In this document: positions 1-64,000 of the stretch, one piece after another
Numbering within the stretch: position 1 is the first letter of the stretch
Layout of the letters: every line of letters starts with the position of its first letter
Origin: Ardenticatenia bacterium
GTDB taxonomy: Bacteria > Chloroflexota > Anaerolineae > 4572-78 > NAK82
Assembly (NCBI GenBank): GCA_003130875.1
Contig: QEXY01000143.1
Span: forward strand, 18,338 to 82,337
Length of the DNA stretch: 64,000 nt
Direction of reading: 5' to 3'
The notes under the pieces: generated by a model
Told to the model about the DNA's origin: nothing
Seen by the model: the letters and a program-made list of their open reading frames with translations, nothing else
Database searches by the model: none
Translations under genes and position numbers: made by a program

Positions 1-663
1 ACGCGCGATGCGATGGGCGCCAATGCGGTCAACACGATGTGTGAGGCGCTGGCACCGCGTGTCGAGGAAATTACAGGGGGACGTGTGGTGCTGCGCATCC
101 TGAGCAACCTGGCAGAACGCCGGCTGGTGCGTGTGCAGTGTACTGTGCCTGCCGAGGCGTTGACTTTCACCTCAGACGGGCATTTCTACCCCGGCCAGCA
201 AGTCGTGCGTCGCATTGTGGAGGCGAGTGCCCTGGCTGTGGTTGATCCATACCGTGCTGCCACGCACAACAAGGGTATCATGAACGGCGTGGATGCGGTG
301 GTTATCGCGACGGGGAATGATTGGCGTGCCGTCGAGGCGGGCGCCCATGCCTATGCGGCGCGTACTGGACGTTACACCGCTCTGTCGCACTGGGAGGAGA
401 CACCCGACGGTGACCTGGTCGGGACGCTTGAGATGCCGATGGCCGTGGGTATCGTGGGTGGTACGGCACGTTCACATCCCACCGCGCAAGTCGCGCTCAA
501 GATCCTTGGAGCCAACAACGCCCAAGAGCTGGCGGAGATTATTGCCGCGGTGGGGCTGGCTCAGAACCTGGCGGCATTGCGCGCGCTGGCTACGGAGGGA
601 ATCCAGCGCGGGCATATGCGGCTGCATGCGCGGCAACAGCTGCTCGCCGAGGAAGGGAGATGA
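1..663 (+). CDS. hmgA: HMG-CoA reductase, C-terminal portion (5' end outside window)
   Basis: Frame 1 is open from nt 1 ([16 protein letters not shown]...). HMGR C-terminal motifs are present: [33 protein letters not shown]. The stop overlaps the next start as ATGA at 660-663. Confidence 0.9.
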
Positions 664-1703
664 AACCGCTGAGATCGGTAGGGATTGTCGGTTACGGCGC
701 CTATATACCACGTTATCGTCTGCCAGCCGGCGAGATCGCACGCGTCTGGGGAGAGAAAGGTGAGCCACCGGTGCGTGAAAAAGCGGTCCCCGGACTGGAC
801 GAGGACACGCTCACGATTGCGCTGGAGGCGACCCGCAACGCGTTGGCGCGTGCTGGCATTGACCCTCAAGAGATCGGAGCAGTATGGGTGGGCAGCGAAA
901 GCCATCCTTATGCGGTCAAGCCGACTGGCACCATCATAGCGGAAGCGATTGGTGCGACACCTTATACGTTGGCTGCCGACCTGCAGTTCGCCTGCAAAGC
1001 CGGCACCGAGGCGATCCAGGCTGGCATTGGCCTGGTCGCCAGTGGCATGGTCAAGTATGCATTGGCTGTGGGAGCGGACACAGCTCAAGGGCGTCCCGGC
1101 GATGCACTGGAGTACACGGCTGCGGCGGGTGGTGCTGCCTACCTGCTCGGTTCCGCCGAGGAGAGCTTGGCTGTGTTTGAGGAAAGCCTCTCCTATGTGA
1201 CCGACACACCCGATTTCTGGCGACGACCTTATATGCACTATCCCAGCCATGCCCAGCGTTTCACCGGGGAACCGGGCTATTTTCACCATGTACTTTCAGC
1301 TGCACAGGCACTCATGGAGCGTACCGGTCACAAGGCGGAGCATTTTCGTCATCTTGTCCTGCATCAGCCAAACGCTAAATTTCCCGAACGTGCTGCCCGC
1401 AGGTTGGGTTTCCGACCGGAACAGTGGAAAACCGGATTGCTTGCTCTGGAAATAGGCAACACCTATGCAGGCGCTGCACTGTTGGGGTTGGCAGCGGTCC
1501 TGGACGAAGCGCAACCCGACGAGCGGATCCTGGTGGTCTCGTTTGGCTCCGGAGCTGGCAGCGATGCCTTTATCCTGCGCACTACCGAGCAGCTCCCGGC
1601 ACGCCAACGGCTCGCTACAACCACGCGCGCCTACATAGCCCGTCGTGTGGTGATCGACTATGCGCTCTACGCGCGTTATCGTCGCAAATTGCTCACAGAG
1701 TGA
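660..1703 (+). CDS. HMG-CoA synthase, archaeal-type (short, ~347 aa)
   Basis: N-terminus [15 protein letters not shown], followed by [11 protein letters not shown], a catalytic-Cys region ([11 protein letters not shown]), and [11 protein letters not shown]. Length and motifs fit the archaeal/Chloroflexi HMGCS clade. Translationally coupled to the HMGR gene. Confidence 0.88.
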
Positions 1704-1774
1704 AGATGGGGCAAAGCCGCCGCTGAGATGAGAAGTGTCAAATATCGGAAGATCGACGCTTGGGGATAGGATAG

Positions 1775-2932
1775 ATGCGTGGGGTGAGCATTATCGGTGT
1801 GGGACAGACGCCGGTAGGGGAACATTGGGATCGCAGTTTGCGCCATCTGGCTTATGAGGCTGTATCGGCTGCGATGCAAGATGCTGGTGTCGAAGGCGCG
1901 CATGCGATGTACGTGGGAAACATGCTTTCGGGAGAGATCAGCAATCAATCCCACCTGGGCGCGTTGATCGCGGACTTCTGTGGGCTGCGTGGCATCGAGG
2001 CAGTCAAGATCGAAGCGGCATGTGGATCGGGCGCGGCGGCAGTGCGGATGGGCTATTTGGCCGTTGCCAGCGGCGTTCACGACCTGATCATCTGTGTGGG
2101 CGTTGAGAAGATGACCGACGATGTGGGTGGCAAGCTCACTGCTGCGCTGGCCCAGGCGGCCGATGCGGAGTATGAACTGGCGCATGGCATCACCTTCGTG
2201 GGACTTAACGCGTTGCTGATGCGTCGCTACATGCACGAATATGGGGTACGCCATGAGGATTTTGCTGGTTTCTCCATCAACGCCCATGCCAATGCAGTGG
2301 GCAACCCCTATGCCATGTTTCGCAGACCCATCACGCTGGAGGATTTCAAGCACGCGGATATGATCTGCGACCCGATCAATCTGCTAGACTCGTCCCCTAT
2401 GGCAGATGGCGCTGCTGCGGTGGTGCTTTGTCCTACCGAACAGGCCCATGCCTTCAAGGGGAAGCCAGTGCACATTGTAGGGAGTGCATTGGCGACCGAC
2501 TGCCTCAGCATCCACGACCGTCGTGATCCGCTCTGGCTTCAGGCGGCTGAGGATTCAGCGCGGCGTGCCTATGCTCAGGCCGGCGTAACACCCCAAGACA
2601 TCGATCTGTTCGAGTTGCACGACGCCTTCACCATTATGAGTGCATTGAGTCTGGAGGCGTGTGGCTTTGCCGAGCGAGGCAAGGGCTGGCGGCTGGCGGC
2701 GGAAGGGGAAATCCGGCCGGGCGGTCGCATTCCCATCTGCACTATGGGAGGATTGAAGGCCCGTGGTCATCCGGTGGGGGCTACAGGGGTTTACCAGATC
2801 GTCGAGGCAGTGCTCCAACTTCGGGGCGAGGCCGGAGCATGTCAGATTCCTGACGCCCGTCTGGCGATGGCACAGAATATCGGTGGTAGTGGTGCAACGA
2901 TCATCACCCATATTTTGGAGGCTGAGGAATAG
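1775..2932 (+). CDS. acetyl-CoA acetyltransferase (thiolase, archaeal-type)
   Basis: 385 aa with IEAACGSGAAAV (active-site Cys), ELHDAFT, GGLKARGHPVGATG and NIGGSGAT. Sits between the HMGCS and DUF35 genes. Confidence 0.88.
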   Translation: MRGVSIIGVGQTPVGEHWDRSLRHLAYEAVSAAMQDAGVEGAHAMYVGNMLSGEISNQSHLGALIADFCGLRGIEAVKIEAACGSGAAAVRMGYLAVASGVHDLIICVGVEKMTDDVGGKLTAALAQAADAEYELAHGITFVGLNALLMRRYMHEYGVRHEDFAGFSINAHANAVGNPYAMFRRPITLEDFKHADMICDPINLLDSSPMADGAAAVVLCPTEQAHAFKGKPVHIVGSALATDCLSIHDRRDPLWLQAAEDSARRAYAQAGVTPQDIDLFELHDAFTIMSALSLEACGFAERGKGWRLAAEGEIRPGGRIPICTMGGLKARGHPVGATGVYQIVEAVLQLRGEAGACQIPDARLAMAQNIGGSGATIITHILEAEE

Positions 2933-3032
2933 CGTTGCTTTATTTTCGTCCTTCGAGATCAGCACAGGCACTGAAATTTGATATATTACCCAAAAAGGTA
3001 TATTACTAGAAAATTTGGAGGTATGAGACAAC

Positions 3033-3434
3033 ATGGGAATTCCTGGCACTTGGCGCTTGCGCAATCAGCGATTGGCGTTGATCGGTGAGGTATGCCACAC
3101 GTGTGGCAAGAAGATCTTTCCACCACGTGACGTGTGTCCGGACTGTGCGCGTGAGGCGCAGCATGCTTTCCGCTTCAGCGGACGTGGCGAAATCTATTCC
3201 TTCACCACGGTGTTCAATCCGCCGGCCGGCTTCGAGGAATATGCACCCTACACTGTTGCGCTGGTAAAACTCGAGGAAGGGCCTATCGTGACGGCTCAAT
3301 TGACGGATGTAGAGCCGGATCAAGTGGCCATTGGGCAGCCGGTCGAGATGGTCACGCGCAAATTACAGGATGAAAGTCGCGCAGGTGTCATCAGCTACGG
3401 TTACAAGTTCCGTCCCCGCATGAGTGCTACATAG
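3033..3434 (+). CDS. DUF35 Zn-ribbon/OB-fold protein (thiolase-HMGCS scaffold type)
   Basis: 133 aa with a CHTCGKKIFPPRDVCPDC zinc ribbon followed by an OB-fold-like segment (GEIYSFTTV...YTVALVKLEEGP). Conserved position after the thiolase. Confidence 0.85.
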   Translation: MGIPGTWRLRNQRLALIGEVCHTCGKKIFPPRDVCPDCAREAQHAFRFSGRGEIYSFTTVFNPPAGFEEYAPYTVALVKLEEGPIVTAQLTDVEPDQVAIGQPVEMVTRKLQDESRAGVISYGYKFRPRMSAT

Positions 3435-3716
3435 TTGCCGTTAGTACAGCGTCCAGCGGCATGCACTGGCTGATCGGAAAGCGGCCAGTGCATGCCATCG
3501 GCGCAAATGGGATGAACCTTCAAGGGCAAGGCATCCCACTGACACATCTGCGATGCTTTTGCTCGGCCTGATCAGGGTATGCACTTCTCACGGAATGCAT
3601 CGGACATACCGAGTCACTTAAAACTTCTATGCCGAAAAGCGGGGAGCATCCCATTGATGTCATTGGAAGTGGTTGTAAAGTGGCAGTACTGGGGGCACCG
3701 CTCAGGGATTAGAAGG

Positions 3717-3813
3717 ACCACAAAATCTTGTGGTACAAAGTGACGAGAAGCGCAACAAATTGTATGTCAACGCCCCGGGTGGGACTCGAACCCACAGCAC
3801 ACGGCTTAGAAGG
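3717..3813. repeat. attL-type direct repeat (contains a duplicated 3' fragment of tRNA-Arg at 3771-3813)
   Basis: Identical by eye to 8468-8564 (offset 4751 bp). Identity stops exactly at the position corresponding to tRNA nt 32, the first nt of the anticodon loop. Confidence 0.9.
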
Positions 3814-3939
3814 TTGCCCAAGCCCCCCGTTTGAGCGCCACCCACACTATATGTTGTGCTTTAATCGCCCCATACCACAAGATATTGTGTGGTGCACCCC
3901 TCCATTGCCCCGCTCGAGCGCTAAAGGAATGTGGGCAAA

Positions 3940-3960
3940 TTGCTGTCAAATTGCTGTCAG
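3940..3960 (+). repeat. TTGCTGTCAAATTGCTGTCAG motif, candidate integrase arm-type site (P' side)
   Basis: A 21-nt motif made of two tandem TTGCTGTCA units. An identical copy is at 8428-8448. Both copies are inside the element, one near each att repeat. Confidence 0.45.
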
Positions 3961-4210
3961 CCACAAAACAGAAAACCGCCAGAAGGTGACTTGCACCCTT
4001 GGCGGCACGTATTACACTATCTCCACCGCCTGGTGCTGTGTCCACCAGCGGCCGCCCTGGACTGTGTAAGCAGTGCCAGGGCAAACCTGTTTTCAGCCTA
4101 ACACCGCAACATTAAAACAGCATTAAAGCCCTGTAATTGCCAAAAAGCGGATGTTTCGCCATCCAAAACGTTTTGGATTGGCTTTTTTGCCCTCACAGGT
4201 AGGAGGGGCT

Positions 4211-4486
4211 CTACGTTATCTCCGTGATAAGTGTCATCCGTTCTTCGGCAGTTAAGGTTTGGGACAATGTCGCCCCTGCCAGCAGGTAGCGGCTGAGCCA
4301 GGCTCGGGCTATCGGGTCGCCCCGTCTAGCGGTCTCGACCGCCCGTTGGCAAATCTCCGCCCACACCTCAGGGGGACAAGCGTCAGACAGCGCACGCAGG
4401 TAGTCACTTTCAACCGCCCGCCGAGGTCGGCCAGGCCCACCCTGAGTCCCTGGTACAAAACGCCCATTTTCATCACGCAGATACAT
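4211..4486 (-). CDS. hypothetical small protein (element cargo)
   Basis: 91-aa ORF. The N-terminal motif ENGRFVPGTQGGPGRPRR resembles short phage/plasmid-borne proteins. No function assigned. Confidence 0.5.
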   Translation of the reverse strand: MYLRDENGRFVPGTQGGPGRPRRAVESDYLRALSDACPPEVWAEICQRAVETARRGDPIARAWLSRYLLAGATLSQTLTAEERMTLITEIT

Positions 4487-4574
4487 GTCACACCTCCCAA
4501 TCCGATTGTTTACGGTTAAAACCGTGCTCCCTTTTTGTCGCTTTTTCCGTAATTGTTCAAGTCAAATGTGTTCA

Positions 4575-4802
4575 CTAACGGTCCACCATCTGAAAATTCG
4601 ACTTTAGCGCTGGAGGGCGCTCCCGTTGGTCAGGTGGTCGTGACAGTTCAAGCCACTGCCGCAACAGCTTTGCCGCCGCCCTCAGCTCGGTCAGTGTTTC
4701 GGGCTCGTTTGGTGAGTCTGCACAATACTCAAGCGCCAGCACTGCCAAGGCCAGCGCCTGCTTCCTCGTCATCCGTACTGATTTGTGCCGCAATTTCACC
4801 AA
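4575..4802 (-). CDS. hypothetical small protein (uncertain)
   Basis: 75-aa ORF. It overlaps the 3' end of the upstream nuclease-like ORF by 44-74 nt depending on the start used. No recognisable motif. Confidence 0.3.
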   Translation of the reverse strand: MVKLRHKSVRMTRKQALALAVLALEYCADSPNEPETLTELRAAAKLLRQWLELSRPPDQRERPPALKSNFQMVDR

Positions 4803-5109
4803 ACCAGTCTTCGAAATCGGCCAGCCGCATCAGCACGATATCATCGCTATGTCGTTCCCCGTGCTGGTGCAACACGACAACACCCAGGCGTGTATCGCCG
4901 GCCGCCGCCCTGGCTTGCCCAAGCGCCGCCGACAGCCAAGCCGGCAGTTTTCGCTTTGATTTTACTTCAATTGCCAGCCAGAGCGTCAACACATCCGCCG
5001 TGGCCCTGCCTGTGTTGCCGACCCGCTGGCCGCCAAGGCGCTTAGCAACGGCTCGTTCTGTTCGTTTCCAAGCTTCGTTTGGCACGGTTCTTGCTCCCCC
5101 TCCATACAT
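4729..5109 (-). CDS. PD-(D/E)XK nuclease-like protein (Holliday-junction-resolvase-like)
   Basis: ERAVAKRLGGQRVGNTGRATADV...LAIEVKSKRK gives a D...E-x-K arrangement typical of restriction-endonuclease-fold nucleases. The start was chosen at the internal Met (5109); the longest ORF runs to 5229. Confidence 0.5.
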   Translation of the reverse strand: MYGGGARTVPNEAWKRTERAVAKRLGGQRVGNTGRATADVLTLWLAIEVKSKRKLPAWLSAALGQARAAAGDTRLGVVVLHQHGERHSDDIVLMRLADFEDWFGEIAAQISTDDEEAGAGLGSAGA

Positions 5110-5357
5110 AGCCCTCTGTGCCCAAGGCGTTTCGTGAAGGATGATGAAGGCAAAAAGCCACTTTTCGAAAAGTCCGCCATGGATCGCCCTCCATGGGGAA
5201 TTTTTCCAAAAAAGGCGGTTTGCCTTCACTATCCTACACTGATGCCTTCGAAATACACGCCACTACTCCTTCGCACCCGACTAACACCGTGTGCTTGCAT
5301 CAACTGGCTAAAAGCCCGCATCGTCCGCACTTCTTGCCTGCAGCCTTCCAAGGACGA

Positions 5358-6341
5358 TCAGGTGTCACGTCCGTTGTCCGCCGTTAAAGTTTCTTTAGTC
5401 ATCATCAGTCGATATAGCGTCCGTCCAAAGGGGCGGTCTTCGCCATTCACCACCGCCTGACGAGCCAGGTCACGAATTTGACCCTCGGGATACCGTTGTA
5501 TCACCTTTTTGACTAGGGCATTATTGCCGCCCAAAACCTCCAGCAGTTCGGGCGTTCCAAGGTCTTTAATGTCATCCCACTGTAAACATACCCCATCAGG
5601 CTCTTTTGGGGAAGGGTCGTGCGGCGGCGTCGGCGCTTGCGTTGTCTCCCTATCTTGTCTTCTATATTGTCTTTTATTCTTTTCATGGGTCACTGTGACC
5701 CATGAAAGGGTAGGTCTTTCTGAGCTACCGGTAGGTCTTTCTGAGCTACCGGTAGGTCTTTCTGAGCTACCACCCACCTCTTTCATAGCTCTTTCTGAGC
5801 TATGAGTCGCCTGGTCAAATTGCGCTCCTATTTGCCGCTTTTGGTGATATAGGTCAGTTATGCCCATAATGTTGGTCGGATTAAAACCATGGGCAACCCA
5901 TTCCCGGATGGTCGCTTCCCAAACACTTAAATCAAAATTGTCTTCACTGGCCACATTGCGGATGAATTCCCTGGTGGCGGGTGACACCTTGCGCCCAACT
6001 AGCGCACGATATATCTGCGCCGCCTTAGTTTCTGCCGCACTATCCCTTTGCCCTGCCAACACGTAGGTATGCGGGACGTTCCGCAAGCCCGGCGTGGAAT
6101 CGACAATCAGCCCCGCCTTTTTAAGGCGTCGCAAGGCCCTTTTTACCGTGGCAACCGAAAGCCCCAAGTTTTGGGCAATTCTGCCCTGGCTGGCATAGCA
6201 ACGCCGACCGCTCATCTGCGTGTAGCGATAAACCTCACCGAATACTGTCGCCTCGATCAGCGTGAAACCCTGTTTGATTAGAGCGTGCGATACTGGCGTG
6301 AAGGGTGTCATCAGGTCGTCATCGCTCACGTCCATCGTCAC
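5358..6341 (-). CDS. winged-HTH replication-initiator-like protein with internal heptapeptide repeats
   Basis: 327 aa. The N-terminal wHTH is ASQGRIAQNLGLSVATVKRALRRLKKAGLI. GSSERPT x3 is encoded by 3x21-bp repeats. The start overlaps the upstream gene stop by 4 nt. Confidence 0.65.
   Translation of the reverse strand: MTMDVSDDDLMTPFTPVSHALIKQGFTLIEATVFGEVYRYTQMSGRRCYASQGRIAQNLGLSVATVKRALRRLKKAGLIVDSTPGLRNVPHTYVLAGQRDSAAETKAAQIYRALVGRKVSPATREFIRNVASEDNFDLSVWEATIREWVAHGFNPTNIMGITDLYHQKRQIGAQFDQATHSSERAMKEVGGSSERPTGSSERPTGSSERPTLSWVTVTHEKNKRQYRRQDRETTQAPTPPHDPSPKEPDGVCLQWDDIKDLGTPELLEVLGGNNALVKKVIQRYPEGQIRDLARQAVVNGEDRPFGRTLYRLMMTKETLTADNGRDT
5709..5771. repeat. 3 x 21-bp perfect tandem repeat (GGTAGGTCTTTCTGAGCTACC), iteron-like, plus a degenerate 4th unit near 5789-5802
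   Basis: Read directly from the sequence. The repeats are in frame inside the Rep-like gene, and 21 bp equals two helical turns. Confidence 0.8.
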
Positions 6342-6826
6342 ACCTCGAATGGAAGCACTAGTTGTTTTGCCTCAGCGGTCGGCTGCGTGTCACCAAGACG
6401 CACCACGGTTTTGGCGAATGGCCACTCCCGCCACTGGCAGGGCGTGAGCCAGGTCAGCGGGACGTAGCGCTCCCCGTCAGCCCCCAGCCGACCACGGTCG
6501 AAGGTGTCAAGGCTGCACACCCCCATCCGCCTGTAGCGGTCATCCCTGAGACAGAAGCGCCGCACACCAAGCCGACGGGCGTAGTCCAGCACCACCTGCG
6601 GCAGGCTGACGACCCTCTGCGTGCCCCGCTGGTTGCGCCAAACCACGGCTAGGACAAGCTCGCCGTCCAGAGGCACAACCTTGGCAATTGTGCACCAGCG
6701 GGCTCGTTTGTGGACTTGCAGGGCTAATAGCTCGGGTGTATGATACGGTCGAGCACTAGCGCCTGTCGTGCTCGTATTTTCCTCGCCTGCCCGTCCCATC
6801 TGCGCCACAGGGGCGGGCCATTTCAT
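6338..6826 (-). CDS. hypothetical protein (element cargo)
   Basis: The start at MKWPAPV forms an ATGA overlap with the RHH gene stop (6823-6826), and the stop overlaps the Rep-like start. The longer 232-aa ORF in the track overlaps the RHH gene and is unlikely. Confidence 0.5.
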   Translation of the reverse strand: MKWPAPVAQMGRAGEENTSTTGASARPYHTPELLALQVHKRARWCTIAKVVPLDGELVLAVVWRNQRGTQRVVSLPQVVLDYARRLGVRRFCLRDDRYRRMGVCSLDTFDRGRLGADGERYVPLTWLTPCQWREWPFAKTVVRLGDTQPTAEAKQLVLPFEV

Positions 6827-7026
6827 TGTTCGCCATCGCATGGCTGCACCTCCATTTGACGCTGTACTGCGCCCAAGCCCGAGCTGACCAGAGCACGCAA
6901 GACACGGCTTAGCCGCCTTTCGTTTCTCTGGCGAGCGAGCTCGACGATGGCCTGGTAAGTCGGGATATCGATCTTTACAGAGACCGTTACGACTGGTTTG
7001 CTCATCGGATTCGTTTGCTGCTCCAT
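6823..7026 (-). CDS. ribbon-helix-helix (CopG/Arc-like) DNA-binding protein
   Basis: 67 aa. KPVVTVSVKIDIPTYQAIVELARQRNERRLSRVLRALV matches the beta-strand plus two-helix RHH pattern. A strong RBS (GGAGGTGA) lies upstream of the ATG. Confidence 0.65.
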   Translation of the reverse strand: MEQQTNPMSKPVVTVSVKIDIPTYQAIVELARQRNERRLSRVLRALVSSGLGAVQRQMEVQPCDGEQ

Positions 7027-7085
7027 GGCGTGTCACCTCCTAAATGTTCGAATCAAAAAGGCCCGGCCTTTTCCAGCCGGGCCCC

Positions 7086-7114
7086 TTGACAAGGTGTCAA
7101 ACATTTGATATAAT
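7086..7114 (+). promoter_or_regulatory. consensus sigma70-type promoter (TTGACA-17-TATAAT) with palindrome TTGACAaggTGTCAA over the -35
   Basis: TTGACA at 7086-7091, a 17-nt spacer, TATAAT at 7109-7114. It points away from the RHH operon and into the integrase 3' end (antisense). Confidence 0.5.
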
Positions 7115-7299
7115 GGCAATAGCCCAGCTGGAAAAGGGGCTGCCACTGTATTGTGGGTGCGCCATGGCTGGCAACCGTCGCACCCACACTTTTTACTTGG
7201 CGAGTTTACCACCATTTGCCGTTTGTGCAAACACTAAAGGCTCATTTTTCCTTAGTGATTTCCTTCACAATCCCGTTGTGTTGTTGCCCTGCGCTCGTC

Positions 7300-8415
7300 C
7301 TAACGCCCCACCTGTAGCGCCTCAGCGATCGCCGTGGCAGCCGCATCTTTCCCTGCGACCCTGTCCACGTAGTGCGCATAGACCCCTAACGTGATATTGG
7401 CGTTTGCGTGGCCCAGCTGTCGGCTCACATCCGTGATGGGCAGCCCTGCGCTGATGAGCAAACTGGCGTGGAGATGGCGGAGGCTGTGCGGTGTCACGAC
7501 CGTCACCCCGATGTGCTGGCACAGGCGCTTTAGGGTGCGTCCTACCACACTAGGGTTTAGAGGGTCACCTTGGTGATTGGCGAACATCAGCTCATCAGGT
7601 CGCCAGCCTGCACCCAATTGCTCGACCTGCCGCACCCTGTGCTGTCGCAGGATAGCCACCACCTCATCGGGCAACGTGATAGTGCGCACACCGCTGGGCG
7701 TCTTAGGGGCGGAGAAGACCCATTCGCTGCCGACCCGCTGGACATTGCGGCTTACCCGTAGCTGTCGGGTTACAACGTCCAGGTCGCCCCACCGCAGCGC
7801 CAACGCCTCGCCCAGGCGCAGCCCAGAGGCAATCAAGAGTAAATATAGCGGATAAAGCGGGTGGCTTTTCGCTCCGTCCAAGAAGCGGCGCAACTCGTCT
7901 TGCGTCCACAGTGCTCGCTGAGCATATGTATGCTTTGGCTTCACCATACGGTCGCAGGGGTTAGTGGGCAGCCACCCCCACAAGACAGCCAATACGCAGG
8001 CACGATGTAGCACCCGATAGACCTTCTGCGCCGTTCGGGTCTTGCCCGCTTTTTGCAACGGCAGGATGAGCCGCTGTATCACGACAGGGGTGAGGTGCGA
8101 TAACCGCAGGTGACCCACCGCTGGCAGGATGTGCACCCTGCACAGTTGGCGGTAGGTTTCTAAAGTGCGGGGTTTCAGGCTGGGCGTCGCCATCTCCAGC
8201 CAGGCGTTCAGCAGGTCGGCCACTGTGCGCTTGCCAGGGTCGGACAGCATACCCCCTAGGTGTGCCTGCTCCTGCAACTGCCTGAGCTTGCTGGCCACTT
8301 CCGAGCGTGTTCGCCCGTAGACAGTGCGACGCTTACCGTCCACCATCAGGCTGGCACACCAACGGTTATCACTACTGCGCCGATAAATTGACCCCTCGCC
8401 ATTGCTGCGCTTCAT
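7300..8415 (-). CDS. int: tyrosine recombinase / phage-type integrase
   Basis: 371 aa with an N-terminal SAM-like domain. The catalytic boxes are GLRLGEALALRWGD (Arg), HSLRH (His-x-x-Arg), LGH and YAHY (Tyr). Adjacent to the tRNA and attR. Confidence 0.92.
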   Translation of the reverse strand: MKRSNGEGSIYRRSSDNRWCASLMVDGKRRTVYGRTRSEVASKLRQLQEQAHLGGMLSDPGKRTVADLLNAWLEMATPSLKPRTLETYRQLCRVHILPAVGHLRLSHLTPVVIQRLILPLQKAGKTRTAQKVYRVLHRACVLAVLWGWLPTNPCDRMVKPKHTYAQRALWTQDELRRFLDGAKSHPLYPLYLLLIASGLRLGEALALRWGDLDVVTRQLRVSRNVQRVGSEWVFSAPKTPSGVRTITLPDEVVAILRQHRVRQVEQLGAGWRPDELMFANHQGDPLNPSVVGRTLKRLCQHIGVTVVTPHSLRHLHASLLISAGLPITDVSRQLGHANANITLGVYAHYVDRVAGKDAAATAIAEALQVGR

Positions 8416-8427
8416 ACCTCCCTCCCG

Positions 8428-8448
8428 TTGCTGTCAAATTGCTGTCAG
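8428..8448 (+). repeat. second copy of the TTGCTGTCAAATTGCTGTCAG motif (P side, in the integrase 5' region)
   Basis: Identical to 3940-3960. It lies 13 nt beyond the int start codon and 20 nt from attR. Confidence 0.45.
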
Positions 8449-8467
8449 GGCAGGGAGGGGGGCGGAT

Positions 8468-8564
8468 ACCACAAAATCTTGTGGTACAAAGTGACGAGAA
8501 GCGCAACAAATTGTATGTCAACGCCCCGGGTGGGACTCGAACCCACAGCACACGGCTTAGAAGG
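8468..8564. repeat. attR-type direct repeat (overlaps the functional tRNA-Arg 3' half)
   Basis: Identical to 3717-3813. It covers 54 nt downstream of the tRNA plus tRNA nt 32-74. Confidence 0.9.
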
Positions 8565-8595
8565 CCGTTGCTCTGTCCGCTTGAGCTACCGGGGC
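8522..8595 (-). tRNA. tRNA-Arg (anticodon TCT)
   Basis: Manual cloverleaf: acceptor GCCCCGG/CCGGGGC, D arm GCTC/GAGC, anticodon stem ACGGC/GCCGT, loop CTTCTAA, T arm GTGGG-TTCGAGT-CCCAC, discriminator G. 74 nt, with no encoded CCA. Confidence 0.9.
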
Positions 8596-8921
8596 ACACA
8601 GTGTCACACATGTTTTAATAAGTTTCCAATGCAGTTTTGCTGCGTTGTTGCCTATTGCTCCCTGACAGACTGCTGAAAGATTGGCTGTCGATTGGCCACG
8701 GTCGCTTTTCCTTTAACACTTGCCAAACAGAAAACTCCAGGGTTCCACGTTCGCCAGCGAGCTCCGCTGTCCTCTCGTCCGTCAGAGCGACACTTCACTC
8801 TGGCCACGAAGTGGACTGCGCAAACAACGCCGAGGCATTTATCCAATTCCATCATAACACAGGTTTTCCAAGTCTCGCAACCTTGCGGGCGCATTGAATA
8901 CATTTCAAACCAGGAGCGAGT

Positions 8922-9194
8922 TTAAGAAAGCGTACCGTTATGCCTATTCACCCAGTTGGACAAATCCGCGCTGAACGATTGAAAGCTTAACTCGGCCCCA
9001 TTCTCGTCGGGAATCGCGTGCAGAGCTTGGTCAATCGCGGGGTGTTCCGGACCCCTCCTCTTGGGCGGTAACGACAGAGGTCCTGACCACTGTGAGGACA
9101 CCCATTCGATTCCACGAGTATGCAAGCACTCGATTGCCAGCTCCTTTAGGTCAGTGGCTGCTGCTAACTCGGTTGCCATTCTTTCTGCATCCAT
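8922..9194 (-). CDS. hypothetical protein (uncertain)
   Basis: 90-aa ORF with no recognisable motif, next to a transposase remnant. Confidence 0.3.
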   Translation of the reverse strand: MDAERMATELAAATDLKELAIECLHTRGIEWVSSQWSGPLSLPPKRRGPEHPAIDQALHAIPDENGAELSFQSFSADLSNWVNRHNGTLS

Positions 9195-9245
9195 TTTGAA
9201 ACCCTGTAGGTCCAGCTTATCTTTGGGTCCGAAAGCACAGCAAGG

Positions 9246-10134
9246 TCATGCCCAACTACTCAAGAAGAGGTGTGAGATTGCCGTCCACCTCGTCGTGCTG
9301 TAATAGGCCAATAGCTCGTTACCGGCCTCTGGGTCACAGATGAGGAGTCGATCGGCCGCAATGCCATCCAACAACACCGGCGGGAAAAGGACAATCCCCT
9401 CATCCCCGCGATAGCCCAAACACCGCAACACTGCCAGCGGCGGTTGGTTCTCCGTCCCCGCCTCCGTGTGCAGACGCAGCCCATTGTAGCCATACACCCA
9501 ACGGGCGTTGAGCGCCAGGAATTGCCGCACACTCTGCGCCTGAAGCAGATAGGGGCAATAGAACGCCTCACCGTCGGTGTGATGACGGCGTTCCACCCGG
9601 CCGTTGCCCCTTACGCACCAGGGGGTAACGCCGCCGTTCACCGCCCAGGAGTTGCAGGAAGCGACGGCTCCGTCCCGCCACGGGCTGCGGGCTGTCGCCC
9701 CCAAACTCCTGCCCCCGGTCGGTCTGGAAGGTCAGCGGGGACTCCACCCCAGAGGCCCGCAGCCACCGCAACACCAGGAGCAGGAAGGCCAGGCCACACG
9801 TGCGGTTCAGGTGCTGGCGGAAGGCCAGAAAGCGCAGACGGGTGCGCCCAGCGCACGCCATCCATTGATAGCGCGGCCGATGATGCCGCCGCAGGTGAGT
9901 GGTAGGCTGCGTGCCCAGACTCGCCTTGGCGTGGATGTCCTGCACGTCCATCTGGATGAGGCGGAAGGGCGTCTCCACCTCCCACGCCCCGTGCGCGGAT
10001 CGACGCACCGGTGTGCGCGACGCAGCTTCCGCTGGCCACAGCGCTGTAGGAGGTAAAAAGTTCTGATCCTCCTGGCGCGAGTACCGCTCATTGTTGCCGA
10101 TCTGTGGTATAATAGGATGTGACATAAATAGCAC
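9246..10134 (-). pseudogene. rve/DDE transposase remnant (IS481-like), frameshifted and N-terminally truncated
   Basis: Two overlapping frames carry parts of one integrase-core domain: QMDVQDI...FQTDRGQEFGG (9568-10134) and NGRVERRHHTDGEAFY (9246-9704). No HTH region, and no inverted repeats were identified. Confidence 0.7.
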
Positions 10135-10186
10135 TTTACCCCATTGCCGTTCATTTGGCGGATGCCGCCCAGGAGGGAGAGATGCG

Positions 10187-12934
10187 ATGAAGGCAAATCC
10201 TGACCCCCAGAGTGCAGATGCGCATCGATTCGTCTATGTCCGCCTCGTGCGGTTGTTCACCGTGATGGCCCTGGCGTCTTTGCTGGGCCTGGCTATGACC
10301 GCTCCTGTGCTGGCCCGGATTACCAGCATATCTCGGGTGCCCACATTGCCCGCGCTTGTCCCGCTCCCGCACGTAGGGATGTACGGCGACGTTCCCGAGG
10401 GAGATGCCCTCGCGAATTTGCCTCTGCGGTTTATTGTCAATCGTGGCCAGTGGGCAGAATCTGTCCGATTTGCAGTGCCAGGGGCAGGACACATCCTGTA
10501 CTTCACACCTCGCCAGGTGATTTTCCGCATGGCCGGGAAAGAGGGAACTGCGACGTATGTGAGTCTGGCCTTTCCAGGTGCACGGGCACATCCCCATATG
10601 GAAGGCGTAACGCCGTTGCCGGGCAGTGTCAACTTCTTCCTTGGCGATGATCCGATGGGCTGGCAAGTGGATGTCCCCACTTATGCTGCCCTCGCATACC
10701 GCAATCTCTACCCAGGAGTGGATTTGATCTACAGTGGGTCTCATGGTCGACTCAAGAGTGAGTTTCGGCTGGCGCCAGGCATCCATCCCCGGGTGATCCA
10801 TCTGGTGTACTACGGCGTTGAGAGCGTTCGTGTGCTGCTAGATGGATCGCTGTCCTTACGCACGACGGATGGAGAGCTGGTTGAGGCGGCGCCGTTGGCA
10901 TACCAGGAAATCGAGGGCGTGCGTCAAAAGGTGACGGCGCGTTATGTGTTGCTTATGTCCCCGCTGCGGACACCCTTCTTCACGATGCGCCTGCCTGCTT
11001 TGGTGCGCTTCGAGGTGCGCGGGCATAACTCGAGATGGCCGCTGGTGATTGATCCCGTGCTGCGCTATGTCAGTTTCCTGGGCGGCGGCCAGGATGAATC
11101 AGGCAATGCTATCGCGGTGGATGGTGCCGGCAATGTGTACATCGTGGGAAACACCAGCTCGAATGACTTTCCTGCCCATACCGCCATCCAGGTACAGCGC
11201 CGTGGAGGTTCGGACGCCTTTGTGACCCAGCTAGTACGCGTGGGCGAGGTGTACACTTACGGCTTTTCCACTTACTTAGGGGGCAGTGCTTCCGACATCG
11301 CGCATGGCATTGCGGTGGATACTACAGGCAGTGCAGTGACCATCGTAGGCGAGACCGCTTCGGGTGATTTCCCCACCTTCAACGCACCTCAAACGATCAG
11401 CAAATGGGTCCCTGATGCCTTTGTGACACGTCTTATCACGCAGAGCGGGGCAGTCACGTTCGCCTATTCCACCTACCTGGGTGGCATTGGAGTTGATAGG
11501 GGATATGCCGTGGCGTTGGACAGCGCTGGCGATGCCGTAGTCGTCGGCGAGACCACTTCGAGCGACCTGTTCACCACCTCGACAGCGATCCAGCCGACCT
11601 GCGGTGGGGCACCTTCGCCGCCTTGCACAGATGCCTTCGTCACCCGGATCGCCAATAGCGGCGGTTACACCTTCACCTATTCTAGCTATTTGGGCGGCAG
11701 AGGCGCCGATCGTGCCTGGGCGGTCGCCGTGGACCCGGCCGGCGACAGCATCTTCGTAACAGGTGAGACCGGTTCGTCGGATTTCCCGCTGCACAACGCG
11801 CCGCAGCCGGTCTGGGGCGTGGCGGGGTTGCATCTGCCCAGCGCGGAACTGGAAGCGACCGCGGCCATCACCTATCCGGATGGGTTTGTGGTCCAGATCA
11901 CCACCAGCGGCAGCTACACCTATGCTTACTCCACCTACTTAGGCGGCACGTTTGTGGATGCCGGGCGTGGCATTGCGGTGGACAGCAGTGGCAATGCCTG
12001 GGTAACCGGTCATACAGGGTCTACCGATTTTCCCCGTACCCCGGATGCAGTGCAACCCGCGTACGGCGGCGGTGCCTCGATCGGTGTGGGAGGGGATGCC
12101 TTCCTGACCTACATTGTGGATGCCGGAGGTGTGTACACCTTTGCCTACTCCACCTTCTTGGGCGGCAGCAGTAACGATGTGGGGTATGGCCTGACGCTGG
12201 ACGGCAATGACGTTCCAGTGATTGTCGGGCAGACCTTCTCCAAGAACTTCCCCACTCGCTACGCGTTGCAGGGCAGCTTGCGCGGCGCAACCGATGCCTT
12301 TGTCACCCAGCTGGTCAACATCACCACGGCGTATACCCTGGGCCTGTCCACCTACCTGGGTGGCGGTGAAACTGACGCCGCATATGGTGTGGCAGTGGAT
12401 GCGACAGGTGACATCTACGTGACTGGTCAGACATATTCCGGCGATTTCCCAACCGTGCAAGCATTGGACGCCAGCCGTTCGGGGACGACGGACGCCTTCG
12501 TGGCACGCATCGGATGGGGTGGGCTGATGATCAGCAAGACAGCGACTCCTACCGTGGTTGCGCCTGGGCGCACGGTCACCTATACGCTTATCTTCACCAA
12601 CGACAGCCCCACCCTGGCGCAGAACGTGGTGATCAGCGATTATCTGGCGATCCCGGCCACTTTCAGCGATGCCAGCTATGTCAGCAGCGGTGCCGCAGTC
12701 ACGCCGACGGGGAGCTTCAGCTATACCTGGCAGGTTGCCGATCTGGCACAGGGCGGAGGTGGGACGATCCATGTGCTGGCCGTGCTGAGCGATGCGCTGA
12801 CGCCGGGCACGCTTGTCACCAACACGGTTGCCATCACTGGGGATGGTGTCTACACGTCGGTCTACAATGCGTCCACGGCGGTCATCACCGTGGGATATGG
12901 GGTGTACTTGCCTCTCATCAGTAAGCAGCTGTGA
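10187..12934 (+). CDS. secreted SBBP beta-propeller-repeat protein with C-terminal DUF11-type domain
   Basis: Signal-anchor FTVMALASLLGLAMTAPVLA. About 10 repeats of DAFVT.L...YSTYLGG...D.G.GIAVD..G...VTG.T.S.DFP. C-terminal ISKTATPTVVAPGRTVTYTLIFTN. Start chosen at the ATG after the RBS AGGAGGGA. Confidence 0.85.
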   Translation: MKANPDPQSADAHRFVYVRLVRLFTVMALASLLGLAMTAPVLARITSISRVPTLPALVPLPHVGMYGDVPEGDALANLPLRFIVNRGQWAESVRFAVPGAGHILYFTPRQVIFRMAGKEGTATYVSLAFPGARAHPHMEGVTPLPGSVNFFLGDDPMGWQVDVPTYAALAYRNLYPGVDLIYSGSHGRLKSEFRLAPGIHPRVIHLVYYGVESVRVLLDGSLSLRTTDGELVEAAPLAYQEIEGVRQKVTARYVLLMSPLRTPFFTMRLPALVRFEVRGHNSRWPLVIDPVLRYVSFLGGGQDESGNAIAVDGAGNVYIVGNTSSNDFPAHTAIQVQRRGGSDAFVTQLVRVGEVYTYGFSTYLGGSASDIAHGIAVDTTGSAVTIVGETASGDFPTFNAPQTISKWVPDAFVTRLITQSGAVTFAYSTYLGGIGVDRGYAVALDSAGDAVVVGETTSSDLFTTSTAIQPTCGGAPSPPCTDAFVTRIANSGGYTFTYSSYLGGRGADRAWAVAVDPAGDSIFVTGETGSSDFPLHNAPQPVWGVAGLHLPSAELEATAAITYPDGFVVQITTSGSYTYAYSTYLGGTFVDAGRGIAVDSSGNAWVTGHTGSTDFPRTPDAVQPAYGGGASIGVGGDAFLTYIVDAGGVYTFAYSTFLGGSSNDVGYGLTLDGNDVPVIVGQTFSKNFPTRYALQGSLRGATDAFVTQLVNITTAYTLGLSTYLGGGETDAAYGVAVDATGDIYVTGQTYSGDFPTVQALDASRSGTTDAFVARIGWGGLMISKTATPTVVAPGRTVTYTLIFTNDSPTLAQNVVISDYLAIPATFSDASYVSSGAAVTPTGSFSYTWQVADLAQGGGGTIHVLAVLSDALTPGTLVTNTVAITGDGVYTSVYNASTAVITVGYGVYLPLISKQL

Positions 12935-14973
12935 ACCATGGGATCGTTTTAGCCTCTCTGCGCCGCCTGTTGTGGGTGGCGGTAGGTGATGCGGAGCGCT
13001 CGGGCGTGGCAGCAACCGACCTGTGGCACTCATCCCGTATGGCGCGGTGGGCTGGCTGGGGTGTGGTGGTGCTTGCCGGAGTGCTTTATCTGCTCACGTT
13101 GGATACCGGCCTGCGTCCAGAGGAGCTACAAGGCGGCGATCTGATCACCCATCAGTATGCCCAGGTGCAGGCGCGCCCCAGCAACGCCCCCGGTTATCCG
13201 CTCTACACAATGGGGGGCTGGTTGTGGTTTCGCCTGACCGGTTTGTTGTTTGGTTGGGCGCTCAACCCGGTGCAGAGGCTGTCCAGCTACTCGACCCTCT
13301 GGGCGCTGCTTGCCCTGATCGTGCTCTATCAGCTCTGTATGCGCGCAGCACGCGGTCATTGGCCGTTGGCTACGCTGACGACGCTCTTCTACGCCGTCAC
13401 CTATTTCTTCTGGTACTACAGTGTCACCACGGAGCAGTATACCTCGGCGGTGCTGCAGACGCTATTGATCGTCTGGCTGGCGTGGCGCTGGGAAGAGGCG
13501 CTGGCGGTCGATCCGGTCAAGGCGGATCGTGCGCTGCTGTGGCTGGCGTTGCTGTGTGGCACATGCCTAGCCAACCTGGTGACCGTGCTGCTCATTCTGC
13601 CGCCGCTCCTGTGGTTCATCCTGGCCCGTCAACCCAACCTGCTGCGCCGACCGCGCCTGTTAGGACAAGCAGCTGGCCTGGCACTGCTGCCTGTACTGTC
13701 GTATGCTTATGTGTACTGGCGTGGCGCGGTGCATCCGGAGTGGCGAGGGCAAGGTAGCTGGCCGGATACGACCGCTTGGTTTCTCGATTTCCTGACCACG
13801 CACCAGGGACGAGATGAATTGGCGCCTGGCTTGACGTTGACCCCCATGTTCACGGATGAGTTTCCTGCGCTGATCTGGGGTGAGCTCACCCCGGTGGTGT
13901 TATTCGGCGGACTGTTGGGCCTGAGGTGGCTGGGGCACCGACGTGCCTTGTTCCTCGGCGGCACCTTGTTTCTGTATGCCCTCTTCTGCTGGGTGGATCG
14001 CTTTGGCAATTGGTATCAGGTTGTCATGCCTGCCTACCCGTTGGTGGCGCTGGGTTTTGCTGCTGGGATGGGCGCCCTGTTGGATAGAGTATCAACGCTT
14101 CCTCGTGTATCTCCTACAAAAGCTGGACTACAGATGTTGGTGGTGATTGTGCTGCTGGGATTGACCACTTACCGTTTCGCTATGAGCTGGCCGCGCGCCG
14201 ATCAGAGCTGGCGATCGGATGACACCGGGCTTGATCCAGGCTGGGCGATTCTGGCGGATGCACCCCCTGCGGATGCTGTGATCCTGGCACGGCATGAAGA
14301 GTGGCTGGCGCTCAGCTATCTGACCATCATCTGGGGCGTTGCCCCAGGACTCCGAACGCTGCCTGTGTGCCAGCTGCCCGCTGAATTGGAAGGGCAACTG
14401 CCTGAGGTCATTTATCTCACGCGACAGGCTGTCGCGGCACAGCCCGATTGCCTGGCCGAGCGACGTCGCTACGCTGCTGGTGCGGAGTTGATATGGACAC
14501 AAGTGCCTCCAAAGTATGCATTGCCGGACTCGGCGTATGTGGTGGCCTGGCAGCTGGGTGCGGGATTGCACGTGGTCGGTTATGAAACCGCATGGCTGCC
14601 CCAGCCGCTCACCGGCAGCACGGGGAGACCCGTGTCTGATAGGCCACGGTGGCGCCTATCGCTCTATTGGCAAACGGAAGTTCCTCTGAGGGACGACTAC
14701 ACCATCTCGGTGCGTCCTCAGCGGGGCGGAGGGCCACTTCGTGACGTGGATGGACAACCACTCATCCAGGATCACCAGCCGGTGTGGAATGCGTTCCCGA
14801 CAAGTCGCTGGCTGCCCGGTGAGGTGGTGCGCGATGATTACGTCTTCACCCTGCCCTCAGCGACCTCTCCCGATGGGGTGCATCTGGTGGTCTATCGTGC
14901 TGGGGCAGATGAACACGGGGCACCGCGTTTTGAGACAGAGGGAGAGATAGTCGTGAGATTGGGTAGCGAATGA
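12931..14973 (+). CDS. DUF2723/TMEM260-like GT-C fold membrane glycosyltransferase
   Basis: Polytopic membrane protein. The first-loop motif GGDLITHQYAQVQARPSNAPGYPLYTMGGWLWF matches the DUF2723 signature (GD...PPGYPLY). A GTG start overlaps the upstream stop; an alternative ATG is at 13039. Confidence 0.75.
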   Translation: MNHGIVLASLRRLLWVAVGDAERSGVAATDLWHSSRMARWAGWGVVVLAGVLYLLTLDTGLRPEELQGGDLITHQYAQVQARPSNAPGYPLYTMGGWLWFRLTGLLFGWALNPVQRLSSYSTLWALLALIVLYQLCMRAARGHWPLATLTTLFYAVTYFFWYYSVTTEQYTSAVLQTLLIVWLAWRWEEALAVDPVKADRALLWLALLCGTCLANLVTVLLILPPLLWFILARQPNLLRRPRLLGQAAGLALLPVLSYAYVYWRGAVHPEWRGQGSWPDTTAWFLDFLTTHQGRDELAPGLTLTPMFTDEFPALIWGELTPVVLFGGLLGLRWLGHRRALFLGGTLFLYALFCWVDRFGNWYQVVMPAYPLVALGFAAGMGALLDRVSTLPRVSPTKAGLQMLVVIVLLGLTTYRFAMSWPRADQSWRSDDTGLDPGWAILADAPPADAVILARHEEWLALSYLTIIWGVAPGLRTLPVCQLPAELEGQLPEVIYLTRQAVAAQPDCLAERRRYAAGAELIWTQVPPKYALPDSAYVVAWQLGAGLHVVGYETAWLPQPLTGSTGRPVSDRPRWRLSLYWQTEVPLRDDYTISVRPQRGGGPLRDVDGQPLIQDHQPVWNAFPTSRWLPGEVVRDDYVFTLPSATSPDGVHLVVYRAGADEHGAPRFETEGEIVVRLGSE

Positions 14974-15242
14974 AAAAGTGCAGACATTGCAATGGATGGC
15001 AGAGGGATTTCCTAGAGGTATGCGGATCTCAACGCGTATCCGCTGCTCGGGTTAAGCTTTACAATTTTCTTTTTTCAGATATCATACGGGCCGGGCGGTC
15101 GTTTGACATCAGGCTATCTATCTCGTGGATGAGGTGACATAGAGATTTCCACCGAGAATTTTGTACCCCTCCATGTTGTTATTCTGCATCAAAGTTCCAG
15201 CGATCAGCCACAGAGCATTTCACAGTTTCTTGAGGTGTCAGT

Positions 15243-16565
15243 ATGACAGCAGTCGATGATCAACCCGTTCTTCTCAGGCGCATTGCGGATCGCACGGCAC
15301 ACATCAGCATCCTGGGACTGGGCTACGTGGGGCTTCCGCTGGCTGTGGAGTTCGCACGTTCTGGATTGCGGGTGACCGGAATCGATGTGGATGCCGAAAA
15401 GGTGAAGACCCTCAATGCTGGCCGGAGCTACATACTGGACATCGCGGATAAGACGGTCAAAGAATTGGTGCGTACCGGTATGCTCTCCGCCACGACCGAC
15501 GTCGCGACATTGCGGGAGGCAGATGTCGCGATCATTTGTGTTCCCACCCCTCTCAACAAGACCCGGGATCCGGATATTTCCTACATACTGTCCGCTACCG
15601 AGCAGGTGGTGCGCTACGCACATCGGGATATGTTGGTGGTGCTCGAAAGCACTACATATCCCGGCACCACAGAGGAGATCTTGTTGCCGCGTTTTGAGGC
15701 GGCGGGCTTTGCCGTCGGCAAGGATTTCTTCTTAGCTTTCTCGCCCGAGCGCATCGATCCAGCCAATCCCACATTTGGAGTGCGCAATACACCCAAGGTG
15801 GTCGGTGGCATCACGCCGCAGTGCGCCCGCGTGGCAGTTGCGCTGTATCGCTGTGCCGTGGATCACATCGTGCCGGTTTCGTCGACGCGCGCTGCGGAGA
15901 TGGTCAAGCTGCTGGAAAACACGTTCCGGGCGGTCAACATCGGCCTGGTAAACGAATTTGCGATCATCTGCGATCGGTTGGGGCTGGATGTCTGGGAGAT
16001 CATCGAGGCCGCTTCCACCAAACCATATGGGTTCACCCCGTTCTATCCCGGACCCGGCCTGGGCGGACACTGCCTCCCGATCGACCCACTCTATCTTTCC
16101 TGGAAGCTCAGGGCACTGCGATATAACACGCGTTTCATCGAGTTAGCGGATCGGGTGAACTCCGAGATGCCCTACTATGTGGTTGAGAAGATCGCTGCCG
16201 CCTTAAATGCGCGTCGTCAGGCGGTCAACGGTGCACGTATTTTGGTGCTGGGTGTGGCGTACAAGCGCAACGTGGGCGATGTGCGTGAGAGCCCTGCTCT
16301 CGAGATCATCAATCTATTGGTTGAGCGTGGCGCGGATATTTCGTACCACGATCCATATGTACCGCGTCTGCAATATGATGGTGGCACTCTCGACTCGGTA
16401 GCATTGGACTCTCAGGTGTTGTCCAACGCCGATTGTGTTGTGATTGTCACGGATCACTCCGGTATTGATTGGCAACTTGTCGTCTCCTATTCCCGCCTTG
16501 TTGTCGACACGCGCAACGCTCTCAAAGGCATACCCCCTGGCAAGGCGCAGGTGGTGAAGTTATGA
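15243..16565 (+). CDS. nucleotide-sugar dehydrogenase (UDP-GlcNAc/ManNAc 6-dehydrogenase family, WbpO/TviB-like)
   Basis: 440 aa with the Rossmann motif ISILGLGYVGLPLAVEFA. GPGLGGHCLPIDP contains the catalytic Cys. Confidence 0.88.
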   Translation: MTAVDDQPVLLRRIADRTAHISILGLGYVGLPLAVEFARSGLRVTGIDVDAEKVKTLNAGRSYILDIADKTVKELVRTGMLSATTDVATLREADVAIICVPTPLNKTRDPDISYILSATEQVVRYAHRDMLVVLESTTYPGTTEEILLPRFEAAGFAVGKDFFLAFSPERIDPANPTFGVRNTPKVVGGITPQCARVAVALYRCAVDHIVPVSSTRAAEMVKLLENTFRAVNIGLVNEFAIICDRLGLDVWEIIEAASTKPYGFTPFYPGPGLGGHCLPIDPLYLSWKLRALRYNTRFIELADRVNSEMPYYVVEKIAAALNARRQAVNGARILVLGVAYKRNVGDVRESPALEIINLLVERGADISYHDPYVPRLQYDGGTLDSVALDSQVLSNADCVVIVTDHSGIDWQLVVSYSRLVVDTRNALKGIPPGKAQVVKL

Positions 16566-17536
16566 ACGTTAAGAACAGCGAAGAAACTCATTGTTATTTG
16601 GTCACCGGTGGTGCTGGCTTCATCGGATCCCACTTGGTGGAAGAACTTGTGCGTCGTCGCCAGTATGTACGGGTGCTGGACAATTTCAGCAGCGGTCGTC
16701 GAGAAAATCTGGCTCACCTAGCCGGCCATGTGAAGGTCATCGAAGGAGATATCTGCGACCTTGCCACCGTGCGACAGGCGATGGAAGGAGTGGATTATGT
16801 GCTGCACCAAGCAGCGCTGGTTTCCGTGCCCGGCTCGGTGGCAGATCCTCTGAAAACGGATCAGGTCAACGTGAGGGGCACGCTCAACGTGTTGCTGGCA
16901 GCACGGGATGCCCACGTGCGTCGAGTGGTGTTTGCCTCTTCATGTGCGGTGTACGGAGATAACCCGGTTTTGCCTAAGGATGAACGGATGCCCCCCGAAC
17001 CGCTCTCACCTTATGCGGTTTCCAAGCTGGCGGGCGAGGGGTACTGTCGTGTATTTCATTACGTGTATGGTCTGCCGACCGTGGTGCTGCGTTATTTCAA
17101 TGTGTTCGGCCCACGTCAGGATCCGCACTCCCCATATGCCGCCGTCATCCCCAAATTTATCCATTCTGCCCTCCACGGTCGCGCGCTGACCGTATTTGGT
17201 GATGGACAGCAATCGCGCGACTTTGTCTACGTCGCGAATGTGGTGGCGGCGAACCTGCTGGCCTGTCAGACGAATGCGGCAGTGGGACATGTGATTAACG
17301 TGGCGAGTGGACAGAGCTATTCACTGCTGGAGCTCATTGACCACCTGAAGGGTATACTGGACGAGAATGCGTTACAGGTCAATCATATGCCACCGCAGCC
17401 CGGCGACATACGTCACTCGCAAGCGGACATCCAATGCGCCAGGCAACTGCTGGGATACGTGCCCCAGATTGACTTCGCCACTGGCCTGCGTGAGACAGTG
17501 GCCTATTTCCGGCAGCAGATGCTTCGGAGTGATTGA
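16562..17536 (+). CDS. NAD-dependent NDP-sugar epimerase (WbpP/TviC-like)
   Basis: LVTGGAGFIGSHL, SSCAVYG and the YAVSK catalytic motif. The ATG at 16562 overlaps the upstream stop (ATGA); the longer start in the track is unlikely. Confidence 0.88.
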   Translation: MNVKNSEETHCYLVTGGAGFIGSHLVEELVRRRQYVRVLDNFSSGRRENLAHLAGHVKVIEGDICDLATVRQAMEGVDYVLHQAALVSVPGSVADPLKTDQVNVRGTLNVLLAARDAHVRRVVFASSCAVYGDNPVLPKDERMPPEPLSPYAVSKLAGEGYCRVFHYVYGLPTVVLRYFNVFGPRQDPHSPYAAVIPKFIHSALHGRALTVFGDGQQSRDFVYVANVVAANLLACQTNAAVGHVINVASGQSYSLLELIDHLKGILDENALQVNHMPPQPGDIRHSQADIQCARQLLGYVPQIDFATGLRETVAYFRQQMLRSD

Positions 17537-17564
17537 ACCGCGCCGGGCTCATTGCACCACTGAC

Positions 17565-19010
17565 TCACCTGGGCAGCATGTTGGAGTAAATCCACACACC
17601 GCTGTGGAGCCCAGAGGCAGCTATCAATAGAAGAGCATGGCGTGCCAGGGCAACTTTATCCTGTAGCTGATTTCCAGAGGTTGTTGCTTGCCTGGTCCAC
17701 GCATAGCTTGCCAGCAAAGTGTACACGAACGCCGAGGGGGCGAACAGGTCCCAGTCTTTGCGCCCTCCATAATCCGGGTTCCAGACAAATGTCCATGCCA
17801 GATAGGCAACGCTGGCGATGACCAGGAATCCCAGAGTGCTGCGTTCCCACGGGTCTCGATAAAGGGAAGTGACGTTTGATCTATGTCTGGCGCCCACTAC
17901 CAGCCCATACGCCAGCAGAAAAAATCCAAAGGGTGAGATGAGGAAATGCTCGTTCGCCCAGTCGACCAGATGAGCAAGTGAGAACATTGTGTAATGTTGC
18001 CATGGGGTCTTGAGCTCGTAGAGGGGCACAAAGGGGATCCCATCGGCGCCGCCGGGTCGATCGTCGGAGAGGAGCGCTGTCACTCCATGCCCTCCCAGTG
18101 TCATGAAAGAGGCCAGAGCGATAAAGACAACCAAGGGGGGCACAACCAACGCACCCCAGATATGCATGTTGGTCCCTGTCGCACATTTTCGCTCACGTGC
18201 TTTCCACCACGCCATGAAAAACATCGCGGGCCACATCACAATCGTCGAAGGATGAAAGGCGTTCGTGACGGCCAGCACTGTGGAGGGCCACACCAGGCTC
18301 AACTGGCCGCGCAGACAGCGCACGCTCAGGTACAATGTGAGCATCAGCCCGGCGGACATAAGGGTGTAGTTCTCGACGTAGCCGAAGAACAGCTGCATCG
18401 CACCTGTCGTGGTGACCATACCGAAAACGAGCCACTTCTCTAAAGGATCGCGTCCGAGCTGGCCGGCAAGGTGGAGAAGTACATACACAAAAGCGATGCC
18501 GGAGAGCACACTCGTTATAGCGTAGAGCGTATCCACCCCGGTGTCAGAGATAGGGTTGAGCAAAAGCCAAAGGCGTGCGTGTAGAAAGATGGTCAGCGGA
18601 GATTGCCAGTTGTAAATGGTCCAAATGGGGCGATCTTCTCCGGTGTACTCCAACGCTTTTACAATGAAAGCAGCATCGCCCCATCCCAAATGTCGAATGC
18701 GCAGCAGCCAAAACAGGCATCCGCTGAGCAGGGCGATGAGGACAAACCAACAGCGGGGACGGGATTTTGCCGGCAATCGAACCCAGACCGATCGCCCCAA
18801 CCGACGAACCGCGTCGTTTATCGGGGTAATCGTGAGTAGGAGAACACCCAGAGCAGCGCCGAACGCCACCGGCAGCGGCAGTGTGGTGTAAGGCCATACG
18901 CTCCAGGCCGACTCCTCAGGCAGCCAGCCTGCCATAAGATGTAATCCCACTACCCCTAGCGCTGCGAATCGCACAAACCAGCTCATCGCTCTCGGGTGGA
19001 GGGGTGACAC
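17565..19010 (-). CDS. polytopic integral membrane protein, function unknown (possible GT-C-like)
   Basis: 481 aa with more than 10 hydrophobic segments and a loop motif HLGWGDAAF. Lies directly downstream of a PT-linker protein gene on the same strand. Confidence 0.6.
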   Translation of the reverse strand: MSPLHPRAMSWFVRFAALGVVGLHLMAGWLPEESAWSVWPYTTLPLPVAFGAALGVLLLTITPINDAVRRLGRSVWVRLPAKSRPRCWFVLIALLSGCLFWLLRIRHLGWGDAAFIVKALEYTGEDRPIWTIYNWQSPLTIFLHARLWLLLNPISDTGVDTLYAITSVLSGIAFVYVLLHLAGQLGRDPLEKWLVFGMVTTTGAMQLFFGYVENYTLMSAGLMLTLYLSVRCLRGQLSLVWPSTVLAVTNAFHPSTIVMWPAMFFMAWWKARERKCATGTNMHIWGALVVPPLVVFIALASFMTLGGHGVTALLSDDRPGGADGIPFVPLYELKTPWQHYTMFSLAHLVDWANEHFLISPFGFFLLAYGLVVGARHRSNVTSLYRDPWERSTLGFLVIASVAYLAWTFVWNPDYGGRKDWDLFAPSAFVYTLLASYAWTRQATTSGNQLQDKVALARHALLLIAASGLHSGVWIYSNMLPR

Positions 19011-19071
19011 GGCACGCTGTCATACCTCGCGGACCGGGTGAGGATCCCGATGGGAGAAGGCATTCTGTTGG

Positions 19072-20040
19072 CTACCAATTCTTGCGCCATCGTGTGAAGC
19101 AGATGGAGGCAATCTCCCACTCCAAATCGCAATATGCTGTGTCGGACAGAGATGGTGCAGCGGGGTTTTTGGCCTCTTCGTATGTGCTTGCCTGGACGAT
19201 GCGCACTTCCCAGCGGCACATCGATCTGGGATCGAGTGGGCTGCTCAGGATAATATCGAAAGCCCCGGGTTCATAGGGTTCACTGGGTGCGTATAAGTTG
19301 ATACCGGAAGGGTTGGAAGCCAACACAGTATCACCGCACTTCGCTTGCATAAAGACGCCCTGTACCGGTTGTCCGGCGGTATCCACCACCTTGCCTCGGA
19401 TTTGTGCCAGTCCGGCGTTCCATTGTCCTTCAAAGCCGGTGGGCTCAAATTGCCATTGAGGAGTAGGAGGTACCGGCGGCGGAGGAGGCTCAGTGGGTGC
19501 GGGCGGAGGTGGAGGCGGCGGTGCCTCGACGTAGGGAACAGCATCCGTGTTCTGTGCAGTGCTGTACTCCGGATTAGCCGAGATCCATCCCTTTCCATCG
19601 GCCGCCCCGGCATAGGCGATCTGCCACCAGGAGCTGTCCGCATTGCGACCGATGACTTCGACAGTGCTTCCAGGTGTCAACGAACCTATCTGCGGGTAGT
19701 TCACTCCAGGACCTGCTCGCACCCGCAGACCCACACGGACTGTCGCGGAGGGAAGCGCAGGCGTAGGTGTCACAGGGGGGGGCGTCGGAGTCGGGAGCAC
19801 CACCGGTGTGGATGTCGGCACCAGATATTGTGTCGGTGTCGCCGTAGGCGTCGCAGTGGGTGTGGCAGTGGGCGGCTGGACCGGGGTCAAGCGCGCCAGT
19901 ATCGTGAAAGTGGGCATCGGCGTACGTGTCGGGACGGACAATCTGGCACGATGCGTCAGCACAACGGTCGCCAATGAAGCGAAAATGATATAATTGACAA
20001 GCACCAAGACCGCAACCAGTGCCCATTGTCGACGAGTCAC
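19072..20040 (-). CDS. membrane-anchored PT-linker protein with SH3b domain and 4-Cys C-terminal domain
   Basis: N-terminal TM WALVAVLVLVNYIIFASLATVVL, an RTPMPTFT motif, TPTATPTATPT linkers, SH3b (LRVRAGPGVNYPQIGSL...WWQIAY) and a poly-Pro segment. The C-terminal domain is paralogous to the end of 48930-49658. Confidence 0.8.
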   Translation of the reverse strand: MTRRQWALVAVLVLVNYIIFASLATVVLTHRARLSVPTRTPMPTFTILARLTPVQPPTATPTATPTATPTQYLVPTSTPVVLPTPTPPPVTPTPALPSATVRVGLRVRAGPGVNYPQIGSLTPGSTVEVIGRNADSSWWQIAYAGAADGKGWISANPEYSTAQNTDAVPYVEAPPPPPPPAPTEPPPPPVPPTPQWQFEPTGFEGQWNAGLAQIRGKVVDTAGQPVQGVFMQAKCGDTVLASNPSGINLYAPSEPYEPGAFDIILSSPLDPRSMCRWEVRIVQASTYEEAKNPAAPSLSDTAYCDLEWEIASICFTRWRKNW

Positions 20041-20105
20041 GCTAGGTCACCTCCCACATTGCCATCATTGCTTCGGCCTAAAGCTCAAAGAGGTTGGGGA
20101 TTATA

Positions 20106-21635
20106 TCACAAAGTCTCGGGGTTGTCTGAAACAATCCCGTTCACCTCCGTTTCCCAGCATTCACATGCATGGCGCACTTGATCATCCTTCACTACCTTTC
20201 CCTCGTACTCAGCGAGGCCGTTCACGGCGCGCCAGCCGGAAAGCACCAGTGATATCGGGCCATCGGCTGCAATCCATTCTCCGTTATAACGGCGGGCGAT
20301 ATGGAGATGACTGGATTCGGCAGCGCCTCCCTCGCATGAGGGATGCCCGACCCGGCTGCCGCGCGCTAGCTTGGTGCCAGTTGACACCCGGTCCAAAGAA
20401 GCGATGTGTAGGTAAAACAACACCCAGCCGGTCTGCTCATAGCCATCTTCATCCAGGTCAATCCATACCTGACCGTCTTCACTGCGCAACACCAGGCCTG
20501 GTGCCGCGGCTGTCGCCCATTCTTGTGAGATAGCACAATGACCCACGACGTCAGGTGGTGCAAAGTCCAACGCAGCCCATGCACTGCCGCTGAACCATGC
20601 GCCGTGTGGGCCGCCACTGAGATACCATGTGCGCCCCTCTGGCCATGGGAGATAGAGCACGGGCTGTTCCAGGCCTTCCGGAATAAGCGGCTCGATAGCA
20701 TATCGACGTGGATCGCCAAAAAGCGTCTCATATGTGCGCAAAAATCCTGAATAGTCCACCGCCTTCTGCCAATCTTCCCATCCATTGGTCAGCGCCAGCA
20801 CGTTCTGGATGCCCACCGTTCCGGCGTTGAGTCCCTGCGCAGCCAGGACACGCTTGCGATCTAGCAAGCGAAAGGCAAACGTGCCATCGCGCTTGTATGT
20901 ATAATAACCTTCGTTGATACGGTTGGCGGCCCAACCCAGTTGGAAGTATAGCCCGGACTGACCGCCGTGTCCGTGGCTGAGAGGGAAATTCAACTTCTGC
21001 TGGCTATTCGGCTCGCCGGTCACCCAACTGCTCTGATACTCCAGCAATGTCAACAGCACACGAGGGCCTACGCCGAACGTCTGGGCGATCAGCTGCACGA
21101 GTTCGGCACCTGTGCGAACCTGCCCATTGACGCGTTCCGAATAGCGTGCCAGATAGCCCCCTTGTTTTTTTACGAAGCTGGCGATGTCGAAGTTCCGATA
21201 GGCCGGGCCATACACCACTTCACTGTCCGGCAGCAATTGCAGCATAGGCCCCGTGTATTTCGTCCTCACCGGGATGCGCAATCTTTGTCCAACTTGCAAA
21301 AGAGTCGCGTCGCTGATCTGGTTGAGCGCCATGAGCTCTTCGACATCGCAGCCGCACCGCTCATACGCGATCGCGCTCAACGTATCCCCTGGCTGGACCA
21401 CATACAAATCGATCGGCGGACCGGAGGGGGTGGGAATAGGCACGCCGGAACCCTGCTGCGTGGCTTCTACACCCCTGGGACGGGGTGATTCAGTGGATTG
21501 GCTCGTCGACCGCGGAGAAGAGGATACAGACGACTGTGAGGAGGTCGGTGAGATCGCAGGCTGCATATCGGGCAAGCGGCCACAGGCCGTCAGCCATAGT
21601 GCGAATAACGCGATTGGTCCCCACTTTTTCAGCAC
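20106..21635 (-). CDS. LysM-domain M23 family metallopeptidase lipoprotein
   Basis: Lipobox LTAC; LysM (YVVQPGDTLSAIA...GQRLRIP); C-terminal M23 core with SSHLHIA. Confidence 0.85.
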   Translation of the reverse strand: MLKKWGPIALFALWLTACGRLPDMQPAISPTSSQSSVSSSPRSTSQSTESPRPRGVEATQQGSGVPIPTPSGPPIDLYVVQPGDTLSAIAYERCGCDVEELMALNQISDATLLQVGQRLRIPVRTKYTGPMLQLLPDSEVVYGPAYRNFDIASFVKKQGGYLARYSERVNGQVRTGAELVQLIAQTFGVGPRVLLTLLEYQSSWVTGEPNSQQKLNFPLSHGHGGQSGLYFQLGWAANRINEGYYTYKRDGTFAFRLLDRKRVLAAQGLNAGTVGIQNVLALTNGWEDWQKAVDYSGFLRTYETLFGDPRRYAIEPLIPEGLEQPVLYLPWPEGRTWYLSGGPHGAWFSGSAWAALDFAPPDVVGHCAISQEWATAAAPGLVLRSEDGQVWIDLDEDGYEQTGWVLFYLHIASLDRVSTGTKLARGSRVGHPSCEGGAAESSHLHIARRYNGEWIAADGPISLVLSGWRAVNGLAEYEGKVVKDDQVRHACECWETEVNGIVSDNPETL

Positions 21636-21767
21636 AAGAGCTTCCGTTTGGGCTAGAATGTGTCTGCTTGCTCTCAGGCGCAGTCGGCTATGCCTGATGC
21701 GGTGCTCATTGTAATATCAGGTTACAAGGTGTCAAGGTTATACTTCACCGCAAAACGGTTGCCTTTT

Positions 21768-21857
21768 GAGGGTGTTGAAAAAGTCCCTTGACCGCTCAGA
21801 TTTTCATAGGAAAATGGGCCAATAAAGCGGGTAACTAAAGAGTTTTTCAACACCCTC
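21768..21857. repeat. MITE-like element, copy 1 (~88 bp, terminal inverted repeats AGGGTGTTGAAAAA)
   Basis: Near-identical to 34828-34915 and, in reverse orientation, to 54280-54365. Flanked by CCTTTTG on both sides. Intergenic, between divergent genes. Confidence 0.8.
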
Positions 21858-21938
21858 CTTTTGACATTTTATCTGGAATATGGCATGTTTCACATACACG
21901 GGTGACAAGTGACCGGGTGATCCAAGAGGGAGAACACA

Positions 21939-23315
21939 ATGGATACGGTAACGCTGGCACGTCTGCAGTTCGGTATCACAACCGTCTATCACTTCTTTTT
22001 TGTTCCCCTGACGTTGGGGCTCCCCATCTTAGTAGCGATCATAGAAACCATCTATGTGCGTACCGGCAAAGAAGTTTACAAACGCATGACAAAGTTCTGG
22101 GGCAAATTGCTCCTCATCAATTTTGCCCTGGGCGTGGTCACCGGTATCGTGCTGGAATTCCAGTTTGGCATGAACTGGTCGGAGTATGCCCGTTTCATGG
22201 GCGATATCTTCGGGGTGCCTCTGGCAACTGAGGCTTTGAGCTCGTTTTTCCTGGAGTCGACCTTCTTGGGCGTTTGGATTTTCGGTTGGAATAAGCTGCC
22301 CAAAGCATTGCACGCCGCGACGATGTGGCTGGTGGCACTTGGCTCCAATCTTTCGGGTCTATGGATTCTGATCGCCAACTCGTTTATGCAGCAGCCTGTG
22401 GGTTATGCCATCGTCGACGGTCGGGCGCAGTTGACAGATTTCGGGGCTCTGATCACCAATCCCAATATCATCACCCAGTATCCTCACGTCCTCACCTCAG
22501 GGGTTGTGACGGCGTCCTTCTTCATTATGGGTATCAGCGCTTATCACCTACTCAAGCGAAACGACGATCGAGAAGCCTTTCAGCGCTCTTTTCGCATCGG
22601 GGCGATCGCTGCCATCATCGGAAGCGTGTTGGTCATTCTGGTCGGCCATGCCCAGACTCAGCACATCGCGCAGAGCCAGCCAATGAAGCTGGCCGCACTC
22701 GAAGCGCTCGTTCGCAGCGAGGATCCTGCTTCCTTCTCCCTGTTCAGTGTTGTGCACCAGGATGAGAGTCGAGTCTCAGAGCTGGTTGCGATTCGCATCC
22801 CGGCCGTGCTGAGCTTTTTGACCTACAATCGCTTCAGTGGAGAAGTAAAGGGTATCGAAGACCTCCAGGCAGATTACGTGGCTCGTTTGGGTCCTGATAA
22901 CTACGTGCCTCCAGTTATGCTGAGCTACTTCACCTTCCGGATTATGGTGGGTGCTGGCTTTCTGTTGGCTCTCCTGGCATTTATTGCGGTGGTTCTGGTG
23001 TGGCGTGGAATTTTTGAGCGCGCTCCACTCTTCCTCCGGGTGCTGATCCCGGCCATCGGACTGCCTTATATCGCGAACACCGCTGGTTGGCTGCTCACCG
23101 AAATGGGGCGCCAGCCATGGATCGTCTATGGCTTGCAGAAGACCAAGGACGCGATATCACCGGCTGTCACGCCAGGCATGTTGGTCTTCTCGCTTCTGCT
23201 CTTCACCCTGGTCTATGGTGGATTGATGATCGCGGATATCTACTTGTTGATGCGATTTGCCAGACAAGGCACCACGGAACATGAGCAGCCGGAATCAGCT
23301 GCCCTGGCTTATTGA
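21939..23315 (+). CDS. cydA: cytochrome bd ubiquinol oxidase subunit I
   Basis: N-terminus LARLQFGITTVYHFFFVPLTLG, a Q-loop region, and GWLLTEMGRQPW. Confidence 0.93.
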   Translation: MDTVTLARLQFGITTVYHFFFVPLTLGLPILVAIIETIYVRTGKEVYKRMTKFWGKLLLINFALGVVTGIVLEFQFGMNWSEYARFMGDIFGVPLATEALSSFFLESTFLGVWIFGWNKLPKALHAATMWLVALGSNLSGLWILIANSFMQQPVGYAIVDGRAQLTDFGALITNPNIITQYPHVLTSGVVTASFFIMGISAYHLLKRNDDREAFQRSFRIGAIAAIIGSVLVILVGHAQTQHIAQSQPMKLAALEALVRSEDPASFSLFSVVHQDESRVSELVAIRIPAVLSFLTYNRFSGEVKGIEDLQADYVARLGPDNYVPPVMLSYFTFRIMVGAGFLLALLAFIAVVLVWRGIFERAPLFLRVLIPAIGLPYIANTAGWLLTEMGRQPWIVYGLQKTKDAISPAVTPGMLVFSLLLFTLVYGGLMIADIYLLMRFARQGTTEHEQPESAALAY

Positions 23316-23337
23316 TGGGTTGAGGAGGCAGAGAAAG

Positions 23338-24351
23338 ATGGATCTGAATACATTGTGGTTCATCCTGATCGGGGTGCTCTTCGCCGGTTTCTTCTTTCTC
23401 GAGGGCTTTGATTACGGAGTGGGCATGCTGTTGCCCTTCCTTGGCAAAGACGACAGGACACGCCGGGTGCTCATCAATACGGTTGGACCGCACTGGGATG
23501 GCAACGAAGTGTGGTTGATCACCGCAGGAGGGGCACTGTTCGCTGCGTTTCCGCACTGGTATGCCACGATGTTTAGTGGATTCTACATAGCGTTTGTGCT
23601 GGTGTTGCTGGCCCTGATTGTGCGAGGTGTTGCATTTGAGTTTCGCAGCAAGCTGGAGAGTCCGCGTTGGCGCGGCGTTTGGGATTGGATGCTCTTTGCA
23701 GGCAGCTTATTGCCTTCGCTCCTGTTGCCGGTGGCTCTCTTTAATCTGTTGCGTGGGGTGCCGATCGATGCCAAGATGACCTACCAGGGCAGCCTGATCA
23801 CCCTCCTCAATTTGCCGGCGTTGCTATGGGGCCTGGCGGGTGTTCTCGGATTTCTTTTTCACGGGGCCATTTTCCTTTCCTTGAAGACGGGTGGAGAGAT
23901 TGCGGCACAAGCACGCACCACGGCAAGACGACTGTGGACGCCTGCGTTTGTCGTGTTGTTAGTGGCGTTGGCTGCTGGTGTCCTCACGACGGACGTGACG
24001 ACACGATGGCCGGCGGCGTTGTTCCTGCTGCCGTTGCTGGCGGTTGTCGCACTAGGGATTTCGGGATTGTCGCTCCAGAAGGGGCATCCCAGCATCGCCT
24101 TTGTCACAGTTGGAATTACCATCCTCCTGGTGGTGAGCTCTCTATTCCTCGGATTATATCCCCGCGTGATGGTCTCCAGCCTTAACCCAGACTGGAGTCT
24201 GACCATCTACACGGCATCGTCCAGCACCTACACGCTCAGGATTATGAGCTACATTGCGCTGGCTTTGGTGCCGGTGGTGCTGCTCTATCAGGCGTGGTCC
24301 TACTGGGTCTTCCGTCAGCGGTTGGTGCGCGAGTCGTCGCTGGAATACTGA
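23338..24351 (+). CDS. cydB: cytochrome bd ubiquinol oxidase subunit II
   Basis: MDLNTLWFILIGVLFAGFFFLEGFDYGVGML...GPHWDGNEVWL. Start chosen after the RBS GAGGAGG; the longer start in the track overlaps cydA. Confidence 0.92.
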   Translation: MDLNTLWFILIGVLFAGFFFLEGFDYGVGMLLPFLGKDDRTRRVLINTVGPHWDGNEVWLITAGGALFAAFPHWYATMFSGFYIAFVLVLLALIVRGVAFEFRSKLESPRWRGVWDWMLFAGSLLPSLLLPVALFNLLRGVPIDAKMTYQGSLITLLNLPALLWGLAGVLGFLFHGAIFLSLKTGGEIAAQARTTARRLWTPAFVVLLVALAAGVLTTDVTTRWPAALFLLPLLAVVALGISGLSLQKGHPSIAFVTVGITILLVVSSLFLGLYPRVMVSSLNPDWSLTIYTASSSTYTLRIMSYIALALVPVVLLYQAWSYWVFRQRLVRESSLEY

Positions 24352-26885
24352 ACTCCGCGTTCCAGAAGGCAACGCACTCGGAGAACCAGCTCGGAGGGAC
24401 GGAAGGGTTTGAGGATGTAGGCGACGTCAGCAGGGGCATTTTGCTCCTTCTCCTGGAGATCGTCCGCGTAAGTGGTCATGTAGAGCACCTTCATACCAGG
24501 ACAGGTTGCGAGCAGGGCTTCGATCGCGCGACCGCTGTCCGCACCGGACAAGGGCACATCGGATGGTTGGCTGGTGAGCAATAGATCGATCTCGCCGCTA
24601 TACTGCATAGCCAGCGCAAGTGCCTCCTGCTTACTCGCTGCCGCGAGTGTCTGATATCCCTCCTGGTCCAGGATTGCCTGCACGAGTTGTCTCACCCCTT
24701 CGTGTTCTTCGAACACCAAAATCGTTCCAAGACGGAGAGGTTGACCTGCCTCGGATGCTCTCGGGCGTCTATCCTGGATACTAGCTTCCTCGACGGCCGG
24801 TAGATAAATATACACTTTTGTGCCTGTGCCAGGAGAGCTTTCGATGGTGATGTCGCCTCCATTCTGTTTGACAATGCCGAACACTGCTGCGAGGCCCAGC
24901 CCGGTGCCTTGGCCCACCTCCTTGGTGGTGAAGAATGGCTCAAAGAGGTGCTGCTTCACATAGTCATTCATTCCAATGCCGGTATCTTCGACCGTCAGGA
25001 GTACATATCGTCCAGATTCTAAGTCAAGACGCCGTGCCGGAGACACCTTATCATCAAGTATGACATTGGCAGTGCGTATGGTGAGGGTACCACCCTCTGG
25101 CATAGCGTCGCGTGCATTGAACACCAGGTTGAGCACGATTTGCTCGACCTGGGCGGGGTCGATCTTGACCATCCATAGGGCGGGTTCAAAATCGGTGACC
25201 AGCGCGATGTTGTGGCGTAGTGCCATGCGCACCACTGACATCAAGCTGTCTAACATCTGATTGAGATCCAGTATCCGGGGTACTATAACCTGTTTGCGCC
25301 CGAAAGCGAGCAATTGATTGACCAGTCGTGCGGCGCGCTGACCTGAGCTCAGGATGCGCTCAACTTTGCTGCGGCGTGGGTCGTCCGACGCCAGCTCCAT
25401 CTGGAGTAACTCGGCGAAGCCGTTGATGCTTGTCAGCAGGTTATTGAATTCGTGAGCAATGCCGGCAGTTAGCTGGCCGATGGCATTGAGCTTCTGGGTC
25501 TCCATTGCGCGGGCAAGCAGCTTGCGATGCACTTCTTCTGTCTGCTTGCGTTCCGTGATGTCCAAATGGGTGCCACAGATGCGCAAAGGCTTTCCATCTC
25601 GGTCCCATTCGACCACCTTGCCTCGATCGAGAATCCATTTCCAGTTCCCATCGCGGGTGCGCATCCGATATTCGGTGTCCACGAGCGGGAAATCTGCGCT
25701 CATCTGCCTTTGCAGGGCTTCCATCTCTTGAGGACGATCCTCGGGATGGACCAAATCCACCCAGGTCTGAATCGTGAACGGTTGCAGCTCCTCGAGGGTA
25801 TAGCCCAGCATTTCAGCATATTGTGCGTTGATCACCACCTCCCCGCTGCGCAAGTTCCAGTCGTACATACCCAAATTGGCGCCGCGCAATGCCAGCTCAA
25901 GCCGCTCCTCATTGCGTCGTAATGCCTCTTCGGCCTCGTGTCGTCGACGATTCAGCAACGCTTGTGCCACTTGATCTGCTACCTCACCTGCGAAGACAAT
26001 TTCGTCTTCATGCCAGCGGCGCGCAGGCCCCACGTGTTCATGACACACAATGCCGACGACCTGGCCCCCTAGGCGCACAGGAGCATCCAACAATGAGGTG
26101 ATGCCCAAGGGGATGAGATAATCATCGGAGAATGCGTCGGTTCGGGTATCTGTCAAGACATTGTGTGCGTCGATGACGCGTGCGGCGTAAATCGCCTCAA
26201 AGTATTTGGGGTAACGCTCCGCTTGTAAAACCATTCCACTTGAATGACGGCCTGAGGAACGTTCGAACAGGCTGACACAGCGCAATTCCCGCGGGTTCTC
26301 CAATGACCATATACTGCAGCGCTCAACCTCTATAGTCTCGGCCGCCAGCTCGGTGATGATGCGGCAAGCCGCCTCGAAGTCGCCCGAGACGACCGTTGGA
26401 TGGGTTGCCAGAGTGACGAGTGTATGTTGCTGACGTTCCAAGCGTGCCAGCTGGGCTTGGCGCGCTTCCTCTTCGCGTTTGCGCGCTGTAATATTTCTGC
26501 CGATACCGATCAAACCGACGATGAGGCCACGGCGGTCATGGATTGGCACTTGAGTCGTGGAGATCCAGCACATCTCTCCGGAAGCAGGGCACGGAAGCAA
26601 TTCCTCGTAGTCGACCATAGGACGGCCATTCCGAACGACACTTTGCTCATCTGCTATCAGACGGTCCGCTATTTCAGGCGGATAGAATGCATGGTCTGTC
26701 TTGCCCACTACAGCGGCTGGATCGGATGCGCCGAGAAAAAGCGCCATCGCACGATTAACCGCCACATAGCGATTTTCTGGATCTTTCACGTAGATCAAGT
26801 CGGGAAGGGCATCAATCAATAGCTGCCATACGGCGTGTCGCACCAGGAAGTGTTCTTCCATCGTTTGTGCTGGCGAGTTTTCCAT
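24315..26885 (-). CDS. PAS/GAF/PAS sensor histidine kinase with C-terminal receiver-like domain
   Basis: 856 aa. H-box IAHEFNNLLTSI; ATPase G-boxes (TGIGM, GTGLGLA). The C-terminal REC-like fold has noncanonical acidic-pocket residues. Its 3' end overlaps cydB by 37 nt (convergent). Confidence 0.88.
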   Translation of the reverse strand: MENSPAQTMEEHFLVRHAVWQLLIDALPDLIYVKDPENRYVAVNRAMALFLGASDPAAVVGKTDHAFYPPEIADRLIADEQSVVRNGRPMVDYEELLPCPASGEMCWISTTQVPIHDRRGLIVGLIGIGRNITARKREEEARQAQLARLERQQHTLVTLATHPTVVSGDFEAACRIITELAAETIEVERCSIWSLENPRELRCVSLFERSSGRHSSGMVLQAERYPKYFEAIYAARVIDAHNVLTDTRTDAFSDDYLIPLGITSLLDAPVRLGGQVVGIVCHEHVGPARRWHEDEIVFAGEVADQVAQALLNRRRHEAEEALRRNEERLELALRGANLGMYDWNLRSGEVVINAQYAEMLGYTLEELQPFTIQTWVDLVHPEDRPQEMEALQRQMSADFPLVDTEYRMRTRDGNWKWILDRGKVVEWDRDGKPLRICGTHLDITERKQTEEVHRKLLARAMETQKLNAIGQLTAGIAHEFNNLLTSINGFAELLQMELASDDPRRSKVERILSSGQRAARLVNQLLAFGRKQVIVPRILDLNQMLDSLMSVVRMALRHNIALVTDFEPALWMVKIDPAQVEQIVLNLVFNARDAMPEGGTLTIRTANVILDDKVSPARRLDLESGRYVLLTVEDTGIGMNDYVKQHLFEPFFTTKEVGQGTGLGLAAVFGIVKQNGGDITIESSPGTGTKVYIYLPAVEEASIQDRRPRASEAGQPLRLGTILVFEEHEGVRQLVQAILDQEGYQTLAAASKQEALALAMQYSGEIDLLLTSQPSDVPLSGADSGRAIEALLATCPGMKVLYMTTYADDLQEKEQNAPADVAYILKPFRPSELVLRVRCLLERGVQYSSDDSRTNR

Positions 26886-26935
26886 CGCTGAGACAATCTC
26901 CTGATGAATTCCCTGCCTTATTGGGTATTCAGCTC

Positions 26936-26964
26936 TTGACTCTTTACATAAATTGTGTTATACT
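26936..26964 (+). promoter_or_regulatory. near-consensus sigma70-type promoter (TTGACT-17-TATACT with TGn extended -10)
   Basis: TTGACT at 26936-26941 and TATACT at 26959-26964, about 430 nt upstream of the first cohesin gene. Confidence 0.5.
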
Positions 26965-27395
26965 AAGTATGTACAGTCTTTGCCCATAGTCCCTTTCATT
27001 ACCACATAGGCGCGTTGGGCGCGTACAGCGTCGCTGTAAGTTGTTGGCCCTCCACATAAGGATCACCCGGGGTGCACTTTCACAATATTAAGAAGGGGTT
27101 TGATGGCATTACCACTGGGTATTGCTCCGCCAAAGTGTTTGGGAGCATCGCGCTTCTCTTCGTCTTCGAGTTTCGAGAGAGAAGCACATTCATTGATTGA
27201 AGCCGTTGTCGAAGCATTTGCTATGGGTTGTTTCCGGATAGAGCGACTTTGTTCGCGTTAAAGGAACAACCCGAGAAACGACCGCGTCGTCATAATTATA
27301 CCATGAAATGTGGTGATTGAGGTGCAATTGTGGTCTTCTTCTAGAAAACTCATGTGGAGAACAAGGGGTATCGCAATAACATCAGGAGGTTGACC

Positions 27396-28379
27396 ATGAC
27401 ACAGCGAAATTGGAATATCGGGCGCTCCTTGCCAACGATAGTGGGAATCGTACTTGTGGCAGCGATGATCGGCGGTCTCTTTGCGGTCGGCCCGGCTGCG
27501 GCTATGCAGGCAGGCACCGTGGTACGCGTCCAGCCGGGCACCCAACAAATAGGCATTGGGCAGACCGCCACAGTCGAGATCCGCATTGAGAACGCTTCTG
27601 GGCTGTATGCCGCCGATATCGAGCTCCGTTTCAACCCGGCTGCCTTACAGGTACAAGATGCCGATCCTGGCCGCGACGGGGTTCAGATTCAACCGGGCAA
27701 CTTTCCTTCCCCTGATTTCGTCGCGCTGAACTCTGCTGACAATGCGACGGGGGTCATCCGTTATGCTCTGACTCAGTTGCCGCCGAAAGCCCCGGTCAAC
27801 GGCAGCGGGTTGCTGGCCACGGTGGTCTTCCGCGGCCAGGCAGCAGGTACTGTCGATCTCACGTTCAGCCTGGTCAATCTGGCCAATGCCCAGGGTCAAC
27901 AGCTACCTGCCTCTTCGCAGGGTGGTAACATCATCGTGGGCGGTGGTGGTCCGCCTCCGGCGACCCCAACGCCGCCTCCGGTGACCATGACACCGCCGCC
28001 TCCGGTGACCATGACACCCCCACCGCCGGTGACCGTGACACCGCCACCCACACCGACACGCTACGTCGTGCAACGGGGCGATACATTGTACTCGATTGCA
28101 CGTCGCTTTGGGGTGAGCATCTGGCAGTTGGCATCGCTGAACAACATTCCCAATATCAATTTGATCTACGTGGGCCAGGTGCTTATCATCCCGACACCCG
28201 GACCCACACCCCCTGGACCCGGCCCGGCACCCAGCCAGTATGTTGTCCAGTATGGTGATACTTTGTTCTCCATCGCACGCCGCTTTGGGGTGAATGTCTG
28301 GCAATTGGCGGCATATAACAATATTCCCAACCCTAACTATATCCGAGCCGGTCAGGTCTTGTTGATCCCGCCCCGTTGA
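27396..28379 (+). CDS. cohesin-module protein with two C-terminal LysM domains
   Basis: RBS AGGAGG and signal-anchor [22 protein letters not shown]. Cohesin-like segment: VRVQPG...[32 protein letters not shown]...[18 protein letters not shown] linker, then 2x LysM ([18 protein letters not shown]...). Confidence 0.8.
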
Positions 28380-28425
28380 CAATATCGCTCTGGGAACACC
28401 GAAACCCCGACCAGCGTAGCATCCA

Positions 28426-28470
28426 CCGAGGTCCTATCCGTGACAGTACGGATGGGACCTCGGTGTTTTT
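28426..28470 (+). terminator. rho-independent terminator-like hairpin
   Basis: CCGAGGTCCTATCCGT-loop-ACGGATGGGACCTCGG followed by TGTTTTT, 47 nt after the stop of the cohesin-LysM gene. Confidence 0.65.
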
Positions 28471-28774
28471 GAGGGGTAATCTTCAGAACTGCCATAGTTG
28501 AGATCGAGCCCTTTCTACCTCTACAATGAAGATGTGAGAGAGGCACGCTCTTGGTGTGGTGCCTTCTCGGCAAAGAAAATCGTTCTGCCCAGGTGATCAT
28601 TGCGATGGAGGCATTGATATGGCACAATTACCTTTCCCATCCGGCATAGTGACTTTGCGCGCTTGGAATGTTGGCTATAATTAGCTCAATCTGTGTAGGG
28701 TTGTATGGCTCTGTACGTTAACTACACATTTGTGGTTCAGCTCGAGTTTCGTTATCTCGATCGGGAAAGGTGCT

Positions 28775-29440
28775 ATGACCTTCGTGCGACATCGGAGCTA
28801 CTTGCGTTGTGGATTGGCGATTGTTCTATTGTGCTTCGCTCTTGACTTGGCGGGCTGCGGGGTTGCTGGACAAGCCACGGTCGAAACTCCTCTTGAAGGT
28901 GAAACTTCCATCTCTACGATCAGTTTGTCCCAAGAGGGTGATTCGCCGCTGAGTACCCCGATGGCAGCATCCACGTCGAGTGACACGGACGCGGCTTCAC
29001 TCGCACAAAGGGGTGAGAAGCCAATTGAGCGCGTGCAGTCTTCCAGCATTGCCACGCTGCGCCTGGTGCGCGCGCCGGACGACAGGGCGTTTATGGTGCG
29101 GGTGGACGATGTGCGGGATTTATATGCGGTGGATATGACCATCCGATTTGATCCCACAAAATGGCAGGTCGCGGATGCCGATGGGCAGCAAAGCGGGGTC
29201 CAGGTCAAACCGGGAGAGGCACCCCGCCCTGATTTTGTGGCCGTGAACGATGTAGATAATGCGAAAGGGGTCATTCGCTATATTGCTACTCAACTGGGCG
29301 ATGCCGCTGCATTCAGTGGCAGTGGAACTATTGCCACAATCTTGGGGCAAGCGGCTGTCACTTCAGACGCCGACGTCTCAATTGAGACGGTGACGTTGGT
29401 GAACAAAAATGCCCAGGCGATCGAAGTGGTGGTGCGTTAA
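28775..29440 (+). CDS. cohesin-module lipoprotein
   Basis: Lipobox LDLAGCG. Cohesin-like segment: VRVDDVRDLYAVDMTIRFDPTKWQV...PDFVAVNDVDNAKGVIRYIATQL. Confidence 0.75.
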   Translation: MTFVRHRSYLRCGLAIVLLCFALDLAGCGVAGQATVETPLEGETSISTISLSQEGDSPLSTPMAASTSSDTDAASLAQRGEKPIERVQSSSIATLRLVRAPDDRAFMVRVDDVRDLYAVDMTIRFDPTKWQVADADGQQSGVQVKPGEAPRPDFVAVNDVDNAKGVIRYIATQLGDAAAFSGSGTIATILGQAAVTSDADVSIETVTLVNKNAQAIEVVVR

Positions 29441-29533
29441 TGCTGTTAAGTTGAACAAGGGCGTTAGGTCACGATGATCTGTGCGGGGCTGAGTCTCAGA
29501 GATAGGGTGAGTAGGATGTTCTGTCGCACGATT

Positions 29534-30466
29534 ATGAAGCTCTCAGTGATCGTCTTGGCGCTGTTTGTTGCTCTGATCCCTATCCTGAGTGTGCATGCTC
29601 AGGGGCAGGCGCGCGTATATCTGCAGCCTGTCCTCCTACAAGACGAAAGGCGGATGCTCGTGAATCTTATGGCGGCCGACGTCATAGATCTGTACGGCGT
29701 CGATGTGCAGCTGCGCTATGATCCAGGTCAACTCCAAGTAGAGGACGCTAATCCACGTTTAGAGGGCATTCAAGTTGCCCCAGGGCCCTTGTTAGCTGCT
29801 GATGAACGTTTTGTTGTGACCAACAAGGTAGATGCCACAGCCGGGTTGATCACCTTCGTAGCCACGTTGCTCAACCCAGCGCCACCTGTCAGTGGACAAG
29901 GAGTGCTGGCGACCATTGCATTCCGCGTTCTGGGCAATGGCCCCTATTCCGTGAGGGTCGTGCGGGCTCAGCTGGTTTCCTCAAATTTGACCACCATCCC
30001 AGTGATAAGTGAAAACCTGGAATTGGCTGCACCCCTGGATGTCAGCTTGTCAGAGGGACAAGCTCCCGCCCTTTGGAGCTGGTGGCTTCTCGGGGTTGGG
30101 GGAGTGTTGCTGATGCTCATTGCCTTTTCGGTTGCGTATCAGAGGCGTCGCGCAGCCGCTCTGCAGGGTGCGGTGGTCGTGCATAATAACAGCATATCGA
30201 CTGCAGAACAAAGTGCCAGTGAGGTGGCTGCCACGCTGACTGAACAGGGACGTCGGGCAATGCAACAGGGCAATCTGGAGCTTGCCCACGAGCTGTTCAG
30301 CCGCGCGGTGGAGCGGGATCCCGCTAATAGCGAGGCCTGGCTGGGAAAAGGATTAGTTGCTCGCCAAATCGGCGAAAAGCGCATCTGTTTTCAGCGTGTG
30401 CTGGCGCTTGATCCGAATAATCCGGTTGCTCAGGCCGAATTGCAGCAACTCGAAAGGGCCAACTGA
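29534..30466 (+). CDS. cohesin-module protein with TM helix and C-terminal TPR region
   Basis: Signal peptide MKLSVIVLALFVALIPILSVHA. Cohesin-like segment LMAADVIDLYGVDVQLRYDPGQLQV...GLITFVATLL. TM helix WWLLGVGGVLLMLIAFSVAY. TPR-like C-terminus (GNLELAHELFSRAVERDPANSEAWLGKG). Confidence 0.75.
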   Translation: MKLSVIVLALFVALIPILSVHAQGQARVYLQPVLLQDERRMLVNLMAADVIDLYGVDVQLRYDPGQLQVEDANPRLEGIQVAPGPLLAADERFVVTNKVDATAGLITFVATLLNPAPPVSGQGVLATIAFRVLGNGPYSVRVVRAQLVSSNLTTIPVISENLELAAPLDVSLSEGQAPALWSWWLLGVGGVLLMLIAFSVAYQRRRAAALQGAVVVHNNSISTAEQSASEVAATLTEQGRRAMQQGNLELAHELFSRAVERDPANSEAWLGKGLVARQIGEKRICFQRVLALDPNNPVAQAELQQLERAN

Positions 30467-32236
30467 ATGCATTCCATATATCACGGCTGTCGCATAGGTT
30501 CTCGACCGTGGTCGTGGCTGGGCCTGTTTATCCTCCTGGCCTCTATGGTATCGCCTTGCCTGGCCCAATGGGAAGAGGGCATATCACAATCGATGCGGGT
30601 GGTTGTGGTGCTGCGGCCCCCTTTCCCTTTGGAGCGTGCCGACATCGCCGCACAGGCAGAGGTGGTGGCCCAGGCGCAAGATATGGTGTTGGCCAGCATC
30701 CCCAGCGCTGATTTTCAGCCGCTCCATCGCTATTCGGTTGTGCCAGGTCTAGCCGGTACGGTGACCCCGCAGGGCTGGCAAGCGCTGCTCAGCAACCCAT
30801 TGGTGCAAGCCGTCGCATTTGATCTCCCGGTACAAGCGACATTAGGTGAAAGTGTCTCCGTGATCCGTGCCGATCGTGTTTGGAATGAGTTTAGGTTCAC
30901 TGGTGCTGGCGTCAACGTCGCCGTGCTCGACAGCGGATATGATCCCAACCATCCGGATCTCAATGACAGCATCGTGGCACAGCATTGCTTTAACCATAGC
31001 ACCTGCCCACCGACGAACACCAACGAGGGCGACAGCGCCAAAGACGAGAATGGACACGGCACGCATGTCACTGGCATTATCACTGGGCGCGGGATCGTCG
31101 CGCCGCGTGGCATCGCACCGGATGCCAGTATCGTGGCCGTTCGTGTGCTCAACAGTGCCGGTAGCGGTTGGACTTCGGATGTAGTGGCAGGTATCGACTG
31201 GGTAGTCGCCAATCAGGCACGTCTGAATGTGCGCATTATGAATCTCAGCCTGGGGGGAGGGGCCTATTCTGGCATATGCGACGCGGCGGATGCCAATAGC
31301 ATGCTATATGCCTCTGCAGTACAGGCAGCACAACGTGCGGGTATCATTGTATTTGCAGCGGCAGGTAACGGTGCCATGCTCGATAAGATGATGACACCGG
31401 CATGTATTTCCAGTGTGATAGCCGTCGGTAGTACCTATGACGCCAACTTGGGAGCATATACATGGGGTGGCGCAAACCCTATTTGCACCGATTCCAGCAC
31501 GGTAGTGGATCAGATTGCTTGCACGAGCAACAGCAGCTCCGCTTTGGACCTATTGGCACCAGGAGCGGTGATCACCTCGGCCGGGCTAGGAGGCGGGGTG
31601 AGCAGCCGTTCTGGGACTTCCATGGCTACACCGCACGCTTCTGCTGTGGCTGCTTTATTGCTGCAGGCACAGCCAGGGCTTTCAGCCGGGCAAATCGAGA
31701 GCATTCTCAAGGAAACGGGTGTGCCCATCACCGACTGGAGGAATGGCCGTGTCACGCCGCGCGTGGATGCCTACGCGGCGGTACAGCGGGTCACAGGCGG
31801 AGCGGGACCTGGAACGCCTATCGGTGGCACCGTGCTCTTGCAGAGTCGGAACACACACGATGGCATCGCGATCTACGTAAGTGGCCAACCATGCACTGCA
31901 TCTCTTTCAGGGGATCAAGTCACCACCACTGATGCCTCTGGCCGCTTTCAACTGCCGCCGGGACAGGCTGCCCAATGTCTGTGGGCAGTGCGGCCTGGAT
32001 TCTTGAGCGCACAAAGGACAGCACCATCCGGTTCGCTCGGCACGATAACGCTGCTTGCTGGAGACGTGAACCGTGATAACCTGATCAACATCTTCGATAT
32101 CGCTGCCGTGGCCGGGAATTACGGAGGCAACACCCCCCTGGTCGATTTCAATGGAGACCAGATGGTCGATATTTTCGATCTGGTCATTGCAGCGGTTAAC
32201 TACGGGAAACGCGGCCCACTGACCGACTGGCATTAA
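30467..32236 (+). CDS. subtilisin-family (S8) serine protease with C-terminal dockerin
   Basis: Asp (VAVLDSGYD), His (HGTHVTG) and Ser (GTSMATPH) triad motifs. The start abuts the stop of the preceding cohesin gene. Confidence 0.88.
   Translation: MHSIYHGCRIGSRPWSWLGLFILLASMVSPCLAQWEEGISQSMRVVVVLRPPFPLERADIAAQAEVVAQAQDMVLASIPSADFQPLHRYSVVPGLAGTVTPQGWQALLSNPLVQAVAFDLPVQATLGESVSVIRADRVWNEFRFTGAGVNVAVLDSGYDPNHPDLNDSIVAQHCFNHSTCPPTNTNEGDSAKDENGHGTHVTGIITGRGIVAPRGIAPDASIVAVRVLNSAGSGWTSDVVAGIDWVVANQARLNVRIMNLSLGGGAYSGICDAADANSMLYASAVQAAQRAGIIVFAAAGNGAMLDKMMTPACISSVIAVGSTYDANLGAYTWGGANPICTDSSTVVDQIACTSNSSSALDLLAPGAVITSAGLGGGVSSRSGTSMATPHASAVAALLLQAQPGLSAGQIESILKETGVPITDWRNGRVTPRVDAYAAVQRVTGGAGPGTPIGGTVLLQSRNTHDGIAIYVSGQPCTASLSGDQVTTTDASGRFQLPPGQAAQCLWAVRPGFLSAQRTAPSGSLGTITLLAGDVNRDNLINIFDIAAVAGNYGGNTPLVDFNGDQMVDIFDLVIAAVNYGKRGPLTDWH
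32060..32209 (+). other. dockerin module (two EF-hand-like segments) of the S8 protease
   Basis: GDVNRDNLINIFDIAAVAGNYG...VDFNGDQMVDIFDLVIAAVNYG, the duplicated D-x-N/D-x-D...D calcium-loop plus helix pattern of type I dockerins. Confidence 0.75.
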
Positions 32237-32390
32237 AACAGGTCGCCAGCAATCACCTCTGGAGGTGACTCGCTCGGTATCCTGGTGTGGGAATCGCTGA
32301 TGCACGCATTTCTGCCCGTTTCGGATGCCCCCTGTGCCCCTTGGAATCCCCTTTCCGGTCCGAGATCCGACGAGGCTTCGAATACCCCTT

Positions 32391-32419
32391 TTGACTCACA
32401 TCTACGGGCATCCTATAAT
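32391..32419 (+). promoter_or_regulatory. near-consensus sigma70-type promoter (TTGACT-17-TATAAT) for the rpiB-deoC operon
   Basis: TTGACT at 32391-32396 and TATAAT at 32414-32419, 65 nt upstream of the rpiB ATG. Confidence 0.55.
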
Positions 32420-32483
32420 CCGTCCTAGGTTCGCGTCACTTTGATCCAGCGTCAGTTTCTCGCGCGCTTGAGGCACTTGCACG

Positions 32484-32561
32484 ATGAAACCTCGTGAAAC
32501 AGAGATTAGAGAATTAGTGCGCCACGTGCTCCATCGCGTGCTGCGCGAGACCCAGCGCGGT
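32484..32561 (+). other. putative BMC encapsulation-peptide-like helix on RpiB
   Basis: [26 protein letters not shown] has an amphipathic i/i+3/i+4 hydrophobic pattern resembling Pdu/Eut N-terminal targeting helices. Confidence 0.5.
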
Positions 32562-33191
32562 GAACATAGGCTGCTGACCAGCCAAGAGATCGAGCAATTG
32601 GAACCGGGGAGCAAAATCCAGATCGAACCAGGCACCATCGTCACCCCTATGGCACGCGAAATTGCGTTAGCGCGCAAAATTCTGATCGAGGAGATCTCTG
32701 CTAAAAGCGGTCAAGCGACTCCTGCACCTGCGACAGGCAAGGTGGTGGCTTTGGGGGCCGATCACGGAGGCTATGAGCTCAAAGAGCTGTTGAAACCTTT
32801 TCTCATCGAGCTGGGCTATGAAGTGTTGGACGTCGGCACGCACAGCAAGGAAGCGGTGGATTATCCTGACTTTGCTTATGCGGTCGCCCGGCATGTGGCC
32901 AGCGGAGCTGCCTTTCGTGGCATCATCATCGATGGTGCAGGTATTGGCTCGTGTATGGTTGCCAACAAGGTGCCAGGGATACGGGCAGCAATGTGCTATG
33001 ACCAGATGTCTGCTGTTAACAGCCGTGCGCACAACGATGCAAATGTGCTCACTCTGGGTGCCGGTTTGTTGGGCCCCAATCTGGCAAAGCAGATTGTCAA
33101 GACCTGGTTGAGCACCAATTTCGAGGGAGGTCGTCATCAACCGCGTATTGACAAGATGATGGCTATCGAGGCACGATATCTCAAGAGATAA
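32484..33191 (+). CDS. rpiB: ribose-5-phosphate isomerase B (RpiB/LacAB family) with ~90-aa N-terminal extension
   Basis: The core [14 protein letters not shown]...[15 protein letters not shown]...[12 protein letters not shown] is canonical RpiB. The N-terminus carries an amphipathic helix [18 protein letters not shown] plus a second conserved-looking segment. Confidence 0.88.
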
Positions 33192-33211
33192 GAAGAGGGA
33201 TCCTAGAGGGT

Positions 33212-34123
33212 ATGGTGTCGACATCAAGAAGTAATATGCAACTAGATTCCAAGACAATTGATTCATTGGTTGAAGAGATAACCAGACAGGTACTGACGGT
33301 TTTGAAGGAGCAGAGCAGTCGGTCAGATGTCTTTCAGCAAGCAACGGACACCATGTCCTCTTGCAGTCGATGCGAGGAGAGAGGTGCGCAACACCTGCCT
33401 AAGACGATTCGAGATGACACAGGGCGCCCAGGTGTCCTATCGGATGCACGAATAACGGCCCAGGAACTCGCCCGCTATATCGACCACACGTTGCTCAAGC
33501 CGGACGCTACTTACGCTCAAATTTCTCAGCTGTGCGAGGAAGCGCGCCAGTACGGTTTTGTCACGGTGTGCGTCAACCCTGTCCATGTGCGATTGTGTGC
33601 CCAGCTACTGCGCGGGTCGGGGGTCGGGATCTGTTCTGTGGTAGGATTTCCACTTGGGGCAACACCCACCAATGTCAAGTGTTATGAGACACAACAGGCG
33701 ATCAGCGATGGCGCCACTGAGATCGATATGGTGATCAACATCGGTGCACTCAAAAGCAAAGATTACGACTCGGTCAGAGAAGATATCGCGGCTGTGGTAC
33801 GTACCTGTCATAACCATGGGGCCATTTGCAAGGTGATTATCGAAGCGGCATTGTTGACCGATGATGAAAAGATCAAGGCGTGTCAGCTGGCTAAGGAAGC
33901 GGGCGCCGACTACGTCAAAACATCCACCGGGTTTGGACCTGGTGGCGCAACCTTGCATGACGTGATGCTGATGCGCCAGGCGGTGGGACCGGACATGGGG
34001 ATCAAAGCGGCCGGTGGGATCAGAACCTACCAGGATACCGTGGCGATGATCAAAGCCGGTGCCACCCGCATCGGCGCTAGCGCCAGCCTCAAAATTATGG
34101 AAGGCGCGCGTTCAGCATCCTGA
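33212..34123 (+). CDS. deoC: deoxyribose-phosphate aldolase with ~85-aa N-terminal extension
   Basis: Core [12 protein letters not shown]...VCV...[11 protein letters not shown]...DYVKTSTGF (Schiff-base Lys)...GIKAAGGIR. The N-terminal extension contains [19 protein letters not shown]. Confidence 0.88.
33236..33313 (+). other. putative BMC encapsulation-peptide-like helix on DeoC
   Basis: [26 protein letters not shown] is an amphipathic helix, followed by a low-complexity linker before the aldolase core. Confidence 0.5.
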
Positions 34124-34143
34124 GGCGGTAAAGGGGGCGGCCT

Positions 34144-34824
34144 GTGAGCCGCATTGCGTCCTATATTGATCACACTTTGGTACGCGCCGATGCCACACCC
34201 GAGCAAATCGCTCGTCTGTGCCGAGAGGCATGCGAGCATCGCTTTGCTGCTGTGGCGGTCAACGAAGTCCATGTCCATCTCGCTGGTCGTCTGCTCCGCG
34301 GCACAGGGATCTCCGTGGCGTGTGCTATAGGTTTTCCTCTAGGTGGGACGAGCACCTGGGTGAAGTGGTACGAGGCACGCAGCGCACTGCGCGGGGGCGC
34401 CAATGAGCTGGATGTGATGATCTACTTGGGCGCTCTCAAGGATGGTCGCTATGACTTGGTAGAGCATGACCTGAGCGCTATCGTGCGGCTCTGCCGCGAT
34501 TATGGTGCGCGGTGCAAGGCCATCTTGGAATGTGCTCTGCTGACCGAGGACGAAAAAGTGCGCGCGTGTCAGCTGGCAGTTGCCGCGGGGGTGGACTTCG
34601 TAAAAACGTCAACAGGCTATGGCCCGAGCGGCGCAACAGTGCACGATGTGACCCTGCTACGTCGTTTGGCTCCACCTACTGTAGGTGTCAAGGCAGCGGG
34701 TGGCATTCGCACTTATGCGGATGCAATCGCCATGATAGAAGCCGGTGCAACACGTCTCGGAGTCAGTGCCCAAGCCAGTCTGCAAATTTTGAGCGAAGAG
34801 CGCTTGCTCTTGGAAAACCCATAG
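34144..34824 (+). CDS. deoC: deoxyribose-phosphate aldolase (second paralog, no extension)
   Basis: GTG start after the RBS AAAGGGGG. YIDHTLVRADAT...ANELDVMIYLG...DFVKTSTGY...GVKAAGGIR. Confidence 0.85.
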   Translation: MSRIASYIDHTLVRADATPEQIARLCREACEHRFAAVAVNEVHVHLAGRLLRGTGISVACAIGFPLGGTSTWVKWYEARSALRGGANELDVMIYLGALKDGRYDLVEHDLSAIVRLCRDYGARCKAILECALLTEDEKVRACQLAVAAGVDFVKTSTGYGPSGATVHDVTLLRRLAPPTVGVKAAGGIRTYADAIAMIEAGATRLGVSAQASLQILSEERLLLENP

Positions 34825-34827
34825 CAG

Positions 34828-34915
34828 AGGGTGTTGAAAAAGTCCCTTGACCGCTCAGATTTTCATAGGAAAATGGGCCAATAAAGCGGGTAACTAAAGA
34901 GTTTTTCAACACTCT
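34828..34915. repeat. MITE-like element, copy 2, with 8-bp target-site duplication CATAGCAG
   Basis: TIRs AGGGTGTTGAAAAA / TTTTTCAACACTCT. CATAGCAG is present at 34820-34827 and 34916-34923. The left duplicate contains the deoC2 stop codon. Confidence 0.85.
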
Positions 34916-34950
34916 CATAGCAGTGGATGTGAAACGGATGAGGTTTTGCG

Positions 34951-35226
34951 ATGTACATCGGACGCGTGCGGGGAAGTGTGATGAGTACAATTAAATTGGA
35001 GATCTATGAAGGGTGTCGTTTGCTCGTGATCGATCAGCTGGATTTAGACGGCAATCCGACCGGCGAGTACGATATCTGCGTCGATGTCGCCCAGGCTGGT
35101 CCGGGCGATATTGTATTCGTGATCGACGAGGGCAATTCGGGGCGTCAGATCCTCGGTCGTGAGCCGGACGGCGCGGTGCGAGCTGTGCTGGCCGGCGTTG
35201 TGGATGAGATCGAATGGCACGCATAA
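34951..35226 (+). CDS. bacterial microcompartment vertex (pentamer) protein, EutN/CcmL/PduN family
   Basis: 91 aa. The pattern MYIGRVRGSVMSTIK...GCRLLVIDQLDLDGNPTG...VDVAQAGPGDIVFV...AVLAGVVDEIE aligns motif-for-motif with EutN (G.V..T.K...KLL.V..D..G.P.G...A.D..GAG.G..V...GIVD). Confidence 0.85.
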   Translation: MYIGRVRGSVMSTIKLEIYEGCRLLVIDQLDLDGNPTGEYDICVDVAQAGPGDIVFVIDEGNSGRQILGREPDGAVRAVLAGVVDEIEWHA

Positions 35227-35260
35227 CCGCGCTAATGTTTGACGTGAGAGGTGATGGGAA

Positions 35261-40573
<5,313 letters not shown>

Positions 40574-40709
40574 CATTACACTGTTTCCACAATCGAATGG
40601 GGTCACTGGCCTCAAAAGTGTCTTGGGCGTTGTTTCTGGGCATGGCATAAAGTACAAAGGCGGACTGTCCGCAGGTAGGGATATCGACTACCGGGTGAGT
40701 GATTAGGCA

Positions 40710-41306
40710 ATGATAGACCATCCAGGCAGTGAAGCGTTTCGACGTATTTTGGATCCTGCCGATAACGCTACCGGTGGAGGCGCAGCTGCCGCTATTGCCG
40801 GAGCGATGGCTGCTGCATTGCTGGCGATGGTAGCACGCCTCTCGGTTGGTAAGGGACTACCCAAACCCGATACATTCTATACGGCGGTGGCGGCTGAGGC
40901 GGAAACGATCTCGCGACAGCTGCTAGCCGGCGCGGATGATGATGCCCAGGCGTTTGATGCCGTGCGCGCCGCTTACCAATTACCTAGGTCAAGCGAGGCA
41001 CAACGCCAGGAACGTTCCAGGGCCATCCAGTCCGCGCTGGTGCACGCCACTTATGTGCCCCTCACGAATGCCGAACATTGTCAGCGGGTGTTGCAGCTGT
41101 GCCGCATGGTACAGGATCACTGTAACCCCAATGTGATCTCCGACCTGGAGTGTGCTGGGCTGCTGGCATATGCAGGGCAGCAAGGATGCTTGTCCAATGT
41201 GGAAACCAACTTGCGCGCGATTAAAGACACCGAAACGCGCGCCAAGCTTGCCCGTCGTGCAGAGTGCCTACGTGAGGGTATTCCTGTGTCTGACATATCG
41301 CTTTAG
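40710..41306 (+). CDS. formiminotetrahydrofolate cyclodeaminase-family protein
   Basis: 198 aa. The GGGAAAAIAGAMAAALLAMVARLS helix bundle is typical of the cyclodeaminase/cyclohydrolase (FTCD C-terminal) family. Confidence 0.8.
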   Translation: MIDHPGSEAFRRILDPADNATGGGAAAAIAGAMAAALLAMVARLSVGKGLPKPDTFYTAVAAEAETISRQLLAGADDDAQAFDAVRAAYQLPRSSEAQRQERSRAIQSALVHATYVPLTNAEHCQRVLQLCRMVQDHCNPNVISDLECAGLLAYAGQQGCLSNVETNLRAIKDTETRAKLARRAECLREGIPVSDISL

Positions 41307-41355
41307 TAGGAGAGTGTACGTCCAGGACAACATTATAGGTTTATGAGGTGCCTTT

Positions 41356-42252
41356 GTGGCTGTCTTGATGTGTGTGCCCAATATCAGTGAGGGAAGAGAA
41401 GTTGCCACGGTCGAAGCAGTGGCCGATGCGATTCGTGCCACGCCGGGGGTCAAACTGCTAGATTACTCCGCCGATGCGCACCATAACCGCTCTGTGTTCA
41501 CATTCTTGGGACAACCTGAGGCTGTCCTGCAAGCTGCCCAATCGATGACTCGCATGGCCCTGGAGCGCATTGATATGCGGCACCATCAAGGGGCGCATCC
41601 TCGCCTGGGTGCGGTCGATGTGGTGCCCTTTGTGCCGGTGCGGGGTATGGAAATGCGCGCTGCGGTTGAGATTGCCCGCCACTTCGGTCGATTCGTCGGG
41701 GAACTTGGCATCCCGGTGTATTACTACGAAGAGGCAGCGACGCGCCCCGAGCGGCGCAATTTGGCCGATATTCGCAAGGGAGAATATGAAAGCTTACCTC
41801 AAAAGCTGCTTGACCCGGCATGGCAGCCCGATGAAGGACCTGCAGTATTCCACCCTCGATCGGGAGCGCTGGTCACCGGAGCACGTTACCCTTTGATCGC
41901 TTTTAACGTCAATCTGCGCACCACGGATTTGAAAGTCGCCCAGCATATTGCCCAGGCTGTGCGCCACATCAACGGTGGCTATCGTTATGTGCGGGCTATC
42001 GCGCTGGCATTGGAGGATCGGGGTATGGTGCAGGTTTCGATGAACCTGACTAACTACACCCAGACCCCTATCCCACGGGTCTTGGAAACTATTCGGACAG
42101 AGGCGGCGCGCTTTGGGGTGAGCATCGCCGGCAGTGAGCTGATCGGCCCGTTGCCTTTAGGTGCTCTCGAGGAGGTAGTCAAACATTACTTACAGGTCCA
42201 TGACTTCTCGTTGGGTCAGATCATCGAGATGGCACTGATCCCGGAAGAGTAG
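41356..42252 (+). CDS. glutamate formimidoyltransferase
   Basis: The N-terminal CVPNISEGR motif, RLGAVDVVPFVP, and a ~300-aa length match the FTCD N-terminal transferase domain. GTG start; an alternative ATG is at 41368. Confidence 0.85.
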   Translation: MAVLMCVPNISEGREVATVEAVADAIRATPGVKLLDYSADAHHNRSVFTFLGQPEAVLQAAQSMTRMALERIDMRHHQGAHPRLGAVDVVPFVPVRGMEMRAAVEIARHFGRFVGELGIPVYYYEEAATRPERRNLADIRKGEYESLPQKLLDPAWQPDEGPAVFHPRSGALVTGARYPLIAFNVNLRTTDLKVAQHIAQAVRHINGGYRYVRAIALALEDRGMVQVSMNLTNYTQTPIPRVLETIRTEAARFGVSIAGSELIGPLPLGALEEVVKHYLQVHDFSLGQIIEMALIPEE

Positions 42253-42291
42253 CGATAATCTATTACACCACACGAAGGGGGAGCAATTCAT

Positions 42292-43152
42292 ATGGAAAAG
42301 AGAGTGCTGGGCCGTACCGGAGAAATGCTGAGCGTGGTGGGCTTCGGTGGTATTGTTGTGATGAACGAGGAACCTGAGGCAGCATGCCGCCTGGTAGCGC
42401 AGGCGATCGATCGCGGCATCAATTACTTCGACGTCTCACCTAGCTATGGCAACGCCGAGGAACGTTTGGGTCCGGCGCTGGAGCCCTACCGCAAATCCGT
42501 GTTTCTCGCATGCAAGACGAAGAAACGCAATGCTAAAGAAGCCACTCAATTCTTACATGCTTCACTCAAGCGATTACGCACCGATTACTTCGACCTGTAT
42601 CAGTTGCACGAAGTAAGGACGCTTGAGGAAGTCGAGGAGATCTTCGCGCCGGGCGGCGCTATGGAAGCCTTTGTCCAGGCACGGGGACAAGGCTTGACAC
42701 GATATTTAGGCTTCTCCGCCCATTCAGAGGAAGCGGCCCTGGCACTGATGGAGCGTTTTGATTTCGACACGATCCTGTTCCCAATCAACTATGTGGTATG
42801 GTACAAAAGCTCCTTCGGACCACGTGTGATCGAGGAGGCACATAAACGCGGAATGGGCATCCTGGCGATCAAGTCGCTTGCCAAGCGATTGTGGGGCAAG
42901 GATGAGCCGCATAGGTGGCCTAAGTGCTGGTATGCGCCCGTCGAAAGCTATGAGGAAGCCGCTCTTGCCCTGCGCTTCACCTTGTCACAGCCTGTCACCG
43001 CTGCGGTGAGCCCCAGCCACGCCGAATTCCTATGGTGGATGTGCGACATCGCTGAACACATGACCCCGCTTTCTGGAGATGAATATCGACAGTTAGAGCG
43101 GATGAGTGATGGCTTGGAGCCAGTGTTCCCCATCCCACCTGAGTTCTGGTGA
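42292..43152 (+). CDS. aldo/keto reductase
   Basis: LGRTGEMLSVVGFGG...INYFDVSPSYGNAEERLG...YFDLYQLH. Confidence 0.85.
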   Translation: MEKRVLGRTGEMLSVVGFGGIVVMNEEPEAACRLVAQAIDRGINYFDVSPSYGNAEERLGPALEPYRKSVFLACKTKKRNAKEATQFLHASLKRLRTDYFDLYQLHEVRTLEEVEEIFAPGGAMEAFVQARGQGLTRYLGFSAHSEEAALALMERFDFDTILFPINYVVWYKSSFGPRVIEEAHKRGMGILAIKSLAKRLWGKDEPHRWPKCWYAPVESYEEAALALRFTLSQPVTAAVSPSHAEFLWWMCDIAEHMTPLSGDEYRQLERMSDGLEPVFPIPPEFW

Positions 43153-43208
43153 TGTATGTTGTTCAGGCTTGTATGGCAACTTGGCAAAGCCCCCGGAATT
43201 ACCCCAGA

Positions 43209-43246
43209 AGACTCAGAAAGGCGCCATATGGCGCCTTTCTGAGTCT
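43209..43246. terminator. perfect 17-bp-stem hairpin between convergent genes (bidirectional terminator candidate)
   Basis: AGACTCAGAAAGGCGCC-ATAT-GGCGCCTTTCTGAGTCT, located between the AKR stop (43152) and the PKD protein stop (43265). Confidence 0.6.
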
Positions 43247-43264
43247 CTATATTCAGCCAGGTTC

Positions 43265-46200
43265 TCATCCGGGCGGGGGCGTGATGATCACCGCCTGCCA
43301 CGTTTGACCGCTCAGGCCTTTGTCATCCGTGACAGTCAGCACTACTGTGTAGGTGCCTGGCTGGTCGTAAATCTTGGTTACCTCCGCGTCATAGGCCACG
43401 GTGCCATCTCCGAAGTCCCAGATATATTGCACAATGCTACCATCACTGTCATTCGAGGTGGCGCCACTGAAGGCGAGTGGCTGCTGCGGTAGCCCACCTG
43501 CCAAGCCAGGGCCGCTAATGACCGCTGTCGGGGGTACATTATCGGGCGGTGGTGGTTCAACCGTGATAGGTTGCAAGGCCTGACCAATGGCACCCGCGTC
43601 GTCGGTCACCGTTAGTGTGATGGTATAGACACCTGTTTGCGTATAAACTTTGTTGACTGTCACACCGTTCCAGGCACTGCCGTCACCGAAGTTCCAAGCG
43701 TAGTGAACGATGCTTCCATCCGGGTCAACTGAACCGCTGCCATCGAGGGCCAACAGCATGCCCACCTGTGCTTGAGGTGGCGCCATGATAACAGCCACTG
43801 GCGGCTGGTTCGGCACCGGTGTAGGTGTGGGTTGTTCGATCATCACCTGCTGTACCGCCTGCCCAGTCAAACCACCGTCGTCTGTCACTGTCAACTGCAC
43901 CGTGTATGTGCCTGCCTGAGCATAAGCGTGCTGCACCTCCGGGCCGCTTGCACTCGTGCCATCGCCGAAGTCCCAGGCATAGGCGGTGATGCTGCCGTCC
44001 GGGTCGTATGAGCCACTCCCATCGAAGGTGAGCACCTCGCCCACCAGCCCGCTCGCCGGCGCGGCAATCTGTGCCGTCGGCGGCTGTCCAGGCGTCGGCT
44101 CGGGCGTCGGTGTCGCCGTGGGCTCAGGCGTGGGTGTGTCCGTCGGCGGCACCGGCGCGGGCGTCGGAGTGGGTTCCACGACTGCCACTGTCCAGGTAGC
44201 CTGTCCGATCAGCCCACCGGCATCGAGCACCGTCAACTGCACCGTGTATGTGCCCGCCTGAGCATAGGTGTGCTGCACCACCGGGCCGCTTGCACTCGTG
44301 CCATCGCCGAAGTCCCAGGCATAGGTGGTGATGCTGCCGTCCGGATCAACTGAGCCACTCCCATCGAAGGTGAGCACCTCACCCACCAGCCCGCCCGCCG
44401 GCCCGACAATCTGTGCCGTCGGCGGCTGTCCAGGTGTCGATGTCGGTTCAGGTGTCCAGGTCGCCGTCGGTGTGTCGGTCGGCATCGGCGTCCAGGTCGG
44501 TGTGGGTGTGACACTGGGTGTCAGCGTCCCCGTCGGTGTGGGCTCGGGCGTCCACGTTGCAGTGGGTGTATCCGTCGGCATCGGTGTCCAGGTCGGCGTG
44601 GGCGTCCACGTTGGAGTGGTGGTTGGGCCGGGCGTTGGGGTCGCCGTAGGTGTTGGTGTCAGGGTCGGTGTCAGTGTTGGTGTCGGTGTGGGCGTCGGCG
44701 ACACGATGTCCACCCGAATCGCCGCGGTTGCTACCATACCTTCGCTGTCGACCACCAGCAGGGTCACCTGGTAAATGGCCGGATTATTGTATACATGGTT
44801 GACCACGATGCCCTCTGCCGTGCTGCCATCCCCAAAGTCCCAGCGGTACCAGGAGATTTGCCCATCCGGATCATACGAGTTCGCTGCGCTGAAGGTGAGC
44901 CGCTGACCCACTTGAGCGCTGGTAGGCCCGCTGATGACCGCCCGCGGCGGTTGTCCCATAGCGCCAATGTGGACAGTCGTCTGGGCGAACCCCTGTCCGC
45001 CGTCCTTGTCCGTGACGGTGACTGTGGCAACGTAGGTGCCAGGACTATTATAAACGTGGCTGACCACCGCCCCGCTGCCCTGCAAACCGTCGCCGAAATC
45101 CCAGCGATAGCTCAATGTTGCCTGGTCGACAGGGCTGGGGTCATAGGCAGATGCTGAGAGAGTCACCGGTTGGCCCACACGACCGGAGTAAGGACCGCCA
45201 GCAAATGCGATGGGCGGTACATTCCGCACATCCACACGGGTGGTGGCCAAGTCTGTGGCGCCGCGATTGTCGGTCACGCGCAGTCCGACGAGTATAGAAG
45301 CCGGGCCATCCGCAAAAGAGGTGCTCACAAGAGGCCCACTGCCGATCACGTTGATGGCACGTCCATCGGTGGTGGTACCCCACTGATAGAGGACAATGCG
45401 CCCGTCTTCGTCGCGTGAAGCGGTGCCATCAAGGATCACCTCGGAGCCCTCATCCACGACGTAAGGCCCGCCTGGGTTCGCTCTAGGGGGTCTATTGGTC
45501 GGTTGTCCTTGACCTGTGTCAAGCCGCTCCCAACGCAGTGTGATCAGGGCATCACCAGTGCGCTCGTAATATTCCAGCCGCAGGCGGTGGATGCCTGCAT
45601 CGAGAGGGCGCTCAGCGCGCAACAGACGCGAGCCCCCATCGCGCCAATCGTCTATCACCAGCTGATCGTCAATCCACAGACGTGCGCCGTCGTCCACCCG
45701 CACGCTGAAGCGGTAGGTGCCACCCTCAAAACCGATCTGGCGCGTCCAACGTGCTGAGAAGTTATCGGCCGGCACCCCCGGCCCGGGCGAGCCCTGTCCC
45801 CAGTTGTAATTGATATCCAGTTCATTGCGTACCAGCACAGGGTTACCCGTCAAACTAGGGTTGGCATAATACTCTGCCTTCCAATCCGGATACGACTCCA
45901 ATCGCTCCCACATCAGCTGGACCAATGCATTGCCGGTCCATTCGAAGTACTCAATGCGCAGGTGATGGGGTCCCTCGCTCAAAGTGACATCGGCGGCGTA
46001 GAGTGCCGGCGCGCTTTCATGCCATCGGTCGATGATCAGATTGCCGTCAATCCACACTCGGACGCCGTCGTCGACGCGCACATAGAAACGGTATGTGCCA
46101 CCAGGGAAGCCGATGGTACGTGTCCAGCGTGCCGAGAAGCGATCCGGCGGTATGTTGGGCGCAGGGGAACCGGCGCCCCAGTCAAAATTGATGGCTGGAT

Positions 46201-47125
46201 CATTGCGCACCAGTACAGGTGAACCGCCCAAGGCGGGGTTGTTGAAGTACTCTCCGCGCCAATCGGTAATAACAGGGGGTGTCGGAGGCGGCGGAGGCAC
46301 TAGAGTGGATGGAGGCAGAGGCGGAGTCGGCTGCTGAGGCGGAGGCGGTGGTGCCACCACCGGCACGTTGCTCACATTCTCTGCCGTCACATACTGTCCG
46401 GCCACCCAACCCCGTTCGCCTGGCACACCGGGGAAAGCGATCTGCCACCAACTCCCTTCGGCGTTGCGTCCGGTCACCGGAGCGGTCTGGCCTACCGCCA
46501 GCAGACCCAGGGAGGGGTACTGTGTGCCCGGACCACTGCGTACGTTAAGGTCCGTATTGGCTGTGATCCTCGGAGTGCCTGGCTGAACCGGTGTTACCGG
46601 CACAGGAGCAGTGACGCTCACTATTACAGTGGGCGTCAGAGTTGGGGTGGCAGCTACTGTCGGTGTGGGTGTCTCCACAGCCGGCTCCAAATTAAAGGGG
46701 GCTTGGGCGGTCAATCCTCCGCCGACCACCTGGGCAACCACCGTCGCGGTGCCGGGAGTGCGCCATTTTGCATCGCTGGGGATGGTGAACTGGGTATCAA
46801 AGCGACCTTGGGTGTCAGTCAGATTGCCGGCCATTGCGTAGCTAGGCAGTGCCGTCTCATCAGGTGCTAGCAGATAGATGAGCACCATCGTTTCTGGAGG
46901 CCAATTTTCACCGCGTACGGTCACAGGAGTGCCTGGCGGGCCGGCCGTTGGTTCAACCGTGATAGTGGGCAAGCCGGTCACTGTCTCAGGTGGTCGTGCT
47001 AACCCAATCCGACTGACAACTAAAACGGCCACCAAGACCGCTGCGATGACCACTAAAGCCCATACGGTCACTACAGCGATCACGATCAGCTTGTTTTCCC
47101 GGAGATATCGCATCAAGTCTTGCAT
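43265..47125 (-). CDS. membrane-anchored surface protein with SH3b, two PA14 and ~8 PKD domains
   Basis: 1286 aa. N-terminal TM; SH3b ([15 protein letters not shown]...WWQIAF); PA14 x2 ([13 protein letters not shown]...RFSARWTR...[17 protein letters not shown]); repeated PKD cores (YxWDFGDGS...HxYxxxGxYxVxLTVTD) joined by TPTPT linkers. Confidence 0.88.
43889..44440. repeat. recent intragenic duplication of a PKD module (two ~210-bp copies, period ~343 bp)
   Basis: 43889-44098 and 44232-44440 differ at only scattered positions by eye. The flanking TPT linker ([19 protein letters not shown]) is also duplicated further along. Confidence 0.7.
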
Positions 47126-47407
47126 TTGCCCTGCCTCCCCAGCTCATCTTTTAGCATGTGCATTATATCTACGGTCTCTCTTTCCGAAAGGGATGAGACT
47201 GGCGTATTTGCAAAGCTTTGCACTCTGTTATTTAAAGACGTTACTTCGTACTTTGTGGTTCCCCGCCGCATCCGCCGTAAACGGAACTCCTCCCTGCCGT
47301 TTAGCGTCTTCCATCAAGGGTGAAATCCTCTGGGTCGCGGGTCGTGCGTTCGAACCTAAATTTTGGAAGGGGGTTCTCCCTTGTGTTATAATGGTGCGAA
47401 GTTCTTA

Positions 47408-48160
47408 ATGAACCGAAAGGAACAGCCAGTGTCTCCTAACCGAAGGTTCTCTATCTTGTTGCTGATCGTAACTGCGCTTCTCATTGCGGGTGCAGGGTGT
47501 GTGTTGACTGATACCCTATCCCGTCGCTTGGGGCGTCAGGCGCGCACGCCGCTGGCCCAGGTGTCACGCACTCCGAGGCCTACTTTCACTCCAACGCCAC
47601 CCTGGACACCGACGCCAACTGACACTCCCACACCGACGATGACGTCGACACCCACGAACACGCCCATCCCAACGGACACCCCGATCCCGACAGACACGCC
47701 CACCCCAGAACCGACAAACACTCCCAGGCCGCGCCCCAAGCCACCTACGGATACGCCGGCGCCGCCACCTACGCCGGAATACCCCTTCGCGGTGATCGAG
47801 ATCAGCCCGCCTGAGTTCACTCGCACCACCAATCCAATGATCGTGGTGTATGTCGCCATCACAGATCAGAACAACACACCTCTGGGCGGCTACAGGGTGG
47901 TCGGCGATAGTGCTCAATCACCTTATCAATCTCACGTGGAGTCTCCCCCCTCCTGTTATGATTGGTGTGCTACCAGCGGCCGGGGGGGATACATCAAGGC
48001 AGCTAATGTGAAGTTTGAGCCTGGTCCTTTCATTGACGGCACGTGGAACATTTATCTGGTTGACGGAGCGGGACAACAAGTTTCGCCAGTTGTGCCGCTC
48101 ACCTACAGCACAGATCCTAATGCTTGGCGCTGGGATTTTGTGTTTTTCAGATTGCGATAG
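47408..48160 (+). CDS. PT-linker lipoprotein-like protein, C-terminal beta-rich domain type B
   Basis: N-region RR plus LLLIVTALLIAGAGC. SRTPRPTFTPTPP motif; a ~70-aa Pro/Thr linker; TPEYPF junction; ~125-aa C-terminal domain. A likely promoter (TGtTATAAT at 47383-47392) is close to the ATG. Confidence 0.75.
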   Translation: MNRKEQPVSPNRRFSILLLIVTALLIAGAGCVLTDTLSRRLGRQARTPLAQVSRTPRPTFTPTPPWTPTPTDTPTPTMTSTPTNTPIPTDTPIPTDTPTPEPTNTPRPRPKPPTDTPAPPPTPEYPFAVIEISPPEFTRTTNPMIVVYVAITDQNNTPLGGYRVVGDSAQSPYQSHVESPPSCYDWCATSGRGGYIKAANVKFEPGPFIDGTWNIYLVDGAGQQVSPVVPLTYSTDPNAWRWDFVFFRLR

Positions 48161-48176
48161 CCCCGGTGTTCGCTAG

Positions 48177-48893
48177 ATGATGAGACGTGCGCTGATCCCC
48201 TGGCTTCTTTTGCTTGTGATGCTGGGCGGACTGGGTTGTTCGGTGGGAACGTTGATCGTGCGCGCGCCCACGCCCACCCGACAACCTACCCGTACGCCGC
48301 GGCCGACCTTTACCTTCACGCCTAATTGGACACCGACGCGGGTGCCCACACTCACGGCAACACCTACCCAGACACCGACTGAGACGCCAGTTCCCACTGA
48401 GACTGCTACCCCCACGCCTGTACTTGAGGAGGTCGCTGAGCCTGCCGAGCCAGATGAACCCCCACCACCACGAGATACGCCCACGCCTGAACCACCCACA
48501 GCAACACCCACGCCTCAGTATCCTTTCACAACCGAGGTCTTCGTTTTCGACACGCAGGGCGCCTTGGAGACGCGGGTGACGGCTTACGTGGTCGAAGTTT
48601 TTGACGCCAGCACCGGCCATTTTAAGGATCTATGGGATTATCAAATCGTGCTGATCGACCCAATGGGTGGTGAGCATCTGAGCAATATGTCCGGTGGCAA
48701 GAATCACACAGTGGGCCCAGGTTTGGGCAACGATCGTTGGTTCAATACCGAGGTAAAGTTCTCCCCTTATACGCCGGGCCATTATAAGGCCTGGCTGGTC
48801 AAGGATGGGGTACAGCAATCGTCAGTGGTCGAGTTTGATATGTCTCCTTCTCCTACACAATATGTGCATATCGACTTTCTGTTGAAGCATTGA
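48177..48893 (+). CDS. PT-linker lipoprotein-like protein, C-terminal domain related to type B
   Basis: MMRRALIPWLLLLVMLGGLGC; TRTPRPTFTFTP motif; TPQYPF junction. The C-terminal block VKFSPYTPGHYKAWLVKDGVQQSSVV resembles VKFEPGPFIDGTWNIYLVDGAGQQVSPVV of the previous gene. Confidence 0.75.
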   Translation: MMRRALIPWLLLLVMLGGLGCSVGTLIVRAPTPTRQPTRTPRPTFTFTPNWTPTRVPTLTATPTQTPTETPVPTETATPTPVLEEVAEPAEPDEPPPPRDTPTPEPPTATPTPQYPFTTEVFVFDTQGALETRVTAYVVEVFDASTGHFKDLWDYQIVLIDPMGGEHLSNMSGGKNHTVGPGLGNDRWFNTEVKFSPYTPGHYKAWLVKDGVQQSSVVEFDMSPSPTQYVHIDFLLKH

Positions 48894-48929
48894 ACCACTT
48901 TCGTGAACGAGGAGCTACGCTGAGCCAGG

Positions 48930-49658
48930 ATGAGAGCACAGAAGAGCTTTATCACCTTGCTGGTCGTCCTATTGATGGTAGGAGTATTGGGGTGTGTACT
49001 GACAGATCGACTGTCTGGGCGACGTAGCACACGTCCTGTCTCAGTAGTGCGGCAGGTGGCCACACGCACACCGTTGCCCACCTTTACACCGACTCCTCCG
49101 GCTACACCCACCCCGCTCCCTACGCTGACACCTACGAACACGTCCACGCCGACGCCGACGTTGACACCGACACCAACGGACACACCTACTCCAACCAACA
49201 CGCCACGACCCAAGCCCAAACCAACGGAGCCGCCACCGGAGGCACAGGCTCCGCCACCTCAGCCGACTCCTGAGTACCAATTTTCACCAGAGCCTTGGGA
49301 AGGACAGTGGAACGGTGGATTGGCACAAATCCGAGGCAAGATTCGTGATCGCAATGGACAACCTGTCAACGGCTACTTTGTGCAGGCGCGCTGTGGGGGT
49401 ACTGTATTGGCGTCCAATCCATCTGGCATCAATCTCTATGCTCCCGACAAACCTTATGAACCTGGTGCCTACGATATGATTCTCAGCTCGCCGTTGGATC
49501 CCAACTCAATGTGTCGATGGGAGGTGCGTGTGGTACAAGCTTCCAATTATGAGGAGGCCAAAAACCCTGGAGCGCCTTCCCTTTCGCCTGTGGGATACTG
49601 TGATTTGAGCTGGGGCGAGATGTCCATCTGTTTTGCTAATTGGCGCAAGAACTGGTGA
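48930..49658 (+). CDS. PT-linker lipoprotein-like protein with 4-Cys C-terminal domain (type A)
   Basis: LLVVLLMVGVLGC; TRTPLPTFTPTPP motif; TPEYQF junction. The C-terminal ~125 aa are highly similar to the end of 19072-20040 and end in NWRKNW. Confidence 0.8.
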   Translation: MRAQKSFITLLVVLLMVGVLGCVLTDRLSGRRSTRPVSVVRQVATRTPLPTFTPTPPATPTPLPTLTPTNTSTPTPTLTPTPTDTPTPTNTPRPKPKPTEPPPEAQAPPPQPTPEYQFSPEPWEGQWNGGLAQIRGKIRDRNGQPVNGYFVQARCGGTVLASNPSGINLYAPDKPYEPGAYDMILSSPLDPNSMCRWEVRVVQASNYEEAKNPGAPSLSPVGYCDLSWGEMSICFANWRKNW

Positions 49659-51742
49659 CCGAACGGGACGAGCGTTACGACACTTTCATCACAGCACTGC
49701 TGGTCACAGCCCTGGTGATGTTGGCCTGTGTGGTCAGCGGCATAGGTGCGTACTTGTCGCTGCGGATGGCGCCGCTACATCACATACACGCATCCGTCAC
49801 CACTGTGACTCCGACGCCTACCGCTCATGTTCTGGCTATCCCCGACTCTCCTAAGTTGCACCCAACACTGCCAGCCGCTGTAGAAGGAAAGGGATATCTG
49901 TCGCGAGGTGGACAACCTGAAGGCATCGGCTTAACAACGGAGCAGCTGTTGGACGAGGTCGAGATCCCAGTGCGCGACCGTCTGGCATTGGCACAACGCC
50001 TGAAGCTGTCCGATACCCCCATTCCGTCTGTCGTCAATGCGGTAACACCGATTTATCGCCTAGGGGAGCAACACAATTTCTGCGTGCTGGATAGTGACGC
50101 GGTACGATATACGTGGGCAGTTGCCACGTTGCGCTATGTAGGCGATCATAGCTATTGGTGGGTGCAAGATGGTCACTCTGTGAGCGACGAAGCAATCACT
50201 GCCTCGGCACAGGAGTTCGAACAGCGTATTTACCCCACGAACCGCGATTTCTTTGGTGGGGAGTGGAGTCCGGGAGTGGATAATGATCCGCGTATCCATA
50301 TCTTTTTGGGCGATGTGCCGGGTGTAAGCGGATATTTCTACAGTGCTAATGAATACTCCTGCTTGATCAATCCATGTAGCAACGAGAAGGAGATGTTCTA
50401 TATCAACATCAATGCTGTGTCGCCGGGCAGCGAGGATCTCCATATCACTTTAGCCCACGAGTTCCAACATATGATCCATTGGCATCACGATGCCAACGAG
50501 GAAACGTGGGTCAATGAGGGGTTGTCCAATTTGGCCGTTGAGCTCAATGGATATGAAACGGCCGACATCACCTACGCTTTCAGCCAGCGACCTGATACCC
50601 AGTTAAACACCTGGGCAGAGGCGCCTCAGGACACTTTTCCTCACTATGCTGCCAGTTATCTTTTCATGAGCTATTTCCTCGAGCGCTTTGGCGAGGACAT
50701 AATGCGTGAGGTAGTAGCAGAACCGGAAAATGGGATCGCTGGCTTCAACGCTGCTTTAGCGCGAGCACGACGGCCATATCGTTTCGCGGATGTCTTCGCC
50801 GACTGGGTGATTGCAAACTATTTGGACGACCCCACCACCGGGTATGGGAATTGGGGCTATCGGCGACTGGATCCACAGCCGGTTAAGATCGAGGCAGAGT
50901 ATAGTGCCTACCCTGTTGAGGTAAGTGGCCAGGTCGGCCAGTATGCCACCGATTATTTCAAGTTCGGTGGCATGGGAGATCTGACAATCGAGTTCGAAGG
51001 TGTCCAGCACGTCAGGATTGCCCCCAATGAGCCCCATAGCGGTACCTTTCAGTGGTGGTCGAATCGCGGCGATGATTCGGACATGACATTGACGCGCTCT
51101 TTCGACCTTTCCCATGTGAGTGAGGCAACGCTCGAATTTTGGCTCTGGTACGACATCGAAAAGGGATGGGATTTTGCATACGTTGAAGTGTCCGAGGATG
51201 GCGGCAAGACCTGGACCATCTTGCCCGGTCGTTATACCGAGACAGATAACCCTAGCGGCAACAGTTTCGGCGCAGCGTGGACCGGCATCTCAGGGGGAGG
51301 TGAGGTGCCCCAATGGGTACATGAGCAGGTGGATTTGACCCCATATACGGGACGTCAAGTGCAAGTCCGATTCGAGTACATCACGGATGATGCGGTAAAC
51401 CGCGTGGGTCTCATGCTAGATGACATCGCGATCCCCCAGCTTGGTTACTTCGACGATGTCGAGGCTGGAGATGGTGGCTGGGTGGCCCATGGGTTCGTGC
51501 GCGTTGACAATATATTGCCACAGCGCTACTTGGTCCAGGTCATTCAGAAGGGGGATACCGTGCGGGTTCAGCGCATGACCCTCGATCAGGATAACCGCGG
51601 CCGGTTGACACTCCGCGGAATGGGCAGGGCATTTTCTGAAGCAGTGCTGGCCGTAAGCGGTATAACCCCGTTTACAACCGAACCGGCTCTGTACCGCATA
51701 CGTGCCAGCTTGATATCTCCTTCCGACGAGACACAGCCTTGA
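49640..51742 (+). CDS. membrane-anchored HExxH zinc metalloprotease (InhA/M6-like or MA-clan)
   Basis: N-terminal TM ITALLVTALVMLACVVSGIGAYL. Zinc site TLAHEFQHMIHW...WVNEGLS. The C-terminal beta domain LWYDIEKGWDFAYVEVSEDGGKTWTIL resembles InhA-type domains. The start is uncertain (TTG 49640 or GTG 49655) and overlaps the upstream gene. Confidence 0.75.
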   Translation: MAQELVTERDERYDTFITALLVTALVMLACVVSGIGAYLSLRMAPLHHIHASVTTVTPTPTAHVLAIPDSPKLHPTLPAAVEGKGYLSRGGQPEGIGLTTEQLLDEVEIPVRDRLALAQRLKLSDTPIPSVVNAVTPIYRLGEQHNFCVLDSDAVRYTWAVATLRYVGDHSYWWVQDGHSVSDEAITASAQEFEQRIYPTNRDFFGGEWSPGVDNDPRIHIFLGDVPGVSGYFYSANEYSCLINPCSNEKEMFYININAVSPGSEDLHITLAHEFQHMIHWHHDANEETWVNEGLSNLAVELNGYETADITYAFSQRPDTQLNTWAEAPQDTFPHYAASYLFMSYFLERFGEDIMREVVAEPENGIAGFNAALARARRPYRFADVFADWVIANYLDDPTTGYGNWGYRRLDPQPVKIEAEYSAYPVEVSGQVGQYATDYFKFGGMGDLTIEFEGVQHVRIAPNEPHSGTFQWWSNRGDDSDMTLTRSFDLSHVSEATLEFWLWYDIEKGWDFAYVEVSEDGGKTWTILPGRYTETDNPSGNSFGAAWTGISGGGEVPQWVHEQVDLTPYTGRQVQVRFEYITDDAVNRVGLMLDDIAIPQLGYFDDVEAGDGGWVAHGFVRVDNILPQRYLVQVIQKGDTVRVQRMTLDQDNRGRLTLRGMGRAFSEAVLAVSGITPFTTEPALYRIRASLISPSDETQP

Positions 51743-52482
51743 CGCTCAAGCTCTCCATTATCGTTCCGGTCTACAACGAGATTGCCACTCTGCGTGAAAT
51801 CCTGAGCCGTGTACGCCGGGTGGATGTAGCAGTATGGGTCGACTTCGGCCCCTATAGCTATCTCGAGCAACCAATCCGCCTGGAGAAAGAGATCATCGTG
51901 GTGGATGATGGCTCACAGGATGGCTCACGAGAGATCATCCAGAGTGAAGAAGCAGCCGGCCATATTCGCGCCTTCTACCATGCCCGTAATCAAGGCAAAG
52001 GGTCAGCAGTACGTACAGGTTTACAACATGCCACGGGTGACTTTATCGTGATCCAGGATGCTGATCTGGAATACGACCCCCGTGAGTATCGCATCCTACT
52101 ACAGCCCCTGCTGGAAGGACGTGCTTACGTTGTTTATGGGTCACGCTTTCGTGGAGGACCCACCAAAGCGATGTTCTTCACGCATATGCTGGGCAATCGC
52201 TTTCTCACTTTGGTGACGAACATTTTGTACGACTCGATCATCACGGACATGGAGACGTGTTATAAGTGCTTCTGTGCAGATGTGGTGCGCAACATTTCGC
52301 TTCGGGCGCGCGGCTTCGAGTTCGAACCGGAGATAACGGCTAAGGTGCTCAAACGAGGTTATCGTATCTACGAGGTGCCCATTTCGTACACCGGGCGCGA
52401 ATTCCACGAAGGTAAGAAGATCAGCTGGCGTGACGGTTTTAAAGCCCTGTGGACGCTTATTAAATATCGCTTTGTGGACTAA
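51739..52482 (+). CDS. family 2 glycosyltransferase, polyprenol-phosphate sugar synthase-like (DPM1/GtrB type)
   Basis: LSIIVPVYNE...IIVVDDGSQDGS...IQDADLEYDP...YGSR. The TTG start overlaps the upstream stop. Confidence 0.8.
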   Translation: MTLKLSIIVPVYNEIATLREILSRVRRVDVAVWVDFGPYSYLEQPIRLEKEIIVVDDGSQDGSREIIQSEEAAGHIRAFYHARNQGKGSAVRTGLQHATGDFIVIQDADLEYDPREYRILLQPLLEGRAYVVYGSRFRGGPTKAMFFTHMLGNRFLTLVTNILYDSIITDMETCYKCFCADVVRNISLRARGFEFEPEITAKVLKRGYRIYEVPISYTGREFHEGKKISWRDGFKALWTLIKYRFVD

Positions 52483-52485
52483 ACT

Positions 52486-53439
52486 ATGACGCAGTCCGTC
52501 GTGGTGCTCGGCAATCCAGTGCTGGACTATGTACTCCAGGTAGAACGGCTGCCCTCAACTTCTGGAATGCGTCAGGAAGTGCGAGCGTTCTGTGTGGGCC
52601 CAGGTGGTGCTGCCAATATCTCGATTGGCGCCGCGCGTCTGGGCTTGCAAGTCCAAGCACTTGGGGTCGTGGGTGGTGATGGCGTAGGGCGGCGTCTGCT
52701 TGATTGGCTTGATGGTGAAGGGGTGAACACTCACGCACTTCTTCGGCTGTCCGGCGCGCGTACGCCACGCGTGTTCATACTGAGCACGTCCCAGGGAGAA
52801 CAGGTGTTTCTAGGTTACCATCCGAAGTCCAATCCTCCTCCAGGCCTGCCGACCAGCTGGGGCGACGTCATTTCTCAGGCAGCTGCTCTCTACTGTGATG
52901 GCTGGAGTTGTAACAACTTGGGCATATCCCTGGTGCAACAGGCAGTTCAGCAAGCATGTGTGGCAGGTGTGGCGGTCCTCTTCGATCCAGGTCCGCAGGT
53001 GCATCTCTGTCCTGCCGGGCCGCTAGCCGGCATATTACGCAATACCACTGTATTGACACTCACTGAAGAGGAAGCACGTGCTCTCCTTCCAGGCTCTCTC
53101 GCATTGCCGGAACTGGCAGCTGCTCTGCGAGAGCGCGGCCCACGATTGGTGGTTATCAAGCGCGGCGCTCAGGGGTGCTACATCCAGCATGATGACGAGG
53201 CAATACTTCATCCGGGTTTTTCCGTGCCCGTACGCGACACATCAGCGGCCGGCGATGCCGTCTCTGCCGCTTTAGTATGGGGATGGTTACGCCGTTGCGA
53301 GCTGCCACAGCTGGCAGATTTATTGAACGCCGCCGGCGCGGTTGCTGTGCAGCGTCTGGGAGGAGGGCTTCGCATGCCGTACCTTGTCGAGATCAAGGCT
53401 CTGTTGCAACAACAAGGAAAGGCCACAGATTTCATGTGA
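52486..53439 (+). CDS. PfkB-family carbohydrate kinase
   Basis: VVVLGNPVLDYV...GGAANIS...C-terminal DTSAAGDA anion-hole motif. Confidence 0.82.
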   Translation: MTQSVVVLGNPVLDYVLQVERLPSTSGMRQEVRAFCVGPGGAANISIGAARLGLQVQALGVVGGDGVGRRLLDWLDGEGVNTHALLRLSGARTPRVFILSTSQGEQVFLGYHPKSNPPPGLPTSWGDVISQAAALYCDGWSCNNLGISLVQQAVQQACVAGVAVLFDPGPQVHLCPAGPLAGILRNTTVLTLTEEEARALLPGSLALPELAAALRERGPRLVVIKRGAQGCYIQHDDEAILHPGFSVPVRDTSAAGDAVSAALVWGWLRRCELPQLADLLNAAGAVAVQRLGGGLRMPYLVEIKALLQQQGKATDFM

Positions 53440-54149
53440 GGGCGTGGCGCATCAATTTGTATCCTCATTCCCGTCTAGAAAACGGTTCATCCACACAAAC
53501 GAAGTCGCACGTTGAGATTGTCATTCCAACGGCAGGAGTGTTGGTTGTTGCGGCTTACATCGCGGCCCAGATGCTCTCTGATCTTATGAGCTTGAAAATC
53601 GCCTATGTGGCGTCTTTTAGTGTGGATGCCGGCACTTTTATCTACCCTTTTACCTTCACATTGCGCGATCTCGTGCACAAGTTGTTGGGCAAACGCCATG
53701 CACGCATCATCATCGTCACCGCTGGTGCGATCAACTTGGTGATGGCAGGTTGCCTGGCTTTTGCTGCCTGGCTTCCCGCTGATCCTACCTGGCCATTACA
53801 GGATGCATTTGCCTCCGTCTTGGCGCCCACTTGGCGGATTGTCATTGCCAGCATCATAGCGGAAGTTCTCGCCGAGCTGATCGATACCGAGCTGTACAGC
53901 CTGTGGGTGCGATATATGACCCGGCGTGTGCAATGGTCGCGTGTGCTAGTCAGCAACGCGATCAGTATTCCGGTTGACAGCTTGGTTTTCGTTTGGTGTG
54001 CTTTTGGCCAGTGGGGTGGGCTATTGCCGGGTGGTTTGCCAGATGCCACCGTGTGGGCAATTTTCTGGGCCAATGTGTTGCTCAAAGGTGCCGTCACCTT
54101 AGTGAGCCTGCCTGGCATCTATGTGGTTCCAGAGAGAAGCGGCGCTTAG
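53436..54149 (+). CDS. yhhQ: YhhQ/VUT-family queuosine-precursor transporter
   Basis: AGTFIYPFTFTLRDLVHKLLGKRHARIII...SIIAEVLAELIDTELY...NAISIPVDSLVF matches the YhhQ (DUF165) pattern. The GTG start at 53436 overlaps the PfkB stop; the longer ATG start in the track lies inside the PfkB gene. Confidence 0.75.
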   Translation: MRAWRINLYPHSRLENGSSTQTKSHVEIVIPTAGVLVVAAYIAAQMLSDLMSLKIAYVASFSVDAGTFIYPFTFTLRDLVHKLLGKRHARIIIVTAGAINLVMAGCLAFAAWLPADPTWPLQDAFASVLAPTWRIVIASIIAEVLAELIDTELYSLWVRYMTRRVQWSRVLVSNAISIPVDSLVFVWCAFGQWGGLLPGGLPDATVWAIFWANVLLKGAVTLVSLPGIYVVPERSGA

Positions 54150-54279
54150 AGGTAAATTCCCGCAGGGCTTTTCACTCCTATAATAGTATTTCCTCGACTG
54201 GGTGAAGGGGCAGACCCAACCCCCGATCCGGACGCGCCGCCAGCATACGCCGACCATCCGGAATGAAGCGAAACCCTTG

Positions 54280-54365
54280 AGAGTGTTGAAAACCTTTAGT
54301 TACCCACTTTATTGGCCCATTTTCCTATGAAAATCTGAGCGGTCAAGGGATTTTTTCAACACTCT
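54280..54365. repeat. MITE-like element, copy 3 (inverted orientation)
   Basis: AGAGTGTTGAAAAC...TTTTTTCAACACTCT is the reverse complement of copies 1 and 2 with a few substitutions and one indel. No clear target duplication. Confidence 0.8.
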
Positions 54366-54376
54366 CACTTTTCTTA

Positions 54377-54427
54377 TTGACAACAAATCGAAACCGTGCT
54401 ATAATGATTTTGTAGCAAATCGCAACC
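54377..54427 (+). promoter_or_regulatory. perfect consensus promoter (TTGACA-17-TATAAT) with two CAAATCG(A/C)AAC direct repeats, upstream of the DeoR gene
   Basis: TTGACA at 54377-54382 and TATAAT at 54400-54405. The repeats are at 54384-54394 (in the spacer) and 54416-54426 (just downstream of the expected start site), 32 bp apart. Confidence 0.55.
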
Positions 54428-54431
54428 CATA

Positions 54432-55280
54432 ATGATTGCAACCGTAACAGATATGCCAGCCAACCAATCAGCCCGTGCGCAGCACAACCTCGAGACGGGT
54501 ATCGTGCCCGATGCCCAGGTCCGACGCGCGATGATCCTCGAAGAGTTGGCCACCCATCGAGTGGTACGCATTGCTGATCTGAGTGAACGTTTTGGCGTTT
54601 CGGAAGTCTCCATACGGCGTGACCTGGAACGTCTTGAGCAAAACGGTTTGCTGAAGCGCATCCACGGAGGAGCGGTCAGCATCCCTGGGGCGCCCATCCA
54701 TGAGGTTTCCTCTGCCCGCGTGCTTGCCCACGCCCGCGAAAAAGAGCGCATTGGACGTGCCGCAGCTCAGATGATCCGCGAAAACGAACGGCTGATCTTC
54801 GATTCGGGCACAACCACCCTGCAGGTAGCGCGCAACATTCCCGGCCACTTGCTTACCTCAGGAAATTTGACCGTCATCACCGCTTCCCTGCCGATTGTGT
54901 ATGAGCTGGGTGCTTGGAAAAACGTGCACATCATCGTGCTGGGAGGTGTCTATCTCCACGAGTACCAGGTCATGGTAGGGCCACAGACCATCGAAGCATT
55001 GCGCGGATTGCATGCGGACACCATGTTCCTCGGAGCAGATGGCCTGACCTTTTCCAACGGTGTCACAACAGCTAATGTCTTGGAGGCGGAGGTGGATCGC
55101 GCTCTGGTGCGCAGTGCTTCGCGGATTGTGGTGGTAGCCGACTCGAGCAAGATCGGTGTGATCGGTCTGGTGACTATTATGCCGCTCACCAAGATCAACG
55201 CTCTGATCACGGACGACAAGGCACCACCCGATTTTGTCACTCGTCTGCGCGATGAAGGAGTGGAAGTGATTACCGTGTAG
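54432..55280 (+). CDS. DeoR-family transcriptional regulator
   Basis: HTH VVRIADLSERFGVSEVSIRRDLERLEQNGLLKRIHGGA, plus a DeoR C-terminal sugar-phosphate sensor domain (IFDSGTTT...). Confidence 0.88.
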   Translation: MIATVTDMPANQSARAQHNLETGIVPDAQVRRAMILEELATHRVVRIADLSERFGVSEVSIRRDLERLEQNGLLKRIHGGAVSIPGAPIHEVSSARVLAHAREKERIGRAAAQMIRENERLIFDSGTTTLQVARNIPGHLLTSGNLTVITASLPIVYELGAWKNVHIIVLGGVYLHEYQVMVGPQTIEALRGLHADTMFLGADGLTFSNGVTTANVLEAEVDRALVRSASRIVVVADSSKIGVIGLVTIMPLTKINALITDDKAPPDFVTRLRDEGVEVITV

Positions 55281-55520
55281 CGTTGCAGAGATACAGAGGC
55301 GTTAGCTCAGTCGAGTAAGAGGCGAAGAGGGGGATGCCCGCGCCTGCCTGCCAATTCCCGACGAGCATCCCCACATTACACCGGATCCACGCTGTGGCCT
55401 TGAGATCAAGTGCCTGCAGCGCTGCCGGTTTGTTGCACATCATACCAAACATGAAGGCATATCGCAAGTTATCCGGACCATATGCACGTCACATTCACAA
55501 CACCAATGGGAGCATTTCCA

Positions 55521-56312
55521 ATGTCAGGAAAGGCGATCCGCCTCAGTAGACTTTTTCCCGAGGGGGCCAATACCGTCATTGTCGCGATGGATCACGGTCA
55601 AACATTCGGGCCCATGCCCGGCTTGGTGGATTTCACCGCCGCTGCAGAATCTCTCAGAGAAGCAGATGCCGTGCTGATGGCCCCCCAGATGATCCGTTTC
55701 GCCGGCAAGCTTTTCGATGGCAAGAGCAGTCCAGCGATCATCGCCCGGCTGAATTGGAACACCATCCATTGCGAGCCATGGCATTATCGAGAGGCATATA
55801 TCGTCCAGGCGATGTCCGTCGAAGCAGCTGTCGCCGCCGGAGCTGACTTGGTGTTGGCCAGCCTGGTGCTCAAGACAGACAGCGAAGAACACGACGCCCG
55901 CAATGTCCAGGTGTTCGCAGAGATCGCAGAGCAAAGCTATCGGCTGGGTGTGCCACTGGTTGGGGAGATATTCCCCGCCGGCGACCTGCGTGCCAGTTCG
56001 GAAGAGTTTCACGATTATATCAAGAAAGCGTGCCGCATTGCGTGCGAGCTGGGCGCGGATGCCATCAAAACTTTTTACACTGGTGAGCGCTTTGCCGAGG
56101 TTGTAGAAGGAGTGCCCATACCCATCTTCGCACTGGGCGCGGAGAAACTCGCCTCAGAGCTCGATGCGCTCACACTGGCACATAAAGCGGTCCGTGCGGG
56201 TGCTCGCGGGGTAGTGTTTGGGCGTAACGTCTTGCAGGCGGCGAACCCAGCCCAATTTCTGCGTCGATTGAAGAACGTGGTGCAGCGCCATATGGCGCCG
56301 GAGGTGGCGTAG
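55521..56312 (+). CDS. class I aldolase, DhnA/FbaB/LsrF-like
   Basis: VIVAMDHG...GADAIKTFYTG (Schiff-base Lys)...GVVFGRNV. Start chosen at MSGKAIRL. Confidence 0.78.
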   Translation: MSGKAIRLSRLFPEGANTVIVAMDHGQTFGPMPGLVDFTAAAESLREADAVLMAPQMIRFAGKLFDGKSSPAIIARLNWNTIHCEPWHYREAYIVQAMSVEAAVAAGADLVLASLVLKTDSEEHDARNVQVFAEIAEQSYRLGVPLVGEIFPAGDLRASSEEFHDYIKKACRIACELGADAIKTFYTGERFAEVVEGVPIPIFALGAEKLASELDALTLAHKAVRAGARGVVFGRNVLQAANPAQFLRRLKNVVQRHMAPEVA

Positions 56313-56316
56313 GAGG

Positions 56317-57825
56317 ATGCCCGAACGACTCTTGGGCTTGGATGTCGGCACCACCGCTACAAAAGGTCTCGTTTTCGATCTGAGTGGGAACATCCTCGCC
56401 TCAGCGAGCCAGCCCTATGAGTTGCTCACCCCACAACCGGGTTGGGTGGAACAATCGCCTGACGAGCTGTGCAAGGCGGTTGCGCAGGTCATCCGCTCGG
56501 TGCTTGCGCAGCTAGAGCCAGGAGACCACATCGCCGCTATCTCCCTGTCCTCACAAGGAGGCACCACTATTCCTGTGGATGCCGAAGGGCGCCCCACCTA
56601 TAACGCCATCAGCTGGATGGATCAGCGCGGCACCGTCCAGGCGGAGCGCGTCCGTATGGCGCTGGGGGATGCATACGTATACACCACCACCGGCTGGCCA
56701 CTCCAGAGCGCGCTGCCATTGCAACACATCGCCTGGCTGCGCGACGCTATGCCAGATCATTTCGCTCGTTCGCGCTATTTTCTATTTGTCAACGACTTCA
56801 TCGGTCACTGGCTGACCGGTGAGCGCTGCATGGATCCCACGAATGCCGGCATCACCCAGCTGATGAACATCGCTACTGGAGACTGGGACGAGCGTCTGCT
56901 CGAGATCGCCGGCATCCAAAGGGAGCAGCTCTCGCCCATTCGACCCTGTGGAACGGTGATCGGCAAGGTGACAACCGCGGCGAGCGCGGTGACCGGGCTG
57001 GCACAGGGCACTCTCGTGGTCAATGGCGCCCACGATCAGTATTGCGCGGCTGTCGGCGCCGGCGTCATGCAGCCGGGCCAGGTGCTGCTCTCGTGCGGCA
57101 CAGCGTGGGTGTTGCTCGCCGTTCCGGAAACCATAGAAGCAGGTCTGGCCAGCGGGATGGCAGTCGGGCGGCACGCAGTGGAAGGACACTGGGGCGCCAT
57201 CCGCAGCCTGGGCGGAGTCGGCAGATCGATGGAGTGGTTGGTGGATATTCTGTCGGACGAGCGTTCTCCGAATCAGGAACGCGCCGAGCGCTTGCGTTCC
57301 CTCGACCAGGCAGCGGCACGCGCCACAACGGGTGCGGATGGGTTGTTCTTCTATCCACTCGCCGGTGGTCACGCAGCCACCTATGGCCCAACGCGCGGCG
57401 CCTTCATCGGCCTCACTTTGAAGCACGGACGCGGTGATCTGGCCCGCGCCGTCATGGAGGGAATTGCCTTTGAGCTGAAGTGGACGTTAGAAGAAATTCA
57501 CACGGCTGGAGTACACGTGTCCGAATTGAAGATGGTGGGAGGCGCTGCCAAAAGTGTGATCTGGCCACGCATCGTTGCCGACGTCACCGACACCATCGTC
57601 ATTGTGCCCTCTTCGGGAGAAGCTGCCAGCCGAGGCGCAGCTATCCTGGCCGGTACAGGGGTGGGATTGTTCCCCAACGTGTTCGCTGGCTTCACTACGC
57701 TCAAAGCACACGAGGAAACCCTGCTCCCAGAGCCGGCCAGTGTCACCCGGTATGCCGAGGTCTTTGCGGTGTATCGGCGCGGTGCGCATTTCGACTCCAC
57801 CCAACCCAAGATCGGAGCAGCATAA
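56317..57825 (+). CDS. FGGY-family carbohydrate kinase (xylulokinase-like)
   Basis: LGLDVGTTATKG...GWVEQSP...GGAAKS, 502 aa. Confidence 0.85.
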   Translation: MPERLLGLDVGTTATKGLVFDLSGNILASASQPYELLTPQPGWVEQSPDELCKAVAQVIRSVLAQLEPGDHIAAISLSSQGGTTIPVDAEGRPTYNAISWMDQRGTVQAERVRMALGDAYVYTTTGWPLQSALPLQHIAWLRDAMPDHFARSRYFLFVNDFIGHWLTGERCMDPTNAGITQLMNIATGDWDERLLEIAGIQREQLSPIRPCGTVIGKVTTAASAVTGLAQGTLVVNGAHDQYCAAVGAGVMQPGQVLLSCGTAWVLLAVPETIEAGLASGMAVGRHAVEGHWGAIRSLGGVGRSMEWLVDILSDERSPNQERAERLRSLDQAAARATTGADGLFFYPLAGGHAATYGPTRGAFIGLTLKHGRGDLARAVMEGIAFELKWTLEEIHTAGVHVSELKMVGGAAKSVIWPRIVADVTDTIVIVPSSGEAASRGAAILAGTGVGLFPNVFAGFTTLKAHEETLLPEPASVTRYAEVFAVYRRGAHFDSTQPKIGAA

Positions 57826-57826
57826 C

Positions 57827-58870
57827 ATGTCTCTACAGGTTCGTGAGGCGGACAGACAATTTTATCGAGACCATCTAGAAGATTTCCTTCCGGACGTGAT
57901 CATCGATGTGCACACCCATATATGGCGAAAAGAATTCCGCGTGCCAACCTATACCAGCACGCGAGGCCCTGTGTGGCCGCGTCGGGTGGCGGAGGAAAAC
58001 ACGGTTGAGGAGCTGTTGGACACCTACGCGCACATGTTCCCAGGCAAGCAGGTGACTCCGCTCATCTTCGGCTGGCCAGAGCGCGATGTAGACTTGGAAC
58101 GCACCAATGCGTACACCAGCTGGGCAGCGCGGCGCCATCAATTGCCTGCCCTCCTGGTGACGACCCCATCTTGGTCGGCTTCTGAGGTGGAAGAGCGGGT
58201 GCGCAAGGGTGGCTTTATCGGGCTCAAGCCCTATGTCGACCAAGCGCCGCCCCATATCCCAGCGCAGGAGATCACGATCTATGACTTCTTGCCCCGTCAG
58301 CAGCTCGAAGTAGCCGACGCGCATGGCTGGCTTGTGATGTTACACCTCCCACGGCCGGCCCGCCTTCGGGATCCGCTCAACCTGGAACACCTGTTGGAGA
58401 TCGAGGCCACCTATCCCAACCTGAAACTCATCGTCGCCCATATCGGACGCGCCTACTGCGAAGAGGACGTCGGAGAGGCCTTCACCATATTGCGTGCCAG
58501 CCGGCAGCTGCTCTTTGACTTCAGCGCTAACACCAATATCAAGGTCATGGAACAGGCACTGCGCACCGTCGGCCCGCAGCGCATCGTGTTCGGCAGCGAC
58601 TTGCCGGTTGTGCGCATGCGCATGCGGCGCATCTGCGAAGATGGGCGCTATGTCAACCTCGTCCCGCCCGGCCTTTACGGCGACCTGCATGACGATCCGC
58701 ACATGCGCGAAGTGAGCACCGCTGAGGGCGAGCGCCTGACCTTCTTCCTGTACGAGGAGCTGCTCGCCTTTCGCCGCGCTGCAGAAGTGTGTGGCCTGGG
58801 GTCCGCTGAGATTGCTGATGTCTTCTATGGCAATGCAGCGCGCCTGATCGCAATGGTGGAAAGGAGGTGA
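57827..58870 (+). CDS. amidohydrolase-2 family metal-dependent hydrolase
   Basis: DVIIDVHTHIW (HxH)...KLIVAHIG...VFGSDLP. The ATG at 57827 follows the kinase stop directly; the longer start in the track overlaps the kinase gene. Confidence 0.75.
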   Translation: MSLQVREADRQFYRDHLEDFLPDVIIDVHTHIWRKEFRVPTYTSTRGPVWPRRVAEENTVEELLDTYAHMFPGKQVTPLIFGWPERDVDLERTNAYTSWAARRHQLPALLVTTPSWSASEVEERVRKGGFIGLKPYVDQAPPHIPAQEITIYDFLPRQQLEVADAHGWLVMLHLPRPARLRDPLNLEHLLEIEATYPNLKLIVAHIGRAYCEEDVGEAFTILRASRQLLFDFSANTNIKVMEQALRTVGPQRIVFGSDLPVVRMRMRRICEDGRYVNLVPPGLYGDLHDDPHMREVSTAEGERLTFFLYEELLAFRRAAEVCGLGSAEIADVFYGNAARLIAMVERR

Positions 58871-58994
58871 TCGGTTCAATCAGTACATGATCAACAGTCA
58901 AGGTCTCGCATAGTCAGATGATCAAAGCAGTTTTGTTCGTCAGCCCCTAAATGATGGAGGGCCCATTCAGCAATCGCGCAAGGAGGAACACAGA

Positions 58995-60329
58995 ATGAAC
59001 GAGCGCATTCGAATCTGGACCATTTTGTTGATCGTAGGTGCCTTGGTGGCCTCTTTCTTCACCAGTGGTGCGGCACCCTCGCCGCAAGAGGAGCCCATTG
59101 TCATCCGCTTCGCCGGCTGGATCGGCATGGAGGAGTCCACCGCTAAGCAGTTCAACTATATGGTGGAGAAATTCCAGGAGAAGCATCCCAACGTCAAGAT
59201 CGAGTACGAGGGTATTGCTTGGGAGAACACGCGGCAGCAGCTGCTGATGGAAGCCGCCGCCGGCAATGCTCCGGATGTGGCCCAAGTGGCGGCGCCGTGG
59301 ATCGGGCAGTTTGCCTATTCGGGGGCGATTGAGCCGCTAGAAGAGAGGGCAAAAGACTTTGCTGCGGATTACGTCCCCGGCGTGGTCGAGTCCTACACCT
59401 TCCCCGGTGCCGATGGCGTCGCACATATGTGGGGATTGCCCTGGGTGGCTGTGCACGACACACTGTTCTATAACACGGCCTTGATGCAGAAAGCTGGCCT
59501 CGATCCGACAAAGCTGCCCAGCACTATCGAAGAATTCGAGCAGGTGGTCTACGCCATTGCCAAGCTGGGCACGGATGAGAAGGGGAACAAGATCTGGGGC
59601 TATACGACTGCCACCGACCGTTCGGAGCTGGCCGCTAACGTTTTCAATGCCTGGCTGTTCAACTTTGGCGGCGACGTGTTGGATGAAAACGGCAAGGTCA
59701 TCATCAACAACGAAGCCGGCGTCAAGGCACTGACCTTCTGGAAAAAGCTGGTGGATGATGGGGTGATGCCAGCCGGATTCTCCTTCCGCGATCAATACAA
59801 CCTGATGGTCAACTATCAGACCGGCGGCTTCTCCGACGGTTCCTACGCGCGCGATGTACTGCGCATCACCAGTGGCAAAGGCAAGGAGTTCGACAAGGAC
59901 TTCGCCGTTGCGTTACATCCAACCACATTGCCCAACCCGGAGGATCCCTGCCAGCACAAAGCGATCTTCCACCACCATACCCTGGTGCTCTTCAAGCAGA
60001 GCCAGCACAAGGACATGGCGTTCGAATTCATCAAATTCCTGAGCACGGATCCTGAGATCACGCTCTACTACGCCCAGGGCAGCAGCCTCTTCCCATTGTA
60101 TAAGCCCGCTCTGGCCGATCCATTCTACTCTCAGGATGCCTTCGCCAAGACCTTCCAAGACGCCTTGTGCGGCGCGAAGCTCTACGGCATCAGCAAGACC
60201 CCGCAGTACGCTCAAGCGGTGGACTTCATCGCCATCGCCATCACCCAGGCGCTTTCAGGCGGCGATCCCAAGCAGGCATTGGATGAAGCCGCTGCCAACC
60301 TGAAAGTGCTGTATAAGCAAACGGATTAG
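58995..60329 (+). CDS. ABC transporter extracellular solute-binding protein (CUT1 sugar type)
   Basis: 444 aa with an N-terminal signal-anchor. VIRFAGWIG...WENTRQQLLMEAAAGNAPDV is typical of family 1 SBPs. Confidence 0.85.
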   Translation: MNERIRIWTILLIVGALVASFFTSGAAPSPQEEPIVIRFAGWIGMEESTAKQFNYMVEKFQEKHPNVKIEYEGIAWENTRQQLLMEAAAGNAPDVAQVAAPWIGQFAYSGAIEPLEERAKDFAADYVPGVVESYTFPGADGVAHMWGLPWVAVHDTLFYNTALMQKAGLDPTKLPSTIEEFEQVVYAIAKLGTDEKGNKIWGYTTATDRSELAANVFNAWLFNFGGDVLDENGKVIINNEAGVKALTFWKKLVDDGVMPAGFSFRDQYNLMVNYQTGGFSDGSYARDVLRITSGKGKEFDKDFAVALHPTTLPNPEDPCQHKAIFHHHTLVLFKQSQHKDMAFEFIKFLSTDPEITLYYAQGSSLFPLYKPALADPFYSQDAFAKTFQDALCGAKLYGISKTPQYAQAVDFIAIAITQALSGGDPKQALDEAAANLKVLYKQTD

Positions 60330-60344
60330 CTTGACAGATCTCGC

Positions 60345-60379
60345 GGTGCTGGGGGAGGAGATTTGACTCCCCCAGCACC
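60345..60379 (+). promoter_or_regulatory. intercistronic stem-loop (12-bp stem) between the SBP and permease genes
   Basis: GGTGCTGGGGGA-11 nt-TCCCCCAGCACC, with no T-tract. Its position is typical of mRNA-stabilising or attenuating hairpins after SBP genes. Confidence 0.5.
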
Positions 60380-60412
60380 CCGATAGCTCCCGATCGACTG
60401 AGGAGTGAGCTT

Positions 60413-61354
60413 ATGTCGGCCAGCAAGTCTATATCCCTGGAACGTTCCGCTGCAACCGGCAAGCGCCGGTTCACACTCACCAATACCCAGTTCTCCATAA
60501 TATTATTGTTGCCAGCGTTGCTAACCCTGGCGTTCACCGTCCTCTATCCCCTTCTGCGGGGCATCTATCTGAGCTTTCATTCCTACAGCTTGGTCGATCT
60601 TGTTTCTGGCATCCAATGGGTGGGGCTTGAGAATTTCAAAACTCTGTTGAGCAGCTCGGCATATCGCTCTGTCTGGGGTACCACGCTCATATTCGTCGCC
60701 GGCTCGGTGGGTGGTCAATTTGTCGTTGGCTTCTTGACAGCGCTGGTGCTCAATCAGGACCTGGCACAGCGTAACCTGTTCCGTGGATTGCTCTTGATGC
60801 CCTGGATCGTACCCACCGTTGTGGCCGCCCTGTTGTGGAAATGGATTTTCAACCAGCAATACGGCATCTTCAACTACGTGCTTCACTCCTTGGGTCTCAT
60901 CTCTTCCTTCAAGGCATGGATCGGTGATCCATCGCTGGCACTTTTCTCGGTGACGCTCGCCAACATCTGGAAGGGGTTCCCGTTCCATATGATCGTGCTG
61001 CTGGCTGCACTGCAGACCATCCCGCCGGACATCATTGAGGCAGCGATCATCGACGGCACTACAGCGGTGCAACGTTTCCGCTACGTCGTATTGCCCTACC
61101 TGCGGTATATCATCATGATCGACTTGCTCATCTCCATCATTTGGACCTTCCAGAGCTTCACCACCATCTGGACGATGACAGAAGGTGGACCGGTTACAGC
61201 GACCACCACACTGGCCATCAGCATTTACCGAACAGCATTTCAGGCGTTCGACATCGGTATGGGGGCTGCTATCGGCACCTTGTGGCTGGTGGCCATGTTA
61301 GTTTTCAGCGCGGTGTTCGTGCGATTGTTCGGTGGTACTCGATTGGAAGTGTAG
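60413..61354 (+). CDS. sugar ABC transporter permease (MalF-like)
   Basis: Six hydrophobic segments; EAA-loop region EAAIIDGTTAVQRFRYVVLP. Confidence 0.88.
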   Translation: MSASKSISLERSAATGKRRFTLTNTQFSIILLLPALLTLAFTVLYPLLRGIYLSFHSYSLVDLVSGIQWVGLENFKTLLSSSAYRSVWGTTLIFVAGSVGGQFVVGFLTALVLNQDLAQRNLFRGLLLMPWIVPTVVAALLWKWIFNQQYGIFNYVLHSLGLISSFKAWIGDPSLALFSVTLANIWKGFPFHMIVLLAALQTIPPDIIEAAIIDGTTAVQRFRYVVLPYLRYIIMIDLLISIIWTFQSFTTIWTMTEGGPVTATTTLAISIYRTAFQAFDIGMGAAIGTLWLVAMLVFSAVFVRLFGGTRLEV

Positions 61355-61367
61355 GAGATCGGACGCG

Positions 61368-62228
61368 ATGTTATCCCTTACGCACCGCCGTCGGTTGGTC
61401 AAAGGTCTCTCCTATTTGTACATCCTTGTGCTGTTGGTGTTGGCCCTGTTCCCGATTGCATGGATGGTCTCATCCTCGATCAAGCCTATCGAAGACTTAT
61501 TCGTCATCCCGCCGCAGTGGATACCAGAACACCCGACGCTGAGCACGCTCAACTCGGTCATCTACGGCGATTACGGACGTGGCAGCCTCTTTCCCAGATA
61601 TTTTGCTAACAGCGTGATCGTCACGGTGGGCACCACGCTATTCTGCCTGGTGATCGCGACGCTGGCAGCTTATAGCTTCTCACGATACCCATTCCGCGGC
61701 AGCAACGGGCTGATGGTGGGCATCCTTTCCACGCAGATGTTCCCACAGGGTATGTTGCTGATCACGTTGTATTTGACCTTCTTGGCACTGAATTTATTGA
61801 ACACCTATCCGGCGCTGATACTGGCCAACACCACCTTCGCCATTCCGTTCGCGATTTGGATCCTCAAGGGCTTCTTCGACACTGTCCCACGAGAGATCGA
61901 GGATGCAGCCCTGATCGATGGTTGCGGTCGGCTGGGTGTCCTGACGCGTGTCGTGTTGCCTATGATCGCGCCCGGTCTGGTCGCTGCCGGAGTTTACACA
62001 TTTTTGATCGCCTGGGATGAGTACCTCTTTGCTGCCACTCTGACAATCAAGCCAGAAATGCGCACGCTGCCACCGGGTATTATCCAATCCTTCGTGGGTC
62101 AGTTCTACTTGAACTGGCCCAACGTCATGGCCGCTTCCGTGTTAGTCACGATACCGGTGACCGTGTTGTTCATCTTCTTCCAGAAACATCTGGTGCAAGG
62201 CCTGACGGCCGGCGCCGTGAAGGGATGA
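61368..62228 (+). CDS. sugar ABC transporter permease (MalG-like)
   Basis: EAA loop EDAALIDGCGRLGVLTRVVLP. ATG chosen after the RBS GTAGGAG. Confidence 0.88.
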   Translation: MLSLTHRRRLVKGLSYLYILVLLVLALFPIAWMVSSSIKPIEDLFVIPPQWIPEHPTLSTLNSVIYGDYGRGSLFPRYFANSVIVTVGTTLFCLVIATLAAYSFSRYPFRGSNGLMVGILSTQMFPQGMLLITLYLTFLALNLLNTYPALILANTTFAIPFAIWILKGFFDTVPREIEDAALIDGCGRLGVLTRVVLPMIAPGLVAAGVYTFLIAWDEYLFAATLTIKPEMRTLPPGIIQSFVGQFYLNWPNVMAASVLVTIPVTVLFIFFQKHLVQGLTAGAVKG

Positions 62229-62235
62229 TGGCACT

Positions 62236-63375
62236 ATGCGGAAAGAACGCATGAGCCCGCGCGAACGGGTAATGACAGCGATCAATCACCGCGAGCCGGA
62301 CCGCGTGCCGCTCGATTTCTATGCCGTTCCTGAAGAGCTCGAAGCGCTGGAAAAGCACTTGGGGCTGACTCCGCAACCCGATCCCGATTTTCCCCACTAT
62401 ATGGCCGCCCATGAAGCGCTGCTTGAATACTTTCACACTGATGTGCGCTTTGTGGCACCGCGCTACATTGGCCCGGAGCTGCCCAAGTTTGAGGATGGCA
62501 GTTTCATGGACGTGTGGGGTTTCCGGCGCACGGTGACCAATTACGGGCTGGGTGTCTATTACGAGTTTCTCGACCCACGCCTGGCGAATGCCACCACGGT
62601 TGCTGAGGTGGATGCCTATCCATGGCCTGACCCGGATTGGTGGGATTATTCGGTCATCCACCTCCAATGTGAACGCTATGACCGCTACGCCATCATCGCC
62701 GGCGATGACGGCAACGTGGACTTCATCAATCGCGCTTCTTTCCTGCGCGGGTACGAACAGGTGATGCTTGACATCGCCACGCGTAACGAAGTGTTGTTCC
62801 GCATCTGGGACCACCTGTCCGATTTCTTCTACGAATACGACCGGCGCATCCTGGAGGCAGGCGACGGCCGCATCGATATTATGCACTTCGGGGATGACTA
62901 TGGCAGCCAGCGCGACACAGTGATCAGCCCTCAGGTATACCGTGAACTCTTGCAACCGCGTTGGCGGCGCCACATCGATCAAGCACGCGCATACGGTTGC
63001 AAGGTGATGCACCATTCGTGCGGCAGCACGCGCCGCCTCATACCCGACCTGATCGCGACCGGCATCGACGTGCTGGTCACGGTGCAGCCTTACGCTGGCG
63101 GGATGGATTTGTGCGAGATCAAAGCTCTGTACGGTGATCGCCTCGCCTTTCACGGTACGCTGGACATCCAGCAAGATCTGCGCGTCAACTCGCCTGAAAG
63201 GGTGCGCGAGATCGTGCGCGAACGCATCGAGGTGATGGCACCGGGCGGCGGCTTCATCCTGGCGCCGACGCACATCGTCCAGCCCGATGTGCCGGTTGAG
63301 AATGTGCTGGCCGCTTATGAGGCAGCATTGGAGTATGGGTGGTACGACTCGCTGGGCAAATCCACAAGGAGATGA
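62236..63375 (+). CDS. uroporphyrinogen-decarboxylase (URO-D) family protein of unknown substrate
   Basis: SPRERVMTAINHREPDRVPLDF...HFGDDYGSQ...MHHSCGS...ILAPTH pattern of URO-D/MtaA-like TIM barrels, embedded in a sugar locus. Confidence 0.7.
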   Translation: MRKERMSPRERVMTAINHREPDRVPLDFYAVPEELEALEKHLGLTPQPDPDFPHYMAAHEALLEYFHTDVRFVAPRYIGPELPKFEDGSFMDVWGFRRTVTNYGLGVYYEFLDPRLANATTVAEVDAYPWPDPDWWDYSVIHLQCERYDRYAIIAGDDGNVDFINRASFLRGYEQVMLDIATRNEVLFRIWDHLSDFFYEYDRRILEAGDGRIDIMHFGDDYGSQRDTVISPQVYRELLQPRWRRHIDQARAYGCKVMHHSCGSTRRLIPDLIATGIDVLVTVQPYAGGMDLCEIKALYGDRLAFHGTLDIQQDLRVNSPERVREIVRERIEVMAPGGGFILAPTHIVQPDVPVENVLAAYEAALEYGWYDSLGKSTRR

Positions 63376-63380
63376 ACGCG

Positions 63381-64000
63381 ATGAATATGACAGGCAAGGC
63401 AAAAATCGGGCTGTTGGGTCTAATGCTGGAGTTGTACGATGCCTGGCCAGAGCTGAAACCAGCCATGGCAGAATTTGCGCGTGCGCTCGGCGATACTTTA
63501 AGCGCTTTCGCTGAAGTAGAATTTCCGGGTGTATGCAACACACGCGAGCAGGTGGAGCGCACTCTCGCCGCGTTCGAAGCAGCGGGCAAGGATTTGCTCT
63601 TAGTGGTGCTGCTCACCTACGCGCCCAGTCACATCGCCCTGCCGGCTTTGCTGCGGACGCGTCTCCCCATCCTGATTTACAATACGCAGCAGCTCTACAC
63701 CGTTGGGCCTGACACACGCTCGATTGATACGACGCACAACCACGGCATGCACGGCGTGCAAGACCTGGCCAACGTGCTGTTGCGCGCCGGCCGCGATTTT
63801 TATCTGGTCACCGGCCACTATCGGGATGCCCGTGTCATCGAGGAAGTGCGGCAGTGGTGTGACGCAGCCCGCGCCGTCAAACAAATGCGCCAGTTGCGCA
63901 TCGGTCTGCTGGGCTACGCCATGGAAGGCATGGGCGATTTCGGCTTGGACGAAACCGCTTTTCTTGCTCAGATAGGCGTCGAGGTCCGCCATATCGCGAT
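63381..64000 (+). CDS. L-arabinose/L-fucose isomerase-family protein, N-terminal part (3' end outside window)
   Basis: Hand translation: MNMTGKAKIGLLGLMLELYD...LLLVVLLTYAPS...NHGMHGVQDLANVL...LRIGLLGYAMEGMGDF. Open to the window end, and not in the ORF track because it is unterminated. Confidence 0.75.
   Translation, partial: MNMTGKAKIGLLGLMLELYDAWPELKPAMAEFARALGDTLSAFAEVEFPGVCNTREQVERTLAAFEAAGKDLLLVVLLTYAPSHIALPALLRTRLPILIYNTQQLYTVGPDTRSIDTTHNHGMHGVQDLANVLLRAGRDFYLVTGHYRDARVIEEVRQWCDAARAVKQMRQLRIGLLGYAMEGMGDFGLDETAFLAQIGVEVRHIA

Follow-up and report, generated by a model that had tools for sequence, protein, structure and literature searches.

A 4,751-bp site-specific integrative element is inserted beside a tRNA-Arg(TCT) gene in the genome of an Ardenticatenia bacterium (Chloroflexota). 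It belongs to a family restricted to Chloroflexota, of which no smaller member is known, and we give roughly even chances to the view that its genes are those of a minimal PICI-like phage satellite. The gene set thus suggests an unusually small satellite from a phylum in which no satellites have been described. An earlier sequence-only reading had seen a very small, tRNA-integrated element with integrase and replication genes, which probably depends on a helper; comparison with relatives supports and strengthens this core interpretation.

The element and its integration site

In the window, i.e. the whole 64-kb stretch of DNA that was analysed, the element is bordered by two direct repeats (3717-3813 and 8468-8564) of 97 nt each, which are 100% identical, have a spacing of 4751 and had already been taken as its borders. 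The right repeat (8468..8564) represents the tRNA-proximal att site and consists of 44 nt of the tRNA 3' part and 53-54 nt of trailer. It starts at 8564, the last base pair on the 5' strand of the anticodon stem, and spans to the 3' end of an intact tRNA-Arg(TCT) gene on the minus strand (8521..8596 according to ARAGORN; 8522-8595 with Rfam RF00005, 68 bits). The previous description of the repeat, tRNA positions 32-74 and 54 nt more, agrees exactly with the Rfam boundaries. Since the element brings the 3' part of tRNA-Arg(TCT) from the anticodon loop onward, the tRNA gene stays whole. The left repeat (3717..3813), the distal att site, is a tRNA 3' pseudo-fragment. Direct reading of the sequence revealed that it is adjoined by a degenerate third core copy (3696..3716; anticodon loop and 3' stem), which agrees with repeat positions 3793-3813 at 17/21 positions and may have been left by an earlier integration or represent a secondary site. 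The part of the repeat that lies outside the tRNA is found at only two sites in the window (expected 0) and has no exact match in metagenome or viral collections. Therefore, the repeat is not a generic one, a possibility that the sequence-only reading had raised against itself.

All genes of the element lie on the minus strand, where every previously listed ORF was found. They code for a tyrosine integrase, an RHH-like protein, a 162-aa protein, a winged helix-turn-helix (wHTH) initiator, a PD-(D/E)XK nuclease and a 91-aa DUF5681-like protein. Pfam, PHROGs and NCBIfam searches of the element detected no structural, lysis, relaxase or T4SS genes, and it has neither capsid nor large terminase genes. 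The missing capsid, relaxase and T4SS genes had been noted before; the accompanying statement that there is no terminase holds for the large subunit, but the 91-aa gene is homologous to phage proteins that occupy the small-terminase (TerS) slot.

Integrase and likely arm sites

The int gene (7300..8415, minus strand) encodes a tyrosine integrase of 371 aa, as had been proposed and as is evident from Pfam and PHROG matches and from the catalytic residues. Its N-terminus is of the arm-binding type and is followed by SAM-like and catalytic domains (PF00589 at 3.5e-24, PF14659 and PF22022; phrog_1 at 1e-70). The protein is 36% identical to integrases of Thermus phages. Residues R200, K238, H310, R313, H336 and Y346 are invariant in four integrases of the family. 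The enzyme is intact and of the phage type.

Just upstream of the int start, in the int-proximal arm, there are tandem 11-nt repeats of TTGCTGTCAAATTGCTGTCAG (8428..8448, plus strand). A second set in the same orientation, with 2.2 copies of CAAATTGCTGT, is located in the int-distal arm (3929..3960, plus strand). The motif TTGCTGTCAAATTGCTGTCAG has three exact copies in the 64 kb (0/100 shuffles), and a related 11-nt arm motif is found just upstream of int in two relatives (L007 and L008). Judging from these patterns, the repeats of both arms are likely arm-type integrase sites. A palindrome of the type ACCACAA..TTGTGGT, two copies of which form the outer ends of the 97-nt repeats (3717-3734 and 8468-8485), recurs as a third copy at 3873..3900, and related CACCACAA motifs are located near both ends of L008.

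The RHH-orf162-rep operon and its leader

The first gene of the operon (6823..7026, minus strand) has its own RBS and encodes a 67-aa RHH-like protein. This protein has no Pfam match of its own; the RHH call of the earlier reading is vindicated by alignment with the small proteins that relatives carry in the same slot, one of which (in L006) matches RHH_5 and RHH_1. It is probably the repressor of the operon. An ATGA overlap (6826-6823) links its gene to orf162 (6338..6826, minus strand), and a GTGA overlap (6341-6338) links orf162 to rep, so the ATGA-type overlaps pointed out before are real. The product of orf162 has 162 aa rather than the 163 aa originally given (ORF 6826-6338), and its gene is always flanked by those for the RHH protein and the replicase. 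Relatives share 45-60% identity, and D96, D117 and E119 are among the residues that are invariant across 24 sequences. No Pfam, PHROG or PDB sequence match was obtained for orf162; Foldseek detected a weak similarity of its AF2 model (pLDDT 72) to Hjc/PD-(D/E)XK folds (E = 4e-3). The protein is a core, family-defining (signature) factor that is tied to no single replicase type.

Between int and the operon lies a GC-rich hairpin, GGCCCGGC..GCCGGGCC, followed by a minus-strand T-run (7055..7085, minus strand). It is part of a longer palindrome (about 7042-7110), the leader fold that contains it has a z of -2.9, and its sequence is terminator- or attenuator-like. Contig L001, which is nearly identical, carries an IS in the loop of this hairpin. 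On the opposite strand, a sigma-70 consensus promoter (TTGACA-17-TATAAT with TG, 12/12 matches; 7086..7114, plus strand) is directed into the 3' end of int. Downstream of it follow another hairpin, GTGGGTGCG..CGCACCCAC, and a T-run (7148..7192, plus strand); the fold has -30.4 kcal/mol, a z of only -1.2 and no Rfam match. Hypothetically, this promoter and hairpin could give rise to a countertranscript of ~70 nt.

Replication initiator and candidate origins

The rep gene (5358..6341, minus strand; NCBI DDG58_11140, start 6335) encodes a candidate lambda-O-like wHTH replication initiator of 327 aa. It matches HTH_36 (1.7e-9) and the PHROG 'replication initiation O-like' (1.4e-6), and ~960 remote homologues align solely through residues 13-100; at the sequence level the assignment is thus a weak one (E about 1e-6, wHTH only). 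Whereas the wHTH Rep-like call of the sequence-only reading stands, its description of the replication genes as plasmid-like had to be dropped: the protein is lambda-O-like with candidate iterons in its own gene, tblastn yielded no match among 72,556 plasmids, and Pfam found no Rep_3-type plasmid initiator domain.

Within rep, three perfect 21-bp dyad-symmetric repeats (5709-5771), which encode GSSERPT three times (expected count 0), and a degenerate fourth copy (5784-5804) are candidate iterons. They adjoin an AT-rich tract (5630..5708) that has the lowest GC content of the element (0.37-0.42), contains 12-nt repeats (5642-5677) and a perfect 25-nt palindrome (5682-5706), and is a candidate DNA-unwinding element. 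In ori-lambda, four dyad iterons and an AT-rich tract lie in the central part of the initiator gene, to which the iterons add codons for extra linker residues (PMC7466680). The element shares with this system the N-terminal wHTH initiator (PHROG 'O-like') and candidate in-gene iterons beside an AT-rich tract. In contrast to lambda, it has no P-like helicase loader, the similarity of the initiators is limited to the wHTH, the repeats measure 21 bp, and the 25-nt palindrome separates the candidate iterons from the AT tract. The 21-bp repeats could also be a coding tandem duplication without cis function.

If this were the case and the Rep-like protein were a wHTH regulator, the element would be a non-replicative island that is carried passively. 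The wHTH is indeed the sole recognisable domain and matches many regulator families, the element has no DnaA boxes, and it encodes no helicase, primase or loader. Yet, every relative has a bona fide replicase in the Rep slot (Prim-Pol, D5_N SF3 helicase, primase-helicase or AAA_25), the best PHROG matches of Rep are replication initiators, and dyad-symmetric repeats that adjoin the 60-90 bp with the highest AT content in the element represent the classic layout of an iteron origin (PMC7466680). We therefore regard a non-replicative island as very improbable.

A second candidate origin, which competes with the in-gene repeats, is the imperfect inverted repeat of 106 bp, with arms of 50 nt, that separates rep from the nuclease gene (5134..5239; DNA fold -32 kcal/mol, z = -6.9). 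At the corresponding position, L027, L008 and L007 have inverted repeats with internal tandem repeats. This region may act in cis instead of, or in addition to, the in-gene repeats, as an origin, a terminator or a resolvase substrate.

Nuclease and probable small-terminase-like protein

The nuclease gene (4729..5229, minus strand), the probable true start of which is at 5109 (126 aa), encodes a PD-(D/E)XK protein that resembles Holliday-junction resolvases. Its PHROG match is to a Holliday-junction resolvase family (phrog_2002, 1.3e-4), and its relatives match phrog_244 at 1e-8 and phrog_2002 at 1e-5. The E..PD..ExK motif is invariant in the family, which corroborates the earlier nuclease call. 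Homologues occur in nine viral contigs, in two of which (L048, L049) they lie 2-3 genes upstream of TerS-TerL. Both small ORFs of the sequence-only reading exist, but only one of them is convincing. The 75-aa ORF (4575..4802, minus strand) is doubtful because it overlaps the 3' end of the nuclease gene, is not called in L001 and has no homologue in Pfam, PHROGs or the related contigs.

The 91-aa protein (orf91; 4211..4486, minus strand), by contrast, is not anonymous, since its DUF5681-like family occupies the small-terminase position of phages. Its gene is the terminal one at the int-distal end and is followed by a terminator-like hairpin with a T-run (4148..4165, minus strand). Of the 44 family members, 30 match PF18932, and 91 aa is at the short end of the family. 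In four of five viral contigs (L044-L047), homologues directly precede genes for TerL (phrog_2 at 1e-29; phrog_38 at 8e-104, 3e-95 and 4e-98) and portal, i.e. they are located in the small-terminase slot. Because relatives with 30-60% identity have their genes in this position, orf91 is probably a small-terminase-like DNA-recognition protein. It is the presence of such a gene that makes the gene set that of a minimal PICI-like satellite, and the homology favours a satellite over a cryptic plasmid.

An integrated cryptic plasmid or a tycheposon-like 'hitcher', which excises and replicates autonomously, is possible but rather unlikely. Such an element would spread through vesicles, transformation or cell lysis, and orf91 would serve not in packaging but as an architectural factor that binds the att arm, e.g. 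a recombination directionality factor. This would agree with the lack of a PHROG or structural (TerS) match for orf91, and att-arm binding would also fit its homologues in two unrelated small integrative elements (L010, L013), in which they are the int-distal terminal, att-adjacent genes. In addition, most tycheposons consist of integrase and replication genes at a tRNA, without packaging genes (bioRxiv 10.1101/2020.12.28.424599), and no family member was found in IMG/VR via orf162. However, the exact TerS position of the viral homologues, the phage members of the nuclease family just upstream of packaging modules, the initiator unmatched among plasmids and the lack of a Rep_3-type domain all argue against this scenario. 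It is important to note that two complete elements of the orf162 family, L007 and L008, have no homologue of orf91. Therefore, TerS hijacking is not a family-wide strategy, unless these members have unrecognised analogues.

Relatives and distribution

The family elements share the integrase (40-57% identity), RHH, orf162 (45-60%) and nuclease (42-64%) genes as well as the arm-type repeat motif, whereas the replicase is swapped. Relatives in other Chloroflexota are each bracketed by tRNA-derived direct repeats and reside in tRNA-Pro(GGG) (6,948 bp, 79-nt repeat), tRNA-Arg(CCG) (6,053 bp, 64-nt repeat) and tRNA-Asn(GTT) (6,231 bp, 62-nt repeat). A further 26 metagenome fragments were assigned to the family.

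These relatives bear on the idea that an internal deletion in a temperate phage left the element behind, with the left half kept, the genes from TerL through lysis lost and the distal att retained. Up to TerL, the integrase, regulator, replication, resolvase-like nuclease and TerS-like genes are ordered as in a temperate phage, the integrase is of the phage type, and the IS in the L001 copy is compatible with a decaying element. Nonetheless, we consider such an origin improbable. Every gene is intact and tightly coupled to its neighbours, the repeats are perfect, and the int-distal arm with its terminator and arm-type repeats looks like a natural end, not a deletion scar. Moreover, four independent relatives in other tRNAs are only 6-7 kb in size and have no structural genes, and further small elements also end in a DUF5681-like gene.

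The sole other copy of the locus, L001, has the same genes and the same repeats; a related strain with the genes but without the repeats, which would have spoken for ancestral DNA, was thus not encountered. With regard to the recent or still reversible integration that the sequence-only reading had suggested from the perfect repeats, the element is in the same site in two samples, and its copies diverge to a similar extent as the flanks. Neither an excised circle, an empty site (attB), an attP junction nor a helper phage was found, and the repeat pattern was unmatched in the metagenome and viral collections. Likewise, none of the related contigs is circular, and searches of IMG/VR, phage records and PLSDB recovered no relatives of Rep or orf162. 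Mobility and hijacking are accordingly put forward as inferences.

Comparison with known systems and proposed life cycle

PICIs have the core order of an integrase next to att, regulators, an initiator close to an origin and, in last position, a homologue of the small terminase (PMC10085698). The element shares this ordered module plan without structural or lysis genes, but it comprises 4.75 kb instead of about 10-15 kb and lacks an AlpA/Stl-type regulator as well as primase-helicase, capsid-morphogenesis, ppi and rpp genes of PICI/SaPI elements. Furthermore, its TerS-like protein is of another, DUF5681-like family, and its host phylum is Chloroflexota. The PICMIs of Vibrionaceae, which are defined by int, AlpA, a DUF3987/DUF5906 primase and integration beside fis (PMC10803314), are similarly minimalist, with ~6 genes, an integrase and a small ATGA-coupled operon, and no capsid-remodelling genes; a helper-dependent life cycle would be expected for the element, too. 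Unlike PICMIs, it has no AlpA and no primase, targets a tRNA and adds a TerS-like gene and a nuclease, and it is 1.4 kb smaller than PICMI115 (6,110 bp).

Tycheposons of Prochlorococcus and other marine bacteria include a PICI-like subtype with terS (bioRxiv 10.1101/2020.12.28.424599). They resemble the element in having a tyrosine recombinase at tRNA genes, including tRNA-Arg(TCT), small integration and exchangeable replication modules, and partial tRNA relics of serial integrations. Host phylum and habitat differ, however, a primase or helicase takes the place of the wHTH initiator, and the hallmarks described for tycheposons include neither orf162 nor the PD-(D/E)XK nuclease. Actinomycete ICEs of the pSAM2 type and integrative mobilisable elements are also small, integrate into tRNAs and carry int and a replication gene, but according to Pfam, PHROGs and NCBIfam the element has no FtsK/Tra translocase, relaxase, oriT-associated or Nudix gene.

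For a satellite, the following life cycle may be envisaged. Int would excise the element as a circle by recombining the repeats at their anticodon-loop end. The RHH protein would control the RHH-orf162-rep operon, possibly together with the countertranscript and the attenuator hairpin upstream. By analogy with lambda O at ori-lambda, the wHTH initiator would bind the four 21-bp iterons within its own gene and open the adjoining AT-rich tract. Because the element encodes neither helicase nor primase, the initiator would recruit those of the host. Branched or multimeric replication products could then be resolved by the PD-(D/E)XK nuclease, and the TerS-like 91-aa protein would mark the element DNA for the large terminase and the capsids of a helper phage.

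Boundaries of the element and its tRNA target

The element is bracketed by two 97-nt direct repeats (3717-3813 and 8468-8564), which are fully identical and spaced 4,751 bp apart. Its integration site is the sole tRNA of the window, a tRNA-Arg(TCT) on the minus strand that was placed at 8521-8596 by ARAGORN and at 8522-8595 by Rfam (68 bits), with an anticodon loop that we read from the sequence as 8563-8557. The right repeat extends to 8564, where the 5′ strand of the anticodon stem has its last pair, and therefore the element-side copy brings the loop, the whole 3′ half of the tRNA and 53 nt of trailer. In this way the repeats hold the 3′ part of the tRNA, the tRNA gene is regenerated, and a 3′ pseudo-fragment was left at 3717-3813. 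The 56-nt portion of the repeat outside the tRNA has no further copy in the window even with three mismatches tolerated (none expected), and an exact-pattern scan for the repeat in metagenome and viral collections, aimed at attP and attB, gave no match. Thus repeat comparison, ARAGORN, Rfam and inspection bear out the repeat coordinates and description of the sequence-only reading, and the generic repeat that it had named as its own possible refutation was not found. We are close to certain that this is a true integrative element.

The repeat starts exactly with the anticodon stem-loop and continues past the 3′ end of the tRNA, the pattern that would be expected for strand exchange in the anticodon loop, the element restoring the 3′ part. 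Abutting the left repeat on the host side, positions 3696-3716 hold a degenerate copy of the core that agrees with the anticodon-loop end at 17 of 21 positions, including the last 8 nt. This copy may have been left by an earlier integration or else be a secondary att core site. It would fit serial use of tRNA-Arg(TCT), by analogy with the tycheposon islands, for which serial tRNA use has been described (bioRxiv 10.1101/2020.12.28.424599). A decayed full 3′ half of the tRNA to the left of the repeat was considered and dismissed, as the similarity covers 21 nt only and there is no pairing with the 5′ half. At the end of the 53-nt trailer stands an ACCACAA..TTGTGGT palindrome, with one further copy within the element; the related element L008 has it as well. 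Since a crossover at this palindrome end would leave the carriage of the tRNA 3′ part unexplained, and since the relic core matches the anticodon-loop end, we judged it less likely than a crossover at the latter. The trailer, which attP and attB have in common, may serve to keep the native 3′ context of the tRNA.

A second copy, on the metagenome contig L001 (JGI sample 3300038964), is 99.93% identical to window positions 1-9716. It is the sole other copy, carries the element at the same site with the same repeats, and is occupied. The SNP density between the two copies is similar in the element and its flanks, and hence the element is older than the split of the two populations. A search for the circular junction and the empty site, which the sequence-only reading had proposed, came back empty: the repeat scan of metagenome and viral collections gave no matches, and L001 is occupied. 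Likewise, the terminal-overlap test found no circular contig among 41 loci. When looked up by exact sequence, the DUF35 protein, Rep and protein P0001 had no matches, and a 90-aa flank ORF matched the same occupied contig alone. Neither blastn with the whole element nor tblastn with Rep, orf162 and orf91 gave a match among plasmids (PLSDB) and phages, and a scan of IMG/VR for close relatives of Rep, orf162 and alignment A1 was likewise without result.

Gene content

Every plausible gene of the element lies on the minus strand. The integrase (8415-7300; PF00589, 3.5e-24; phrog_1, 1e-70) comprises an arm-type N-terminus and SAM-like, central and catalytic domains, with all six catalytic residues (R200, K238, H310, R313, H336 and Y346) invariant; among phage proteins, the integrases of Thermus phages are closest to it (36% identity). 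Downstream of a minus-strand GC hairpin with a T-run follows the gene for a 67-aa RHH-like protein (7026-6823). This protein has no domain match of its own; it can be aligned with the small proteins that relatives encode at this position, and one of those matches RHH_1 and RHH_5. The next gene, orf162 (6826-6338), shares an ATGA overlap with the RHH gene, and its product has no match in Pfam, PHROG, NCBIfam or PDB. It is in turn coupled by a GTGA overlap to the gene for the 327-aa Rep-like protein (6341-5358), which carries an HTH_36 winged helix-turn-helix (wHTH; 1.7e-9). The nuclease (5229/5109-4729) matches a Holliday-junction-resolvase PHROG, and the E..PD..ExK motif is invariant in its family. 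A 75-aa ORF is doubtful, and orf91 (4486-4211) is DUF5681-like. Proteins identical to Rep, orf162 and orf91 from the Ardenticatenia bacterium MAG are encoded on a 119-kb contig and have locus tags within DDG58_11130 to 11145.

The best PHROG matches of Rep are annotated 'replication initiation O-like' (phrog_391 at a weak 1.4e-6, also phrog_678 and phrog_345). An exhaustive search yielded about 960 remote relatives, each matched solely via residues 13-100, and the ten that we examined are HTH_36 proteins. With regard to other initiators, there was no PF01051 match (Rep_3 family), and RP-C and RepL matches were faint and below cut-off. A P-type helicase loader is absent among the seven ORFs.

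Profile searches in Pfam, NCBIfam and PHROGs gave no matches for capsid, large terminase, portal, tail or lysis proteins, nor for a relaxase, oriT, T4SS, coupling protein or FtsK-like translocase. PADLOC found no defence systems in the element, and PDB profile searches with alignments A1, A2 and A4 gave nothing significant. An AlpA/Stl-type master regulator is likewise missing (no PF05930 or PF12728 match), the RHH-like protein being there instead.

The terminal gene and the phage packaging region

Searches with orf91 revealed 43 relatives of 48-68% identity, and 30 of the 44 family members match Pfam DUF5681. Five relatives reside in IMG/VR viral contigs. In four of these (L044, L045, L046 and L047) the homologue lies directly before, or overlaps, the gene for the large terminase TerL (phrog_2 at 1e-29, and phrog_38 at 8e-104, 3e-95 and 4e-98), and the portal gene comes next. 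Contigs of the L043-L047 type are candidate helper phages, L043 with an identity of 60%. The position directly before TerL is the canonical slot of the small terminase, TerS, and for this reason we took orf91 as TerS-like. The assignment is thus a putative one that draws on position and homology; profiles and folds gave no direct match, as orf91 had no TerS match in PHROG or Pfam and its model had no meaningful match in the PDB (Foldseek). The link between the uncharacterised DUF5681 and the small-terminase position of phages is a functional lead.

Relatives of the nuclease occur in nine viral contigs, in two of which they are located two or three genes upstream of TerS-TerL. Taken together with the phage contexts of orf91, this means that the right end of the element, with its nuclease and TerS-like gene, mirrors the region before phage packaging genes, and it halts where TerL would start. 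A prophage cut down by deletion could also be proposed for an element with such an end. However, the genes are intact and coupled, the distal arm looks natural, and several independent relatives have a similar size, which makes a deletion remnant improbable.

DUF5681-like genes are also found in small elements unrelated to the present one. L010 contains an 8.1-kb element (3044-11194) with 47-nt repeats at a tRNA-Pro(GGG), an AAA_25 helicase and a 503-aa integrase, in which the DUF5681-like gene comes last. It is terminal as well in L013, a module of about 3.8 kb (6822-10566) with an integrase and a DUF1580 protein, and in L015 (8757-10946), beside AAA_25 and serine-recombinase fragments. Some orf91 relatives are the last gene, distal to int, of small integrative elements unrelated to this one, which suggests a wider set of putatively TerS-bearing mini-elements.

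A Chloroflexota family with exchanged replicases

The signature gene of the family is orf162. Word-indexed and pattern searches for its relatives led exclusively to Chloroflexota genomes and a few metagenomes (4 proteins, 3 genome loci and 26 metagenome loci), and the family amounts to at least four delimited elements and some 30 fragments. Besides the window element (tRNA-Arg(TCT), 4,751 bp, 97-nt repeat), the delimited elements are L008 at tRNA-Arg(CCG) (6,053 bp, 64-nt repeat), L028 at tRNA-Asn(GTT) (6,231 bp, 62-nt repeat) and L007 at tRNA-Pro(GGG) (6,948 bp, 79-nt repeat). On contigs of sufficient length, orf162 and the small nuclease accompany the integrase (40-57% identity), in the order int - (HTH_23 protein) - RHH - orf162 - replicase - nuclease. 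With orf162 and the small nuclease, two conserved unknowns become targets for function discovery.

The variable part is the replicase, i.e. the gene after orf162. This slot is occupied by a Prim-Pol with PriCT in L002 (2438-3334) and L009 (10230-12457), by a D5_N/DUF5906 SF3 helicase, alone or together with a DnaG-type (Zn-ribbon) primase, in L005 (555-2515) and L006 (1662-3140), by a 723-aa primase-helicase in L007, and by an AAA_25/DnaB-like protein in L008. Only the window element has the 327-aa wHTH protein, and this difference in the replicase slot is why it is the smallest copy. The family clearly illustrates how replicase modules are exchanged while the core around them is conserved. 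The position also provides strong evidence from the relatives that the wHTH protein is the replication protein. We hold an integrative island that lacks replication, its 'Rep' being only a regulator, to be highly improbable.

The integration machinery appears to be common to the family, as indicated by arm repeats. The window motif, AAATTGCTGTCA (reverse complement TGACAGCAA), has three copies in 64 kb. They lie at both element ends in a single orientation, and one set is placed directly before int. The motifs of L008, TGACAGCAT, and L007, ATGTCGTCA (reverse complement TGACGACAT), show the same arrangement. In L007 we found no support for its 129-aa Zn-ribbon/HTH protein as a TerS analogue and no relic of an earlier element in the flank.

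Candidate sites for replication and control

Codons ~180-211 of rep contain a 21-bp repeat with dyad symmetry (GGTAG..CTACC), in three perfect copies and one degenerate copy. They adjoin a perfect 25-nt palindrome (5682-5706) and the part of the element that is richest in AT (GC 0.37-0.42), which has 12-nt repeats. Iterons and an AT-rich tract inside the initiator gene are a feature of the lambda-O type (comparison with PMC7466680). No DnaA boxes are present in the element.

Between rep and the nuclease gene there is a 106-bp imperfect palindrome (5134-5239; z = -6.9). The relatives L027 (3642-3732), L008 (11827-12000) and L007 (12480-12615) have long inverted repeats at this position too, often with short tandem repeats in them, and they recur despite unrelated replicases. 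These repeats may represent the origin region of the family, being as likely a candidate as the intragenic site, or a substrate of the nuclease.

The region 7086-7192 has a plus-strand promoter with perfect TTGACA-17-TATAAT hexamers and a TG extension, followed by a hairpin and a T-run. It abuts the int-RHH hairpin and is antisense to the 3′ UTR of int and the leader of the RHH operon. Hypothetically, a countertranscript of about 70 nt could arise from it, and the region resembles the countertranscript/attenuator control of plasmid rep operons. The small RNA has no Rfam match and folds no better than shuffled sequences (z = -1.2), and the int-RHH control region is not conserved in relatives. 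Because of the non-significant fold and this lack of conservation, we treat countertranscript control as hypothetical.

In L001 the loop of the int-RHH hairpin is interrupted by an insertion sequence of about 1.19 kb (L001 2649-3846; insertion point at window 7069-7082), which is flanked by a 9-bp target duplication, TTTTCCAGC. By its position it would uncouple the RHH operon from the upstream control region. It has two ORFs, one of them DDE_Tnp_1_assoc, and terminal inverted repeats, CAGGGCTTTTCAGTTCT.

Relation to known mobile elements

With the PICI satellites the element has in common an integrase, regulators and a replication module that includes a candidate origin. In contrast to these, its initiator is a wHTH protein rather than pri-rep, the AlpA/Stl-type regulator and the cpm, ppi and rpp genes are absent, and its TerS-like protein belongs to a different family. 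PICMI are defined by co-localised int, AlpA and DUF3987/DUF5906 primase genes next to fis (PMC10803314). The element has int alone of this set and targets a tRNA instead of fis; DUF5906 is found in the relatives L005 and L006, yet not in the window element. Apparently, it works like a PICI or PICMI but falls outside both groups, having no AlpA, no primase, no fis target and another TerS family. The likeness to a lambda-O-type initiator lies in a weak match of the N-terminal origin-binding wHTH and in the candidate iterons and AT-rich tract within the gene; the partner P-type helicase loader is missing.

We give about an even chance to the reading of the element as a minimal PICI-like phage satellite, i.e. 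one that depends on a helper. It would integrate by Int and probably replicate from an O-like initiator and an iteron origin; it also has a resolvase-like nuclease and a TerS-like protein, and no means of building particles or conjugating. Alternatively, it could be an integrative replicon that is not a satellite, such as a cryptic plasmid or a tycheposon-like element, which excises, replicates and spreads by other means. Compared by description, the element fits the operational definition of a tycheposon, with a tyrosine recombinase at a tRNA, a replication module and no capsid or conjugation genes. It is unrelated to known plasmid replicons, including iteron plasmids of the Rep_3/RepA/pi type (Pfam; blastn/tblastn against PLSDB), and it lacks the relaxase, oriT, coupling protein and FtsK-like translocase of integrative mobilisable or conjugative elements. 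We regard a non-satellite integrative replicon as possible, if rather unlikely. Should the satellite reading be wrong, the element would still exemplify cleanly how small an integrative replicon can be.

To our knowledge, nearly all phage satellites and other 'hitcher' elements come from Proteobacteria and Firmicutes, along with a few Actinobacteria. A large SatelliteFinder survey nowhere mentions Chloroflexota (PMC10085698). The present locus provides a fully delimited 4.75-kb candidate satellite from a thermophilic Ardenticatenia MAG and adds a candidate new family to a phylum that is under-explored. It also helps to set the lower bound for an element that integrates, self-replicates and redirects packaging. 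More speculatively, we suggest that the element and its relatives may constitute an undescribed satellite family of Chloroflexota with an int/RHH/orf162/PD-(D/E)XK-nuclease core and interchangeable replicases, in which orf162 and the nuclease might form a helper-sensing or DNA-processing (hijacking) module. If this tentative proposal is true, the 4.75-kb window copy would be the smallest known satellite to unite its own integration, replication and TerS-like packaging redirection.

Flanking regions

Just beyond the 5′ side of the tRNA, a very GC-rich minus-strand stretch (9246-10134) contains ORFs resembling transposase debris, with a weak rve_3 match (E = 0.015). It may be an IS remnant adjoining the integration hotspot. 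The left flank (660-3434) encodes a trio of HMG-CoA synthase, thiolase and a DUF35 protein (ChsH2-type OB-fold), beyond which L001 has an HMG-CoA reductase gene. This is an archaeal-style mevalonate-pathway cluster within a Chloroflexota genome.

What the first reader, a model, noticed from the sequence alone, without database searches (positions are those of the whole stretch)
27396..32236. Non-cellulosomal cohesin-dockerin cluster: three differently anchored cohesin proteins followed by a dockerin-tagged S8 protease
Four co-directional, tightly spaced genes make up this cluster.
- Genes 1-3 each carry one cohesin-like module (for example [17 protein letters not shown]...[27 protein letters not shown]...GVIRYIATQL, LYGVDVQLRYDPGQLQV...GLITFVATLL).
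- Each uses a different anchor. Gene 1 has a signal-anchor plus two LysM domains (peptidoglycan). Gene 2 has a lipobox (LAGC). Gene 3 has a signal peptide, a TM helix and a presumably cytoplasmic TPR tail.
- Gene 4 starts at the nucleotide after gene 3's stop. It is a subtilase with an intact D/H/S triad and a two-segment dockerin (DVNRDNLINIFD / DFNGDQMVDIFD).
- No glycoside hydrolase or CBM is nearby.

The arrangement suggests a protease display system that can be positioned on wall, membrane or a transmembrane adaptor. The cohesin-TM-TPR protein could couple extracellular docking to a cytoplasmic partner. Genomic surveys have noted cohesin and dockerin outside cellulosomes, but I am not aware of functional work on an arrangement like this.
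Basis: partly seen in the sequence, partly recalled or inferred. Interest (0 to 1): 0.78.

Follow-up and report, generated by a model that had tools for sequence, protein, structure and literature searches.

The report
Cohesin–dockerin tethered protease in Anaerolineae
A filamentous Chloroflexota (Anaerolineae) bacterium encodes a secreted subtilisin-type protease that carries the plug (dockerin) of the cellulosome plug-and-socket system, next to three differently anchored socket (cohesin) proteins. With no cellulases nearby, this looks like a way to hold a protease, and in related bacteria a cell-wall amidase, at the cell envelope.

Summary
All four + strand genes exist, and each of genes 1-3 carries one cohesin above Pfam's gathering score. 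The gene 3 model matches only solved cohesins. Gene 1 has two LysM domains. Gene 2 has a lipobox conserved in 8 of 9 orthologs. Gene 3 is signal peptide, cohesin, TM helix and TPR tail. Gene 4 is an S8 protease (D155/H197/S385) whose ATG directly follows gene 3's stop.

Two corrections:
- Gene 1 is set apart by a roughly 350-nt gap holding a conserved terminator-like hairpin, so the operon is probably genes 2-4.
- The gene 4 C-terminus is not a bare dockerin. It is an X-module plus dockerin dyad that superposes on type II X-Doc structures.

Comparative genomics adds context:
- The gene 3 plus gene 4 pair is adjacent in 11 of 13 Chloroflexota species genomes.
- Ten related genomes also encode Amidase_2-(cohesin)-X-dockerin proteins in the cluster. 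The window has none.
- The gene 3 TPR tail recurs at the N-terminus of many other Chloroflexota membrane exoproteins.

Best reading: a non-cellulosomal, type II-like cohesin/X-dockerin system tethers envelope hydrolases. Binding itself is untested. I call it a new variant of a known kind, of moderate interest.

The parts
27396..28379 (+). Gene 1: secreted cohesin-LysM2 protein. The ORF is open from GTG 27354, and ATG 27396 matches the called start in relatives. Hydrophobic signal 27423-27509 ending AAA|MQ; cohesin 27552-27920; Pro/Thr-rich linker about 27942-28058; LysM1 28062-28193; LysM2 28239-28370.
   Evidence: Cohesin 28.6 bits, LysM 131.5 bits; 326-aa ortholog call.
28424..28470 (+). Terminator-like hairpin (19-bp stem, 11 G-C pairs, 4-nt loop, then TTTTT) just after gene 1.
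   Evidence: One search gives -36.9 kcal/mol in the window. The equivalent hairpin with a T-run occurs in L001, L003 and L013, with base changes on both arms that preserve pairing.
28498..28527 (+). Sigma-70-like promoter match (TTGAGA-18-TACAAT, 10 of 12) ahead of gene 2. This is a consensus match only.
28775..29440 (+). Gene 2: cohesin lipoprotein. The ORF is open from TTG 28730; ATG 28775, preceded by GGAAAGGTG, is the likely start. Lipobox LAGC 28847-28858; Ser/Thr-rich linker; cohesin 29057-29431.
   Evidence: Cohesin 28.9 bits; lipobox in 8 of 9 orthologs.
29534..30466 (+). Gene 3: bitopic cohesin-TM-TPR protein, 310 aa from ATG 29534 (the ORF is open from 29474). Signal peptide 29534-29599 (VHA|QG); cohesin 29600-30031; TM helix about 30080-30139 followed by QRRR; cytoplasmic TPR-like tail 30206-30460.
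   Evidence: P0001: 310 aa, 100% identical; AF2 pLDDT 86.3; tail pLDDT 98; cohesin fold.
30467..32236 (+). Gene 4: secreted S8 protease with an X-dockerin dyad. Signal peptide 30467-30565 (CLA|QW); propeptide about 30566-30856; S8 catalytic domain 30902-31720 with D155 (30929-30931), H197 (31055-31057) and S385 (31619-31621); X-module beta-sandwich 31823-32056; dockerin 32057-32233 with Ca-loop motifs at 32063-32098 and 32144-32179.
   Evidence: AF2 pLDDT 94.3, pTM 0.86; X-Doc dyads, TMq 0.69-0.74.

Best explanation
The cluster encodes a non-cellulosomal, type II-like cohesin/X-dockerin tethering system for an envelope hydrolase.

Proposed steps:
1. Gene 4 is exported through Sec and sheds its propeptide.
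2. It is then held non-covalently, and probably in a Ca2+-dependent way, through its C-terminal X-module plus dockerin dyad on a single-cohesin receptor.
3. The cognate receptor is the protein made just before it from the same message: gene 3, a bitopic membrane protein. Its cohesin sits only about 18 residues above the membrane. Its cytoplasmic TPR-like tail is the most conserved part of the protein.
4. Gene 2 (lipoprotein, membrane) and gene 1 (LysM, peptidoglycan; separate transcript) are paralogous alternative receptors that could place the same enzyme elsewhere in the envelope.

In other Anaerolineae the same cluster also docks N-acetylmuramoyl-L-alanine amidases. It also contains proteins with both a cohesin and a dockerin, which could chain together.

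I therefore think the system acts on the cell's own wall and envelope (remodelling or maturation in a filamentous organism), with the TPR tail fixing where this happens.

Status of each step:
- Shown: domain identities, folds, topology signals and conserved synteny.
- Inferred: cohesin-dockerin binding (I rate it about 0.75), gene 3 as the main partner, and the substrate being the cell's own envelope (the weakest step).
For: Domain identity.
- Cohesins score above the Pfam gathering score in genes 1-3.
- The AF2 model of gene 3 matches only cohesins among the top 50 PDB hits, with type II cohesins best.
- The gene 4 tail model (pLDDT 94.3) matches whole X-Doc dyads of type II complexes: 2b59_B, 5g5d_B and 4wi0_B, with TMq and TMt about 0.7.
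- The profile of ortholog C-termini finds solved dockerins (best E 5e-6). 32 of 34 orthologs hit Pfam Dockerin_1.

Coupling of genes 3 and 4.
- The stop codon and the ATG abut.
- The pair is adjacent in 11 of 13 species genomes holding a full-length gene 3 homolog, down to 46-48% identity.
- Many gene 3 and gene 4 homologs list the same longest-contig length.

Co-occurrence. Among the distinct cohesin-bearing loci held, all but one (L022) also hold a dockerin.

Link to the cell wall.
- Gene 1 carries LysM domains.
- Amidase_2-(Coh)-X-Doc proteins occur in 10 related genomes, and in L014 the gene lies between the gene 1 and gene 2 orthologs.
- The amidase X-Doc is 36-42% identical to the gene 4 X-Doc.

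Membrane-proximal geometry and the conserved tail.
- In the AF2 model the beta-sandwich ends near residue 164 and the TM helix starts near 180.
- The tail has pLDDT 98, and 17 of the 23 invariant alignment columns fall in it.
Against: - No binding data exist, and no complex model could be made with these tools.
- The window's own dockerin is borderline against Pfam: 22.8 bits against 22.9.
- There are three cohesins but only one dockerin in 64 kb, so other partners elsewhere in the genome are likely.
- The amidase link comes from relatives. No amidase catalytic domain lies in the window or in the flanks of four close relatives.
- An S8 protease with an I9-like propeptide is equally typical of a feeding enzyme.
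- The TPR tail also sits on exoproteins that look nutritional (nuclease, alpha/beta hydrolase). This weakens a morphogenesis-specific reading.
Confidence: 0.4

Rival explanations
1. The docking is the same, but the purpose is feeding. On this reading the complex is a surface-retained, cellulosome-like 'lyticome' or proteolytic complex. It digests foreign protein and peptidoglycan (necromass or prey) and keeps enzymes and products close to the cell. LysM would bind the substrate or the cell's own wall.
For: - The S8 protease has a signal peptide and a propeptide.
- Proteins carrying both cohesin and dockerin could chain into multi-enzyme assemblies, as cellulosomal adaptor scaffoldins do.
- Extra dockerin proteins carry Filamin, PKD or Ig-like modules.
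- Related metagenomic proteins carry 3-5 cohesins of this type, for example P0209.
- The 'lyticome' idea and dockerin-bearing cell-wall hydrolases have already been raised in the literature (PMC6403190).
- The TPR module also sits on nuclease and hydrolase exoproteins.
Against: - The gene 3 cohesin lies about 18 residues from the membrane, so it sits under or within the wall rather than exposed.
- A feeding display does not obviously need a cytoplasmic tail that is more conserved than the ectodomain.
- The cluster is single and syntenic across deep divergence, which is more usual for housekeeping functions than for feeding enzymes.
Confidence: 0.3
2. Gene 3 is mainly a transmembrane sensor or regulator rather than an anchor. 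Occupancy of its cohesin by a dockerin protein, or cleavage of gene 3 by the S8 protease, would be relayed to a cytoplasmic partner through the TPR tail. The logic resembles the RsgI-type anti-sigma factors that sense polysaccharides in cellulosome producers.
For: - The bitopic topology with a highly conserved cytoplasmic module.
- Two-component regulators flank the cluster: a PAS/GAF hybrid kinase upstream in the window, and a LuxR-type response regulator upstream in L005 and L007.
- The RsgI precedent is cited in PMC12484212.
Against: - Gene 3 has no anti-sigma, kinase or DNA-binding domain; only TPR models hit.
- No sigma factor gene is adjacent in the window or in the related loci examined.
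- The same tail occurs on many unrelated exoproteins. That fits a generic handle better than a dedicated signalling output.
Confidence: 0.1
3. The neighbours are not partners. The gene 4 dockerin would bind a cohesin encoded elsewhere, or none at all. The three cohesins would bind other dockerin proteins or non-dockerin ligands, and the adjacency would reflect shared regulation only.
For: - There are three cohesins against one dockerin in 64 kb.
- The dockerins of all enzymes in the related clusters are very alike (80-117 bits to one HMM). Specificity therefore cannot be read from sequence.
- A recent study of a minimal cellulosome-like system suggested that its cohesin protein may also bind proteins lacking canonical dockerins (PMC13487519).
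Against: - The stop and start codons abut, or overlap by 4 nt in L005.
- The pair is adjacent in 11 of 13 genomes.
- Cohesin and dockerin co-occur in all but one of the distinct cohesin-bearing loci held.
Confidence: 0.1

Closest known systems
Type II cohesin / X-module-dockerin anchoring of the Clostridium thermocellum and Acetivibrio cellulolyticus cellulosomes (for example CipA X-Doc with SdbA or ScaC cohesins; PDB 2b59, 5g5d, 4u3s, 4wi0)
   Same: - The gene 4 tail model superposes on the whole X-Doc dyad: TMq 0.69-0.74, TMt about 0.7.
- The gene 3 cohesin model is closest to type II cohesins, E 2.4e-9.
- In both cases the interaction serves attachment to a cell-bound protein.
   Different: - Here the X-Doc sits on enzymes (S8 protease; amidase in relatives), not on a scaffoldin.
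- The receptors use LysM, a lipid anchor or a TM helix plus TPR tail instead of SLH modules.
- There are no glycoside hydrolases or CBMs.
- The phylum is Chloroflexota, not Bacillota.
- Sequence identity is only 12-21%.
Dockerin-bearing peptidases of cellulosome producers: the C. thermocellum S8 protease with a double dockerin that prefers the cell-bound ScaD cohesin, and the Ruminococcus flavefaciens cysteine peptidase whose X-Doc binds ScaE (described in review PMC12484212)
   Same: A secreted peptidase, S8 in the first case and X-Doc-tagged in the second, is docked to a cell-surface cohesin rather than to the enzyme-integrating scaffoldin. In both the role is unknown and is proposed to be processing or turnover.
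   Different: - Those peptidases are accessories of true cellulosomes.
- Here the protease is the conserved core cargo.
- Its receptor gene is probably translationally coupled to it.
- The receptor has a cytoplasmic TPR tail.
Experimentally studied non-cellulosomal cohesin-dockerin systems: Archaeoglobus fulgidus (PDB 2xdh) and Clostridium perfringens toxin/glycosidase complexes (2jh2, 2vo8, 2w1n; dockerin 2jnk/2ozn). The genomic survey by Peer et al. 2009 is cited; the paper itself was not held.
   Same: - Cohesin and dockerin occur outside plant cell-wall degradation.
- These structures are among the fold and profile hits.
- The proteins carry single modules.
   Different: - The cargo in C. 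perfringens is glycoside hydrolases acting on host glycans.
- According to PMC13487519, non-cellulosomal carriers are 'predominantly non-catalytic'. Here the carriers are a protease and peptidoglycan amidases.
- I found no report of a cohesin-TM-TPR receptor or of this conserved gene pair.
'Lyticome' concept: an extracellular cohesin-dockerin complex of cell-wall hydrolases (Vermassen et al. 2019, PMC6403190)
   Same: Peptidoglycan hydrolases (Amidase_2) carry dockerins and sit in one cluster with cohesin proteins in 10 related Anaerolineae genomes.
   Different: - The concept was raised for rumen Bacillota as an add-on to cellulosomes.
- The window itself has only the protease and no amidase.
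- Whether the target is the cell's own wall or a foreign one is unknown.
Cytoplasmically controlled extracellular wall hydrolases such as FtsEX with EnvC, PcsB or CwlO. This is a functional analogy from general knowledge, not a tested relationship.
   Same: The logic is the same: a membrane-spanning adaptor with a cytoplasmic face holds an extracellular hydrolase at a defined place.
   Different: - There is no sequence or fold relationship.
- There is no ATPase.
- The coupling here would be through cohesin-dockerin and a TPR tail.
- The comparison is entirely inferential.

Membership tests
Cohesin (Pfam PF00963) | Sequence profile match at or above the curated gathering score | tested here: met
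   Genes 1-3 score 28.6, 28.9 and 31.4 bits against 24.1. Orthologs are annotated the same way.
Cohesin (Pfam PF00963) | Flattened beta-sandwich (jelly-roll) fold superposable on solved cohesins | tested here: met
   Gene 3 model: all 50 top Foldseek PDB hits are cohesins, probability 1.0, TMt 0.6-0.77. Genes 1 and 2 were not modelled; they are 36-47% identical paralogs.
Cohesin (Pfam PF00963) | Binds a dockerin | not testable with these tools
   No multimer prediction or coordinates were available. Only co-occurrence and synteny bear on this.
Dockerin (Pfam PF00404) | Sequence profile match at or above the gathering score | tested here: inconclusive
   The window protein scores 16.6 bits in full and 22.8 bits for the isolated tail, against 22.9. 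32 of 34 orthologous tails match, best E 2.4e-10. The family profile hits solved dockerins, best E 5e-6.
Dockerin (Pfam PF00404) | Two duplicated segments, each an EF-hand-like Ca loop (D-x-N/D-x-D...D) followed by a helix | tested here: met
   DVNRDNLINIFD at residue 533 and DFNGDQMVDIFD at residue 560. Each is followed by a helix in the model (fragment residues 102-110 and 129-137). The dockerin part superposes on 2y3n_B at 1.1 A over 51 columns. Ca2+ binding itself was not tested.
Type II cohesin / X-dockerin pair | An Ig-like X module directly N-terminal to the dockerin and packed against it | tested here: met
   The model of residues 441-589 (pLDDT 94.3, pTM 0.86) aligns over 158-166 columns to X-Doc dyads 2b59_B, 5g5d_B, 4wi0_B, 5m0y_B and 4u3s_B, TMq 0.69-0.74. 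This is a prediction, not a solved structure.
Type II cohesin / X-dockerin pair | The partner cohesin is of type II | tested here: inconclusive
   The best fold hits are type II cohesins (E 2.4e-9). Type I and non-cellulosomal cohesins follow within about two orders of magnitude. No phylogeny of cohesin types was made.
Cellulosome | A scaffoldin with two or more cohesins (definition quoted in PMC13487519) | tested here: not met
   Each of genes 1-3 has exactly one cohesin.
Cellulosome | At least one dockerin fused to a glycoside hydrolase | tested here: not met
   The only dockerin in 64 kb is on the S8 protease. The cluster and the flanking genes examined carry no GH or CBM domains. The rest of the genome is not available.
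Peptidase S8 (subtilase) | Profile match and an intact Asp/His/Ser triad | tested here: met
   PF00082 scores 155.8 bits against 21.8. D155, H197 and S385 align with the triad motifs of 3afg, E 3.5e-34.
Mycosin (T7SS-associated S8, TIGR03921) | NCBIfam equivalog cut-off | tested here: not met
   112.1 bits against a cut-off of 278.75. No T7SS genes lie nearby.
LysM peptidoglycan-binding module | Profile match | tested here: met
   PF01476 scores 131.5 bits with two stretches in gene 1.
Bacterial lipoprotein | Lipobox [LVI][ASTVI][GAS]C at the end of a signal-peptide h-region | tested here: met
   LAGC lies at ORF residues 40-43, after the hydrophobic stretch 23-49. L[AST]GC is conserved in 8 of 9 orthologs. 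Lipidation itself is not testable here.
RsgI-type anti-sigma sensor | A cytoplasmic anti-sigma domain and an adjacent sigma factor gene | tested here: not met
   Only TPR models hit the gene 3 tail. No sigma factor gene is adjacent.

The most novel reading that the evidence does not exclude
The cohesin-TM-TPR protein would be a transmembrane positioning or control device. A Chloroflexota-wide cytoplasmic TPR 'handle', shared with many other membrane-anchored exoproteins, would recruit it to a defined cellular site or partner, for example the septa of the filament. The outside-facing cohesin would then load X-dockerin-tagged wall hydrolases (S8 protease, MurNAc-L-Ala amidase) exactly there. That would make it a cohesin-dockerin-based, cytoplasm-directed system for wall remodelling in multicellular filaments. 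Its logic would resemble FtsEX-controlled hydrolases, but it would be built from cellulosome parts.
Probability: 0.2. Interest if true: 0.8.

Novelty: new variant of a known kind. Interest (0 to 1): 0.55.

Why it matters
Cohesin-dockerin pairing is textbook for cellulosomes. Outside them it has a demonstrated role in only a few cases.

This finding gives a conserved, compact and experimentally tractable case in a poorly studied phylum:
- One protease and three single-cohesin receptors.
- A core pair kept across class-level divergence.
- Cargo that consists of envelope hydrolases rather than carbohydrate-active enzymes.

If the docking is real, three things follow:
1. The type II X-Doc solution for strong attachment has been used outside Bacillota to hold enzymes directly on the cell.
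2. There would be a concrete system in which to test the 'lyticome' and wall-remodelling ideas.
3. The short, highly conserved TPR module would stand out as a common cytoplasmic handle of Chloroflexota membrane exoproteins whose partner is unknown.

It could also supply orthogonal cohesin/X-dockerin pairs for protein-display engineering.

Tried and rejected
- Exact look-up of the gene 4 protein found nothing on record, so the source genome and its full dockerin census could not be reached.
- A single-sequence search of the gene 3 cohesin against PDB sequences was not significant (E 1.3). The fold search was needed instead.
- I considered translating genes 3 and 4 as one in-frame fusion to model the complex in AlphaFold. 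I dropped the idea because the tool returns no coordinates or PAE, so an interface could not be read.
- A profile search with the X-Doc alignment, meant as a census of cargo types, returned almost only short or fragmentary proteins and was uninformative.
- The mycosin and anti-phage IteS readings of the S8 domain were rejected: 112 bits against 278.75, and 21.8 against 900.
- tblastn of three cluster amidases against the window found only the X-Doc and cohesin parts. No amidase catalytic domain lies in the 64 kb or in the flanks of four close relatives.
- Peer et al. 2009, the key survey of non-cellulosomal modules, is not held. It is cited only through papers that quote it.
- Literature searches combining cohesin or dockerin with Chloroflexi, Anaerolineae, LysM, amidase and protease found no description of this arrangement. 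One Anaerolineae genome paper reported finding no cohesin or dockerin in its six genomes (PMC4877987).
- I considered a co-evolution test to pick the cognate cohesin. I did not run it, because too few genomes hold all four genes.

Full report
**1. What is there**

The window (64 kb, 54-63% G+C) carries four + strand ORFs at the reported position. Refined starts are as follows.
- Gene 1, 27396-28379. The ORF is open from 27354, and relatives call the shorter form.
- Gene 2, 28775-29440. The ATG is preceded by GGAAAGGTG, and relatives call a 221-aa product.
- Gene 3, 29534-30466. A 310-aa database protein is 100% identical.
- Gene 4, 30467-32236.

Pfam results:
- One Cohesin module above the gathering score in each of genes 1-3: 28.6, 28.9 and 31.4 bits against 24.1.
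- Two LysM domains in gene 1.
- TPR in gene 3.
- Peptidase_S8 (155.8 bits) in gene 4, plus a sub-threshold Dockerin_1 hit (16.6 against 22.9) and a faint CarboxypepD_reg-like hit.

The three cohesins are paralogs, 36-47% identical, with E 1e-18 to 1e-29. The gene 3 stop TGA (30464-30466) abuts the gene 4 ATG, and both genes are in the same frame. The two Ca-loop motifs in gene 4 are the only such motifs in ORFs of 100 aa or more across the six frames of the window. HMMs I built for the cohesin, dockerin, S8 and TPR parts hit only these four genes in the 64 kb.

**2. Is the tail a dockerin?**

Yes, at family and fold level.
- A profile of 34 orthologous C-termini finds solved dockerins (best 2y3n_B, E 5e-6; nearly all of the 29 hits are dockerin modules).
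- 32 of the 34 tails individually match Pfam Dockerin_1, best E 2.4e-10. The window's own tail scores 22.8 bits against 22.9.
- An AlphaFold2 model of residues 441-589, built on 27 orthologs, has pLDDT 94.3 and pTM 0.86. It shows a beta-sandwich followed by two helices.
- Its ten best PDB matches are all X-module plus dockerin dyads of type II cohesin-dockerin complexes: 4fl4, 3kcp, 2b59_B, 5g5d_B, 4wi0_B, 5m0y_B, 4u3s_B and 5k39_B. E is 1.5e-8 to 1.5e-6, TMq is 0.69-0.74, and TMt is about 0.7 for the isolated dyads.

**3. Are the sockets cohesins?**

The gene 3 model (47 orthologs; pLDDT 86.3) has these parts:
- a signal helix;
- a beta-sandwich at residues 26-164;
- a long helix at 180-210 that holds the hydrophobic WWLLG...AY segment and is followed by QRRR;
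- a five-helix tail at 228-309 with pLDDT 98.

All 50 top Foldseek PDB hits are cohesins. Type II cohesins come first (4u3s_A and 5k39_A, E 2.4e-9). The list includes the non-cellulosomal cohesins of A. fulgidus (2xdh) and C. perfringens (2jh2). The hydrophobicity profile and the positive-inside charge support the topology: cohesin outside, tail inside.

**4. Anchors and transcription**

- The gene 2 lipobox LAGC is conserved as L[AST]GC in 8 of 9 orthologs.
- The hydrophobic N-terminus of gene 1 ends in AAA|MQ. It may therefore be cleaved, leaving a LysM-held wall protein.
- Genes 1 and 2 are separated by 350-395 nt.
- The gap holds a 19-bp G+C-rich hairpin plus T-run (28424-28470), followed by a promoter-like site.
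- The hairpin recurs in relatives, with base changes on both arms that preserve pairing.

Gene 1 is therefore probably its own transcript, and genes 2-3-4 form the operon. The S8 domain is closest among solved structures to the Thermococcus subtilase 3afg (E 3.5e-34), with D155, H197 and S385 aligned. It fails the mycosin cut-off.

**5. Relatives**

- Gene 3 has 87 database clusters, nearly all of about 300-350 aa with the same architecture. Those that carry a name are annotated as Anaerolineae or Chloroflexi MAGs.
- An exhaustive search finds 39 representatives at E < 1e-30. About 20 of them are full-length. The rest include multi-cohesin proteins.
- In GTDB species genomes, 13 hold a full-length homolog. 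All are Chloroflexota: Anaerolineae, Ardenticatenia and Caldilineaceae.
- In 11 of the 13, the S8-X-Doc gene follows directly. The junction abuts or overlaps by 4 nt in the window, L001, L003 and L005.
- Close relatives (73-87% identity) keep all four genes downstream of cytochrome bd oxidase genes.

More distant genomes (46-56% identity) have a larger cluster:

[dockerin-only, about 365 aa] [Filamin/PKD/Ig-Coh-Doc] [Amidase_2-Coh-X-Doc, 770-900 aa] [Coh-TM-TPR] [S8-X-Doc] [Coh-LysM]

Further points on these clusters:
- In L014 the amidase gene lies between the gene 1 and gene 2 orthologs, which is where the window has its gap.
- A third form lacks the TM-TPR gene and has [Coh-Doc] [Amidase_2-Doc] [S8-Coh-X-Doc, 767 aa].
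- The amidase X-Doc is 36-42% identical to the gene 4 X-Doc. No amidase catalytic domain lies in the window or near four close relatives.

**6. The TPR tail**

The tail is the best conserved part of gene 3: 17 of the 23 invariant alignment columns fall in it, including C285 in EKRICFQR. The genome scan and my tail HMM find the same roughly 75-aa module elsewhere.
- It scores 38-65 bits and is 30-47% identical to the gene 3 tail.
- It lies at the extreme N-terminus of at least 25 other Chloroflexota proteins.
- It is followed by a spacer, a TM helix and varied ectodomains: alpha/beta hydrolase, LysM, SNase nuclease and VWA. Some instead have a B-box zinc finger plus several TM helices.

Hits outside the phylum are weaker internal repeats of long TPR proteins. 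One caveat applies: part of the motif is the generic TPR consensus, and the scan was seeded with patterns taken from this motif.

**7. How it most likely works**

- Shown: domain identities, folds, topology signals and synteny.
- Inferred: the exported protease docks through X-Doc on the gene 3 cohesin, which sits about 18 residues above the membrane. Alternatively it docks on the lipoprotein or LysM cohesins.

Three things point to envelope hydrolases held in or under the cell's own wall: the amidase cargo in relatives, the LysM receptor, and the membrane-proximal geometry. The conserved cytoplasmic tail suggests that placement is directed from inside the cell.

The main rival keeps the docking but makes it a feeding complex acting on foreign protein and peptidoglycan, the 'lyticome' idea of PMC6403190. 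Chaining through proteins that carry both modules favours this, as does the degradative look of the S8 protease. A signalling role for gene 3, and non-partnership of the neighbours, are less likely.

**8. Comparison with what is known**

- Type II Coh/X-Doc pairs anchor cellulosomal scaffoldins to the cell.
- Dockerin-tagged peptidases that bind cell-bound cohesins are known in C. thermocellum (an S8 with a double dockerin that binds ScaD) and R. flavefaciens (a cysteine peptidase whose X-Doc binds ScaE), as described in PMC12484212.
- Non-cellulosomal pairs have been studied in A. fulgidus and C. perfringens. They were surveyed by Peer et al. 2009 (cited; not held).

The present system is not a cellulosome, because it has single cohesins and no dockerin-fused glycoside hydrolase.

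What appears undescribed in the literature I could search:
- the conserved Coh-TM-TPR plus S8-X-Doc pair;
- X-Doc placed directly on envelope hydrolases in Chloroflexota;
- the link to a TPR handle found across the phylum.

**9. Verdict**

- It is a new variant of a known kind.
- Interest is 0.55.

Noticed in passing
window 30206-30460; L023-L053, L066, L072, L089 (for example L024:5656-8169, L026:9362-10948, L039:9941-11632, L046:9977-12250): The roughly 75-aa cytoplasmic TPR-like tail of gene 3 (AWLGKG...EKRICFQRVLALDPNN) recurs at the extreme N-terminus of at least 25 other Chloroflexota membrane proteins. These carry varied ectodomains (alpha/beta hydrolase, LysM, SNase, VWA) or a B-box zinc finger plus several TM helices. 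It looks like a cytoplasmic handle used across the phylum, and its partner is unknown.
   Followed up: partly
window 28424-28470; L001 about 6886-6930, L003 about 6966-7012, L013 about 8718-8762: A very stable hairpin (-33 to -42 kcal/mol) plus a T-run lies just after the cohesin-LysM gene. It is conserved in relatives, with base changes on both arms that preserve pairing. This fits a conserved intrinsic terminator that splits gene 1 from genes 2-4.
   Followed up: partly
L014:7316-9634; L016:7300-9882; L017:6366-9764; L018:7299-9803; L019:7264-9843; L020:7249-9852; L021:1-2502; L008:6272-7972: N-acetylmuramoyl-L-alanine amidase (Amidase_2) proteins carry a cohesin and an X-dockerin in the homologous clusters of related Anaerolineae. 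In L014 the gene sits between the gene 1 and gene 2 orthologs. The gene is absent from the window and from the fetched flanks (8-10 kb each side) of its closest relatives.
   Followed up: yes
L008:7995-10304 (P0128, 767 aa) and similar proteins P0120 and P0124: A variant protease has the order S8 - cohesin - X module - dockerin in one chain. It lies next to an Amidase_2-dockerin gene and several small cohesin genes, and the locus has no TM-TPR receptor gene. It could self-chain or act as an adaptor.
   Followed up: partly
L016:13056-16466: An odd 1136-aa fusion reads Amidase_2 - cohesin - CarboxypepD_reg-like (X) - dockerin - di-haem cytochrome c peroxidase (CCP_MauG, 120 bits). It lies directly downstream of the S8-X-Doc gene.
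   Followed up: no
window 32484-35226: Directly downstream of the cluster lie RpiB/LacAB (32484-33191), two DeoC-family aldolases (33212-34123 and 34144-34824) and a lone EutN/CcmL microcompartment vertex gene (34951-35226). A 1770-aa multi-PAS/GAF hybrid sensor kinase follows. No BMC shell (hexamer) gene turned up among the nearby genes scanned.
   Followed up: no
window 43265-47125 (- strand) and 49640-51742 (+ strand): Two further large secreted-looking proteins lie here. One is a 1286-aa protein with 6 PKD, 2 PA14 and an SH3_3 domain. The other is a 700-aa protein with an immune-inhibitor-A-like MAM domain. Neither has a cohesin or a dockerin.
   Followed up: no
P0209 (1030 aa), P0217 (624 aa), P0219 (1005 aa): Metagenomic proteins carry 3-5 tandem cohesins closely related to the gene 3 cohesin (E 1e-46 to 1e-62). 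They are scaffoldin-like multi-cohesin proteins of the same cohesin type, from unidentified organisms.
   Followed up: no

Follow-up and report, generated by a model that had tools for sequence, protein, structure and literature searches.

Two cargo-type enzymes and a single vertex protein of a bacterial microcompartment (BMC) are encoded side by side in this Ardenticatenia genome, and the question arises whether such a cluster belongs to a shell operon located elsewhere or stands for an arrangement of its own. The first-pass annotation of the window, by which we mean the whole stretch of 64,000 nucleotides that was analysed, had offered both answers: a satellite of a distant shell operon, or a reduced or novel arrangement. 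Our analysis favours the first, because a main locus is catalogued under the same locus-tag prefix (DDG58). The second is unlikely, since split SPU3 systems are already catalogued. As the best explanation of the whole we propose, with a probability of about three in four, that the four genes form a satellite operon with a promoter of its own, belonging to a split SPU3-type BMC and including an RpiB-like core-shell tether.

The open reading frames described earlier between 32391 and 35226 are all present. They constitute a four-gene unit coding for an RpiB-like protein, DERA/DeoC 1, DeoC 2 and the EutN/CcmL pentamer protein, downstream of a single conserved promoter. This predicted sigma-70-type promoter (32391..32419, plus strand; TTGACT-17-TATAAT), already noticed as near-consensus ahead of the four genes, agrees with the consensus at 11 of 12 positions, a score to be read in the light of the poorly studied promoters of the host phylum. 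The hexamers CTTTTGACTC and CTATAATCC are the same in all four orthologous loci compared (the window, L010, L001, L007), which are diverged and vary in the surrounding sequence and in their upstream genes. The same four-gene set was found again, with partly different flanks, in L001, L002, L005, L007 and L010; the last of these was the top match (91% identical) of a GTDB scan with exact 8-mer peptides of the window RpiB. Across all four genes dN/dS ranges from 0.03 to 0.15 with dS being saturated, which indicates strong purifying selection. An Rfam search of positions 31500-36000 matched no RNA element.

DERA/DeoC 1 (33212..34123, plus strand) possesses an N-terminal extension of about 80 aa, where about 85 aa had been estimated, and the DeoC/TIGR00126 match (287 bits) begins at aa 85-89. 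The true start of the gene is probably the ATG at 33236 (MQLD...) and not position 33212. Within the extension an encapsulation peptide (EP) helix is located (33251-33313, plus strand; hydrophobic moment 0.54), which is followed by a CSRC..H segment, and the enzyme has the catalytic motifs EIDM, YVKTSTG and GIKAAGG. The core shows a dN/dS of 0.04; for the EP helix the value is about 0.12 where it could be estimated (against L007). DeoC1 groups with SPU3 DERAs, and its extension can be aligned to those of SPU3 and SPU6 DERAs. It also has the features by which sugar-phosphate-utilising (SPU) loci are recognised, namely a pfam01791 DERA with an N-terminal extension containing an amphipathic helix; the gene order typical of SPU3, pfam02502 before DERA, is seen in rpiB lying directly upstream of deoC with a gap of 20-44 nt.

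The second aldolase gene (34144..34824, plus strand) encodes a DeoC protein that retains the catalytic motifs and, as had been noted before, has no extension, its TIGR00126 match covering aa 4-210 (243 bits). DeoC2 is untagged and presumably cytosolic. It is 57% identical to DeoC1 and branches in a separate deep clade outside all SPU-linked DERAs, which rules out a tandem duplication of deoC1 as its origin. The gene is kept at the same position in L001, L005, L007 and L010. Directly after its stop codon follows an unstranded MITE-like palindromic element of 90 bp (34827..34916) with 18-nt inverted ends and an apparent ATAGCA duplication at its flanks. Near-identical copies occur three times in the window (also at 21768-21857 and, on the minus strand, at 54279-54366), and L001 and L010 lack the element at the corresponding intergenic position, in line with the MITE insertion that had been proposed ahead of the pentamer gene. 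As RNA it would fold into a strong hairpin (z = -2.9).

The last gene (34951..35226, plus strand), listed at NCBI as 'hypothetical protein DDG58_11265', had been read as a EutN/CcmL-family vertex protein. Its 91-aa product indeed matches PF03319 (EutN_CcmL) over aa 1-85 with 66.4 bits, compared with a Pfam gathering score of 25. This vertex pentamer subunit (BMC-P) belongs to the SPU3 P3 orthogroup, sharing 58-60% identity with the BMC-P encoded last in SPU3 operons but only 29-34% with P1 and P2.

A tblastn search of the 64 kb with two complete SPU protein sets detected neither BMC-H or BMC-T nor aldehyde dehydrogenase genes, in agreement with the first reading; the acylating aldehyde dehydrogenase belonging to the definition of an SPU locus is accordingly missing from these 64 kb. 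No gene of the PF00936 type is found in the window either, and such a gene defines a main locus in the sense of Sutter et al. 2021. The order rpiB-deoC-Tdp-H-P1-AldDH-Ts-P2-P3 was observed in 17 GTDB loci and five others, and the window retains rpiB and deoC from the beginning and P3 from the end of this canonical SPU3 operon. RpiB homologues with the same extension head complete SPU3 loci; complete loci are also present in unrelated Anaerolineae (L090, L091).

The window BMC-P and its neighbours carry the locus tags DDG58_11240 to _11345. In the phyloXML trees of the catalogue by Sutter et al. 2021, the entry 'Ardenticatenia Nak82, SPU3 (main)' comprises DDG58_14825, _14835 and _14845, which stand for a BMC-Tdp (212 aa), a BMC-P (96 aa, the length of P1) and a BMC-Ts. 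This main locus is about 710 locus tags away from the window cluster under the same prefix. We infer a BMC-H at DDG58_14830 and the acetaldehyde-consuming AldDH at _14840, because these numbers are skipped among the listed locus tags and because of what the catalogue defines as a main locus. Of the BMC-P triplet, the window holds the P3 type, and the catalogue entries listed add a main-locus BMC-P with the length of P1; no P2 is among them. According to the same catalogue SPU3 is 'sometimes split into two locations', and a BMC-P gene next to cargo enzymes, with a main locus catalogued under the same prefix, corresponds to its definition of a satellite locus. Because the same MAG has a catalogued SPU3 main locus, we regard the window cluster as the satellite of a split SPU3 system and not as a shell-less novelty; the two loci would then build one organelle. 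The assignment to SPU made at first reading is likewise sustained by the tagged DERA, the RpiB directly upstream, the P3-type BMC-P and the cataloguing of this MAG as SPU3. As the genome is a MAG, the contigs of the window and of DDG58_148xx could have been wrongly binned together. In searches with the SPU3 BMC-Tdp profile and the L011 aldehyde dehydrogenase protein, all matches listed (at least 120 each) belong to other lineages.

The catalogued locus might also be a full operon that contains rpiB, deoC and all three BMC-P genes, so that the window cluster would be an extra partial duplicate. It would then represent a second, separately controlled cargo and vertex set, such as a conditional variant whose DERA is cytosolic, and the conserved promoter of the cluster would suit such a role. 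However, the genes kept are exactly those flanking the shell block in canonical operons, and for this reason a fission fits better than a duplicate. Besides, only the 96-aa BMC-P of P1 length represents DDG58 among the entries listed in the P tree, and in the related genome JBMFPH01 the GTDB scan (exact 8-mer peptides) did not detect a further SPU RpiB. We consider a duplicate unlikely. Still more improbable, in our view, is a shell-less remnant, in which the tagged enzymes would form a shell-free condensate and the pentamer would be re-used or decaying. Such an origin would agree with the lack of BMC-H, BMC-T and AldDH genes within 29 kb on either side in the window, and likewise within 10 kb in L001, L007 and L010, as well as with three acidobacterial loci (L037, L040, L045) in which a tagged rpiB-deoC pair has no shell gene within 10 kb. 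Against it stand the Tdp, P and Ts shell genes catalogued in the same MAG and the BMC-P itself, which with 95-97% identity to its L010 and L001 orthologues and a dN/dS of about 0.03 is the most conserved of the four proteins. Moreover, we know of no function for a lone pentamer protein.

To the RpiB-like protein a role in linking core and shell may be ascribed. Its gene (32484..33191, plus strand) encodes 235 aa. Since the LacAB_rpiB match (PF02502, 183 bits) is confined to aa 88-225, the N-terminal extension measures 87 aa, close to the 90 aa estimated before. Extensions of this kind are found in more than 100 homologues (55-96% identity), and dN/dS of the protein is 0.04-0.13. The extension starts with an amphipathic helix of the encapsulation-peptide type (aa 5-25; 32496..32558, plus strand), which is predicted as a helix by AF2 (pLDDT 70-75) and whose pattern is kept in all homologues. 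Its hydrophobic moment of 0.52 equals the value of a Pdu signal sequence. With the corresponding helix of DeoC1 and the EP described on SPU RPI by Dwyer 2024 (PMC11585597), this speaks for the first-pass view that both N-terminal helices are encapsulation peptides. A flexible linker (aa 72-87; 32697..32744, plus strand), with pLDDT below 50 at aa 73-83 and the lowest conservation of all segments, connects the module discussed below to the core. The PGAP model of the window RpiB is cut to 180 aa and begins at Met56 (P0017), as would be expected if the extensions were annotation artefacts and the real proteins started at internal Met codons, but this is effectively refuted. More than 100 homologues retain the protein sequence encoded by the 55 codons upstream of Met56, for which dN/dS lies far below 1, a helix and a folded domain are predicted by AF2 in the RpiB extension, and automated annotation systematically misses the extensions of SPU enzymes (Dwyer 2024, PMC11585597).

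Aligned to E. coli RpiB, whose numbering is used here, the window protein has Asp in place of the catalytic Cys66 and Ala in place of Thr68; the Asp is invariant across 66 RpiB homologues. The protein scores 164.9 with TIGR01120 (cut-off 138.65) and passes this HMM, yet it does not have the catalytic residues Cys66 and Thr68. SPU compartments had been called experimentally uncharacterised, which is out of date, because Dwyer, Sutter & Kerfeld 2024 (PMC11585597) characterised SPU DERA and RPI including their extensions. In that study, the SPU6 RPI homologue showed little or no R5P isomerase activity; it has lost the catalytic Cys and binds DERA in an RPI-DERA complex. Judging from its substituted residues, the RpiB-like protein of the window is probably a non-isomerising scaffold or tether.

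The second part of the RpiB extension (aa 27-71; 32562..32696, plus strand) could not be assigned at first. With profile matches, hhalign and the AF2 fold it now looks like a folded mini-domain of the PduM-C/EutQ-N/EutT-N type, which is newly recognised here as a high-confidence prediction. The predicted fold is beta-alpha-beta-beta-alpha-beta, with pLDDT values of 80-88 within the full-length model and 94.8 when the module is modelled alone; Foldseek returned no solved structure with this fold. In Anaerolineales the module also occurs triplicated, in 405-aa forms. With 36.5 bits the triplicated form exceeds the gathering threshold (27) of Pfam PF15953, and it also matches the TIGR02536 C-terminus (3e-12), PduM (1.5e-9) and the EutT N-terminus (6e-6). 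The single copy in the window RpiB reaches 13.2 bits with PF15953 (PDU_like), which is under the threshold of 27 and restricted to profile positions 113-152. By these profiles, the window RpiB shares the module with PduM and is not a member of the PduM family (PF15953 / TIGR04493). A comparison by hhalign yielded a probability of 85% with aa 2-48 of E. coli EutQ and of 92% with aa 16-46 of EutT, the likeness to both being weak in sequence (12-14 bits by HMMER). On profile evidence the module is homologous to the C-termini of PduM and TIGR02536 proteins and to the N-termini of EutQ and EutT. Compared with L010 and L001 its dN/dS is 0.03-0.08, rising to 0.40 for L007, which is more distant. Among 60 longer representative matches, the fusion partners of the module are RpiB, class II aldolase, PTAC, the EutQ cupin domain and PduM-like proteins, and in other SPU types (L078, L088) the pair of helix and module is situated at the C-terminus of RpiB.

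For EutQ it has been demonstrated that aa 9-41 (helices H1/H2) bind the shell and that their loss parts the shell from the cargo (PMC12487888); the EutQ segment aligned to the module (aa 2-48) spans this region. The body of PduM connects the core to the shell (PMC12108088). Because the module aligns to a part of EutQ with experimentally demonstrated shell binding, RpiB is probably a core-shell tether, and by the same analogy it would bind the shell through its module. More tentatively, and with doubt slightly outweighing confidence, the module may be seen as a general shell-docking mini-domain of metabolosomes, shared by EutQ, EutT, PduM, TIGR02536 proteins, some PTAC and class II aldolases and SPU RpiB; together with its encapsulation helix, the catalytically dead RpiB would be the SPU counterpart of the EutQ and PduM tethers. 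If so, the triplication in Anaerolineales would adjust the number of shell contacts per tether.

In the proposed satellite operon, the locus would supply the tagged DERA with its RpiB-like partner without catalytic cysteine, an untagged DERA and one of three vertex pentamer paralogues (P3), and the other shell genes would come from the main locus elsewhere in the genome, where BMC-Tdp, P1 and BMC-Ts are catalogued. The N-terminal amphipathic helix of the RpiB-like protein would join the cargo core, its EutQ/PduM-type mini-domain would dock on the shell and its isomerase-fold body would bind DERA. The locus itself adds little, being another split SPU3 system in a MAG that is already part of a published catalogue. 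A lineage that conserves the fission of cargo, scaffold and one vertex paralogue under an own promoter is nevertheless a natural case for asking why metabolosomes have three pentamer paralogues and whether the cargo is under a regulation separate from that of the shell. In earlier descriptions the RpiB 'linker' was unstructured and PduM was without homologues outside Pdu; as far as can be told from sequence comparison, one folded mini-domain is common to both of them and to the end of EutQ that binds the shell. This offers a testable general mechanism for the linkage of cargo core and shell across BMC types, and the mini-domain suggests itself as a compact second targeting tag for engineering.

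Compared with known systems, the cluster resembles the SPU3 BMC (Sutter 2021; Dwyer 2024) in that an EP-tagged DERA adjoins an EP-tagged RpiB-type protein without the catalytic Cys, the BMC-P originates from the SPU3 triplet (P3) and the same MAG is catalogued as SPU3. It differs in lacking the Tdp-H-P1-AldDH-Ts-P2 block, in place of which an untagged, phylogenetically distinct DERA is encoded, and in having its own conserved promoter. With other satellite loci formed by fission, such as those of type I HO (two BMC-P and an aldolase) and SPU7 (DERA and two BMC-P), it has in common a pentamer gene and aldolase-type cargo away from the main locus, whereas here the RpiB-like scaffold has moved too and just one pentamer paralogue is encoded beside the enzymes. 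EutQ of the Salmonella and E. coli Eut systems (Yang et al. 2025) has an N-terminal segment of about 45 aa with the same profile and the motif ...ITxxDI...TPxAREvA..., which a flexible linker connects to a globular body with an enzyme fold. This body is a cupin acetate kinase and not an RpiB fold, and EutQ binds cargo EPs via H3/H4, whereas SPU RpiB carries an EP-type helix itself. PduM and the TIGR02536 'eut_hyp' flavoprotein-like proteins, finally, combine an N-terminal signal-sequence helix with the same mini-domain, which is C-terminal in their case; unlike the window RpiB, PduM contains no enzyme fold, and its middle region is different.

By inspection of open reading frames, four genes were found on one strand of the studied region. 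The first encodes an RpiB-family protein of 235 aa (32484-33191), whose isomerase domain is confined to aa 88-225 according to Pfam and NCBIfam. It is followed by a DERA/DeoC protein of 303 aa with a domain beginning at aa 85-89 (deoC1, 33212-34123), a second one without extension (deoC2, 34144-34824) and a 91-aa EutN/CcmL pentamer protein (34951-35226), scoring 66 bits against a Pfam cut-off of 25. This bears out the first-pass annotation of a tagged rpiB, a tagged deoC, a plain deoC and a lone EutN/CcmL gene, except that the true start of deoC1 is probably at 33236. The absence of shell genes noted there also holds, as no BMC-H, BMC-T or aldehyde dehydrogenase (AldDH) gene was detectable in the entire 64-kb window. 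A promoter-like consensus match, TTGACT-17-TATAAT, is located at 32391-32419. Both hexamers are invariant across four diverged orthologous loci despite differing flanks and thus form a phylogenetic footprint.

The 126-nt gap 5' of the pentamer gene contains a 90-bp element with 18-nt inverted ends and an ATAGCA repeat on either side, in agreement with the MITE proposed at first. Three near-identical copies of this palindromic element, each of about 90 bp, occur in the 64 kb (21768-21857, 34827-34916 and, on the minus strand, 54279-54366), with short flanking duplications at two of them (ATAGCA and CTTTT, respectively). It is missing from the corresponding site in two related loci (L001, L010). 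The element contains a promoter-like site (TTGACC-16-GAAAAT), and its RNA folds to a strong hairpin. A hybrid sensor kinase of 1770 aa (dCache/HAMP/PAS/GAF/HisKA/receiver; 35261-40573) is encoded 34 nt beyond the pentamer gene and may be co-transcribed with the four genes or be their regulator; its position is kept in the related loci L001, L002, L005 and L010, not in L007. Further downstream, at a distance of 20-27 kb, are genes for a DhnA-type class I fructose-bisphosphate aldolase (DDG58_11345, hypothetical in the annotation) and for sugar ABC transporter permeases (55482-56312 and 60413-62228), which may be connected with sugar-phosphate metabolism.

The RpiB and DeoC1 extensions are, by sequence comparison, real and no start-codon artefacts. 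That of RpiB is conserved from end to end in over 100 homologues (55-96% identity). Against three orthologous clusters, with synonymous sites saturated, dN/dS was 0.04-0.13 for rpiB, about 0.06-0.08 for deoC1, 0.05-0.15 for deoC2 and about 0.03-0.06 for the pentamer gene, and the constraint extends to the helices and to the module at RpiB aa 27-71. In public annotation, RpiB (PWH15465.1) is cut by PGAP to 180 aa with Met56 as start, and the pentamer protein (PWH15413.1) is named 'hypothetical protein' by PGAP and 'CcmK/EutM' by JGI. Missed extensions are exactly the problem described by Dwyer et al. 2024 (PMC11585597), and such errors would keep this satellite locus out of surveys that rely on keywords. 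In many SPU DERAs the helix of the extension is followed by a four-cysteine cluster, e.g. GCNCTDGSCxxHCADK or CKFxCAxGxCVxTCFD (examined in loci L003, L011, L020, L021, L023, L025, L037, L040 and L063), which suggests a metal site. DeoC1 of the window clade (33347-33395) retains only CSRC...H, and several Anaerolineales DERA extensions have lost the cluster wholly. It is not mentioned in the 2024 SPU paper (PMC11585597).

Homologues of the tagged RpiB lead complete BMC operons in Chloroflexota, Gemmatimonadota, Planctomycetota and other phyla, in the order rpiB-deoC-Tdp-H-P1-AldDH-Ts-P2-P3 (Tdp and Ts, BMC-T types; H, BMC-H; P1 to P3, BMC-P paralogues), which is the published SPU3 architecture (Sutter et al. 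2021). DeoC1 groups with SPU3 DERAs, and the pentamer protein falls into the P3 orthogroup, whose gene stands last in these operons (58-60% identity to P3, 29-34% to P1 and P2). The SPU assignment of the first-pass annotation is thereby strengthened, and the cluster most plausibly represents both ends of an SPU3 operon minus the shell/AldDH block, whose place is occupied by the phylogenetically distinct, untagged DeoC2. The same four genes are found in five related loci (L001, L002, L005, L007, L010) with partly different neighbourhoods. The operon is also split in other ways: in L022, L027 and L039 (Bellilinea and other Anaerolineae) the three BMC-P genes all follow rpiB-deoC and no hexamer gene is near, and in Acidobacteriota (L037, L040, L043, L045, L047, L065, L073) tagged rpiB-deoC pairs lack any shell gene within 10 kb. 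Several SPU3 main loci encode, between AldDH and BMC-Ts, a conserved protein of about 175 aa of no known kind and a receiver-domain/ParA (CbiA-type ATPase) fusion of about 375 aa (L003, 16016-17143; L011, 9983-11128; L090, 12101-13222; L091, 12064-13182), which resembles McdA-type organelle-positioning systems.

Two explanations had been offered for the missing shell genes, a reduced or novel arrangement and a satellite of a distant shell operon. The former has lost ground, as SPU3 is 'sometimes split into two locations' according to the catalogue (Sutter et al. 2021). The window proteins carry the NCBI locus tags DDG58_11240 to _11345 ('[Ardenticatenia bacterium]', exact protein match) and lie on a contig of 119,212 bp. 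In the shell-protein trees that supplement Sutter et al. 2021, three entries of 'Ardenticatenia Nak82' with the same prefix are typed 'SPU3 (main)': DDG58_14825, a CcmP-like BMC-Tdp of 212 aa, DDG58_14835, a BMC-P of 96 aa, and DDG58_14845, a PduT-like BMC-Ts. Their tag spacing is compatible with Tdp-[H]-P1-[AldDH]-Ts, H and AldDH being deduced from the gaps. Shared prefix, catalogued main genes and known splitting together make the window, with a probability of roughly three in four, a satellite of this SPU3 system, its main locus being known from the catalogue trees and correct MAG binning being assumed.

SPU enzymes are not experimentally uncharacterised, as had been stated at first: DERA with its extension of about 70 aa and RPI were studied by Dwyer et al. 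2024 (PMC11585597). RPI was described as bearing an encapsulation peptide and, after it, a 'less conserved, unstructured linker', with the catalytic cysteine lost and little or no isomerase activity; it forms a stable complex with DERA, and a packaging role was proposed (PMC11585597). The window RpiB shows the same replacements (Cys66 by Asp, Thr68 by Ala) and retains the remaining active-site residues.

Aa 27-71 are predicted to be a folded domain rather than a linker. In the AF2 model of full-length RpiB the module reaches pLDDT 80-88, disorder being confined to aa 73-83; by itself, with a 30-sequence alignment, it reaches 94.8 with a beta-alpha-beta-beta-alpha-beta fold, for which no match among solved structures was found. 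In 405-aa Anaerolineales forms it is triplicated, and this region matches the C-terminal third of the PduM profile PF15953 (36.5 bits, threshold 27), as well as the C-terminus of TIGR02536 (3e-12), PduM (1.5e-9), the EutT N-terminus (6e-6) and EutQ (0.003). Among 14 E. coli Eut proteins, the module profile found EutQ and EutT only, at their extreme N-termini (hhalign probability 85% to EutQ aa 2-48, 92% to EutT aa 16-46). It occurs in 606 clusters among 1.84 billion representative proteins; partner domains in 60 of the longer matches are RpiB, PduM-like, class II aldolase, PTAC and the EutQ cupin domain. In other SPU types, helix and module are paired at the RpiB C-terminus in L078 and L088, and at the C-terminus of TIGR02536-like proteins of about 250 aa adjoining a BMC-P gene in L081, L089, L055 and L059. 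There is a weak resemblance between the TPLARxxAxexxI helix (profile A6) and the peripheral-subunit-binding (E3-binding) domain of 2-oxoacid dehydrogenase E2 chains (PDB 3rnm_E; PF02817; two representative matches at E = 2e-5). It could reflect either distant homology or convergence towards a helix for protein docking.

Salmonella EutQ contacts the shell through residues 9-41 (H1/H2) and the cargo through H3/H4; when either region is deleted, shells and cargo come apart (PMC12487888). PduM starts with a signal sequence, while its body joins core and shell (PMC12108088). From homology and domain arrangement we infer a tether role in the organelle for the SPU RpiB-like protein: its N-terminal helix would enter the core, the mini-domain would dock on the shell and the catalytically dead isomerase body would hold DERA. 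The locus itself is unremarkable, a satellite locus of a BMC type already known and in part characterised, and its genome is already in the catalogue. The new content is modest and consists of a conserved fission architecture and of the RpiB 'linker' as a putative mini-domain of the EutQ/EutT/PduM type, to which its similarity in sequence is weak.

Follow-up and report, generated by a model that had tools for sequence, protein, structure and literature searches.

A MITE family with apparently IS1182-type ends in uncultured Anaerolineae, probably inserted non-randomly at promoter -35 boxes

Three near-identical repeats in the window (the whole 64-kb stretch of DNA that was analysed) are copies of a true MITE, a non-autonomous DNA transposon, whose family is widespread in uncultured Anaerolineae. 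The ends of the element appear to be of IS1182 type, and its copies have probably been integrated by a transposase acting in trans, non-randomly, at the -35 box of promoters. The evidence for this targeting is an evolutionary pattern drawn from metagenome loci, in which the boundary of the target-site duplication lies 5 bp upstream of the -35 hexamer.

Three copies of the element in the window

The copies and the features around them are as follows.

21763-21767 and 21858-21862: CTTTT repeats flanking copy 1
21768-21857, + strand: MITE copy 1, 90 bp, between a LysM-protein gene (- strand) and cydA (+ strand)
21861-21866: TTGACA near copy 1, 3 nt past the element end
34820-34827: left copy of the maximal reading of the copy 2 duplication, CATAGCAG
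34821-34826: left target-site duplication of copy 2, ATAGCA, overlapping the deoC2 stop codon TAG at 34822-34824
34827-34916, + strand: MITE copy 2, 90 bp, between the deoC2 stop codon and the EutN/CcmL (BMC-P) gene
34827-34844, + strand: left terminal inverted repeat of copy 2, GAGGGTGTTGAAAAAGTC
34847-34874, + strand: internal promoter-like match in copy 2, TTGACC-16-GAAAAT, 9/12, pointing toward the EutN gene
34899-34916: right terminal inverted repeat arm of copy 2
34917-34922: right target-site duplication of copy 2, ATAGCA
54279-54366, - strand: MITE copy 3, 88 bp, between the Vut_1 transporter gene and a DeoR-family regulator gene
54377-54405, + strand: sigma70-type promoter TTGACA-17-TATAAT of the DeoR regulator gene, 12/12 matches, starting 10 nt past copy 3

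The sequence-only reading had described three near-identical non-coding copies, the third inverted, and all three lie where it placed them, with a length of 88-90 bp and no coding capacity. Copies 1 and 2 are identical across 82 nt, a match of which none is expected in shuffled sequence, and the inverted copy 3 is the most diverged, with about 4 substitutions and a 2-nt deletion. The element boundaries were set by a family-wide comparison with dozens of relatives, in which conservation stops at GAG and CTC; copy 2 and copy 3 each gained one base per side in this way, and the coordinates of copy 1 stayed the same. The inverted repeats first read as about 14 nt with the ends AG[G/A]...[C/T]CT are real, yet they extend outward to GAG[G/A]GTGTTGAAAAA...TTTTTCAACAC[C/T]CTC, which is invariant in the window copies, and measure 15-18 nt, since the terminal inverted repeat GAGGGTGTTGAAAAA is perfect over 15 nt or runs to 18 nt with one mismatch. 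No ORF of at least 80 aa lies inside any element of the family, whose members at 88-101 bp are too short for a sizeable one. Scanning of the 64-kb window recovered no further end-like sequence besides the three copies, and the earlier remark that the window holds no autonomous transposase partner with matching ends proved correct. The sole Rfam match in the window is a tRNA gene at 8522-8595 (- strand).

The element strand folds into a long hairpin as RNA (-31.8 kcal/mol, z = -4.6), as the proposed folding check had anticipated; the DNA fold is similar, and the interior core is conserved.

Element family and sister families

Two scans were performed, a permissive one of reference genomes with 10-nt end cores and one of metagenomes with longer ends. 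The reference-genome scan found the same element, 75-95% identical along its whole length, in at least 3 further MAG species of Anaerolineae, and the close relatives of the window locus are labelled Anaerolineae. The metagenome scan yielded 117 loci, which gave 96 distinct GAG...CTC elements once duplicates were removed, and the 15-18-nt inverted repeats are invariant across all 96. Clustering of the interior sequences defined the window family, with 38 distinct copies of 88-101 bp, and four sister families, three in Anaerolineae and one in termite-gut Defluviitaleaceae, that share nothing with it except the 15-18-nt ends. This combination of a single end pair with unrelated interiors is expected of a transposase that reads only the ends. 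A blastn search of plasmids with the element gave no match, and four viral-contig matches to the 18-nt end were all discarded as chance matches in coding DNA.

The Defluviitaleaceae family (Ga0123355 loci L026, L130, L144, L165, L170, L173, L179, L186, L190 and others), hereafter the Firmicute family, consists of 104-110-bp elements with the same ends and with 5-bp duplications only. A 53-bp mini-element at L181:2888-2940 comprises little beyond the two ends (GAGGGTGTTGACAGATGAAAATCTAGGTCACCAGAGGGTTTTTCAACACCCTC). Elements with the ends CAGGGTGTTGAAAAA...TTTTTCAACACCCTG form a separate class of about 80-107 bp with 4-bp CTAG/TTAA/CTAA/TTAG duplications and no promoter association, found at L004, L008, L013, L022, L047, L049, L057, L063, L073 and L089 in Dehalococcoidia, Verrucomicrobia, Fibrobacteria and other MAGs. 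A second transposon lineage, spread over several phyla, seems to use the same end core.

Target-site duplications and empty sites

The search for copies in related genomes, suggested with the original description, found many more of them, with flanking duplications far above chance. Exact abutting direct repeats of 5-9 bp flank 25 of the 38 window-family copies, against a chance of 0.13% per element (P about 4e-63), and they show no consensus. Their lengths are 5 bp in three copies, 6 bp in eight, 7 bp in nine, 8 bp in four and 9 bp in one, and the duplication length is therefore variable, not fixed at 7-8 bp. For copy 2, the perfect 8-bp duplication reported previously holds as a duplication, with CATAGCAG as its maximal reading; the minimum is the 6-bp ATAGCA, which the terminal G and C of the element extend to CATAGCAG. 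The left repeat does contain the deoC2 stop codon. The CCTTTTG on both sides of copy 1 is likewise a genuine repeat in its maximal reading, with CTTTT as the minimum. Copy 3 has no exact flanking repeat, and its duplication has decayed, consistent with copy 3 being the most diverged. The idea that the GA/TC of the ends belongs to a fixed 8-bp target failed on comparison with the flanks by hand.

Insertion was directly evident at copy 2. The deoC2/EutN junction lacks the element in four relatives, whose deoC2 proteins are 93, 90, 88 and 86% identical, and the compared loci are fully syntenic (rpiB, deoC, deoC2, EutN/CcmL and a 1770-aa sensor kinase). The gap between deoC2 and EutN measures 28-31 nt in these relatives versus 126 nt in the window, 96 bp longer, and in the alignment the relatives are cleanly without the element and one repeat copy, ATAGCA being present once. 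This presence and absence is explained by insertion of copy 2, which accounts for the longer operon junction in the window, and the empty sites thereby show what had been proposed from the window alone, that the element landed at the deoC2 stop codon and split deoC2 from the BMC-P gene. One of the empty-site MAGs carries the MITE family at other loci. Copy 2 is also present in a same-strain JGI contig, and a short-read Logan contig breaks inside it. A second filled/empty pair is formed by a metagenome contig (L131, filled) and the very MAG with family copies at other loci (L079, empty), with flanks 91% identical. Empty sites were not obtained for copy 3, where the relative departs from the window's gene order immediately past Vut_1, or for copy 1, where the relatives hold an older copy.

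Copy 2 is a lineage-specific insertion in an operon-like gene row, which widened the gap from about 30 to 126 nt and added a strong hairpin. It could affect the expression of the EutN gene through an mRNA hairpin or through the weak internal promoter-like match, the -35-like part of which is not conserved in the family. The surrounding gene row (window 32484-40573 and L106-L117) carries a lone EutN/CcmL gene, encoding a microcompartment vertex protein, after rpiB and two DeoC-family aldolase genes and ahead of the 1770-aa multi-PAS/GAF hybrid sensor kinase gene, an order conserved in all relatives; no shell-hexamer gene was found among the called genes of the 20-kb loci L106-L117.

The duplications and clean empty sites also bear on whether the repeats are REP/REPIN palindromes moved by a RAYT (IS200/IS605-like), or else a structured RNA or terminator family, as their long hairpin with a conserved interior core and their strictly intergenic location might suggest. 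Such an origin is highly improbable, as target duplications and clean empty sites are present, REPINs make no duplications, and the ends are identical to those found beside DDE transposase fragments; no RAYT gene was noticed. With regard to an RNA, the element matched no Rfam family either at gathering scores or with the limit relaxed to E = 1, the stem is not followed by a T-run of the terminator kind, and the elements occur in both orientations relative to genes. The three repeats are therefore supported as a MITE.

At the site of copy 1 (window 21640-21950), two relatives (L244:2165-2512 and L245:2165-2512) hold a family member that has diverged from copy 1 and is oriented the other way round. 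The presence of a copy identical to copy 2 at this older site suggests re-insertion, inversion, replacement or gene conversion, and the region upstream of cydA may be an old, repeatedly used site. Compared with the 93%-identity relative, the window loses collinearity precisely where copies 1 and 3 lie: a LysM gene stands in place of a Fer4/CCG gene at copy 1 (about 21640-21770, versus L244), and the DeoR regulator in place of a sortase at copy 3 (about 54150-54430, versus L248). The elements may accordingly mark rearrangement junctions. Elsewhere, orthologous intergenic regions of different species carry elements of different subtypes, numbers and orientations (L032:4773-4862 versus L079:3555-3772; L036:2509-2606 versus L077:6244-6333), which indicates that these promoter regions were used repeatedly and independently.

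Position relative to promoters

The sequence-only reading had remarked on promoters near two of the copies. The perfect TTGACA-17-TATAAT beside copy 3 was confirmed, 10 nt from the redefined end, as was the TTGACA after copy 1 (21861), and promoter adjacency turned out to be the most striking property across the whole family. Most Anaerolineae elements carry a sigma70-type promoter in one outward flank, and either element end can face it. With a strong promoter defined as at most 2.5 mismatches to TTGACA/TATAAT, a spacer of 16-18 and a -35 starting 10-18 nt from the end, such promoters adjoin 18/38 elements of the window family and 7/18, 5/12 and 1/6 in the other Anaerolineae families, compared with 44 of 28,400 flanks drawn at random from these loci (0.15%). 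None was found beside the 14 elements of the Firmicute family, which is thereby a natural counterpart against which to compare the Anaerolineae families. Whether the flanking promoters point at genes was assessed with a crude ORF-based test, whose outcome was too noisy to be of use.

The position is sharpest when it is measured from the duplication. A TTGACA with at most one mismatch begins exactly 5 nt past the duplication in 18/47 elements (P = 4e-20; background 24/1410, 1.7%), with 0-4 at each other offset from 0 to 30, and a good -10 box is present in 16 of these 18 best sites. Measured from the element end instead, the -35 peak is smeared over 10-14 nt. The target logo consists of five unconstrained bases followed by T (39/48), T (37/48), G, A, C and A, with an A/T-rich -10 at the right distance. 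The single-base peak at 5 nt implies that one target cut keeps a constant distance to the -35 and that the other floats, leading to the 5-9-bp duplications. The empty site of the L131/L079 pair has the promoter TTGCAG-18-TAGAAT in unaltered form, which indicates that the promoter pre-exists and is not carried by the element. Among the window copies, copy 3 takes the canonical position upstream of the DeoR-regulator promoter, in keeping with the family-wide offset of 11-16 nt; copies 1 and 2 obey the 5-bp rule weakly, with TTTATC and with GTGAAA or TTCCAA, respectively, at that distance.

Four elements (L135:1188-1277, L136:1843-1952, L140:831-928 and L237:3743-3839) have a good promoter on both flanks, with -35s 13-15 nt from the ends, and sit between back-to-back divergent promoters. 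Such sites would be symmetric, palindrome-like targets.

An unlikely account of this pattern is that intergenic insertion was roughly random and that only promoter-adjacent copies were retained, either because the hairpin insulates from read-through or because the A-tracts serve as a kind of UP element. An insertion that hits a gene or separates it from its promoter would indeed be lost, several elements lie between divergent promoters, and TTTTT/AAAAA tracts are found in the element end some 10 nt in from its tip. Older copies also have a slightly higher share with a promoter (12/18) than those matching the consensus at 95% identity or more (10/20). However, the bias already stands at 50% in these youngest copies, and the invariant is the 5 nt between the duplication boundary and the -35, with the element end ranging over 10-14 nt. 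Selection on function should fix the distance from element to promoter rather than the cut site, and it should tolerate sites further upstream equally, yet those are unused. Selective retention must nevertheless contribute to the pattern, since genic insertions are lost. Targeted integration by a DDE-type transposase is further opposed by the Firmicute sister family without a promoter link, and by the variable stagger, which is unusual for DDE transposases.

Origin of the element ends

The proposed check for a transposase gene with the same ends turned up IS1182-type fragments in metagenomes of other samples. All of them were decayed or truncated, and an intact autonomous copy bounded by these ends was not recovered. 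In L143 and L065, the last 92 codons of a transposase are followed after 160 nt by a right end identical to that of the MITE. This C-terminal fragment matched Pfam DDE_Tnp_1_6 (PF13751) with 42 bits versus a cut-off of 25.1, and the NCBIfam IS1182 family transposase (NF033551) with E = 7.6e-16 over positions 414-488/488. L180 carries a left end and, about 85 nt further in, a transposase N-terminus interrupted by stop codons, which matched DUF772 with 66.6 bits and IS1182 with E = 9e-21 over profile positions 14-111/488. Both Pfam domains pass their cut-offs, and the NF033551 matches are to fragments only and fall below the full-length cut-off. A 27-aa transposase tail had no Pfam or NCBIfam match, and the longer fragment later matched. 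L215 is an internally deleted copy of the IS, and L201:110-260 is a 151-bp derivative built from both of its ends.

A tblastn search of plasmids returned mostly genes annotated as IS1182 family transposase. The best match was a 1704-bp IS on a plasmid of Thermaerobacter sp. FW80 (NZ_CP037896), bounded by GAGGGCTCTGAAAAA / TTTTTCAGAGACCTC, whose ends are identical to those of the MITE at 13/15 positions; an IS1182 member from B. pumilus has unrelated ends. As for the decayed metagenome IS, its subterminal sequence is resembled by the window family over no more than the outermost ~25 nt of one end; the rest of the MITE interior is unlike this IS, which is thus not shown to be the direct parent. 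Further candidates for an autonomous IS were set aside: L025 2869-4601 is a chance end match inside PTS genes, each of the other long end pairs is two separate MITEs, and 10 kb upstream of 'element A' in L068 showed a solo end without a transposase.

Derivation of the ends and the MITEs from an IS5-family element is quite improbable. In its favour, the IS5 end resembles the MITE end, and the transposase fragments also match IS5-family models (E = 4e-9 for the C-terminal and 1.7e-17 for the N-terminal one), only somewhat more weakly than IS1182. In addition, the CAGGGTGTTGAAAAA-ended sister class has 4-bp CTAG/TTAA/CTAA duplications of the IS5-group type. Such 4-bp YTAR-target duplications are confined to this CAGGG-ended class in other phyla and do not occur in the window family. 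On the other side, IS1182 is the best match of both the N- and the C-terminal fragments, DDE_Tnp_1_6 passes its cut-off, and the annotated full-length IS that comes nearest, with almost the same ends, is classed in the IS1182 family. The variable duplications of 5-9 bp misfit the IS5 subgroups and fit the variability of the IS1182 family, whose direct repeats range very widely, from 2 to 60 bp (ISfinder range quoted in PMC7335449). On these sequence comparisons, the MITE ends are assigned to the IS1182 type.

Proposed mechanism of integration

Under the IS1182 assignment, a transposase supplied in trans would bind the ends and integrate the element by staggered target cuts, which would leave the observed 5-9-bp duplications. 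One cut would fall 5 bp upstream of the TTGACA-like -35 of an existing promoter, the position seen as a pattern across the elements, and the second would float 5-9 bp further upstream. We infer that a trans-acting IS1182-family transposase directs integration to that position. Most likely it would take the -35 region for its own end (GTG-TTGAAA-AAG versus nnn-TTGACA-a); alternatively, the cue could be RNA polymerase at the promoter or bent promoter DNA. Recognition of a pseudo-end is favoured by two observations, namely that GTG-TTGAAA-AAG within the element end includes a hexamer close to a -35 box, 7 nt in from the tip, and that elements lie end-to-end with other ends at 3-10-nt spacers. That the transposase and its MITEs use the sigma70 -35, or bound RNA polymerase, as a landing mark and cut exactly 5 bp upstream is put forward at about even odds.

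Closely abutting elements are found at L118:8671-8931 (the same region as L068:1-261), L215:638-747, L161:10401-10498, L201:14-260 and L220:2193-2310. The full element in L118 has flanks that are reverse complements of each other (GATGAT / ATCATC) instead of direct repeats.

Comparison with known systems

Similar to Correia elements, RUP, ERIC, Nezha and MITEAba12, the window elements are small, non-coding, intergenic and hairpin-forming, with terminal inverted repeats, target duplications, many copies and movement in trans. In contrast to known MITEs, several families with unrelated interiors have one end pair in common. Bacterial MITEs have been described with fixed short targets (e.g. TA) or only a general intergenic bias (PMC10969869, section 3.3), and that 2024 review of prokaryotic MITEs (PMC10969869) describes no family placed at a constant base distance from promoter -35 boxes.

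Within the IS1182 family, which includes the Thermaerobacter IS and IS1272 of staphylococci, the ends of the Thermaerobacter IS are nearly identical to those of the MITE (GAGGGCTCTGAAAAA versus GAGGGTGTTGAAAAA), whereas the window elements have no transposase and are only 90 bp long. IS1272 makes no duplications, unlike the window family with its 5-9 bp. The target also differs, the MITE family preferring the upstream edge of the -35 hexamer over a stem-loop.

Targeting directed by element ends is characteristic of IS30. Likewise, some IS1182-family members target inverted-repeat or palindromic DNA, and IS1272 performs 'IR-replacing' transposition (PMC5678879). As with IS30 and IS1272, the target of the MITE family resembles its own end, elements abut other ends, and the copy 1 site seems to have been re-used or replaced; unlike with these, most targets are host promoters rather than other copies, and duplications are made. 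The best conceptual analogue is the ISAjo2 group of the IS1202 family, dif- and pdif-targeting IS that insert 5 bp from the XerC side of dif sites, a fixed short distance from a protein-recognition sequence (PMC10132070). Its transposase family and ends are different and it lies at the XerC side of dif always in one orientation, whereas the MITE family targets the promoter -35 hexamer with either end facing it. The literature searched contained no report of a -35 preference in the IS1182 family and no earlier description of this element or of -35-directed insertion.

Biological meaning

On their own, the three repeats represent a MITE family of an ordinary kind, not described before, from a Chloroflexi lineage that is uncultured. 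For the window, the element explains the longer deoC2/EutN junction, and two gene-order breakpoints coincide with its copies. What makes the repeats matter is the family-wide rule that the duplication boundary lies 5 bp upstream of the -35. If this rule reflects the mechanism of integration, it would be a rare bacterial case of promoter-directed transposition, which is best known from eukaryotic elements, and it would offer a sequence-level handle on IS1182-type target choice, poorly understood for that family, as well as a ready catalogue of real promoters in organisms without genetics. If true, the elements would constitute a natural promoter-tagging transposon system in bacteria, in which core promoters are systematically split from upstream control DNA, amounting to a clade-wide regulatory rewiring in Anaerolineae.
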